Made by a program: the position numbers and the translations under genes. The notes under the pieces were generated by a model. That model did no database searches. It was given only the letters and a program-made list of their open reading frames with translations, and was not told the origin of the DNA. DNA of 64,000 nucleotides from Catajapyx aquilonaris. Lineage: Eukaryota. Positions 1 through 64,000 of the stretch are shown here, in pieces. The first letter of the stretch is position 1. Each line of letters opens with the position of its first letter. The stretch is taken from assembly GCA_000934665.2 (NCBI GenBank), contig JYFJ02000809.1, positions 1-64,000 on the forward strand, given 5' to 3'.

Positions 1-259
1 CTACAGTGTGATGAAACGTCTTTCGGAAATGGCGCATGGGAAGTCGTGTTTGTTTGGATTTCTTTGCGGATGAAGGAAGGAAATGAACCCATAAACTCAA
101 ACACTGACAGAGTGCAAGACGGTACCTCCTTGTGACATGGCATGGTCTGTTGTAATTGTGCACATCGGTGTACACCTGAAACCAGGTCGCGTCTTTTAGA
201 TAGCAGCGGAATTAATTTCCGCAGTTGTCGGGGGCAGTGGATTACCTGCGCATTTCCAT
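1..259 (-). other. Probable 5' end of a spliced transcript divergent from CFAP99 (partial, runs off the window start)
   Basis: Minus-strand GT-AG introns at 176-245 (70 nt, CAG|GTAATC...TTTCAG) and 62-125 (64 nt, pyrimidine tract then AAG). Exons 246-259, 126-175 and 1-61 join into an open frame (MEMRRCTPMCTITTDHAMSQGEIQTNTTSHAP...). Protein not recognised; could be UTR. Confidence 0.4.
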
Positions 260-588
260 GCAAATTGTGCTTTCGAATATAACTCGATTATGCCTCGATA
301 AAAGGTCGATACATGAACCGGCCACAAAATCCACCCGAGGACACAATAGTGATTCTGTGCACGGATTATTTGTTGTCGAGTATTAAATTCTCACTGATCA
401 ATTCCGAGTGTCGATTTACCTGACTTCTCATGACAGCCTCGTTTGCACTGGGGCCATTCTGCACTTTTTTATCACCCTACATTTGCACTTGACAATTACG
501 CAATTGGCAACGCTGCTCTGGTGGAGTTTGTTTATTCATCTTGGACAGCGATTGCATCGTTCGGATATTGCTCGGCGGAGCTTTCAAG

Positions 589-3435
589 ATGGACCTTACA
601 AAGGCAGTTTTCCTTTGTGGAGTAGATCTTTACTCTGGTTTTACAACCAATCGCTCACCGAAGGAGTATCTGGAAGATAGGCTCTTTTCTCAGGTGGGCA
701 CTGAATCGTGACCTGAGTTACATCCTTGAAAAGGCCCAGCCTATCAGAGGTTTTTAACGTTAACTACTTGCAGAAAGGAGGATGGAACGACAACGATCTC
801 CTCTGCATCATCGAAATTTTCTTCGCCACTGTGGACAATAAGCCCATACTAAGAGTCGCTGTGGAAGCTTTCTACGAGACGTATGGCTCTACTCAGTTGA
901 CGATCCACAAGCCGTTGTATGAAGGCAAGTATTTTGCGTTTATTTGGAGGCGGCATATTTATATAACAACTACGATTCTGGTGCTTGTGACAGTGTTGGC
1001 AGCTATTTTGATGTTTTTGAGACCCAAACTGACCTTGAAAAGCGTCAAGACGGTGATTTTGCAAATCGGAAGGGACATTGTCGCCAGGTTTTTGTACTTC
1101 CTGTGCAATCACAAGGTGCTGGAAAGTGTTCTGGAGCCACGCTGGTTGAGAATGTACGAACGCAGCTACTTGAACGATCACTTCTATCGCGAGTTCAAAT
1201 ATGTTGTGGACCAATTTCAGGTATAGGGGTAGTTCATAATTCGCTTATGAAAATGATGAATCTTTCTTCACTAATTACTACAAGTTTGAGATTTGTTTCC
1301 ATCCTCATCTAGTTTGCACTCTATTACAGTGATGCAGGCAAAATAAATTACATTGCGCCTGGTTCTTGGCTCCAACTATTGTACTGTATTTACATTCTTT
1401 GCCCTACAGAATCTAGCAGAGAAGCTAATGGGCTCAAGTGCCTTTTTACCGAAGCAAGTATCGAAATCAGCAGAAAGTACAGCCGAATTAATCGAAGAAG
1501 TAACACATGAGCTGGAAGAGCCAAAGGATGCGGAGGTGGAAGAGCCGAAGTCAATAAAGTCTCTTTCAGTTAGGATAGCTGAAATAGACCTAAATACTCC
1601 TAAGAAGAAATCATCTGAAGGGGTAGTAGTGCCGTTTCAGCCTAGTGTGACGCAAACCAGTCTAGTGTCTTCAGAGAAAAGCGTCAAGATGAAACCGAAG
1701 GCGTCCACCTACAAACTGAAGCCTCAAAACTCTTGGCCCACTGTGCAAAAACCCGAGGTTAACTTATTTCCCGTGTAATTAAGTTGTGAAATCGTCCCAG
1801 TGATCCTAAAGATTACAATAACAGGCCAATATTGTCTTTCTCCCCTATAGGGAAGTGTAAAATGTCGCCGTGAAGTGGACAACGCTGCTTCGTTATTGAG
1901 GGCCGAAGCTCACATCAAAAAGATGGTGCAGAGTAAGACCAAAATGTAAGGATATTTTCGTGATTATTTTAAAATGAATTTGCGTGTGAATTGGAAGGTG
2001 GACCAAGGAATTGGTTTTAATGTTCAGGAGTCGGAGCGCCAGGGAATATGAAATGTGGTTGAGAGAACAGCGCGAGGCTCAAGAAATAGATGAGGAGGCC
2101 AAGAAGCAGAAGAAACACCTTGAGGGTCTCCTGGCTCGAGAAGAAGCCTTCTTGGCATACCAGGCAGTTCAGAAGGAAAAATCGCAGATAGGGGAAGAAG
2201 TAAAGAAGGAGGTGGGTTAAGTATATCACATTGACAAGGAAAGCGTATGATACCACACGTGGCACAATGATAATAATTTTTATTGAAAGAGCGAAGAGCT
2301 GAAGCAACAGGCTGAGGAATGGCGGCAGGAAGAGGAAGTTCGAATGAGGGAACTGGTAGAGCAAGTCATGGCCGGGAAAGACAAGTTGAGGCAAATTAAG
2401 ACCGACTTACATGCTGCAAAAACTAAAGAAGGCAAGCTGATTTTATCAGGCTCTCTTGCCAATATGCTGTGGGCATAGGCTATTGTATAATGTTTGCTTT
2501 ATTCCAGCCCGGGCTGTGCTGGAGGAAACTCGGAGACTGCTGGAACTATCCCTGAAGCAGGTAAGATCAGGATTTGGTTTAATTTACGCAAGGAAAATGA
2601 TATGAATTACTGTACCCCACTCGAAAGGCTCAAGAAGAGATGTCACAAAAAATGGACGAAATCATGCAAATACGCGCCATGGAGCAGATGCACACAGCAG
2701 TAAAGCCAGCCAAACCTGCTGACCTGACCGAGTGTCATCATTGGGGCTTCTTGGGCGAGATGTCCCTTGCAGAGGTAATCTAGTTTTACTTGCAAAGTTA
2801 TTGTTCCGAGATGTATGATGTGGCAGTTATTTCACTTTGAAAACTAGGCTCGGGAGCGGCTGTTTCTGATCAAGTACAAGGCCGAAGAGGAAAAGAAGCT
2901 TCTGCGAGAGCAATCCCGGCGCGAAAAGGAGGGGCGAGAGCGCCGCATGGATAATATCAAGACAATGCTGGAGTGGTTCCAGGAAGATCTCAGCAGACGA
3001 GAGAAGATGTCCGCTAGGCCGCCGGTTCCCAAGACGATTCACAACCCGGAACTGGACGAACTGTCCAAGCGACTGGAAGAGAGACGAAACGTAAGGAAGG
3101 CCATCCTGGCAAAGTCGCCGTACCCGAGCAGAGGCGACACCCCAACCAGCGACACCCCCAGCGACGCCAAAGGCATACCGAAGAGCTTCTCGTTTCCTGT
3201 GACCAAAAAGCCAGCGACAGTTCCCAAGCGTCCCATCATGTCCGACCCGTGCCTCTACAGGTCTCTGAGGGCTGCCCGATCTGAAGAAGAGAAGAAGAGG
3301 AAGCAATCTGGAGGAGGAGGGAGTGAGACTGCAACTTCCCATTTACTGAAGCCTAGCACTCGAGCCTCCCTCGATTACGATGAGCCTGATCCCAAGAACC
3401 CAATGATTGAAGGTCCAAAATCACGCCTCAAATGA
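589..3435 (+). CDS. CFAP99: Cilia- and flagella-associated protein 99-like (10 exons, about 679 aa)
   Basis: Exons 589-693, 774-924, 994-1220, 1410-1757, 1851-1945, 2028-2211 (alternative acceptor 1998), 2290-2431, 2508-2560, 2628-2774, 2848-3435; phases are consistent. Motifs resembling CFAP99: ILRVAVEAFYE, WLRMYERSYL, RELVEQVMAG, DLTECHHWGFLGEMSLAEARERLFL, plus a long coiled coil. AATAAA at about 3546. Confidence 0.8.
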
Positions 3436-6037
3436 AGCAGTGACCGCAACCTGTCTCTCCCAATTAGCGTTCCGCTGAAGACATAGCAGAGACAGAACAC
3501 ATGTCTGTTTCTATGATAGAATATTTAGAAAGATTACACTTTTCCAATAAATGGATTAGGATTTGCATATGTGCACGTCGCGATGACTGCAACGGTATAT
3601 CGGTGCATCGTGTGCGTCAAGTATGCACTTACGGCCGAATTTAGAGATCTTTGATATAAATGATAGTTCTTGTGTTTAAGGCCCGAGTTTTTGTCCAATG
3701 CGAATCAGTCTGAATTCGCATTTTAATAATTAACTTTTACAAGCACTGCGTCTCCTGCCAGTGGACCAATTAGCAAGCAAGTTCCCTCTGTCACGTCTTA
3801 CATCTCCCTGTTTCCATGCCGTTGGACTTGGTAAGAAACCCATTGCTCTCCTCCACCCTTAATTTGAATATAAGACGCGCCTGATAACTCTCAATTAGGG
3901 TATGCGCAGGTGAGGGTTTACCCTGGGCATAATTAACAGCGCGGCTCCTCACACAGTCCCGATAATTATATAAATTCTTGAGGAGGTACTTTATCCACTG
4001 AGCAACTTGGGAGTGACATGGGGGAAGTATATGCGACCTTGCCAAGGCCCAGCGAGAATCGATGTCTGCGTTTGTGGTGTTGCAGCGGTTACCTGGACAA
4101 CTCCTATGGGGGAGGAATTTTTGATTGAGCTTCGGAAAAGGGGGACGGGGGGAGGGGGTTGAGGTAGTAGAATCGCTTCATCTGCCGCCGCACACGCACT
4201 ACCTCCATTCGCCCACTGCTCAAACCTATGGCGACTCATCCGGGGACTTCATTCGCACGTGTGGGGATAAGTGACTCTACGCATGCCCGGACCTTAGAAG
4301 TGCCAACTGGTGCTGCTGCTGTCTAATCCTCATTGTCTCCTCAACTTCTCTTTTTGTGCCCACGCATTCAGGTATGTTTTATGACATTTTTGGGGGTTTT
4401 TGCCCGCTTTGTATTTGTAAAGTGTGCACCATAAACCTGGATTGAGGTATTTAACCCTTCCGGTTGGCGCTGCTGACTGGAAAGTTCCGTTGCATGCCTT
4501 GGTCTGAAAGAGTTTGCTGAATATTCTATTACAATGCTTTTTCAAACCAGGAAGTGAGTTTTTAAGGTTGGGGGAGCCATTCTATTCTAGAAGCACCAAA
4601 TTCGCTATGCATTTTGTTCTTTTAAGTTTACCTGACTGTTATAAACGACGTGCTTGAAGTTAGGATCACAAGACAGCTTTGAAAAGTTTACCGGGAATAT
4701 CGATCACCATGAGTTCTGCCTTCCATAAGCTTATTAACTAGTAATATTTTAACCAATATGATTTTCTCAGAAGGGGGCTTTCAGTGGGAGCAGGCATCTT
4801 TTTGAATCACTGATGAATTGAGATTGTCATCAATATTTCAGGTTCAGAATGACTCAAAGGAATGTCACCTTCAATAATTGATTTAGTACCACTAACCTTT
4901 AACACATTTTTTGCTGCGAGAAAGGTTTTTGTGAGTTTACCCTTGGCACTCCACAAATGACTGTTAACTGCAGGCACATTCTTCATACAACTACACTTTT
5001 TGTTTTAATGGCCTCCCATTTTACTGAATTCGGGAAAATATTTCACTGATATCCTGTCATGACTCCTTACTGTCAATGCAAAAAAAAAAAAAAAACTGCA
5101 CGCATTTCGAGTCTGTCGCTAGAATCTTACTCCTTAACTTATAACTAAATACAACAACAGTATACTGCTGTAGTTTTCCAGGGACATGTTTGTAGGTCTA
5201 ACTTGACTCCAGTCAATACATGCTGCAGAAAATGAACCTTATACAGTACGTGAATATGCGAAACAGTTTGGCACATGTGATAGCATGTTACTCAGGGAAT
5301 AGCATCAAATGCTGCTTATTAATCCATGTTGCCGTGTCCAAAGAGGTGACCAATAAAATATGTAGACCGGTTGAACTTTTAAAATCCAAAGTCGAAGATT
5401 TCTTAGAGTAAGTCATAAAGTAGTGAAAGACGCAACTGTTTGAAATGTTTTGAAGCCTTCATAACTCCTTTACAATATTGAAGAGTTAAAATTATAAAGG
5501 AGGTAAATGCCAAAATAATTTTTTTGAGATTATGCACTAAAAGAGATCTGGGCCAAGGCCAATACTAATACGAAACCTTCCAATGCCCCCATATGGCTCA
5601 TTTGGTAGCAGTAAATCCCCAAAGATAGCCTCATCAGACCCGAAAGAGTTATATTCAACATAAATGTTCCAGATTTTGTGTCTAGGTGTGATTTCTCACT
5701 GACTGCGAGAACAGAAAACCATTCTACACACTTTTCAAAATTCTGCACCATTGTTGAGTTAGAGGACTGTATTGCAGGCAATACATTGGGTCTTACAACT
5801 TCTGATATAAATTGTGATATTGCTAGCAATACATAACAACTTTCATATCTCAACACCTCTTATTCTGTGTGGTAAAGTGCGAAACAGTTACGGAATTTTT
5901 GACAAAGAAAAAGGTTGAATTGGGTACACTTTGTACGCGAGTAAAATTTTCAGCTTTTTTTTCTTGGAAGCAAGTCTGTATCATACACTGAGATGTATTC
6001 TATTTTCATATATGTATGTATACATACACTGTACTCA

Positions 6038-6351
6038 CTACTCCCGATTATCCGGGTGCGGGTTATCCGTGAATCGCGAAAAAATTCAATCAAAATTAAA
6101 GTTGAAAAAATGTCAATATGTCCCGCTAACAAAGAAATATAAAATAATTTTTCTAGAAAAAAAAAATGTAGGGTCAGTTTTATTATTTTGATTAAACCTG
6201 TTAAATCAGCATACACTATCATACAATAGTACATGAAAACCTGTGAATAGCTAATTTTTACAGTATCAACGACCACTTTCTGATTATCCGTGGTTTATAC
6301 GATTATCCCGCGACACCTGAGCATTGATTAGCCCTGATAATCGGGATTACA
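6038..6351. mobile_element. Degenerate Tc1/mariner/pogo-type MITE
   Basis: Inverted termini CTCCCGATTATC (6041) and GATAATCGGGA (6336-6346), internal GATTATCC subterminal repeats and an AT-rich non-coding interior. Confidence 0.55.
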
Positions 6352-9037
6352 ATATTTCATTTTTGTTAGGTTTTTTTATGTCCGAGATGTCAAGCGAATA
6401 AGCAATACAGAAGTTGTTTAAAATCTTGTATTTTGGGGTCTGTTTATTCTTTGGACCTTTCCTCCTAGTTAACTCTTACAATCATGAACAGAGTCATATT
6501 GTAGCCTCTAATGGATATGGTCATCCATAAGTGCCACACAAATATCCATATTCACATGGTAATAATGTTAGTGTGAGATTCTGGCACTTACCCCGTTCTT
6601 GTTTCGTCACATTTGGCCTTAGATTTTAATTATAAAGCAGTGGTATATGTTCACCACACTATTGTATCTGGCCAAGGACCTTGATTGTATATGTTCTATC
6701 TGCCAAGTCATCATCACCAAGAAAGTAGAATTATGGATAGGACACACAAATATCGATTTTTCTCAGATTCAAAATTATGGCACTTACCCCTTTCCACTCT
6801 TCATATTATTGTTTAAGTGTGTTTAAGTTTAGGTATGTGAATAAGTATGTATAATGTTTCATTTAATTACGGGATTACTTTTGCTCCTATTTAAATGCAG
6901 ACACTTGCGTGTCTTCTGATGTGCATGGTCTACTGCACGTAATACATAACTCGATTGTTAAATATTTTAGATATGTGACTCTTTGCTCATATGCTCCAAA
7001 ACTGAACATTACTGGATTCAAAATCCTGCGTGTAACACTGATATCGATGAAATTGAGTATTGATAGCTGGAGTTATCCCCATTGCTAGAAGTACTTTGAT
7101 TGTATGAATGCTAAATTATTACTTTCGGGATATCGAAAACGAGGAACTTTTCAAGGGCAGTGCATTATCCGGGTCGTGCTCTGTTCAGCCGCCCACTTGA
7201 TTGGATTTTGATGCGATTGTTTCAACCACTTTCGCGAAGGCAATCGCAAGAAGTGAGTTTATCAATTATGCGTTGACGGTATGACCTAAAAAAAAGGGTT
7301 GTGCGACGTACGATACATTAGGAGGTCAGAAAATTCTGAATAATTAGCATACAGAGCGATCCCAGGACATATTCTAATACCGGAAGTACTGTATAATATG
7401 TAATATCCTGTCAGATAGGCACCCCAAAATCTTTCCTGATGGTAGAGTGGTCTAGCCAGCAATATACATTCCCTATATTTTTCTGCCAATCTCTAACCCT
7501 TAAATAGCCGCCGAAGCCCGTAAGAACACCTCCCATACAAAATTGACGAAAAGTATCTTTGGAATATAGGTCAAGGAATCGTCCTTCCTGCCCGTCATGC
7601 AGGAGTTTCTCATCACCCTGTATGTGGTGGCAGATTGCTTACTCTGAATCTAGATGGCATTTTTAATAGCCTACTTCATGTATTGGCGGACCAAATATTC
7701 GATGTGCTTTCGACACTGATTGTGAGCATTGCCACCATGCTTGGATGGCCATGTATCAAAGTGGGTCTGTGGGTGATAAAAGTTGAACCTCGTACACGTG
7801 TCTCTCCTCGATGCGGAAATGGACACACCCGATTGATGCTGTGGTAATCGTCGTAATCCTCAATCTGAACTTCCCATGAAGTGATGTAATATTGATCCCG
7901 TCAGAAGTTTCGGCGAAAATATTCCAAGTGTCAGTTCATTGTGCGCAAAAAGTTCCTTTTATACTTTTCCGAAGCTAACAAAACATGCTGAACATGGATT
8001 GAAGAACTCCGAGTGGCATAAAACCATTCATGGCCTCTAACATGCGATAAGCCGTGCAAGTCCCCNCCCCCGTTTGTCACTGTAATTTGAATTGACCTTC
8101 TCAACACGCTTTGCAAAGGCGCGCTTTTATTGAGGAAATGACCCACTCGTTAAGGTGCGTTATACGCGACACCTTCGTGGAAAGTCCATATGCCGATAAT
8201 TTTTCACTAATAGGGGGAAACTCAATTAGCAGTTTTCAGATATCCACTTAGGCACTTACAGTATAACCGTACTTATTCTTACATGTTTTTTTTCCTAACA
8301 TTAAGTGAATGTTTTTATCAACAAACGGACCTAATTGTGCCATCTGAACATATCACCCCTATCACACGAGGCATCATGCTGTGCCTGTCTGGTGTATTTA
8401 CGTAACCTCTCTCCTTACAAGTCATTTAACCGCCTATGGACCTCACACAACCAAGGGGAGTCCTGCACGATATAAAACAACAGTTGCAGTCGTGTCACCA
8501 GGGCATCACGGTATATTATTTTGTAACGCGTACTGTACGTGGCGATAATGACTTTTCTTCACAGTTAAAGCCATGATTACGAGCAAGCTTGCCAGTGACC
8601 TAGGTCACGCACTCTATGCGCCCGCATGATGCTCATTCATTATGTGCATATTTCATAACATGTGTGCCTGAAGAATTAAAGTAAGTCCCAGCTTCCGACT
8701 TCGTAATTAAGCTCTTCAAACGGACAATAACTTGCCTCTCGGTGATATTTCAGTGTTGATAGTATTTGCGAGTATGTGTGTATGTGATGAACATCATACC
8801 TGAATGATTACGGTAACCCAATATCTCCCAATATTTATAATGTGGAACATGACGGTGGTAATTTTAAGCGTGTCAATTTATTGCTGTGGTTAATAGCTAT
8901 GACTTAATTATGTTATTCGCACACAGGCGTTGTCACATGACGATGCACCTGAACCTGGTGTTGTCATAGTCCAACTGGTCGAAGGGACACCAGCCGGTTA
9001 GGAAGAACGCCCACACCAATAATTTCATCACTGCCAG

Positions 9038-9097
9038 ATGGACCCTTTTTGGACCTGGGACGTCATTATTCCCACGCATTCACGTGTTATTCTACTG
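9038..9097 (+). CDS. Candidate upstream first coding exon of HECTD2 (MDPFWTWDVIIPTHSRVILL)
   Basis: ATG at 9038 and a strong donor CTG|GTGAGT at 9098 in phase 0, matching the phase-0 acceptor at 16388. A possible acceptor lies at about 8927. May instead be a 5' UTR exon. Confidence 0.35.
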
Positions 9098-9364
9098 GTG
9101 AGTATGTCTTACGCATTTTATGACGTGGAAAAAATATGACGTCTTGGTTGTGACGTGTAGTGGATGACCTTTATCCACCTGTTTCTCAATGCTCCTTTCG
9201 ATCGATGTGCGTCAGGTCGATTTCAAAGTGCACAGTTTCAATGCCATTTGCTTTGTGGTACTGGAAGGTGAAGGCACGAAGGCCCCGACGCAGTGTTTTA
9301 TTCATTTTTATATTAACCGCTGAACTTTCAAAAAGGACGAACGAGCTTAACTGTGCAACCATGC

Positions 9365-9367
<3 letters not shown>

Positions 9368-9438
<71 letters not shown>

Positions 9439-9445
9439 CAACAAC
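9368..9445 (+). repeat. (AAT)n/(AAC)n microsatellite
   Basis: Pure AAT run followed by AAC units, read directly. Confidence 0.95.
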
Positions 9446-9776
9446 GGGGAGGCGGAGTGGTGCTGCGGTAACGTATGCGCCCACGAATGTTAAGGTCCCG
9501 GGTTCGATCCCAGCCCGGGGACACCCCCTTCATCTCGTGCAGAGTTGGGTCGTCTCTGGCTTCGTCTCGGGTGGCATTTCCGAAAGACTAAGCCACCCGG
9601 GGGAGTTCACAAAATGTACCACTATTGAGACATTGCACTTGCACTTTGCACATCCCCTCCTGTCATCCTGCCCGTGGGCCCGGGCGTTTCAATTAGTAGG
9701 TTCCAATGTATAATAGTACAATAAAGGTTACGTGTGATATAGCCTACCCCCACCGGGGGTGAAAGCATTACCCAGG

Positions 9777-9850
<74 letters not shown>
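9446..9850 (+). mobile_element. tRNA-derived SINE with (ATT)n tail
   Basis: Pol III A-box-like TGGTGCTGCGG, B box GGTTCGATCCC, core GACATTGCACTTGCAC (9629-9644), 3' hairpin ACCCCC..GGGGGT and (ATT)n tail 9777-9850. Confidence 0.8.
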
Positions 9851-9851
<1 letters not shown>

Positions 9852-12800
9852 ACAATAATGCGTAATGACATTCTATTATCTTGAGAATGAAGCAGAAATC
9901 GCAGAAATTAACTGGGATATTTTTGTTTTGGAATTTCACAAGGAATCTCATGGCCTGTATTCAGTTGTAATTTTGTTTTTTGCAGCTCAGTCCTGTAACC
10001 AATGACTGCTTGATTTTCCTGCTAGAATCACAATCACAGTTTTCCATATGACAAAGAAAGGTCGGCTACATAATGACGTCAAACTCACCATTTGGGCAGT
10101 GAATGATTTAAGGTCTGCTATATTGGGAGAAAGAGCATATTTGAGTAGGCGTTCCTACTTACAGTATACATTATGCGACCTAAACCCACACGGTATTAAA
10201 GGTGAATTGGAATTCGAGGTATCAATGAGGACAGTAGGAAATATCCCATTGATTTATGTCGATCTACATATCGCAAATAATTTAATTGCGTCGACAGGGA
10301 TACAAAAGCGACATATATGAATGTCGCAAAATTATAAAGAAGGGTATTATACGGCCGGAACAGTTTATTGTTGCCCTTGTGGTGTGTGCCTGGGAAATAC
10401 AAAGACGCGTCCTGAATAAAACAGAAATTATTGCCAGGAACAGTGTGTAGCAGCAGCAATCGTTTCAGAAATTTATTGATCGGTATATGCTGTTATACAC
10501 TTGCATTATTGATGCTCAGGAGTGCGGCAAGTGGGCAAGGTAATCGACTCAGAGTAGTCGTATAGGTGTTGGTGATGGTGCAGTTGTGACAACTGTGACA
10601 CAGTATGTATTGCACTTGCTTACTCTAAATAATACCTTGTCAATGGCAGGGTTGGCTTTTTGTCTCTGCATCGATTTCAAGGGGTACAGTTGCAATTATC
10701 CATTCAGTTGCACACGCAAACTAGGTCTAATTAGCTTAATTTACGCACACAAAACGCGAGCTTATCCCCATGACCTTTGATATAGGTGAAACATCCTCTC
10801 GGAAATTGAGTAATTGCGAAATGATAACCCATTTGTTTAATGTTACTGCCAGTTTTCTGCTGAGCTGATTCGCGTGAGTGTGCTATGGATTTCTGTGGAA
10901 AAGAATTAGTTTAGGTTATGTAAGATTACATTGTTTTTTGTTGTTTGCTTGTTATCATTTTGTAACTGAATAACCTAGAACCAATTTGACTTGGCATTGT
11001 TGCATTGCGGTTGATATGACAGAACCATACTTCATGCAAGTTAGGGGCCCAATTCCAAGCTTTGGCTGAAATTTTCATGTCAAACTAGAGAATATTGTGA
11101 AGGATTGGGAAAGAAACGCACCCGTGCGAGTATGGCGTGCTCTTCATAATAGAGTGTCTTTTATTTGGAATGTGGGATTCGAATTATAGAGTGCGACCAC
11201 GTAGTTATATAATAAGTCAATAATAAATGAACTAATAAGGACACATTGACGGATGTAAGCTGGACATATGTACTTCGCAGGACCTGATGTACATAGATCC
11301 ATATGGGTCAATTATTATTGACGATATTACACCTGTTTGGGAGCTTCTATCAGGAGATGTAGTGCGCAAATCACTAATCGCTGTTACAAAGAGTATAATT
11401 TATTCGTGGCATGGTTGCACATGAATTTGTCAAGATACATATCAAACAAGGGATTTTTATCGACCTCATCGGCATTACACTGTAGGTTCTAATGTACGGA
11501 GAGTGATGTATTAGTTGTTGCTCCCAGGGTTGTTTGCCATGTAGTGTGTTCAAGAGCAGTTCACATCGCACTTGTATCGATTTCCATTATTTCTCTGTGC
11601 CTTAGGCCTAAACTTCCCGCCCCCTAGGTTAGAATCGGGGACGTAACTCTTATCTATCTCAACTTTGCGATTCTTAGATTACATTCTCTAGAACTTGGTG
11701 TGTAGTGGGAGTGTATGCAAATGACTTGTGTTCACTGCTGTTAGCGGGTGTCCTTGCTGACTTGGTACCAAGGTGTACAAGAATTTATTAGTTGAATCGA
11801 CCGTGTTAATAATTGGGTGCTCAGTTACAGGTCCCTGACCTCTCAAGCCTCTTTTAAACGACCTTTTTAATTCAATGGCTGTGCTACTGATCGATTTTGA
11901 TTGTGGGAAAACTCCGAGGAAATTCACGGAATCAGGTAGAGAACCCTGAACCCAGGAGATCCACCTCAGTGAGATAATTCCTTGCTCTATACCCGGGCAG
12001 CAACCAGGACTGCACAGGTGGTATGGCATAGGTGCTTTGCGATATTTGATCTTGTAGAAGAAACTTTCAGTCCGAAATGAAGGATAGAGTCTGCGCTATA
12101 TGCATGTGAAAATCGGGGTACCCTATATACATACTGTATAGTAGTAGAGAGGTTTCGACAACTTTCTAAACTTTTTGTACAATTTTGTAACTCAGCATCT
12201 TGGCAGTTTATCCAGAATTTTTGACCTTTGCATTATCAGAATGTTGCTGTGTGCAAATGCCTGCATTGCGAACAAAGTGTTAGAAATCCATATAGACTAT
12301 ACGAGCATCCATTAGCTTACACGCCGAAGGAAAAGCTCAATAGATCAATACCAAGTTATTAATCACTTGAACCAGGCACACTACAGTGTGCTACCACCAT
12401 CCGATAGCCTAATTAAGAATTCGCGGTACACTCAAATGATTTGTGACACCTTTCTCAGAATAAGTTTTCAAACTGCCGATTTGGACCTCACGCAAGGCAT
12501 CTACAGTATACAAACCTGATTAATTCACCCTTACCAAAAAAAAATCGTGGTCTAGAACAGAAGAGGTGTAATTACGTAACGGAAAATGGGCCTGGTATTG
12601 TTCTATTGCGTGATTTACACACGCTTCAAATTTCTGCGAGATGTCCTTGCGTTTTTTATTATTACACCCTGACAGTTTATGCAGGATTCCGTGTTTTCTA
12701 CCTGACTAGGAAGCATACTCTTCAGGCTCCCATTAGCGATCTAATCATCCATTTTTTTTTAAATCCTATATGGCCGTGTGCTGACTGCTGACAATGAAAC

Positions 12801-15800
12801 GACCTGACCGATATGCCCCGCAATAAATAACTGGCGGCAACGACTGAAACTTGACGCAAGCACGGAACAAAAATTTGCTCCGTAATTGGCAGGTTTTTTC
12901 GCATATTTGATGACGCAATGTGGCGAAATATATGGAGCAGGTCCTATCCTCGCTTAATTTACTCATTGATCTCTAACCGCAATGTCAGCAGTGGCAAAAC
13001 CTTGAGTAAGAAAGGAAATGCATGAAGTAACAGCAGGTACCTTTAATGACTTAATGACGCGAAATAACGGAAGGTTAAAAATACGCATGTTCCTAGAATG
13101 ACATGCCTGAAAACGCGTTCGTGACGCATCGGGCGGTCACTAACTTGTCGCCTTTTGTGCCTCATAACGTGCCTTTTGATCTCCGATATTCGCGGAAGGC
13201 TAGAGCAACCCTGGGGCAGGAAAAAAAAGGTAGCTTTCAGGGCACAAATTGGAGCATTGGGTGACGCGATGGGTTGCTTGGTGTCCGGCGTTGTGCTATG
13301 GATACATACATTTATGGACTGGCACCACTACCGAACCGATACGCGACCTGATGCGTGATGGGCTTAGTTGGACTAAGGTCACCTCTGGCTTTGGGCGAAG
13401 CTTAGGAACATTTTCGTGAATGTTTTCCTCGGAAATGGGATACAGGTTGCAAAACGGGGTGAGTCTGGTGTAAGTTTCCTTATTCTTTTGCTCTGCTTGA
13501 TAGGATTGGGGTAATGAGTTGGCATTTGATTGAATGTTGCAATAGTTAGCAAGTTCAAGGACGGGGGTCTGGCGTCCAGTGTGCATTTATCGGACTTATC
13601 GGATGCGGATGAAATCTGGCTATGCAATACTCTGCTTATTACATGAGAGGCGAATTATGCAAAGTGTTGTTGTGATATGTTAAATTCTTCGGACCTGCCT
13701 GTGGAGAATATGCGTGGCATTCGGTTTGTCCTATTGTTTGCTGTGTTGTATAGTCGAAGGAACAATGTGTGGTTGGAATGATAACACAAGGCGAGCGTTT
13801 GGCTGAAGAATCTGGTGATAGAAACAAAATGCGTTAAGTTTACCTGAAAGTTATTAATGAAACGGTGTCGCAGGCTATTTGCAAATGTCTCTGTTGTTGT
13901 AATGCGATTTATACATTCAGTCGTTCAGTGTTTGATCTTTATTTACTCAGAGCCTGTACAAGCAGATAAATCAATGGTGCACTGATTATGCGTATAAATA
14001 GTGTTATATTGAGTTGTCGTTTTAGCTGTTGAATTAATCTGCATGACTAAACTTGTCATTTGTAATCACTGTAACTGGCTATAACTCATAAAGCGTATTC
14101 ACGACGGATACGAGAAGACTGCTAATACTATTAGTTATGTTATGATATTTACTTTTTACTATTTTGAGTTATTACAGTACCGTAACTTAAAATATTTCCA
14201 CAGAACAGCTTTAGCGATGCATGTTTTTATCTCGAAGAAAGTTACAGAGAGTGATAGAACATATGCGAATTACCTCTCAGGTTTTGGTTCCTTCAGGATA
14301 TTCCAGGCGAAATTTCTAGTTGATTTTGGTTATTTCTTATTTGCATTATTGTATTGTATTATGTGGGCTGCGGAAGAGCGAATGCGAAGAGCTGAAGGCT
14401 GTCCATATACTGTATTGATTTGGTTAATAATTATTTACAATGTGGTTATTTGTTTTGTGGTATATGCCATTGAATACCTTATAATTTATGATGTCAAATT
14501 TTTTACCGTAGGCTATATTTATGACAGTATTTGACTAGGGCCTCTAAATCGCTACCTACCCACTTTTTATGGGGGCACTCGCGACGGATTTCTGTTGCTT
14601 ATTTTGTGTTGATTCGGATGATTTTTCGTCCATTATAACTGCATGCTCATTTACGTATTTGTACCAAAAAATGCGACAGATCATGACTACGAGATATGTT
14701 TTTTTCCGCCATTGTATTTGCATAGCATGAAACTGATGTACAGTGTGGCTGTAGGTGCTAGGGCAATAGAGTATCCTGCGCATTAGGCCACTCATTTATC
14801 ACAGATGGTTTGGAGTAGCGTTGTAGGTGCATGGAAAAATTCGCATCTTTTGGAGAGAGAGAAAAAAAAGGTTTTTTCATGTTTTCCGAGGTCATGGAAA
14901 TATTGAGATTTTGGCATTTAAAACAAAAAAAACCTTAATTTGTTAAATAGACGTCTGCATTCATGACTGTAGTTAAAGATTTTATCAAGTTTGGCGTTCA
15001 CCAATGAGACGCCACTCGTCTTTTTTTCATTTGTAACTTTTCAATGGAAACTGCTCGAATTTGTCACATGTCTTAATTGATTTTGTGCTCTGAACTGTCT
15101 TATTATAAAGTTTGAGTTATTGTGTTGAATTTTTATTTTAAATTTTCAATACTACCGGCTGTAATATTGGAGTATCTCCTATACGTACAGTTACGAGTAG
15201 TTACATGACGCGATCCCTATAGGCCTGTCTGGTTTCTTGAATATGTGTCTGTGCTACGGGGATTCCCTATAAAATCAGTCACTACTGACCGTGACACATA
15301 ATTATATTTTCATCGATTTATTGTAGTTAATAATAAGATTTCGAGTGTTTTAAACAGCCTAAAGTATAGTTATGAATTGATAATAGGCAGAAAAGGCCAA
15401 GAGGGTTTTTTGGGGAACAGTTTGCATGAATCTTTTAAATGTCGATTTATTTTTCTTTGGCAAAGCATTGAAAGAAATCAAGTTTGCCTTGAGCACTGCT
15501 TTAGTGACGTCCTCAAATAATTAGAGAGGCCAGAGTTTCACTCCAATTTCCTGATAGAATCTAGAAAATCTTTATCCACCAATACGCGACTTTCCTTAAA
15601 GGTGACCTTACTGAAACTAATATTAGGTCTCCCGCACAATATTTCTGTACAAATTGATGGCTGCGTAGTGCGATGTGTGTATATCTTGAAATCGCCGTAA
15701 CCAGGTGCTAAAATATGCACGCGTCAAGTGTTCGCATTTATACGGGGGACACAGGTTATATTGGGACGGCGACGGACGTCGATTTTTTGTATCCCTGGTG

Positions 15801-16387
15801 TATTATCCCTCTCCTCTTCGACTCCCACGTTCAAGTGTCGCGTGCGTTTATGCCTTGTAATCGATGGAGGTGCTATGTGTAATCAGAAACCGTCCATGAC
15901 TTTCGTGTCGAGGAATGTGGCATCACCGGAAAAGGTATATGGCCACTTTAATGGGGTCTTTCCAAAATTTATGCACCGAATTTTCATCACATTGATCACG
16001 CATTTTTCCAGGCAGAACTGCTGATATGCCTGGTTTGCCGAAGACTCTATGATATTGCGAACGGAAATGGGGGGGCGGAATAATTCACCTGGCAGGCCTA
16101 GCTGTATAGCCAAAGGGGCAGCACACGGGGACAATTCTGCGCATTCTAATTGAATTAGCGCCAGACTCGTAGGCTGGTAATGCCAGATAATTTGCTTTCA
16201 ATGCCAGACTGAACAATGCCATGTTATTCTGGGAGATGCGCCGTAGGCTCGATTCATAATTTTCCTATTCAGTTGTGAAATACTGGACTGGTTTCAGACT
16301 GTTGATTAGTGCAACTACCATAGTGCATTGAAGGTGCATTAATGAATTGTCATTAACATTATGATTGATGATGATGGATTGTTTCAG

Positions 16388-19300
16388 CGTCCAGCGCGGC
16401 TGATGGACGCAGTGCAGGCTGGGCAACAGCAGGCGATTAGTCCTCAGCCGTCTTCTGGGTCCATCTCACCCAGGGACCCCAGTCAGCAGGTGCTGGAAAG
16501 TACTCTCACCTGCCCATCCTGCAGGGTCTCTGTACCTACCTCCAGTGGACGCAGAAGGAGGCTGTGCCCCTTTTGTGGTGCGACCTACAATGGGCACAGG
16601 AGCCACCACCACCATCATCACCACCACCACCCTGAAGAGGAGGAGGAGCAGTTGCCTCATGAGGACCCGGCTGACAACTTCCGATTGCCAGTCATTGAGC
16701 CGATGGTGGAGGCCACCTCTGGGAGCAGTCGGTACTCTGGAGGTTTTGTTCTCAACCGACTTGGAGGTGTCAGCTTGGGCCTGGCCTCCCTTTCCAATCT
16801 GTTCTTCAGGCCTGGTTCCAACACCTCCCTCACCTCATTGCCCCCAATTTCCAAGGTGATTGTCCATTTGACGGTGTGTGTGCAATTGCCTGGGCGTGTA
16901 TGGTTGTGTGACTTGATGTGGTTCTTGCAGCAAGATGCAGAGGACAAGTTCCTGTCCTTGTCGGACACGCCTACTCCAGTGCCTTCTGGCTACTCCAGGC
17001 GACAAGCACAAAGTCTGGATAACATTCCAGTCGCCACCGAAGAAGAGCTATCGCCTAGACCTAAATATCCTGTACGGGACAAGACCAGGGAGGAATTTCT
17101 GTGAGTGCATCCTTACATACTCATGCAAATAATGCCATTTTGTAGCAAAATTATGTAATATTTTCTGATATTGTGCTCTTCTTTTGCAGGAGGAATGTCC
17201 GTAGAGCATTGCAGACTGGGAACTACAGCGATCTGCAGCGATTTTATATGCAAACATTTGACTCTTATGCAGAGATTTGCGCCACATTTAAGGTACAGTA
17301 CAGTGTGAGTGTGCTAATGATTGTTGAATGCATTTATTTGGTACAAATTACTTTTTACAATAACAGCAAGATCCAGAGTGTGACGGGGCTCGTTTGGAGG
17401 ATCCCGGCTTGAAGATGGAATTTCTTTACGCCATCAATGATGCCCTAAAAGGCATGGTAAGTGGTCAAGAATGTCGTCTTCCCTATAACAATTTCTGGGT
17501 GTGTCTAACAAAATCATACTTTTCAGCCTTCCCTCATACATAAGACTGTAATGAAATCCATCATCAACGCTCTTCTGGAGGACAAAAACCGACTGTACCG
17601 CAAGGACCATGTCCGTGCTTTGTTCATTCTTCTCCAGAACCCAGTATTCGCTGCTCAGTCATCTTATACCATATTTGCACACCTCCTGCGCCAAATCACA
17701 AACTTGCCTAATTCAGACCACCAGCTGCTAGTCCATTGGTTCAAAATGTGAGTTTCTGAGCGGATGCATTCTGACAGTGTTATAATGAATAATCATATAT
17801 AGATTGGAGGTGGAAAAGCTTCGAATGATGGTGAGACACATCATCCAGTTTGTGTCTATAAGGCAGTTTCCCCCTGCTGACAAGAGCCTTCCGCCTCTCA
17901 GCAAAAGTCGCTGGTGGATACCTACTGCCATCCGAGTCCTTGCTCTTATAAGTGAGTCTGGAACTTATTGAAGTTTGTAAACATCCTTGATACCAATAGA
18001 CTTACAATTGACTGTTTCCAACAGATGCTGCAAATAACTCAAGTACGCCCAACCTGCTCCATTACACGGAATTCTACAACAGTGCCTTGGATCACCTGGA
18101 CCTTATGCAGGAGTACTTCAACTGGCAGAATCCAGAACGTCCAGGCCAGTTCTCCTACTGCCAGTACCCATTCATCCTAAGCATTGTTGCCAAGAGGATT
18201 ATCCTTACAAAGGATTCAGAGCAGCAGATGATTCTCACAGCCCGGAGATCTCTGGTTGCTAAAGTGGCCAGGCATCAGACACCCCAAATAGACATATTTT
18301 TTCTCAACATTAATGTCAGGAGATCCAACCTTGTTTCGGACTCTTTACATGAGGTTGGTTTGCAGCTCTGTGGGTTTTTGCTATGAGGAATTAAAATGGA
18401 TTTTATTATCATTATTGATAGATTGCAACGAAACAGAAGGACTTGAAGAAAAAGCTGAAGGTGTCTTTTGTCGGGGAGCCTGGACTGGACATGGGGGGAC
18501 TTACTAAGGAGTGGTTCCTATTGCTCATCAGGCAGATTTTTCAGGTAGGTGTTTCGGAGAACTTTCATGCACCAGCTATGCAATGAGGAAAAAAATTCCC
18601 ATTTATGTAGTAGCTATTACAAAATTAATATTATACTGGCTGTTGTAATATTTTCCAATAATTGATTTGTATAAATAATAATTTGAGAAGGCCACTAGTT
18701 CTTTCACAGTCTATATTTGTTTTTTACTTGCCATAGAAATACTGCTATCGATCTATGTTTGCAAATGCATGGCAATAAGGCACCATCCTGGTGCTATTAT
18801 TTTATTTGGAACATCAATAAGAGTTTATTACAGGCTCTGTCGGGCCTATATGGGTGCCATAAACTTACCAACCTTGCCCTTTTCATCATTTTGCCTCTTA
18901 TTATCCATAATGCAAAATGCTATTTTCTGCATTGCAGCCCGATTATGGCATGTTTGTTTACTACCCAAACTCTCGGTGCTACTGGTTCAGTACAGCCCAG
19001 GACGGGAATCTCCGAGAATACAACTTGATTGGTGTCTTGATGGGTCTGGCTGTGTATAATTCCACCATCCTTGACCTTCACTTCCCCTCCATCTGCTACA
19101 GGAAGCTTCTGGCTCCTCCTGTAGTGCCACCCTCATCTTCCTTGCCAGTTGGCATCGTCAAGGGACTAGCCATTGATGATCTTGCGGAGATCATGCCTGT
19201 AAGACCATGTTTATGATCTCATAAGAATGTGTCACCTATGTGCCAAGTATTGGTTTAGGAAAGACTAAGAGATGGTTCATTTTTGCAGATATTATATCAA

Positions 19301-20320
19301 TAAGATATCTTTTCATTGGATACACTAAGATGGAAATTAAGGCATCATATATTAATGTAAATACACTTAGCTTGGCAATTACAGCAGGAGTAACATCACT
19401 CATATTTATGCCTGTAATCAATGCAGCTTAATTATTTGAACCTGTTCTATCATTAGGAAGTTGCACGTGGATTACAAGAGTTACTTACCTATGAAGGTAA
19501 TGTGGAAGAAGACATGTGCATGAGCTTCCAGGTGAGCCTGGAAGAGTACGGGGTCATGAAGACTTATGACTTGAAGGAAAGTGGAGACACATACCCAGTC
19601 ACAAATAGCAACAGAGAAGAATATGTAGAGCTTTACTTGGAATGGATACTCAACAATGCCATCTATGAACAGTTTCGTGCCTTCTTTCTTGGCTTCCACA
19701 GTGTTTGTGCCTCAAATGCTCTCATTGTAAGTGTTTCATATTGTCACCTGAAAATTTTAGTATTTCAACTTACCAAATGACTGAATCTTTACTTTAATAC
19801 ATTGACCCTACACCAGATGCTGAGACCAGAAGAGGTGGAAATGCTTGTTTGTGGCTGTCCAACATTGGACATGCATGAATTACGAAAAGTTACGGACTAC
19901 GATGGATACAAGGCTGATGATAAGGTTATCAAGTAAGTGTCTATGATTCAGTTATTTAATCATAGGTCTAATTTTTAAACCTCACACATATGTTCATTTT
20001 ACTGTATTTGTTGCAATTTGTTGTTGAAAGTTCTCAATATGGGATTTCTTTGCAGAGAATTTTGGGAAGTAGTGACCTCCTTGAGTCACGAACTACAGAA
20101 AAAGTTTCTATTGTTTGCCACTGGCAGTGATCGAATACCTGTTGGTGGAATGGGAGAAATGACGTTCAAGATTACCCGCATGAAGGACAAACCAGAGAAC
20201 TTACCCGAGGCGCACACATGTTTTAACCAACTCATACTCCCAGAATACAACAGCAAGGAGGTGCTCAGGGAAAAACTTATTATTGCTATATCCAATGCAG
20301 AAGGATTTGGTCTGGAGTAA
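16388..20320 (+). CDS. HECTD2: HECT-domain E3 ubiquitin ligase HECTD2 (at least 12 exons, about 850 aa)
   Basis: Exons 16388-16855, 16931-17100, 17190-17292, 17367-17456, 17527-17747, 17803-17951, 18025-18353, 18422-18544, 18938-19198, 19457-19726, 19817-19932, 20056-20320; all GT-AG and in phase. Motifs FSYCQYPFILS, GEPGLDMGGLTKEWF, catalytic PEAHTCFN and C-terminal NAEGFGLE. First in-exon ATG at 16403; the true start may be upstream. Confidence 0.93.
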
Positions 20321-21650
20321 AAGCAAAATGGACTCTGCAGAGAGACAAAAAAAAGTAGCTTTCGTTATGGTACAGACTTGAAGAAAGTGCCGGTTGCAAT
20401 GTTGCTTCGCACAGTGCTTTTTTTAAAAAGAATCACCATGAACCTTCATCAGATGACCAGTGACGGACACATGTATTTTTTGGCACTTGCAGTGCTGTTC
20501 CATTGCAGCACCTGCATATTAATAACCAACTGTGATAACATTGTGTCCGTTTGTGCCGACGTGCAGAACACAATAAAAATGTCTAATGTTCACTTGTTGG
20601 AAATAAAGATTACATATACTACTATAAAATATTAAAATCAATTTTGTACCAAAAAGAGGACGATTGTAAGAATAACCTGCACCAGTGTAATACAGTATTG
20701 ACAATAATGGTGTCAGAATTATAAGCATGACAGGTAAGATATTACTGTCCATTGCGCTACTTGTGCAGTACTATGTTCATGAGGCCACAATATGGAAGAC
20801 ACAGTATAATAATATTATTATGCCAAGCGCACACGTTGAAGAAAATATGGTAGATTAATGACTCTTCATCTACCAAGAAAAGCAGGTCTGGCATTTAATA
20901 CACATTTCCTGCATTGGGTGGGATCTTTTTTCTGATGTGTCTGGGGGTACTGTCTTGCATCCCTTCTCTGCGCAGGGGCAAGGAAAAAAGTACAGCTAAT
21001 TAACGTAACTAGAATAATATTAATTTGTGTATCCATTTGAAATAAACTGCCATCTCCTCAATATCAGCAACTGCGTTAAGTGAGCAGTAATAATTAAGCG
21101 ACATTTGTATACAAATGATGATAAAGAGTTTTTATCATAGTTATGTCTTGTGTATGTTCTTGTGTTCATTGACATCACTTTAGAAGATTTTCTTGAGAAT
21201 ATACCGGTATGTAATTATTCAAATTGAAGCTTCATGAAATGGCAACAACATTTCATTCTGCAATACACATTGGCTACTGCTGCTACTTTCTTGCTGCCAA
21301 ATGCGGTATCCTTTTCAATCAGATCCATGATCAGATCTCACTGTCATAGCGTGTCTCACAAGAGCAAGTCTTTGACATTCATCCTAGGTGTCAGTCTGTT
21401 CATGTAAACAGAAGTGTCATGTGTGTGGCCGTCAAGCTAGGATAGCTCGGATAAGTTCCTTCCCCAGTTCGGTTACGGTCACATTTCGCATGATCTGCAT
21501 ACTCTAAATGCAGTTTGCTGCTGGAAAAATGTGTGAATAAAAAGTCAGCACAATCCCTTCCCAATAAACAAGTTGAGACTGTATGTCTATAATTATTTTG
21601 ATTGAAGCAAGCCCGTGGTATCCGTAGTCCCCGCCGACAATTGGCCTGTA

Positions 21651-21675
21651 CCAAGATGGCTTCCCTCTTTCCCCA
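21651..21675 (+). promoter_or_regulatory. YY1-type motif (CAAGATGGC) followed by a pyrimidine tract, upstream of the Arp1 ATG
   Basis: CCAAGATGGCTTCCCTCTTTCC about 120 nt upstream of the ATG in a GC-rich region; motif match only. Confidence 0.3.
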
Positions 21676-21775
21676 CCGTTCGCTTGACTAGATGCAATAG
21701 AGAGTCATCCCTGTTGAGACGGGTGCTTCCCCCTGCCGTCCATCCCCGCAAGCAGGCGTGGATCATCGGGTGGCA

Positions 21776-27747
<5,972 letters not shown>

Positions 27748-28689
27748 CTTCTCAGAACAGAATTGCATATACATCCTTTCTATCCGTGCCTCGATATTTT
27801 TTATTTGTCGATAGCTACTGATTTTTCAATGATGTGTTCTTTTTTTCTTGTGATTGGGCGGTGCTTTATTGGAAAAAGGAACGGTCCGTTATGCTTTTCT
27901 TACTGTGCAATTCAGTGTCAATTAAGTGCATAATGGGTGACTTGTAAATATCCCTCACAAAAAAAGTATTGACGTAATAATTAACATTGCACATGATTCG
28001 GTAGATTTATTTTGGCCCATCCCACACATTTTCGAACATGCAAATAAGAAGCTTATGCCTTAATTTATGATGCTCAGGATCTCCCTCCCTGTGTAGTTCT
28101 GGTAACCTTTTTTCATACACGAAAACATGGGCAACTATGATGGTGGTGTTGAGCTTTGTTAGTGATTCTATGGCCACTTTTATGCTTATTTGTACTGGAG
28201 GGAAGTGGAAGGCTGTTGAGCTAAGCATTCCACCATGTGGACACCAGCATGTGACAGCCTGTGTACTGGAAACAATTTATCAATTAAAAAGTGGCTGTCT
28301 AAGTCAACCTTATTTATTTTGAAAATTCCTAGTCCATTTACATGTAGTACTTTTAGCATCAAGGAGCACTAATCTCTCTCCTGTCTATGAGTGCAGTATT
28401 TCAGTACTTATCCTGTTGAGTCCCTGCATACGTATAGATACCTACATATTTGTGCTCTGTGATTACATCTTGGCTGTAATTTTTTTTTTTTGTGCCTGGT
28501 AAGTAAGTGTTGTACAAAATCGTAAACTATGTACCTAGGCCAAGATCAATTCCAGATTGTCGAGCTGTGTCCCCCAAATTATGTTGCCAGATGGTCTTAG
28601 GTCTTGCATCAGGGGTATATTATAATAATAATTGTTCGTTTTTGTGAGAAAAGTTGACATTTTTTCAGATGTTTCTTTGTTTTAGCCAT

Positions 28690-29690
28690 GCACCATGCAC
28701 AGATAAGATAATCCACACCCAGATAATTGGGAGTAGTCTACAGTGTATTTCCATTAAACCTAAAAGATAAACATGTCAATGCTCTATGGCCAACCCTAAC
28801 GAATCTTCGTGTACGTGACCTACAGGTGGCTAGGAAGCTGTACTTCAGTTACATCGTCCCGATTTTATAGTACGCCTTCCCAATCTGGGGTACTTGATAC
28901 GTAGCAATTATGGAACAGGTTCAAAACTATTTCTTGAAAAAGTTTTTGAGTCTCCCTAAACACACAGCAGGTTTCTTTATTAGGCTGGAGACAGGCATCC
29001 CACATTTGGAAATTATGCTGGTGAAACAGACAATAAAAATTTATAAGAAGCTTGAAAACATTTTGGAAAATAAAATTCTGTTTGCTGCACACAAGTATGC
29101 GAAGAATGCCAAATTCGACTCCGCCCGCACTTTGCATAGAGATTGGTGGAATTTCGCCAATCAGCTGATGCCTATTACCGGGAATATTGCAGAGCTCTCA
29201 ATTATTCTGACCCGCTCCGAGCTGCTTGAGCAACTGACAGACTTCTGCTTCAGTCAAGATAGTGATTTACTAAAAAAGTCGACCACATATGCCCAATATT
29301 TTGCTACAAAAGATCTGAAAGAACAAGAAAAATACTGGTCATTCAACCTCCCTCTTGGCCCCCTGCGCACCTGGATCCGTTTACGAAGTGGCCCCTGATA
29401 CTTTTGGTTTAATGACGTTAAAATTCATTTTGAAGGACAAAACTGTGATTGGTGTAATCGAAATGTTGAATTTGATTTGTTTCATTTGTTGTTTCCTTGT
29501 CCGTATTTTGATATGCTCCGGAACCTACTATTGCAGGACTTACCCCATGTACCCCCAGACAAAAATTAGCGTATGCTCTGCTCAACCCTTCCAAAAAGTT
29601 AATTTTCAGCATGCACAACTTTTTTGTAAATGTGTCCAAAAGAATGGGGGTTGTAAATATGTAGATAGGTGGTGGGTGAAGAAAAAATTC
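28690..29690 (+). mobile_element. Decayed, 5'-truncated non-LTR retrotransposon (RT thumb plus C-terminal CCHC-type motif; RTE-X-like)
   Basis: One interrupted frame reads KLYFSYIVPIL*YAFPIWG..MEQVQNYFLKKFLSLP..FIRLETG..WIRLRSG..CDWCNRNVEFDLFHLLFPCP. A degenerate (Y)LGV motif lies near 28725; in-frame stops are present. Boundaries approximate. Confidence 0.75.
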
Positions 29691-30249
29691 TCTAGTTTCA
29701 TGTACACACCTCCTGGCCACTTATACGTTTATTACGTTTTATTACGTTTCCCTGTAGCAACGTTATTATAGTCGAACCGGTTTTCACAATTTAAGTTTGC
29801 TTTAAATTGGGCGCCAGTGCGCGGGGAACAAAAGCCTACTGGAGGTAGCGGCCATTCTGCGTGTTGTGCCCATATCATTCTGTGGATCGGGAAAAACAAA
29901 AACAAGCTTGCTAATAAAGAACCTTAATTATCCCTCAATAAATTCTTCATCGTTGAGATTCTTTGGAAATTTTTAAGACACCTGCTTAATGGGAGGGGGC
30001 GGTCACTTTTTTCGAAGAAAAACGTCAAAAAATAAAAAGTCCTCAAAATGATCTAGTGGCTTCGCTTGTGTTGTCCATCCTGCCAGCCCCCACCCTACGC
30101 ACCCCATAGTCCCAACATTTGTCTTATACCAGGGAGTTCCATTCTCAAACCTATCACCCCCCCCCCCCCCAAATTTAAGTCTACAATTTAAACTATAGGT
30201 CCAATAAAATCACAAGCACATGCAAATGAATCAGCACACTTTTTAGGGC

Positions 30250-30897
30250 ATTTTCAATGGTTTGTTGCAGGCTGACCTTTGACCTGAAAGGCCCTAATAT
30301 TAGGTTTTTGGTCTGGGGCCGGGCCCTACCTCGGTCTCCATCTGTCGGGTCTTTCGTAATGAGATTGTACAGAGCACAGTACATAGATATACAGTATATC
30401 TCTCGGTGTGAGGTAGTATGCCCCCTAGCCAAATGTAGTTGGCAGGTGTCAGTATGAATGTGACGTAGGCGAGTGGTCACCTCCTTGGGGTCATCAGGAC
30501 GGACATTCGGCATCGCTGTTTCGTGGCATTGCTCTATGGATTAATAAAATAATAAATCCCGACCCGCTTCTACTGTGGGTGGAGATGCGCATATCGTCGA
30601 CGCGGTTTTAGATTGGCAAATTTTTGTGTAAGCTTGGTCACCTTCCTGTCTCTTTGACTTTACATATTACCCCCTTTCCACCCCCGCCCTGCTACCCACC
30701 AGGACAGGCGGACTGCTACATTTGGCTACAGGCTATAGGGGCATACTACCTCACACCGAGAGATATACTGTTGCTCTGTACAATCTCATTACGAAAGACC
30801 CGACAGATGGAGACCGAGGTAGGGCCCGGCCCCAGACCAAAACCTAATATTAGGGCCTTTCAGGTCAAAGGTCAGCCTGCAACAAACCATTGAAAAT
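30250..30897. mobile_element. Foldback element / large MITE with near-identical TIRs of about 185 bp
   Basis: 30250-30439 is the reverse complement of 30716-30897 apart from small indels; the spacer of about 275 bp is non-coding; no clear TSD. Confidence 0.85.
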
Positions 30898-33800
30898 TAA
30901 ACCATTAAAATTTTTAACTAAAAATTTTTCCCTCCCCCCTCCTCCTCCCCTCCTCCTCCCCTGGTCATCACTCATCAGTCATCACACAAAAAACACAATG
31001 TCGCACCAAGCATCCTCATGCGCCTTATATACAAGCACGATAAAACCTCTCCTCGTTCTATACTAATCATCCGACTTCCTTTTTTTTTTTTTTTTTCAAA
31101 TCCTTTTTTTAAGCAATCAAATCGATCGAGACTTACATGCTATCAGGGGGGGAGGGGGGGGGGGGGTCAAAGGCTGTATATACTCCTTAGGTACTCCTTA
31201 GCCCAGGTATACTCCTTGAATTTGGTACTCCGGTGAACATTTTACAGTCGAGTGAGTACCCCATAGAAAAAATATGCCAAATAATAGTTAATGTTGTAAA
31301 ATGTTGCAGTCTATTAAGTCACTGCTATACGCCGAACAAATAATATTGTAACCACGATGTTGTCTCTTCCTCCGATTGCCATCTACATATGTCTTCAGAG
31401 GAGTAGTTAGTGAACGACGAGAGTTTTGGCTGGCCACATCTGACAAGGAAATAACCGAAATAATAGTTGACAATATTTATTATATAGTCATTATTTATAA
31501 TAGATATAAATAATAGATATAAATAATAGATACTAAAAATGTGCAAATTTTAGAAGTCCAATTCGCTGGCGCGATCTGGCCCGCTGGCAGTAATTTTCCC
31601 ACCCCAGCCCAGGTATAAAGCTTATAGGCCTATCTACCAGCTGTGTCCTTGTTTTTGGAGACTTGGAAATGGACACCCTACTCTATACGCATTCCTATAA
31701 ATAGTTTCAAACAAGTGAATAGTTAGTACAGTAGTTAGTTAATTAGTAGTCTGCTGAGTGCCCCAGAATCCGGCACAATGGCAGAATCCGGCAAACAAGG
31801 CGATCTTCTACAGTACCGACATTCCAATGATGTACTTGTACAGTAAGCTATAATCATGCTAATGAGACAAGAGTATTGCAATATACTTCACATATGTAGC
31901 AGTTGCAGATAGTAGGCCTACTCAGCAATCAGGCAGGTGCAGAGATAACAGTTACTGTCTCCTCACTTACTGAGAAAGTGGTTGTGCTTCACCAGGATCA
32001 TTCCAAAGCCTTAAATAACAAGCATGATGTGACAAGCATATTTAAATATAATTCTTTATTTGTGGACATTGATATTCTGGTAAGGTTGTGAAGGGACGTC
32101 TTGCGGCTGTGGTGCCTTTGTCCACGCAGCAACTCCTATAAAAGAAGAGAAAACTCACTTTACAGTAGATACATTGCGAGGGCCACACAGGACAACTTTT
32201 TATAGTACTGCTTCCAATTTATTCCAAAGACACGGGGGGCATGAATCAGGTCGATTGCAGTCTCAATAGTATTGTTAAAGAACTCGGGCACGTTTCTTGC
32301 GTATCTTGCTGCAATGTACTGCGAGACTTGCACAACCACCATATCCCTTTCTCTAAAATTATGCACAACCTATTATTACAATTTTAATTAAGTCATTCCA
32401 GTACAATGATGGGTTTAAAAATAGGTGCATGAAATGGCTAATTTAGATACATTATTCTTTGGGACTACATGGTGAATTTCTGTATGAAGCACGCTGAATT
32501 AATTACAAAGTCTATTTGCAGTAACCTCCACGCAATATCAGTCTATTTAACAGGTGGTGGCAGCAACATCACGATGAACTGAAGTTAATATTATACTCCG
32601 AAGTGACTAGCAGCTTCGGTAAAATTTTATTAGCATAATTCTTCCCTTATACGATTTATTTTCGAAGGTTTCCAGGACTTGTGCCAAGATTTCTCTCCAG
32701 TCGTCGTCCCAATCATTCTAGAATTCACAAATAAACTTTTGAACAACGACGGAGACCACAGGACTTTGCTCTCGTCTTTCACTGAGTTGAGTTGACCTTT
32801 CTGCAAAATCTCTTGAACTCAGAAACTGCTTCGGATAATGGCATGTTCCCAGCGTTCCCATGAATCTGGGTGTATTTTTTGAAATTGTCATATTCTGCAC
32901 GTGGTTTTAATCACACACTGGTGACCAGAAATTAAATCTGTCATATAATAACTGGCCTTCCAAAATGTATCGTTGGCATTCCTGTGGAAATTCCATTGAA
33001 TGAAACAATATCGAATTCCTCCCGGTCCAATATTTTTGCCATCCCATCACATATGACTGTATAGTGCAGAATTTATAGCCTCGTACACATCCACAGACCG
33101 GGATCGAATCACAATTCTTACCAGACAGACACCCAGGAATCGTCCACTTTTGTTTTACCCTTCCATTCCTTAGGGTGCACGCTCCTGATTGACGAACGTA
33201 ATCACTGGAGCTATGACCAGGTAATAGCGCAAGTAATGAAGTTCAGAGCGTGTCTGGAGGAGCAAATAGCTTCCTTAATGGTCACACAGAGTCGGTTTGG
33301 AAGCAGGATTTTTCTCTCTCCCCACTTTAACCTTTTTGTCAACCCTCCGTGACAAGAAACGTTTTTCCAACCCCAAAGAAAAGTAATTGGGCTCTGAATG
33401 AATTCCTCCGTGTTCGTGGTGGTGGTTCCCAAGTTCCGCCTGCCCCCCCCCCCTCCTCCCGCAACTCTATTTCAAGCGCTTACTCAACTGCTAAGTGGCA
33501 GGCCCCTCATCTCAAATATATATAAAAAAGTCCCAAAAAAAAGAAGAAGTTGAAAGGTGGCACGACCTACGTCCCGTAAGATCCGTGTGTGTAAGTGTGA
33601 GTGTGATGGTCATCTTGAGTTCATTGCCTCGTGTAGGCCGGGGTCATATTGTGGCAATTTGACTGCCACGACATGACATCCCACAACATCACATTCCAAC
33701 TGTTATATCTGTAGCATATTGGCAATATTAGTTGCTGTTTAACCATGATGTCATATATTATATATGACACTTGTTTATTAGTTTTTAGCTATTGTGTTCT

Positions 33801-36377
33801 GCATTTTTGTATAAAAATGTGTAACGATTTTACAGAAAATTATTCAGGCTCATTTGGGGTAAGCTTCTGGCTTAAATTATTAATTAATAAGCAGTGCATG
33901 GCGGCCATGTTAAGACGGCTGTAATGATAGTGGCGGTCGTGCGTTGCCAGCAATGTAAATAAATCAGGCAGTAAAATGTAATCGCATCCTGTTCGCGGAG
34001 ACTTCAATGCTCATGAAGCCAGAAAAGAGAGACAGAAATGTGGTGAATCACCCTGATGTCCCCGTCCCGGATGTGGAGGCCCAAACCTGGCCCCCAGAAG
34101 AAACCAGCGATGTTGTCATCATCCTTGCGACCCCCGTGTCCGTCGTGTGTGGCCAACAACGGTGCCCAGAAGCTGCTGGACCACCCTCCTACCAACTTGT
34201 CATATTTATCTCTTCGGCATGACCCTTTTTTTTAATTCTTAAAAAAAAAAAAAGCTTCTGGACTTTGCACCATTTTGGTTCAAAATGGCGTCCGGAGTGA
34301 TCAGCTGATCCGGAGGAATTTCAAAGACGCATTGCCCAGGTGACGTATCGATGATGCCCCCCCGGAGGAATAAATATGCGACGGTGGGCGTCTCTTCGAT
34401 GCAGGAAGCCAAAAAGTATGCGTGCCAGCGTCAGCATCTTATCTCGCGGAAACGGCGCCGCTGTCATGGACGGCGCCTCAACGACCGACGCCGCCAAAAT
34501 AAGTTTCTAAACCCGGACGTGGGAAAGGTCTATTGGGGCACAGGGTCGGATTTTTTTTCGCTCTTCTGCGCACTTTAAAGTGATGGCCTCCCCAGGGCGA
34601 ATATAAGGCTTACACTAACTAAAAGAGCAACAGGTGTCAGACGTTATAACAATGTAGCTATACAAGTTCGTCTTTCAATTCGTCGTTTGATGGCGAATTG
34701 TTCATGGGTCGTGTGTGGACTTTCAATAATTCTGTATGATGTGGTGGTTCATTTTTCAATGTACGATCCCGGGTGGGCAAAATTAATTTCGCGGCCTGTA
34801 CGTGTCTGGTGTGGTCCACTCGCTCTGTATGTAATCAGTCTTTGATGTCACGGTGGTCTGCACACGGAATATACGTACACGGTGCTATACTCAGAATTGG
34901 GAATTCAGATGTGCAGTTCTCGGAGTAGGTATTACGTGCCACTATACATTTGTATAGCACAGTCACAGCATAGTATCGTCATGCTTCGTCATTATTTAAG
35001 AGCTCTACTATACGCGGTAAGAAATTATTAGAAACCATCCTTTGAATTCGGTTCTAATTCCTCTCGTCAGAAAGAACTGCGATGGAAACTGGCATTTCCC
35101 GATCCTTTAACGAAATTTCACCGGAGCTTCACAAAGTCCGGCCCGCACATCAGGTGGTCCACTTGTGGTGCAAAGTACGTTTCCCTCAAGCCTCATCGCA
35201 CTTGTCGGCTATTCTGTTTTGGATGAGGCTTTGCCTGTCAGGACCTATTCCGTAGCCTGTCGTCTACAGGATACACGTTTATTCACTTCCCATTTCGAAT
35301 GAAAATCCATGCCAAAAAATAAAAGAGAGGAGAGGGACGCTTATCATATATTCTCTTACATGACCTTTTAGGAGTCCACAAAATATTTCAGGAATTTTGC
35401 CTCAACAACATATTTTGCTGCCAAATTTTTAAATATAACAGACTGTTTTATGACAGTGAAATCGATAATCTTAAAACTCAGATTAGGAATGCCAGCGTAC
35501 AGTATCAAACAGTGGAAAAGGGAAGAAATCGTTTCTCTATATCTTGAAGCTCCACCACACCAGTGCAAACGTTTTTTTAAAAAAAGTCGCGTCTTATTTT
35601 GCAACAGAAAATATGTAACCTTCCCGCAAGCTGTGTATACTAATAGGTATCAAGAGGCACATAGTTTGCCAGCGTGTTTATATCATGTTGATTTACACAT
35701 ATAACGAAAAGCCGCTTTTATATTTGGGTCCTAAGGCAATACGAGAGCAATAAACAAGATCTCCCCGGTTGTTGTGACAAGGAACTAATTATTTATATCT
35801 AAGTATATCCCTCGCAGTGTTATCTTTTCCGTAAAGGAGAATGAAAGCAACAAAACTTAACGCCCCTCCATCTGTAAAACTCATTTTAGGCGAATAAATA
35901 GCCCCCCTTTATAGCCGGTCGTCTCACAAATAACCTTCTGGTACAAATAGCGTGCTAAAATAGCCTTCTGCAACTGGCAAGAAAGTTCCGGACGCGACAT
36001 TAGGTGTGAAAAATGAGCCCCATCCAGCCTCCCCCCCCCCNCCCCCCCCCCCGGACACCACCAGGTACTTTTTGATAGCGATTCGAGAAAGTGCCCATAA
36101 AGGGGCGACGCTATAACGTCGCTATGATTAAAACTATTGAATAGTGCTATAGGAACAATCGGCGCCAGACACATGAAGAATAATGCGAAATAAAAAGCAG
36201 AAGCTGAAGGACCCGCCCCTGCGTACCCAGGTAGCCAATTGTGCTGAAGATTTGTTGATGGGTCGTGTGAGGGATGTGTGGATGGGGAGGTTAGGTGGGT
36301 GGGTTGGGTGCGGGGGTGCACCTGAGCTCGCCTAATTAGTAAAGAGAAGGCCCACCCAGAGCCAGACATACATCGCC

Positions 36378-37971
36378 ATGGATCGGCCGCCAAGTCTCAT
36401 CTTCCTACACTTTCTCTTGCTGCTACTGGCCGAGGGCAACGGGGTCACTGCTCCAGGTATGGTTCACCATGCATGGTCCTAATTTTGAAGCAAAATTTTT
36501 TAGATTCAGACTATTGTCTATACAGGATTTCTTCTCCGGGAGGCTGATTCTGATGTTCCTGATCAGCTGGAGAGTCCTACCAACAACCCTGGTTGTTGTG
36601 TCCGACGTCCCAAGTCGATATCGTTGGGTTTCGGTAGGCAATTTGAGCATAACATGAATGCCTTGGGGATGATTTATTAGGACTGGATTCCTACACAGGG
36701 ACATCTGGAGAAGAAATCAGTGTGGACGTGGGGTCATGCCACCGCAGATGCGGTCCTCTTACCAATTCCCAGAGAGCTCACTTGGAAGCCCTTCTCAAGG
36801 CGGAACCGGACTTGGATCCCATTCAGGTACTAAGGCTCAGTTTTTTTGTGGTGTTTCCCTTTCCCGTGGGGGATTTTAAATAAAGAAAATGCCTCCAGAC
36901 ATCATCTGTCTGAATCTGCCGGGCATATCCGGTGTAATGCCGGTACCTTGTCTTCCACTAACCAAATTGGGATTGTCTGCCGTACTGTATGTGACCGTGT
37001 TATTCGCAGCTGTTTCGTCGATGGCAAGGGAACGACTCTTGTAGTGCCTGCGAAGCCGAGTCTGTACGGGTCGAGAGGAGGCACACTCCTTCTGGGCTGC
37101 ATGAGGTGCAAATAGCGGAGTCATGTGGATGTAAAGAGGCTCCGTTCGACTGCCACCGAGACTCCAGACCAGCACGGTTCTTCCCCGGTACGCCCTTCGA
37201 ACGTACCGTCGATACTGGACAGTGTCGAGGACCATGCTCCAGGACCTTGTGCCAGCCTACCAGAAACACCACTATCAGCATACCTGGACCTAATGGTAAA
37301 GTTATCACCGTCCATCATGTGCGTAGTCATATAATTGCCATTTCTTTGCAGGTGATGTGGCCATACCTGTCATCGAATCGTGCGGGTGTACGGGCAGTTG
37401 CTATAGGGTCAGTTGGTTTGAACATGTGTACGATTATGACGACGACGGGGGAAGGAGTCTCAAGGTAATGCAACTAACAGCAAGAGTAATATGTTCCTTC
37501 GGGAACTTTCACCTATAATGTAGCGGGTCTAAAAGCACTGATGGCTCTAATTTACTTTTTTTAAAGTACTAAGCTCTAAGCTACTTTCATAAAAGGGACA
37601 TTAAGCCAACGCAAGGTGACATAGCCTTTGGCCTAAGATTTTTAAAGTAAAGTGTGGGATAAAAGCAATTACGAACTATACTTTCAGGAAATAGACGTGG
37701 GTCGATGTATGGGAAGTTGCAGAGGAGGCAGAAGCTACAAGTGCGTTGCATGGTAAGCCTCGCTCAATATACTCGCAAAAAATAGGTCCACTCCAATGCC
37801 TTGTTTCCCCCCTTTTTTCCCAGGGATAAAGAGAACCCCGGGAAATGCGTATCGGGACTGTACTCGCGCATTTCTACGTGCGCTCCGTCTCGGTTCCGAG
37901 TCCATTCATATACCGCAGAAGACGGATCAGCCATGGAGATAGTAGCCGTCGCACAATGCAGTTGCCACTAA
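36378..37971 (+). CDS. pnhd: Pinhead: secreted cysteine-rich protein, 7 exons, 308 aa
   Basis: Exons 36378-36456, 36526-36633, 36699-36826, 37010-37295, 37352-37464, 37688-37752, 37824-37971 total 927 nt, all GT-AG and in phase. Signal peptide MDRPPSLIFLHFLLLLLAEG; CCVRRP; three D(V/T)GxCxxxC...CxC modules (VDVGSCHRRC, VDTGQCRGPC, IDVGRCMGSC); FFPGTPFE; lies directly upstream of ADMP. Confidence 0.88.
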
Positions 37972-38851
37972 AGCCTCTTGTGGGCATCAGCCTGATTTTT
38001 CTTCAATCCTGGGAAGCAAATCCTTATGGTGCAACATGTTTGCAGATTATTGCTATATAGTGGGTGGGTATTTTCGTAACTTGTGCTGTGTATTATTCCC
38101 AAATAAATTCGCCATGTTTGTATAAAACCGCCCTTGCTTGATTTAAAGCAAACTCATTTAAAAAATCTGAACTTGTTTGAGTTGGATGGTGTTCCCCTGA
38201 ATCTCGCAGACTGAACCAAAGTGGCGCAAACTCTGACAAAGTAAATGACAGGTGAACCCCCCCCCCACCCNCCCCCCCCGAGTGTCAGCACAAACAAAAT
38301 GTCAACAAACGAGGTCCCCTTCAAGCGTTGGCAGCATCCAACCTGTTTGGAATTTCAAGCATCCCAGGCGCGAGTTACAAATTGGCAGTCTTATGCAGTA
38401 GGCGTGGGGGCCCTCTCTGCTCTGCCTGGACGACCGCCAGCCGCCTCCAAACCGCACAAAAATTATTTCGAAACCAGAAAGTGAGGACCACACACTCAAA
38501 AATTTATTCATTTTCCAAAAAAGGGTAGTGGTTCATGTCACGAGTTTATCCGGAAGATGTATTAAAACAACAAGAAGAAAAGAAGTTTCGACCTTGGAGG
38601 TCGACCTCTCTTCACCAACCCGGACAACAAAATAATGTGGACTGGTTGGCACGCGCGACCTCCAGCACCCTCCTCCACACCATCCTCCTTCCTTCCATCC
38701 TCTTCCCATTTACGCCATTGGCCACATCAGAGCCCATATATCCGACCCCCCACACCTACCACCACGAACCTATATACATTCACACACATGAGTAGGAAAC
38801 CCCCTGTGAATAAGAAGCCAGAGTTTTGGGCGGCGCAGATCGGGTTAGGCC

Positions 38852-41505
38852 ATGCTGCTTCTTCTTCAGCTTCTTCTGGCGGTACTGGCCTCGTCGGAGG
38901 CCAGGGCCAGGCACCATCCGGAGGAACTTAATGACAAGGCGTTGGAGCAACTTTTGCAGGTAATTTATTGATATAGTGTGATGATACGAGTGAAACAAAA
39001 GGGGGCTGCTGACTCGTCATTTGCAAGCTTCACTGCCCTTAATTAGTCAGTATTGGACGTGCGTGGACCGGGGACTGAGTATGCAGAAATAACTGATGGA
39101 GTCTCTTTAATAGACGGCGAAGCAGGATTTTAAGCAGAATTATCGATGCGCCCAGCGTACTGTGCAAGCTGAATATGTGAAATGAACCTGCGGGTCGTTT
39201 TAATTATATAAAAAAACATTTGCATGCTCCGAAGAGCTCCTTCTGCAAATACACACTTAGCCGTTTGCCCTTTTCATGCTAAATGAAAAAATGGCTCTAT
39301 TTTAGAGTAGCTCATTCGTAATATCCGTAGGATGCCCTTTCATAATAACAAGCAGCCTAATATCGAATCTCAAGTGACACTTTAAAAATTAGTTGCACAG
39401 GGACTTTAACCAGTGTTTATTAGTTGCCTAATTTTCGCAACAACCAATAATTGCATGCATTTTAAGTCAATTGGTAGTTTCATATCTTTAATCTACAATT
39501 TTTAACAAAATTTGTACAATTGATACCCCTGATCCTGATTGGAGTAATTTAGTAAATAATGTGCAAGTAAACCTAGTTACTATCGTGCTTGAGCTACAGT
39601 TAAATTCAAAACTAGCCACCATCATCTCTGATCAAGCCTCATCCACCTGATGCAACACATATAAGATATGACGCGATCCAAACTATCCCATCATTAACGA
39701 GACCACCGGAACCTGACCTCCACTTCTGTCTCTCTCCACTATCAAATAACCCTTTGACCGCAGATACGTTTCACGTCCCGACAGGTGTTCGGGCTGCCGG
39801 AGCACATAACCCAGCACCGTCACCAAAGCCCACCCCAATTCATGCTGGACCTGTACAACACGATAGCCGACGAGGACGGGGTGACTCGGGCCAAGAACCC
39901 CTACGGGGCCACGGTCGTCAGAAGCTACATTGAAAGAGGCAAGTGCTCCCTTCCGCCGCACCAATTGTGCTACCCTCCTCATGTGACGATTCCTTCCCAC
40001 GCCGTCCTTCTTACAGACAACGTACACGACAACCACTTTTTCTTCAATCTGTCTGGATTGGAGGAGCACGAGACCATTCTGGAAGCTGAGTTACATCTCT
40101 ACAGATTGAAAGAGGCTCGGCCGTTGCACCACTCTCCAGAAGACTCGCCCTATTACCTAGTACGTATACACTACTGACAATGACGGATACATACAAGTAC
40201 CTCTAATGGACGTTAACGAGTCGTGCCAAATATTCGGCTGAAAATTGCGCTCGGTGTTCTTGCGGTTTTTAAAAATCAATTTTGCAGTTCGTCTCTTGCA
40301 GAACTTCATTAATGTGGGTGCCAGAGCCAGCTGACGGGCATTCGAAGGGGGTTTTTTTTTAAAGTTCCGTGTCTGCCCTGTGTGGTACTTAAAGTTTGGT
40401 GCAAATAGCTTGTGAAGTGGTTCGCACGGCCAATTGTTGGGGGTGTACCGCACAAATTGTAACCTGTGGCTCATGTGTATGATCGCAGTTGCGGGTGTAC
40501 CAAGTACTGGAGGATGCACCCCTGAATGTTCCGGACGCGCATCGCCTCCTTGCGGTACACTACGTCGAGTCCAAGTCACCGGGATGGGAAGTATTCAACG
40601 TGAAGGCGGCCGTGACGGAATGGAGAGAAAGTATCCGACCCAATCTGGGCTTGCTGGTGACTGCCTCGACCTTGTGGGAGAACCAAGTGCAGGTCCGGTT
40701 CGCCAGGCAGAACCACCACCACAACAGCAAGCAGCCCATACTGGTTCTGTTCGATGACGACCAGTACCAGCAGGTGCCTACTACCACACCCGTACCCACA
40801 CTCGATGCCAGACTACGTAAGTGGTGCTTGTCCTCAACTTTCTTTGAACTTCCCGGACTTGACGAATAGTTTTAACGTTCAGGTTCTCGGCCGTACCACC
40901 ATACCCTCCTACGTGAGAGCGAGTGGAACGAGGTTGAGATCGGGGACCGAAAACGTCGGAAGCGCCAGCAATCGTCGGAAGACGAGGAGGAAACGACGGA
41001 CACACCCACTGTCATCCCTCCTCCTACTAATGCCACCACCACCACAACCACTACCACCGAGGAACCTCAGAGGTCTGAAGAATGCACCAGGCACGACATG
41101 CAGGTTAGCACACTCTGACGCTCCAACGTCCCCAATACAGGTCGCTGATTAGCTAAAGGCGACATCATGGTTTTAAATGCATTTGTGACACCTTCCTCCA
41201 ATTTGTTTCCCTGCCAGGTGAGCTTCGAGTCTATCGGATGGGAGTGGATCATAGCCCCGCGCGGCTACAACGCGTTCGAGTGCCGCGGTTCCTGCAACTT
41301 CCCATTGGGCCAGCAAAGTCGGCCGACCAACCACGCCACGGTGCAGAGCATCGTGCACGAGCTGCGTCTTCATTCTCTAGTGCGTCTCCCATGCTGCGTG
41401 CCGCATAAACTACTCTCCTTGTCCTTGCTCTACTATGATGAGCACAACAATGTCGTGCTTAAGCAGTACGAAGACATGGTGGCCGACTCTTGTGCTTGCC
41501 ATTGA
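38852..41505 (+). CDS. admp: Anti-dorsalizing morphogenetic protein (BMP/TGF-beta family), 6 exons, 413 aa
   Basis: Exons 38852-38959, 39785-39938, 40017-40159, 40489-40816, 40883-41103, 41218-41505. Signal peptide; prodomain PPQFMLDLYNTIADEDGVT; furin site RKRRKR; 7-Cys domain with ADMP-type FPLGQQSRPTNHATVQSIV and NVVLKQYEDMVADSCACH. Confidence 0.92.
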
Positions 41506-43452
41506 TGTGATTCCAACTCGGATGATTATGATGTTGTCACTCTATTGTTATTAATGTAGACTCCACGCATGGTACACGCGGAGGATGAGTGCTGCTGGGA
41601 GACCAATAGAGACGCCAAACGATGCCTTTGTGTGTCTTGATTCGACGCCGCTTCAAGACCAGATTACTCAACGTGGTGTCTCCATTCTTGTACTCTGCAA
41701 GCGTATCAATGAAGTTTTATTTACAGCCCCGGTGTATTTTTTTGACCATTATTGTAATAGCCTTGTGGTGTATAACGGTATGAAGCTATTCATGTAAACA
41801 GCTAGGCATCAATAATATTCTTGAACGTGTCAAGCGGCATACTTGCGTGCATGGTGTGTATCTACGCAGTTTTTCATATTAATGGGCCCATCACGACGGT
41901 TGGCGGTTCACCATAATGAAGTTTTGAACATTTTTGGCGTACGAAATTTACGATGATATTGTGCTCGGTAAACATTCCTGAATCCGCTGCATTCGCTATA
42001 GTTTTCAGCTCAGCCCGTACACCCACGCACCGTAATAACATTACTCCAAGCAATGTGCCTGTACTGTACAACGTTAAAAAAAAAATTAAGCCTCTCACGT
42101 GGGATATTCTATTCGATAATTTTCTCCTAACTTTTGGACTGGAGGTGTGTTTCGAATAATGGGATTACCTGAAACCCAATAATCTGTTCACTCAGTGTAA
42201 CATGAACGCACTTTTATCAGGCCCATCATTCTTGCAAGTAAAAGTTAAGGAACATTATGCAGTAACTTGATATATCGCGTTACTATGACAAAACCAGCTA
42301 ATTCCGACAATATTTTTTCTGATTAAAAAGTGCTGCTTACTTTATAGCTTTAGCATGCCGGGTGCGAATCTGTTTTGTTTCAATTTTCTACCTCCTAATT
42401 GGATACTTTGAGCTTGTGAAAGTGGTGTTTTTTCCAGACAAGGTAAAGATCCTGCAGTCAACACAAAATTCTTCCTCTCCATGAAGATGAAACAACTTGA
42501 CATTACAACTGATGACGATAACGGCACGATAGTAGTATGAAGAAACACATTGTACAGTATAAGTGGAATGAATTATTAGGCCACTTTTACTTTCAAGAAG
42601 AAGGTTGTAGGTTGTGTCACTCATAAAAATTACATTAATTTCATTAATTACATTAATGTTGCATAATAAGAGAATATCTTGTTGCACTCTGCTCTTAGGC
42701 TGGGGGTTCTCTATACTGAGGTTACCAGTATATGTGAATGAAGAATAGTAAATCATCAAGAACAAGTGGATTATCATTTTTGTTAATATTGTTGGTAACA
42801 ATAACAAACAATTAATAAGTATAGGCTCAACCACTTGTTCAGGATTTGCTATCAATCACACACCCCACCTTACGACACGTATTATTGTTTTACAAGTTTC
42901 CGAGGCATGGGTCATCTTCCCAGCTAACATTATTGTTGCATCGGATACATAGAGACACTCTTAATTGCTGCCCTCTATTATGCAAATGGTAAGTCATTTT
43001 TATTAATTGTTACTGTTCGTCTCTAGGTTGCACCATTCAATTGACGATATATTATTCGTCATTATTATTAATTGTTACCAACAATAAATAACAAGGACAA
43101 ATCTCACTTTGGGAGTCTGGTGCAGATCCTGACTCCGAGTGTTTTTTTACAGAGAAAATATCCTAGGAAAATAACATACTCGCCTGTTGATGAAACATCT
43201 GCTGATTATCCTTGCAGCCAAAATAAAGAATCGCTGCAAGTTCAGCTAGGTATGTTAACTAATATAGCTATTGTAAAATATTAAAAAACACTATTATCAT
43301 GATATTTCAGCACCGAATGACGCACAATAGCGATATCACCACAAAGCTAACCTGAAATAATGGGGCTCATTGTCATTGAAGTAAATGAAACACCCATCAC
43401 CAGGTAACAGCATGTGAAATGTATTCCGTTACAAGATGACGGAGAACACAAT

Positions 43453-45864
43453 ATGCGGTGCTGGGTCACCTGTATGATCGCCTGTATGATTTATTTACAC
43501 AGTGTGGTCGTACTAGTAGCTCAAGGTAAAGTGTACCCTATTTATCCAGAATTTACATGTACAGGTAAGTACTTTCGACTCAGTTTTTGCCATATTTATA
43601 GTTATTCTAGTTGATTATGTTGATTTAGGCTTCATGTCGGACATAATTGAATTGCAATTCTAGTTTTTTTTCTGGTGGATAAAACGGATCCTACTGGTTA
43701 TGCCACTCCTAGGATGCCACCGGGATTGTTGCCTGACTCGCAGGATAGGCTCTGTCGATGGCAATTTTTGTTGGAATATTGCATCCTATACAACATTAAA
43801 TCGCACTTTTAACATTTGTCCTCGCCAGAAATATGGCAGTGACGCCCATCACTTACATGCCAAAAGTGTCAAAACCAGTTTTTCACATTAACCACGCACT
43901 GGCAATGCTCTTGTAAATCACCAACGATTTCCCATATTTTAACAGCAGACATGACAGGCGCAGACCACGTAGAAATGTCAGACTACAGCTCAGCTCACCT
44001 GGCCGGACTAGCCGACGAAGAGATAGAGAACGTCGTCGTCATTCACATTCCGACTGTAAGTCACACGTAGGCTTCCACGAGATCCCAAAAGAATCCTCGT
44101 GTTAATCGCCTTTTATTTCTAGGCGTCTCCGGTGCCACCTAAGCCTCGAAAACGTGCCACCACTGTGAGAGTAAGTCCCCTGCAGGGATATCAGAAACCA
44201 AGCTGACTTTTTTTTAGTGACAGTTATTTCTCCGCATGATATAGACCACACTGGCATCTCCCGAAAAACGAAGGGGAAACTCTGATTTATTCGAGGATCT
44301 GATCAAGAGTAAAACATTAGACATACTCAGGCACGAGAATGAACTCGAAGAATTGGATGAAATTTATGACCGCGTTGAGGACCTGGAACAGCGTGTTAAG
44401 AACGACGAGAAGAAGAATGATGTGCCTGCTGGAAAATCTGCGAACGGCGTGTACTCTAAAAGTTGGTGTGATTACAGTAATTAATGGGGGAAGTTAATTA
44501 ATATTTTTGACGTTGTTTTGCTGATATGTTCCAGACACTAAGGAGATAAATTCTATTAAGAAGTCGAGTGGCACGTCTACAGTGGGGATTGTGCTCGTAT
44601 TTCTGTTCTGCTCTACTATCCTCGGAGTAACAGCGTGCTTAATATTCGTAGGAAGGTCAGTGTTACTACCCAAGTTTATTACTGAGGAGGGTAATATTAT
44701 GTGCACATATTAGGTGTCTGCCAGGTGTTCTCTGTGTATCCACATATGACCAATAGAGGACCCTTTCATATTCAGATGCCATTTGGTTAGGCTAATTGCA
44801 GACATGACCTTTTACATTACAAATGAATGTACAAAATTGCGACTCTTATGTTTAAAGAACAATTCATACCGGTATGTCTTTTCAAGTATTTTTCTGACTC
44901 GATCACCAGCAATACTTCAAGTAATTCCAAACTCAATTTCGATCTGCACTTCAAGCTTCAAATATGTATGCTACCAGACAGTTTTACATTAAGCTGCCGG
45001 CGCGTTAGAGAAGTAGAAAGTTGGAGAGACAATCCGATTGTCAAAGTAGAACATGACATGGGCCCATTTTGATTAAATCCGATTATCGCAGACAAAGAGA
45101 CATCAGCGACCTGGACACGAAATGATCATTTACCTACCATGAATATACTCAAAAAGTTTATCAGTATCATAACTGAACAATAAACTGCGCCAATTTTCCC
45201 TTGCTTATGTCTGAAAAAGTAGACAATATACCCTAATATTAGAAGTTACCGGATAATACAATATTTAAAAATTTGACCAGCCTACACATAATTTTGGTCT
45301 ACATTTTCTTCTCTCAGGCCAAAAAAGACAACAGGAAGTGAGAATTCCCAACAGCAAACAGAAGAGCTGGAGTCCATCCTGACCAGCAGCCCTTCCCAGC
45401 ATACGACCCCCTGCGCATCAGCCCCCTGCGCAGTAGCCCCCTGCGCAGCAGTCCCCTACGCAGCAGTCCCCTGCGACTGCCCTTCCAAGACCACAAACGC
45501 ATGGTGTCAAACAACAGACTTACCCGTAGTAGAGAAGAAGCGATCAGGCCAAATCAAGCACACCAGGAGAGTGTACGGAGCCGTTTCCAAGTACAACACC
45601 GGTGAGTGGTATCTCCGTGTAATCCGTCGGTTGAGTTGACATTTCTTTGTCCTTTCTCGGGCAGATGATTGGATTGACAGGGATAAGTTCTCAGAGACGA
45701 TCATCAGGAACACTCGCCTCAAGATGGTCCCCAGATCCGTCTCAAGTAACGAGGAAGCCGATGACAATGAGGAAGTGCACATTTACACTCGCTCAGGTGT
45801 CACCGACCCGTTCCTGGACCAGATATGCCCTCCCACGTCGTCGTCTTCCAGCAGCGACGATTGA
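43453..45864 (+). CDS. Uncharacterised type I single-pass membrane protein (about 7 exons, 350-363 aa)
   Basis: Exons 43453-43564 (or -43525), 43946-44055, 44123-44170, 44245-44461, 44535-44655, 45318-45601, 45665-45864; every junction is GT-AG and in phase. Hydrophobic N-terminus, short coiled coil (ELEELDEIYDRVEDLEQRVK), TM segment VGIVLVFLFCSTILGVTACLIFVG followed by RRPKK. The 5' exon structure is uncertain. Confidence 0.7.
45407..45477 (+). repeat. 15-bp coding tandem repeat, about 5 copies (PCASA/PCAVA/PCAAV/PYAAV)
   Basis: CCCTGCGCAGCAGTC-like units inside exon 45318-45601. Confidence 0.85.
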
Positions 45865-48695
45865 TTCTCGGAGGATATTAATCACGGAGGCGGATGTAAT
45901 TAAAAAGGACGAAGGAAAACAGTCACCCCTGAAGTAATCGAGTCAGGTCTATTGTGCCAGCTCTCGCCATTTGTAAGAGGTGGATGCCAACCAATCAATA
46001 TCAGCTGCTTCTATTCATTGTCTATATAAACTCTTCCCTATGTGGATTAAAAGTGTTGAGATGATTGGAAAGTCGCTAGATGATGGGGAGGTTCAGCTGA
46101 ATGAGGCACACATCAGAATTCCGAGTGTTACTGGCTGTGTCTGCACAGAGGAGTTCCTTTTTAAAAAATAATTCAAACATGCATTACTATTTACTCTGAG
46201 GTTACCATAATACCTTTTGTCTCCAGTAAAATTGGAAGGCGCAAAAACACATTATTTCCTTAACGTACGTACTGATGGAAATGGAATAATACCGAAAGCG
46301 CATCCAGCATCTCGAAACACAATCCCCATTTTCCTGGGCGAGAAAAGGAATAGATATCACCCAAGGCGTTTCCTTCTTATTGCCTTCTGTATATGCGTCA
46401 ATATTCTCCACTAAGGGAGGCAGCTCGATTCATATTCTGCGAGAGGAAATGTCCGTGTGTGAAAATCTGCGACACCGGAGCAGCATGCTTGGCAAAGTCT
46501 GCGAGACCTGCGGCTGCTTTTCTAAGATAAGGCAAAAATCGCCTCGAGGGTGTTTACTAGTCGGGTTACTCTATATCCAAGTATACGAAAAGGCTTACTT
46601 TAATACCGCAGCGAGAATTTAGCCCAGAAAAATCAGCTTCCCTGAACTGTGTCATTCCTGTTACCTTGTTGGTACAGCCAGTATGTGCACAGTTCAAACT
46701 TCAAAGATATAACAAGTGAGTTATAGTATTCAAACAGAATTCGTGAATATCACGGTAAGAGGCTAAATATAAGTTTTAATTATTCACTTTTCAATTAATA
46801 GTTAAGTGAAAAACTGCGATAGAGCCTCTAGAAGAATTGGCACGTACAAACGGCTGCCTTATGATGTATTCACGAGCAGCCAGATACTGTACAGTACACT
46901 GGCGCCATATAATCAACTCTGCTTCGAGGACTTAATTAGTTGAAAAAACTGGTATGGATGCACGTGTGAGCACGTGTGAGCAAACATAGAGAGGCGTAGG
47001 CCTTAATAGTTACTAAGGTCTATGCACACACAGGCTATATTGATCGGGAGACTGCAATAACGAGTGTCAAGTGCCGCGTGAAATGCGAATTCCTGGGACT
47101 GTACTTACATTCAGTTTCACCTCAAAGGCGAGAGAACTGCAGAAAACAAATTGGGATCCACTCAACTCACTCCCTTACCCAGATTGCCAAGTCACTTTTA
47201 GTGGCTTAATTAGCCCTATTCCATTATGATCGTCTCTCGTAAAGGGCGTTTCATAATGATTGAGATAAATGTCTAGCTGAACTCTAGCTGGTATACAATG
47301 AACACATTTGAGCATTCTATCGAAATAATGATGGGCTTCAAAACGATATCCTGTCAGGTATGCATCCATCCGACTTTGCTCTTTGCGAAGCATAGGTGTT
47401 ACTATAAAATTGTAAAATTCTAAAATAATTTTGTAAGAATCATCATGAAACACCCTGTACTTAATTTCCAGGAAGCCTCCAGCTCCTTCGTCGTTGTCCC
47501 CCCCCCCCTCCCCCTCCCATCACCTGACGTCCGTTATTAATAACACCAGCTGACATTTCTGTGTTGACACCGATTTAGAGCGAGCATAGGTGAGGAGCCA
47601 TTTACAGAGACATCAATACGGATCCTCCGAGTGGTATGGCAGACCAACTCCGGTACAGTGTTATTGGGCCCCCTGGGACTCGGCCCATCTGGTCGCCCTG
47701 CAGCGCTCCATTAGCGATATGTCAGTATAATCTCTCGAGGCACGCGGAGAAAAATACCCCCACATTAATTCTTTCTGTTTGCCAAGGTCGTGTCCGGGAC
47801 GCGGAAGTGACTCAATCCATTGTCGACTGGGGGGGTTCAGGAGTGTATCATAAGTTCGAAACTTGATTGCACGAAAGACCTTCGAGTACCTGAAAATATT
47901 ACACATTTGGATTGTAGTGTACACACTAAGTGGTCAACACGCGATTTAAAAACGAGGAACTACTTTCGCCACAGTGCATTTGGCGGAGCGATATAAAGTT
48001 TCGAAGTTGGTATGCTGATTGGAGCGACGACCGCACACCCACGCTCCTAATTGGTCGAGCCTCTCATGTTGTATTTACCCGCACCTAATTAGGCAGTTAT
48101 ATTTTTGATGTGTCGCGTTACACACGTGTATTACATTATATTGACGTGACAAATTAAATAGCGTGGACGGTTGATAAACAAGTCGGACGCGTTTCCACAC
48201 CCACAGCCTGCGAAAACATTTTGCATAAAATAACTCTATCAACGCGACTCTGTGTCAATAGCCTACTCTCTTAGGGACTCACGCTGGTTGCCTAGAAAAT
48301 TATAACATGCATATGTAGCTAAGCAGCATTCGGCAAATGGGCACCTACGTCAATTTCAGATGAATATTTTAACATGGTCCCTTTTTATGCCCTTTTGTAT
48401 GAAGAAGCGAACAAAGGGCGTTACGAATGGCTGCATTTTGTTGTCACAATTATAGACAGAAAGAGATGGATTTATCAACGTTGCACAGCCTTTATATGCA
48501 TCAGTGACGACGCGACGCGACGCCTCCTGCGTCAAATTCTTTGCGCACGTGGAGAACGGCTGTGACACTACAATAGGCAGCACCTCCTCCTAGATCAAGA
48601 TGATTAGGGTACTGCCATTCAGAAAACGTCTATACACGAAAGCAGGCAGCCAAGTTCCCGAATTCAAGTATACCGGTACAGTATATTATTTTATA

Positions 48696-49081
48696 CAGGG
48701 TGTTTCGTTATGATTCCGACCAACCTGCATGGGTAATTAATAAGCTCCGGGCACTTGCCAATATATTATGCAGATATGCCATTTTGTCCCAGAAACCTCA
48801 TTACCGACATAATGAGCTTCAATCGTAAGTACAAAATATCCTGGCAAGTATGTGACCCCCAGTACGACATTACCCTTGAATTTTAAAATAAACGTTAGCT
48901 GTGAAGTTTAATTTAAACTACGATATCACGAAATCCAGCAGGCAGTCGCCCAGATAATTGAAGTGTGGCAGGCTGTCTGCGGGCAACAAGACATGGTATA
49001 TTAATACTAATTGTTTCAGTAACGAGGCTGCGAAATGACACAGGAAATTCCATGTTGTATGCATCGTTACAAAACACCCTG
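48696..49081. mobile_element. Mariner-type MITE with TA TSD
   Basis: TA|CAGGGTGTTTCGTTATGAT ... ATCGTTACAAAACACCCTG|TA; 386 bp, non-coding. Similar lone ends (AAACACCCTGT) near 47450 and 60270. Confidence 0.8.
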
Positions 49082-52000
49082 TATTATACACAGTTGGAGT
49101 AAAAAGTTGCGCATGACACTCCTCAAACCCATTGCATTAATGACGTTTTCGTCAATACGCTAGTTTCGAGCCTAACTCCGACACAAAAACCGGATCATCT
49201 GATTATAAGCTAGATTTTACAAAGGGTTGCACACCTCCAATCGTGTCATATGATAATCCTCCATTTTCAATGCGCTATCCTCTTCAAGCTATTGAATTTT
49301 CCTGTCATATTGGCTTCACATATTGGATGAAAAATATTCCCTGGAACGTTTGAACCCCTTCTTCTTACAGCTTTCTTCACCCTTGGATAATATAGTGCAG
49401 TTTCGAATCCTTTCATACTGCACTGTCATAAAGGCGCTCTTTACAATACCATATGAACGATATCACTTCAACGACAGAGGAGCAGACTAGACGTGTAACT
49501 TCAAAGATATCCTTCACATTTGAAGAGTGTCCATTTATCTCCCTTCCCAAAACATAAACTCCTGGACCCCACTAGCATGTATACGGTTACATAGAGCACT
49601 TGGTACAATGGCTGATCTAGGCCTGCGGGCTCCCCTGGGAAATGTGAAATCTATCCCAAACCCGTTTACAAGCATCTCTCTGCTCCAAGGCGTATAAGAG
49701 TCGCGGTTTCAATTTCCTGCTTCAGAGAAAAAGGATCCTGCTCTCGAAAAGCAACACAGAAAAAAACATCCCCTGGTGACATGATGGTTTAGAAATATTC
49801 ATTGCTTCACACCTTTAATTTTTAGGTAAGCCATGTTGTAAAATATCACACTTATAAATTAGCGTACGAACAATTTTGCTTCAATAAATGTACACAATGT
49901 TCACGATAAATGTGTGGTTAAAAACTTTCTTGTTTTCAATTTAAAATAATTGTGGAAATAATGGAGTTTGCCATATAGTGTAGGGCTGGATATGTCTGGA
50001 AGCATTTCAAGTCCTGTGCAATCTTGTCAGAAGGTTTTATGGAGTTTACTTTCAGATTAATGACGCCTGAGAGCTTTTTCTTCTGGGCTCTTCACTTCTT
50101 CCTTCCTGCTAACAGTAGTGGTCTCACAGCAAACAATTTCCGGAACTCATCTTAAGGCTGACTTTTTGGCAACAAAAACACCCCTTGCAAAGTAATGTTG
50201 CTTGAAAAAGGCCCCTCCAGTCATGCATTGTGAATGCAAACATGTAGGATGAGAATATTTTTTTTCGCCCTTTTTACACTCCAGGCGGGAAGAACACTGG
50301 CGTAAATAGTTAATTCGCAATTCAGAGTTCCAGACAGTGGAAATACGTTTCAGAAGGTACATCTTAAACACACTTTAAATAATTTCAGGAGTAACGTTCA
50401 CATTCAAAATGGCCTCCAGCAACGTAGTTAAGGCTGAAAGTGGCAACCAATGTCTTGAGCCAATGGTGCCACAAATGAAAATGTATAGGCCATCCCACAA
50501 ATAAAATTTGAAAGCGACTAGCCTCGATACAAAACGAACCCCGGGTAAGGACTAAAAAGAGAGTGCGGTGGAGCAGGAGGAGATTTCAGCTGCGACATGT
50601 TCAGACGACAGTAAACAAAGAAATGCGGCTTGGAAACCAATGTAAGCCAGGGAATCGTCTCCGTGGCAACCCTCGCCCAGTACAGTATTACACGGAGGCT
50701 AGTTTTATTTTCCCTGTATGCTTGCATGCAAGCATAATGGCAGACCATTGCTGGTTATTGGCGCATATTCAGCTCCAAGCTGTTCGCAATAATTATCTGA
50801 AGCCCTATTTTTGAAGTAGAGTTCGTATATCAGTTCATTCACTGGTGAAAATTGCGTGAATTTTTGCCATGTTATGACGTTTTATGTAACACTGACTTAT
50901 TATTTTCACTCGTTGAAAAATTTCCTGGTGTACTAGAATTAAAGTTACTGCCATTGTAAGTTGACCTTTGCGAAACATTCTAAAGTAGGAAAAAAGGAAT
51001 TATTTTTATGCGCACCTACAAATGAATTCCCTGTGCTCGGGACTAATGAAATCTTAGCATCAGGTTGGTAATTAATGATCATGGGACTGTCCGGGCTGGA
51101 TGATTTAAGGCTTATTATATTGATTTTAGGACGACAAACTGCAGAAGACCTTTCAAAAAGCCCCTTCACAAATCCGATTACAGCAACATGATTTTTTTGC
51201 TATATCATACATATTCATCCACAACATTTTCCTTGGAAATATGATTATTTTATGTGTTCGCATAAGAACAATCTTTTGGAAATGAATTGCGCTAGTGAAA
51301 GTTGAATTATGCAAACCAAAAAGAAAGATTGGAAATGGCTAAAAACCGCACTATTTCAACAAAAAGTCATTTTCTACATCTACATTACTGAATTTCTGGT
51401 CAGGATGTTTAGTAAATAAGGACATCACGAGTGACTGACTAATCTTGTTTTCATATGTAAATTCAAGTGAAGCAGATTAACGCAGATAAAAACTTTACAA
51501 TTCGATCGATACCTTCTGCATACTCGATCGCATAGACCAACTACAGGAAATAACATTATTGCAGTACTTTCCGAACCGAAACTCTAAACGGGCAATGTAA
51601 TTTTTGACAAGTATACGCTCAGCACGCTCCATTGGGCTAATAACCCCAGGAAATAGCGGTAATTATTTTTCAGCAGAATTCTCTCCCCAACAGCTCATAA
51701 ATCCTACCGAATACATGCTTATTAGGTGCTGTAATATTTTGATCAAACAAGGAGGTTAATTAAGTACTCAACTGGTATGTATGCAATGGCTCTTCTCTAA
51801 TATACCACATTCTCTGATATTTAATGAAGCGGTCATCAGTATTATTGTATTGTCCAAATATTATCCACACTGTGTTTCAAGGCAATTAAGTTCATTTTGA
51901 GCATAGATACGTGAGGTAATATAGGCTTGCCTATATTACTTAACATATCTAATCATGTACCGGTATATAATTTTTAATGAAATGAAATAAATGTCAAAGA

Positions 52001-55000
52001 GAGATTCAGTTAATGCGGAGTATTTAGCAGAATGTTAATTGGACCTGGTAACTACTGGTGGGTCTGCCTTGCTAATGAACCCACGGTGTAGGGTCAGTTC
52101 ATAGGAGGTACTGTACACACATACTCGTAAGTGGAGCAGACCGAGGCTGCAAAACACCATACCCTAGTGACAAGCGAATTTATAGCTCTCAACGGGCGGG
52201 CGAAAGAACTGCTATTAAAATTCCCCGGTAATGCCCGTTTCACGTTATAATTACCAACATCGTGATGATAAGCTTCAAATCTATTGCCCGCGAGATCACA
52301 GGTCGTTGGATGTGTCATTGTGAACAACTCCAGGATTATAACCTAAGCTATTAATAACATAGTCCATGCAAGTACTAATAAAATGTTATAGCCAGCTTCT
52401 ATGCGACTGTGGAATATGTGCTCAGTACCCAATAATCGTAAATTAAAACATTACTTCATCATTGATTATAAATAGCGACCAATGCTCCCACATAGCGTTT
52501 TTAAACGATTCATTTGCATCGACATTCAAGATGGATGAGAGCTTCAATTGTATTCAGCCCTTATTGAATCAAAATGAGAAGCACTATCTAACCCACGCAA
52601 CAATGAGCAAATGTTTGACGATGCGGAATAAATCTTAAGATACCATCTGATGCTGCCTTGCTTTATGCAATTATCCTCTGTGTAAATGGGCAAAAAACGC
52701 AAATTCTGCTTCTTGCCATTTGTGTTTTCGCTATCTGGGCTCAGCCTGGGAAACTAGGGGCTCACTTTAAGTCGGGCTTATCGGCGTTAACTACTCTTGC
52801 GAGCACAGCAGGAGCTCGTTTTCGGCTGGACTCAATTGCGCGTAATGAGCATTTCGTACTCTGGATGACCCGGCTGAGATGGTAACAGTCGCCTTGACCT
52901 TTTTTTTGGACAGCTTTAGTGCAGAGATGGCACTGCGTTTATTACAGCATTGTTACGAGCTGGGTTTTTTGGCTCCTGTAAACTAAAAGAGCCCCAGGGA
53001 GCTCGGTTATTGAAGGATCCCACAGAGACCCATTAATTTTGAATGCGAAGTGTTTTTGCCGTTTTTGATGCCAAAACGTTGAACTTTTGGTACATCGATT
53101 TTTCAGTCCCAAAATTCTGGGACTGTAGGCTCTATTTCCACCACATTTCCCTTGGACTATCCCCATGAATGTCCAACTGGTTAGTACTGTTCGATATCAT
53201 TCGATCAGGTGGAAAATAGCCTCTGAATCATCTAGAGGTCTATAGTAAAAAATATTTCTAGGAAAATTGAGCTTGCCAAATTAACAATTATTTTAGTCGT
53301 GCAAACATAATTATTTCATATTCCGAACATTTCAAAATTGCTTCAGGCCACTCATTCTGCATACATTGCGCAGTTCATTTACTGTAGTTTGAAATACGGA
53401 ACAGTTTTTCCCCTAGACATCAAGCTAATTTTGTCAATTCGTCGTTGACAAAAAAATGTCCTTAGCTCAGCACAAGCTTGATTGCCAGGGATGTAATAAA
53501 TCCCTGCTGCTGAAGCTTATTACAGGCTTTTAGGATATTGACACTTTTTCTTTAATATTAAAAAAAGGCAAGTAGCTTAACGATCGTGCTTCTACTACCT
53601 TTCCGAGGATATCCGTTTTATCCGGATTCCATTACTTTTTGAGCTGCTGCCATTCTTTGGATCCTTATCTGTCATCAGAGACAAGGCAATGGCATGCAGG
53701 TGTCGACGGGTAGTTACCACGTAATGAGCAACTTGGCACCGTCCCAGTTATACGACCCCGAGACTGGTTATTGACACCTAAAACCCGGTTCCACATTGGC
53801 CGAGCCGACAGCCCGGATTACGGAGCCGGATCTCCTCCGGACAACAATATAAGGTTAGGACTATAGTCGACAGCCAGAAAGGCAGGAAAAATGCTGAGGA
53901 TCGATCACACGATAAAAATTCGGTTAACGTAGTCTCCCAAGTTACGAGTCTGGTGGACCATTAATTTAGATCGCCACTTTATGCTAAGCTAAATTATGGC
54001 AGAAAATTAATCATAACCAATCCACACGGAGCTGGATTTTTATGGCGGGTTCTCTCATTTCAGAGTGATTAGCGGTTAAGTCTCTCAGATGGTATATATC
54101 CTTTGGTGTTTAATTTGGGTTAATTTGATACAGCTGAGAGGATGGCCTCTTCCTGCGTAATGATTATCATCGATATTTCTGTTTTAATAATTGACTTTGG
54201 CCTGAAGGTACTGTAACATATTGTTATGAAGGAAGCAAAAATGGTTTTATTTTGGATATAGACCGGCTGTGGTAACAAACTGCCTTGCTTAATTCATTAC
54301 AGATGTAATTTACATATGTATAATTATCACTCATGTTGCTGCTGCACCGTCCCATGCATAATTAAAGTTGTTTTTATCAGATCTGCCTGACACTGACTCG
54401 GTTAATATTGTGCAGTTAGTGAATATTCAGAAGTTCAGTAATGATTTATGAGATAGCGAACATCACATTATGAGAGCGATAGTAGAATGCATCTTGCTAT
54501 TTGCATACATTGTTGTTGCAGTGAATAAGTAATAAGTAGTCTGCCTAAAAATTCGTCAATTGACGTTACAAAACGCAACACATTTTGCGAATATTTTCTT
54601 CTTTTAACTGGACTGTTCTATTCTCGACAGTATTTTTACTAAAGTGTCAGCAGCACTACTGCGCCATTCAAAAATTATCACTGAAGCCAGATCAGAGTCA
54701 GTCTCTTTTCAATGCTTTGTAGAGGACCATATACTTCAAACAGCTTTTTTCGCTAAAATATCAAAAGGATTGGGAAACAATTTCACTAATCTAGGTAATA
54801 ACACACTATGCCGCGCATTATCATTCAGTGTGCACACAATTCGCATAGCTCTATCCTTTTGTGCCATGTTCTGCTGAACTTCTCTCAATGTTCCACCGAA
54901 CAATCCATTAGCCTTCAGGAAACGCCTATTGCAGCAGCAAAATTATTCACAATCTGCCCTGCTTCATCGACATCAATTTGTTCTTGTAAATCGCTTTCTT

Positions 55001-57078
55001 ACGAGGCCTCCAGTCATATCTCTCTCTGGAAAAGACAATGGAGCTGAAGAGTGCGTAACTCAACCTCAAGCCCTAAGCAAGCCAATATTGTGGTAGGTGA
55101 AAAAAGCCGATCTTCAGCCTTGCTCATCACGTAAGGCAAACACAAATCCCCCTGGAAAGTGTAAAGTGCTTTCTAGGCCTTGCAGACAACCCAGGAAATT
55201 CTCCTTCCACCAATCCCAGCATGCCCTACATCCCTTTATTCACACACTATTTCATTTTCCTGTTGCTCTACCTTCCCATCAGACATCTCCATCGCAGTAA
55301 TTCAGATGCATTCGCGGATATAATTACATGCGTGAATAATGCATGATGCCGACTTACAGTTCCGCCCGATGGAATATAACATGGGCTGTATGCTAAATGT
55401 AGCGTATGATAACAAATTTTACGCATCGTGATTAAGTAATGAGGTGTTACTTTTCATGATAAACTATTATGAGGAAATAGTTAATTACTGAACAGGTGGA
55501 TGCGCAGAACCACCGTGAGCAAAACGGGTATTTAAAAAAATAATACTGACATTTATGCATAACTGACACCGTTCATATTTTCAGTGCCCAGACGTAAATT
55601 ATTGTAACTGAAATAATACTAGATGAAACTGAAAGGGGTCATCATATTTTTCTCTAGGTGGCAAGTTCCGCCTTTACGACGAAATAAAAGAAAACTGCAG
55701 CGAGATCTTGCTCTGAATTCCCAAGCAGCGAATATACCTTTTATTATGATACAACTGTAACGCAATAATACCGCTGAGCAAAGTTTTGTGACACTTATTA
55801 AATGGTCAGTCTTTAACATCCAGATAATATGACCCCGACAATCCGACATTAATTCTCGTCTAATATTTCAGTCATAATTGACCTCAAAATCTCTTGGTCA
55901 ATATGGCACGTTACAGATCAGATGTTCAAAGTAAACTATGGAACATCACTGCAACATACGCACATGTGCAAAGCTCTGGATATGATTCAATTAATTCATC
56001 CTGCTGGATCAACCCAGCGGATCGACACGTTGATCTAACCGTGGTCAGGATTTGTCACTCCGAAGGTCCACTTAAATCCGAACCTGACCGCACAGTATCG
56101 ACAGCTGGAAAAGTATGAGGGTCAATTAATTACCACGATGCCCTCCCATCACTACCACCAACCACCCTCATCCAGCTAATGCCACCAGACATACTAAGCT
56201 GAGTTACATCAATACCAAATTAAACGGAAGTCGCACTGGCTGCCACTCGTCAATTTGTCATAATTAACTTGCCCGCGCACAGGTTAATTAAATATTTAGT
56301 GTCGCTTCGACAACGAGTGTCTTTGTGACAACAGTTACCGTTCCTGTAACTGCTTGTCTATAAAGGGAGAGTCTATCCAGAGTCAGACTGAGGGAGACCA
56401 GAGTGGAAGACAAGGGCTGTGTTTGACATTTGTCCGGATTCCCCCCTGCTGGTAACCTCAATAACGATCCTCTCCAGTAACTGACTGGAATATCGATGCG
56501 GGTTTGCCATGTCTACACCCTTCTGTCCAAATCGTACGTCAGGATAAAACCGCAGCAACTGACCCTGAGGCTTCAATTCCCATGCAAAATACTCATTATT
56601 CTGTTCAATTTTGTACTTCGTTTAAAAGTTATAGGCATCATCCGAGTAGTCTTCCGTTTTCCCTTGGGCGTCATGGTTCGAGTCATTTTGCTAAAATTAT
56701 GGCCATGTTGATAACCCCTGGATTGCGATTTGGTGAGATTAAAGTCCCAGCTCAAAATCCCTCCTGGTTTTAATTATTAGAGAGTAATCAGGGTGAAACG
56801 TGCCCAACTTCCCTGAGCACCAAACTGCACAGTTGAAAATACAAAGTGGGGATTTATTGCCGGCTCATAACTCCGGACGTCCTAGAGGAACGCATCACTG
56901 ACAATAAGTGGCGGAAAACAAGCTCTAATCGCCATAATCAACAGTGCAGATCTGATCAGCAGTTTAGTCAGACGAACTAAATAGATGCATGCCTCCCTGC
57001 ATGGTACTATAATCAAAATGATAATACGGAATAGGAAAAGCATATGTTTCCGTTACCTAGTCGATTTGCGTTAATTAA

Positions 57079-57191
57079 GGTTTTATCGACATTATGGGTT
57101 TTATCCACATTATGGGTTTTATCCACATTATGGGTTTTATCCACATTATGGGTTTTATCCACATTATGGATTTTATCGACATTATGGGTTT
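57079..57191. repeat. 18-bp minisatellite (GGTTTTATCCACATTATG), about 6 copies
   Basis: Read directly; it generates the spurious HNVDKT and LWVLST repeat ORFs. Confidence 0.92.
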
Positions 57192-57238
57192 TTATCATCT
57201 TGGTGAAAATACAACTCACCTTGAAGCAGTGTAGTGCA

Positions 57239-60200
57239 TCATAGCGCTTGGTCCATCGGGATCTGCTCCATACGTGCTGGAGAAGGAGGCGAATAGTTAT
57301 TGGACAAGGAAGAGACAGCAGTGGTCCTGGAGGGCAACATGAGACGATTCCCAGTCGTGTTACGAGATTTGTTTTGAGTGTCTTCGTCGTCCGCCTCGTC
57401 CTCCAGTTCTTCGGGTGTCTTGGCACACTTGCATGACCTAGAAAGACCTGCATTTAGGCTTCCAAAACAGCATATAGTTAATGGGGACCTCACCTGATCG
57501 AGAGAGGAAGCATTAGCAGGAACTCGCGTCGGAAATTGGTGTTGAGCCATCCATAAAGGACGGGATTAGTAGCAGCTGAACTCATGGCCAGCACGTGGCA
57601 GGCCGCAAATGCAGCGTACAGATACTGGGGCGAGGTCAACCCCAGGCCAGGGTGCAGGTCAGCAGCCAGGGTCAGCGCTTGGAGGGGCAGCCAGGATACC
57701 CCGAACACGGCTGCCACCACTGCTAACACTGGGAGGAAGGAGCGTGCCCGTTTGAATCAAAAGTTGGTTTAATGAGCCTCGGCATGCATAAGATAAAAAA
57801 AATTGGCGATATCCAACATGCGCATCTGCATACCGTACTTTGCAGATACCGCATGATAAAGTTGATAATATATGTGCTGTGTAACAAAATAAACTGCATT
57901 ACTCTTTGATAGAAGTTTCGCTTTTGTGGTACGCCACCGTATACATAATGCGTATTGTGGGTTGGTGTAAGTTATTACGCGGTGTGTTTGATAAGCAAGG
58001 TCTGTTTAATATTTCACAAGCCGTACTGCGGCACAGGAGAATGTCACAGGTACATGGCTTGTTGTAGATGATAAATTATTAATTATTATAATCCCTACTG
58101 AAATAATGATACGTTAGTGAGGCAGAGTAATAACTTATAACTAAATAATTGGTAACTGAATAACATAATAATTCAATATCGACAACACAATTATCCGTAT
58201 TATTGAGTTAGCTGTTAGCATAATCAATCTGTCCAAAATGCCGCGGTATCTTGAAAACGCCAGTATTTCCTAACAATGGACGACATCACTGCTTGTGTAA
58301 CGCTCATGGCATGCACGTTTGTGTGAAAATATTTATGAACAGAATAATCAAGTGGCACTAAGTTAATGGATGGAAAGCAACTGGCACTCCCTAATGCACA
58401 AGTTAGTGAATAATGCATGAAGTAGAGACAGAAACAATATGCTGTCAGGCACAACATGTATGTACAGGCTATGCAATGGCATGTCATTCTCATTTTAGAC
58501 AAATTGTACATCCTGCTGCCAGACTGAGTTTTATTCTAACTGGATGAAAAGTTTCTCATTCTGCTAGTTAATAAAGCACCTACAACATTACCCACATAAG
58601 AGGCGTGTTGGTCGAATTGGTTACGACTCGGCTTGCTGAGCAAAAGGTGCCTGCGTCGTTATATGAAATTTACTGTATAATACAGTATTGTGCATTTTGC
58701 ATTCAACACAATGCTAAAACATTTGATATAATTAGTCAGTCCACATTCTAGACTTCTAGAGTGCACATCTCCATGAAGTAGGAGGTTCCAGGAGTGCATA
58801 TAGAGTACGTAATAAAATTAAGGTACGAGCATGATACCACAATTACAGTATAGCGTATAGGGTATCATTCTGAATAGAAAAGCTCTCTGACACGTGGTTT
58901 GAAAAAAAATTATGCCTGAAGCGCTAATGTACATATTTTCATTAGCTGTATGTCTGTAGGCCCATGTTGTCCAAACATTTCAGGGTTGTAGCGCCTCTGG
59001 CGCAGTTGTGTTTTTCAACAAACTGGCACAATAATATTTTATTCATAATAATATCCTCCATCTATATGGTATCACGCTCGTATCATATTTTTGTTGCATG
59101 TATAGCTCTCTTGTTCTGGCTTGAATTTTGTCCAGAATAAAAATTATGCCGGTGGAAACACGCCTTTATGAATGACAATCTGTGCTGCTGCACACCCTGT
59201 CGCAACAGTGCATGCAGCCTATGCAGTATGTTTTGTAATGGTTTTGGCAATCTGGTAAGATGTATTCATGGGCACCAGGGAATCACGTTTATATCGCGGA
59301 CATGCCGGAAAAAAAACCCGGACATTCACAATAACAATAAGTAAGTCCGAAGATGGATTTTTTTCGTTACCCCGTGATAAGGCTGAGCCTTTTTAGGGGG
59401 GGGGGGTGGAATACCACCATTTCACTCCATTTTCCTATATTAACTGCCTTCACCGGTGCAAGGAGTCAAGGATGTAGGGTAGGGATAGGGATTTTTGGGG
59501 AGGGAACATTGGTGCAAGTGCAATGTCCTGGCAATGTCGGTAAAGGGGTCATTTGCTGTTCCCCAGGAGGTTAGGTTAGACACCTCCAATAAGGTGCAGG
59601 TGAGAGACCCTCCTGACGCAGGTGAAAGGAAAGTTCCCCAGGCGGGGATCGAACCTGGGGCCTTTCACTCAGCAAGCCGAGACGTTACCATCTCGGCCAT
59701 CTACACCTCCCCAAGATGGAATATCCTATAAAACATTTCACTCTCTGTGACTTAGTTGTGAAGAGCGAAAGTCATTATTTTCTGCCTCATTATGAATCTT
59801 TAGGGCTAAATGGACTTTACCAGGTGATAGAGAAAAGAATGCGACTTACTTGTTAGTGGAACGAATTTCTCAAAACCGCCAACATTGGACTTGGTCGGTT
59901 TCTCTCGGTTTCTCTGGTATGTAAAGGTCTCATTTCGTTTCAGATAATGGGCTAGAAACCAGTATGCGTCCCTCTGTGCTACCGTGCCTATATGAATTTT
60001 AAATATACAGGAGTGAAATACAATTAATGCAAAAGAACCATGCATTTTTCATCGAAATTTTAAACTCATTTAGTGTAGAAGGCAGTCGTCGGGGGGAATG
60101 GAATGGAAGTGTCGCAGGCTGTACCTGTGACATAGAGGATGGATAATGCGCTCTTTGCTTAATGATTATTACCCCAGTAAACGAGGAGGACCAAATAACG

Positions 60201-61097
60201 GCACCTCTACTCTTGATACTCTCGTACACCACAGGAGTTCACCGTAAAGTTTATGCGAATCATCCAAAAACACCCTGTGCATTACATATCTCGCACATTT
60301 TCCATCGGGAAGTTCAATCTTATCGACCGACAACTCTTATCACTACACTTTCATTTAGCCTATCGCCAATTGCATTATAAATTCTACTACGCTATAAATA
60401 ACAATGGCCTGCCTTTTTACTGCTTCTCTGCTATTACTTAAAGCCTTTTTCTCTGGAAACCACACAGGCTATAGCTTTCATGCCTGCACTGTTATTTAAT
60501 TTTGAAGTCCAAATGTCCTTAACCCTGTAAGAATATGGGCCATACTCGTGTTTGACTACGTATGCAGGGGAATTTACAATCGCTCACATTCCCTTTGTAA
60601 CGGACCATGAAAGTAACCCCGCATCACATGATACAAATCGTCGTTACAAACGGAACTCGCCTGATGCAATACGTCTGTCAACAGCAACAAAAGGGTGGTA
60701 TACTCCACTTTGTCCAAATGGAGAGGGTAAACTTGCAATCCAGGATTTGGTACGAATAGAGGGGACATAAAATTCGACCCAACCTTGCGTGGTCCTCTTG
60801 TTCCTCTGAAGTTCCCTCCTGGCCCTGCGAGCATCTGCGTCTCGCGTGGTCCTCCGCGCATGCGCTCCAAGGTGGGACGCTATCTTGGCGTGTACCACGC
60901 CGACCGCCATGCTTGGTATAACGTAATGCAAGAGCAGTGTGACTCCTGCGTAGGCGCATCTGCTGGCATGAGAAGGCCATCTCTCGACACACACTTCGTA
61001 CAGTACTATCTCCCTAACAGCCACTTTCTCCACCCGTTGAAACAGAACCAGCGGAAGGGTCACCATGGCCGACAGACCCCACAGTAGAATCAGACAC
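57239..61097 (-). CDS. Neuropeptide Y/F receptor-like rhodopsin-class GPCR, TM4-TM7 and C-tail (partial; 5' exons not found in the window)
   Basis: Exons 61097-60784, 57728-57494, 57437-57239 are in phase. Motifs LYEVCVERWP (ECL2), VFGVSWLPL (TM6), CHVLAMSSAATNPVLYGWLNTNFRREF (TM7/helix 8), and Cys residues after helix 8. Confidence 0.88.
59358..59712 (-). mobile_element. tRNA-derived SINE with 8-bp TSD, in a GPCR intron
   Basis: Minus-strand head GGGGAGGTGTAGATGGCCGAGATGGTAA with B box GGTTCGATCCCC; core GACATTGCACTTGCAC (59512-59527, reverse); short A tail; TSD AAGATGGA at 59350-59357 and 59713-59720. Confidence 0.88.
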
Positions 61098-64000
61098 CTG
61101 AAAATGAAATATGACAGAATTGAATCATTTTCAGCGTCACTTAATGCGACAAATGCGCTTATAGGCGACTGGCGTTGCGGTGGGCATACAATTAGCATGT
61201 AATGCTGAAGATGTGGTTAGATCTTGAAGCTTGAGAAGCTTGGCGGAAAATCGCGTTAGGGTCGTTTTACTTCTCCAGTGGCGGAGCGTATGCTCATCAG
61301 ACACCCTGCAGACAGGCGTCTCTGACAATGCGATGACATCGTAGCGATTCTCCATCACCTTGAAGGACGCAAGAGTCACGCCCATCATAAAACTACTGTC
61401 GGGCAGTATAATTTCCCAAGCACCCATCATAACGTTCGCGTTACAGAACATTAAAAGTCCAATCACGACAGCATTTACGACGCCTAATTTTATATTCCTT
61501 GCATAGAAAACACGGCTTTGCGGATAAATGGGGCCATTGTTACAGCTTCAAAGAAGTGAATTTAATTAGACTCGCCAAACCTCCTGTGGTATGCAGGCCG
61601 GAAGTTTGAGACTAACTTTGTGCCGATAGTACGCGTAGAGCTACATTTCAACTCGAACTCATCCACTAATTTGTAGATTTGAATTGTTACGGCCTACTCC
61701 CACATTATATTCGGTTTATGCAATCATTGGAATATGTAAACCATGTAATGATTACCCACTAGGTAGGTTAGTTGCAGATTTAATTATTAATCATATTAGC
61801 CAGAATTTTGGCTTGTTGCTGCTAAAATAATTCATTGGCAAATTGGTAACATACCCGCATTAGTATTTGCATGAAGAATGTCCGGACACCAACTATCAAA
61901 GGGCAAATCATTATCCTACCATGATGAAGCCCTTTTACCACGGCTGACAAACTGGAAGTTGACTTACAGGGGGTTTAATATAATACACTGTCTGTGCTTT
62001 CCGAACCCCAGATAATTGAAAATCAGTTGATTACAAGAGGCTAGCGTGAGAATACTTTCCGGGACAATACACTTCCTTCACATTGTTCCGAACAGCAAAG
62101 GAGCAAATCAGAGCAGAAAGGCATCCAGTTGCTTTCCTCTGAGCGACGCAATTTCTCTCTCTCCCTCAACCAGTGATTAGCGACCGAGAACGAGCCTCTC
62201 CAAATTCCGGCAAACTGGAGCCCACCTAGATCAAAAGACCACCCAGATCCGAAGATCCACCTATACGTAAGCACGAAGACGGCAGTAAATCCAGGCCCAT
62301 TTCAGTAATAACGCCGCAACCCTCACCAAGGGATTCTCCAGCATAAAGCCAAACAATCAACTGACTCTCGCCTTGTTTTCTCGCATTTCAGAAGTGGGTA
62401 TATATACATGCAGTCAACGGTCTGAAAGTGAAGGTGACGAGCACATGTAAGAGGCGACACTATGTGTACGCAACTGCTGTCATTTTCCCCTGCAAACACG
62501 GACATCGCTTCTGTTGACACCATGCAAATATCCCAGCGTAATAGAGAACCTCTAAATTCAGGTTGGCATGCAGTGGAATGTGTTTTTAAAAATTGGGCAT
62601 CACCGGAAAAATGGGGAGAATTGGCATTTTATTCAAGGCCTTTGTCACCTCTGCTGGGTCCACTGAGTTAATTAGTTAGGGGCATTTTAGAATTGGATGC
62701 ATAGAATTCCTGCAATATTCTCAATAGGAGCGTCACCCAGGCGTATGTGCAGTGCAATTACATTTGGCACAATGAAGGTAGCTCGGTGGACTGAGGGTAC
62801 CTTTAGGGGCATTTCCACAGGCACATTGTGAAGCTTCATCAAACCTACTATACTGAAAGCAATTGAGCACATTCGGCGACTCTTCTCGTCTAGTTGTGGG
62901 AATTCCATTGGCTGCACTTCACCATTTTAGAGAGAAAATTTTCAAGTGACACTAGGTTGTGTACAGTATAGTGGCTAGTCATCCTGAAATAAAAAAGTGC
63001 ATTCCAGAGAATTATTTGCATATTTTAGTGCAATTCTACCCCCCTGCATGAAAGCACTTCATCACGAAAAAACCCGGCTGGACAATAATGAATCCCGACA
63101 CTTCACTTTGGCAATGGCCCATTAACAGTCCGGATTTAGTAAGACCTCATTAAAAACAAATCTGCTTTAAAAGCGACCTGTAAAAAGACTGGGGGGTCTC
63201 ATTTCTCTGCACTCTTAATCACTTAATTGGGGCAGTGCCTCATTTCAGCAAAACTCACAAAGTTACATGTTACTGCTAAGTAGTGAGCAACATCAAAGTA
63301 GTGTACAAGCTGGATAGAAGATGAGTACAGCCACGAGTACTACTTCAGCTGGATGTAGACAACGAGTCGTAACTAGAGTACTTGATAGTGATGATACATA
63401 AACATAAGACACATTAGCAGCATACTTGGTTTACATTGCATTTTTGCTATTTTGCTAACCTCTTGAGAGAGTTATGCAATACTCAGTTTGTAAGACAAAC
63501 ACACCTATAGCACACAGGAAGTGCACCAAAATTGAAAAGCAGGCTTTGAAGAGTCGCAAGTGGAATAGTCGACAGTTTGGTACGCAAATATTTGACCGGG
63601 TTCTGTAGGAATCGCGGTTAGAGAGAGGGACTCGAAGAGAAAATGGCAGATGTCCCGCCGGATTTAAATCCTCTATTAGGATCCACGCCCAAATACCACC
63701 GGAACTTTAGACTTTAGATCAATCATGCAAGCGCAAACCCCTGAATTGAACTGATGAAGTGACGGGGGAGGACAAGTTGCTCTCTGCGGGGCTTACCAGG
63801 GTCGCATTTCATTTCCAGGACCTGACCATCAAGTTTGACCCTCCAGGCCTTGCAGGGACTTCCCCATTTCCATGGGAAGCAAACGAATGGTAATTGAAGT
63901 GCAGAGTTTGGTACTAACAGGGGAGTCTTTAATAATTCGTTTGTTAATTGAACGTCGCTGAAGAACAGAATCGACGCTATAAAATCGGGGAGAACCATTT

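What the first reader, a model, noticed from the sequence alone, without database searches (positions are those of the whole stretch)
36378..41505. Compact Pinhead-ADMP tandem cassette in an invertebrate genome
Seen: a 7-exon, 308-aa secreted Cys-rich gene, largely hidden from the ORF track, ends only 880 bp upstream of an ADMP ATG on the same strand; its AATAAA is at about 38102. Established: Pinhead-Admp linkage is ancient, and in Ciona the two genes are expressed mutually exclusively through a cis-acting mechanism during dorsoventral BMP patterning; Drosophila lacks ADMP. Inference: this lineage keeps the module intact, and the very short spacer would favour enhancer competition or transcriptional interference. 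The system is known elsewhere, so any novelty is lineage-specific.
Basis: partly seen in the sequence, partly recalled or inferred. Interest (0 to 1): 0.8.

Follow-up and report, generated by a model that had tools for sequence, protein, structure and literature searches.

The report
Intact Pinhead-ADMP gene pair in arthropod
Two intact, spliced genes for secreted body-axis proteins, Pinhead and the BMP-type signal ADMP, lie head to tail 880 bases apart in a crustacean- or hexapod-type arthropod; Pinhead likely binds and damps ADMP as in frogs, but this gene pair was already described from arthropods to vertebrates, so the finding is real but ordinary.

Summary
Verdict: real, correctly identified, ordinary. 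The upstream gene has 7 exons (36378-37971; 308 aa, 22 Cys) and the downstream gene 6 exons (38852-41505; 413 aa), 880 bp apart on the + strand. Spliced contigs of one public run skip all 11 predicted introns, one of them GC-AG. The upstream protein matches Saccoglossus 'pinhead-like protein' over its length (31% of 292 columns, E 9e-54). The ligand is 60-65% identical to two named ADMPs against 47-48% to this genome's BMP2/4 and BMP5-8; grouping with those is rejected (AU p 0.010, 0.024). Trees point to a pancrustacean. The tandem is published for 'arthropods to vertebrates' (PMC6989304), three of five arthropod pairs checked have consecutive accessions, and this scan found the pair before on other DNA. 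A complex prediction with Daphnia stand-ins gave weak support for binding (0.50, best control 0.03). Interest 0.2.

The parts
36378..37971 (+). Pinhead gene, coding span, 7 exons: 36378-36456, 36526-36633, 36699-36826, 37010-37295, 37352-37464, 37688-37752, 37824-37971; 308 aa, 22 Cys, hydrophobic N-terminus
   Evidence: Open spliced frame; 6 of 6 introns skipped by contigs of run X1; full-length match to Saccoglossus pinhead-like protein, whose reciprocal tblastn hits exons 2-7; single copy found in the genome with exon 4
38102..38107 (+). AATAAA, likely poly(A) signal of Pinhead
   Evidence: In the sequence; the Pinhead contig covers up to 38113, which is compatible but cannot show an RNA end
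37972..38851 (.). 880-bp stop-to-start spacer (48% GC): Pinhead 3' UTR, intergenic DNA and ADMP 5' region; one N in a C-run at 38271
   Evidence: no similarity to the rest of the window
38771..38776 (+). TATATA, possible TATA box of ADMP (inferred)
   Evidence: Motif scan (3 TATAWA sites on the + strand of the spacer); lies 25 bases before the first base covered by the ADMP contig, 38796. Weak: contigs cannot show a start
38852..41505 (+). ADMP gene, coding span, 6 exons: 38852-38959, 39785-39938, 40017-40159, 40489-40816, 40883-41103, 41218-41505; 413 aa: signal-like N-terminus, TGF-beta propeptide, basic site RKRRKR at 267-272, Thr-rich linker, 7-Cys mature domain
   Evidence: 5 of 5 introns skipped by one 1525-nt contig covering 38796-41732; orthology
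39939..40016 (+). ADMP intron 2, a 78-bp GC-AG intron
   Evidence: Sequence; contig joint 39936-40015 skips 78 with 2 letters of slack, which gives GC..AG and keeps the frame
36161..36170 (+). GGCGCC followed by AGAC, 217 bases before the Pinhead ATG: candidate BMP/Smad-responsive element (untested)
   Evidence: 5 GGCGCC in the window against 5.8 expected, so no enrichment. Zebrafish Smad1 binds a GGCGCC in the admp enhancer and a GC-rich site in the pinhead enhancer (PMC6989304, passage)

Best explanation
The locus holds two intact, spliced genes, Pinhead upstream and ADMP downstream, whose secreted products likely form a ligand-and-trap pair in which Pinhead binds the ADMP dimer and damps its BMP signal. 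Shown: both gene structures, their splicing, their family membership and their head-to-tail order. Inferred from the BMP family: the ADMP precursor is secreted, cut by a furin-type protease at RKRRKR (267-272), and its 7-Cys domain dimerises and signals through BMP receptors to Mad/Smad1. Inferred from Xenopus and Ciona, with weak structural support: uncut, multi-cystine-knot Pinhead sequesters ADMP outside the cell. Inferred and untested: the order is kept because regulatory DNA for ADMP lies in or near Pinhead, giving complementary expression (Pinhead where BMP is high, ADMP on the Chordin side). Identity about 0.97; binding with damping about 0.6; a Ciona-type cis switch here about 0.25.
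For: Splicing: 11 of 11 introns in contigs of run X1. Pinhead: 104 relatives at E<=0.001 from exon 4; each of the 22 Cys is matched by Cys in 27 to 45 of 45 relatives of 250-430 aa; two relatives are named pinhead-like (P0129 Saccoglossus, P0142 Apostichopus), 31% over 292 and 268 columns. ADMP: PF00688 and PF00019; exon 6 scores 145 and 130 bits to the named Ptychodera and Hofstenia ADMPs against 108 for BMP3, 105 for BMP6 and 99 for BMP2 in the PDB; the genome has separate BMP2/4 (L001), BMP5-8 (L002, L003) and BMP9/10 (L008) genes; AU tests reject window+L001 (p 0.010) and window+L002+L003 (p 0.024). Linkage elsewhere: consecutive accessions in Daphnia galeata, Timema monikensis and T. tahoe. 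Binding: Pinhead binds and inhibits Admp but not BMP4 in Xenopus, and binding was reported in Ciona (PMC8188501, passages and Discussion). Complex prediction with Daphnia galeata stand-ins: weak support, 0.50 against best control 0.03; runs agree in at least 34% of contacts, partner pLDDT at least 59; the mark was reached by 51 of 78 solved and 2 of 108 mismatched pairs, but at 0.60 or under by only 5 of those 78 and by all 4 mismatches that passed (of 180); on eukaryotes 39 of 65 solved and 2 of 126 unrelated pairs. A Chordin-like gene appears to be present (L071; motif recalled).
Against: In zebrafish Pinhead acts as a BMP-like agonist redundant with Admp, and both are repressed by BMP (PMC6989304, section 9 and passages), so the sign of the effect is context dependent. 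Single knock-down of ADMP in Gryllus gave no patterning defect (PMC8051952). The complex was predicted for Daphnia proteins, not this species', without alignments, and a pass at 0.50 is more often wrong than right unless likely beforehand. The ADMP clade is weakly supported on the mature domain alone (SH-aLRT 58; 96/98 but with three activin-type long branches inside). No BMP3 sequence was in any tree. No spatial or stage information exists for run X1, whose kind is not on record.
Confidence: 0.6

Rival explanations
1. One reading: Pinhead transcription itself switches ADMP off in the same cell, by taking its enhancer or by polymerase running through the ADMP promoter, and the short spacer strengthens this. 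It can hold together with the trap model.
For: Mutually exclusive expression by a cis-acting mechanism in Ciona (as described in PMC6989304; the original, Imai et al. 2012, was not read). AATAAA lies only 750 bases before the ADMP ATG. The pair is tight relative to its upstream flank: the Arp1 contig piece ends at 28273, 8.1 kb before the Pinhead ATG. In zebrafish the admp enhancer lies at -633 to -210, a distance that here would fall inside the spacer.
Against: Nothing in the sequence tests it. No Mad/Medea silencer consensus in the window (0 found, 0.27 expected); no GGCGYC in the spacer or ADMP intron 1. In Xenopus, Pinhead protein plus Chordin raises admp, at odds with repression. An earlier, unchecked note reports a 609-base spacer in another arthropod, so a short spacer is not special to this lineage.
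Confidence: 0.25
2. Pinhead here is a BMP-like agonist that backs up ADMP (zebrafish seesaw): either gene rises when the other is lost, keeping BMP levels stable.
For: Shown in zebrafish (PMC6989304; PMC8034876). Redundancy would explain the silent single knock-down of ADMP in Gryllus.
Against: Pinhead has no TGF-beta Pfam match (0 of 22 relatives; exons 3 and 4) and is not furin-processed in Xenopus; Xenopus data show antagonism.
Confidence: 0.15
3. The adjacency is inherited but now inert in this lineage: the genes have their own promoters and unrelated, perhaps post-embryonic, roles.
For: ADMP is dispensable in some insects (absent from Drosophila and Tribolium; PMC4218986) and its knock-down is silent in Gryllus. 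No enriched BMP-response motif was found.
Against: Order kept across arthropods and vertebrates, and both genes lost together in mammals (PMC8188501); 3 of 5 arthropod pairs have consecutive accessions; both genes are intact here.
Confidence: 0.15
4. Misidentification: the ligand is BMP2/4, BMP5-8 or BMP3, or the upstream gene is another cystine-knot protein.
For: Most database hits of the ligand carry automatic names such as 'BMP2-like' or 'BMP7-like'; the best PDB hit is BMP3; the Atlas 'Pinhead' hit scored only 0.88.
Against: No PDB hit is named ADMP, and named ADMPs score far higher (145, 130 vs 108 bits); the genome's own BMP2/4 and BMP5-8 lie elsewhere and are rejected as sisters; the Pinhead match is full length with its Cys pattern.
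Confidence: 0.02

Closest known systems
Pinhead-Admp tandem of Ciona intestinalis (Imai et al. 2012, Science 337:964; not read, seen only as described in PMC6989304 and PMC8188501)
   Same: Pinhead immediately upstream of Admp; both secreted; described as conserved from arthropods to vertebrates.
   Different: Mutually exclusive expression, cis-acting repression and protein binding were shown in Ciona; none is shown here. The Ciona spacer length was not seen.
Xenopus Pnhd-Admp antagonism (PMC8188501)
   Same: Same two families; multi-cystine-knot, unprocessed Pinhead; binding weakly predicted for arthropod orthologues.
   Different: Binding and pSmad1 inhibition are measured in the frog only; arthropods have no notochord and an inverted axis.
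Zebrafish pinhead-admp seesaw (PMC6989304)
   Same: Tandem genes; GC-rich Smad sites a few hundred bases upstream of pinhead, as a candidate here at 36161.
   Different: There Pinhead is a BMP-like agonist and Smad1 binding is shown; here the motif is unenriched and untested.
Arthropod pairs in databases: Daphnia galeata CAH0111355.1/CAH0111354.1, Timema monikensis CAD7423192.1/CAD7423191.1, T. tahoe CAD7461225.1/CAD7461226.1
   Same: Closest relatives of both proteins (Pinhead 37-47% in best local alignments, ADMP mature domain up to 72-73%); consecutive accessions imply adjacency.
   Different: Unnamed in the databases; orientation and spacer lengths could not be read.

Membership tests
Pinhead | Full-length similarity to a named Pinhead | tested here: met
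   31% over 292 columns, E 9e-54 to Saccoglossus pinhead-like NP_001161631.1; 31% over 268 to Apostichopus pinhead-like. No chordate protein named Pinhead was retrieved; amphioxus and Styela relatives are unnamed.
Pinhead | Conserved cysteine pattern | tested here: met
   22 of 22 Cys align with Cys in 27-45 of 45 relatives; one further column (Cys in 26 of 45) is Ala here.
Pinhead | N-terminal signal peptide, no membrane anchor | tested here: met
   Hydropathy peak 3.05 from residue 7, at most 1.63 after residue 40; hydropathy only, no signal-peptide predictor.
Pinhead | Cystine-knot fold | tested here: inconclusive
   Model of the termite orthologue P0102 (pLDDT 81.8, strands only): top matches are cystine-knot proteins (artemin, Gremlin-1, NBL1, Norrin) but best Z 4.9 and no Foldseek E<=0.001.
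Pinhead | Binds ADMP | tested here: inconclusive
   Weak support with Daphnia stand-ins: 0.50, best control 0.03 (counts in Best explanation).
ADMP | Signal peptide, TGF-beta propeptide, basic cleavage site, 7-Cys mature domain | tested here: met
   PF00688 E 1e-11 and 2.5e-10, PF00019 E 1.3e-30; RKRRKR at 267-272 and 7 Cys; hydropathy.
ADMP | Groups with ADMPs, not BMP2/4 or BMP5-8 | tested here: met
   65% and 60% to named ADMPs vs 48%, 47%, 47% to L001, L002, L003; AU p 0.010 and 0.024 against the alternatives; the ADMP side of the best tree has support 58 only.
ADMP | Closer to ADMP than to BMP3 | tested here: met
   By score only: 145 and 130 bits vs 108 bits for BMP3; no BMP3 sequence in the trees.
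ADMP | Expressed on the BMP-low side and repressed by BMP signalling | not testable with these tools
   No spatial expression data.
Pinhead-Admp tandem | Pinhead immediately upstream of Admp on the same strand | tested here: met
   880 bp stop to start, both on +.
Ciona-type cis-repression module | Mutually exclusive expression caused in cis by Pinhead transcription | not testable with these tools
   Needs embryos, allele-level imaging or reporters; motif scans were uninformative.

The most novel reading that the evidence does not exclude
The chordate cis switch is alive in this arthropod: BMP/Mad turns Pinhead on through the GGCGCC-AGAC element at 36161, Pinhead transcription silences ADMP across a spacer of under 900 bases, and Pinhead protein traps what ADMP remains. 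The whole two-gene circuit would fit in about 6 kb and give the first test of the switch in a protostome, making it ancestral to bilaterians.
Probability: 0.2. Interest if true: 0.55.

Novelty: new member of a known kind. Interest (0 to 1): 0.2.

Why it matters
Little by itself: it adds one more arthropod to a pair known since 2012. Its use is practical. Why the two genes stay adjacent is known from one ascidian study, and whether Pinhead blocks or mimics ADMP is disputed between frog and fish. None of the 24 papers listed for 'pinhead' and 'admp' is, by title, a study in an arthropod. A locus of about 6 kb with verified exons is small enough for a single reporter construct.

Tried and rejected
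Word-index search with Pinhead exon 4 against longer proteins: 0 of 18 candidates passed; the HMMER search found the family. Pfam knows no Pinhead family. Atlas: 'Pinhead' second at 0.88, a lead only. Run search: no RNA holder listed; the one holder, X1, has no kind on record. No X1 contig covers 38114-38795 or bridges the two genes, and none but a 233-nt one at 42076-42308 covers 41733-46000; holes in contigs prove nothing about read-through. A joint 34256-39198 at depth 3.2 falls on A/T runs with no shared repeat and was set aside as an artefact. Spacer lengths in relatives: 0 of 55 metagenome loci with an ADMP-like match held Pinhead, but most have too little DNA upstream, so this is uninformative. 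Motifs: Mad/Medea silencer 0 (0.27 expected), GGCGCC 5 (5.8), activating element 1 (0.87, at 34472), Zelda CAGGTAG 6 (5.5; one at 36228): none enriched (consensus patterns recalled). The TATA and Inr scans were faulty and were repeated. CHRD domain search found nothing, but a Chordin-like locus came up by VWC. The careful Pinhead tree did not finish; the quick tree is used. No solved Pinhead relative (best E 0.093, von Willebrand factor). Paper searches with no relevant hit: pinhead+microsynteny+BMP 0, pnhd+arthropod 1 unrelated, pinhead+cystine knot+Nematostella 0, ADMP+crustacean+expression+dorsoventral 4, none by title an expression study in a crustacean.
Full report
Observation. From the sequence I built both gene models by coordinates; the first attempt had off-by-one boundaries, corrected. 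The upstream gene has seven exons from 36378 to 37971, six GT-AG introns of 56-223 bp, and reads as 308 aa with 22 Cys. The downstream gene has six exons from 38852 to 41505 and reads as 413 aa; its second intron (39939-40016) is GC-AG. Both ATGs have an in-frame stop shortly upstream (read). Stop to start is 880 bp and AATAAA is at 38102. An N inside a C-run at 38271 leaves the spacer length uncertain by a few bases.

Splicing. One public run holds the stretch (X1, kind not on record). Its contigs skip all 11 predicted introns at the predicted places, with no differing letters listed. Two contigs cover Pinhead up to 38113 and one of 1525 nt covers ADMP from 38796 to 41732. Intron-free contigs of both genes are what spliced RNA gives; contigs cannot show starts, ends, strand or level, and this is one run of one study.

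The upstream gene is Pinhead. Exon 4 found 104 relatives at E<=0.001 among 1.84 billion representatives. Thirty proteins were looked up for names; the Pinhead-type ones come from Daphnia, Artemia, a barnacle, stick insects, a termite, a wasp, shrimps, a millipede, horseshoe crab, an ostracod, a springtail, amphioxus, an ascidian and echinoderms. Two carry the name pinhead-like (Saccoglossus NP_001161631.1, Apostichopus PIK45925.1). The spliced protein matches them at 31% over 292 and 268 columns (E 9e-54, 3e-39), and the Saccoglossus protein hits exons 2-7 of the window. In an alignment with the 45 of 104 relatives that are 250-430 aa long, each of the 22 Cys is matched in 27-45 rows. A model of the termite orthologue consists of strands only (pLDDT 81.8) and its best matches are cystine-knot proteins, though weakly (best Z 4.9). 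Exon 4 finds one copy in the genome.

The downstream gene is ADMP. It has the TGF-beta propeptide and mature domains, a hydrophobic N-terminus, RKRRKR at 267-272 and seven Cys in the mature part. Among 93 relatives (of 118 candidates), the two named ADMPs score 145 and 130 bits; the best PDB matches, BMP3, BMP6 and BMP2, score 108, 105 and 99. Most other hits carry automatic 'BMP2-like' or 'BMP7-like' names. The genome gives 13 TGF-beta matches, among them separate BMP2/4 (L001), two BMP5-8 (L002, L003) and BMP9/10 (L008) genes by best PDB match. The ligand is 57-73% identical to 31 of the 33 database relatives that I put in the tree (33 of 93; the other two 50-51%) and 37-48% to nine paralogues of its own genome. 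In that tree it lies in a 96/98 clade with both named ADMPs, which however also draws in three activin-type long branches. With most long branches left out (22 rows) the ADMP side is recovered with support 58 only, while AU tests reject pairing with L001 (p 0.010) or with L002+L003 (p 0.024). No BMP3 sequence was in a tree.

Lineage. The window is the start of contig C317 of a 285.6-Mb assembly. Full-length ADMP falls with crustaceans and insects (SH-aLRT 95, quick tree of 21 rows), and Pinhead in a 98-supported set of 16 pancrustacean rows plus the long-branched Styela, outside the 99-supported insect group (quick tree). A crustacean or early-branching hexapod is the likely source; I did not narrow it further.

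Linkage is known. PMC6989304 (passages; section 9; passages) states that pinhead lies immediately upstream of admp from arthropods to vertebrates and that Ciona shows cis-acting, mutually exclusive expression. PMC8188501 (passages; Discussion) reports binding and antagonism in Xenopus and joint loss in mammals. ADMP is reported in Nasonia and Apis and absent from Drosophila and Tribolium (PMC4218986, passages), in Gryllus (PMC8051952, passages), and in crustaceans and chelicerates (PMC4600745, passages). PMC11226491, PMC8034876 and PMC8753366 were seen as passages. Imai et al. 2012 was not read, and no supplement was opened. In my own data 3 of 5 arthropod pairs have consecutive accessions. 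Earlier notes of this scan list the pair in other genomes, one with a 609-base spacer and two with duplicated clusters (unchecked).

Mechanism. By family knowledge ADMP is a furin-cut, dimeric BMP ligand. For Pinhead the literature is split between trap (frog) and back-up ligand (fish). I ran one complex prediction on Daphnia galeata stand-ins (ADMP residues 303-408, two copies; Pinhead 66-338): weak support, 0.50 against a best control of 0.03, runs agreeing in at least 34% of contacts, partner pLDDT at least 59. The mark was reached by 51 of 78 solved and 2 of 108 mismatched pairs, but at 0.60 or under by only 5 of those 78 and by all 4 mismatches that passed of 180; on eukaryotes by 39 of 65 solved and 2 of 126 unrelated pairs. 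With binding already shown in two chordates, I put the trap model at 0.6. A Chordin-like locus (L071; recognised from a recalled motif) suggests that the usual axis partner is present.

The cis idea. The pair is tight compared with its upstream flank: the nearest gene identified, Arp1, ends about 8.1 kb before Pinhead. The zebrafish admp enhancer distance would fall inside the spacer. But nothing here tests competition or interference. A TATATA lies at 38771 and a GGCGCC-AGAC at 36161; the motif counts for the window equal chance. ADMP knock-down alone is silent in Gryllus, so even an axis role is open.

Verdict. Observation confirmed; identification supported; regulatory inference untested. 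New member of a known kind, interest 0.2. The boldest reading not excluded, a conserved cis switch in a 6-kb protostome locus, has probability about 0.2 and would deserve 0.55.

Noticed in passing
P0109, P0122, P0205: Pinhead-like proteins occur in the sponge Oscarella pearsei and in sea anemones (Actinia, Actinostola) and branch apart from the bilaterian ones, so the family likely predates Bilateria. One paper search found no mention. Whether they sit beside an ADMP-like gene is unknown.
   Followed up: partly
window 22769-28273 (+): Actin-family gene, by its sequence Arp1/centractin (name recalled; Pfam Actin E 2e-44), the nearest identified upstream neighbour; X1 covers its last exon 27603-28273.
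   Followed up: partly
window 30250-30897: Long inverted repeats (arms of 71, 76 and 34 nt, 89-100% complementary), like a miniature transposon.
   Followed up: no
window 60644-61216 (-): Exon of a rhodopsin-family G-protein-coupled receptor (7tm_1, E 2e-6).
   Followed up: no
L002, L003, L010/L012, L013 (own genome): The genome has two BMP5-8 genes, L003 with only one Cys where the family has the CC pair, and two strongly diverged TGF-beta genes (L010/L012, L013) that I did not assign.
   Followed up: partly
L071 and L079 (own genome): VWC repeats resembling Chordin/Sog (L071) and a Chordin-like protein (L079), recognised from recalled motifs; the CHRD profile found nothing.
   Followed up: partly
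window 40985-41070 (+): ADMP has an acidic, Thr-rich linker of about 38 residues between the basic cleavage site and the first Cys, with a possible N-glycosylation site at residue 294; it would stay on the mature ligand.
   Followed up: no
window 36228-36234: CAGGTAG (Zelda-type site, recalled) 150 bases before the Pinhead ATG; 6 in the window against 5.5 expected.
   Followed up: yes
window 42076-42308: A 233-nt contig of run X1 at depth 2.6, 344 bases beyond the ADMP contig; perhaps a longer 3' UTR or noise.
   Followed up: no
window 717-3435, 14085-17104, 28898-29398: ORFs of 143-252 aa with no convincing Pfam match, likely exons of other genes or transposon remnants.
   Followed up: no
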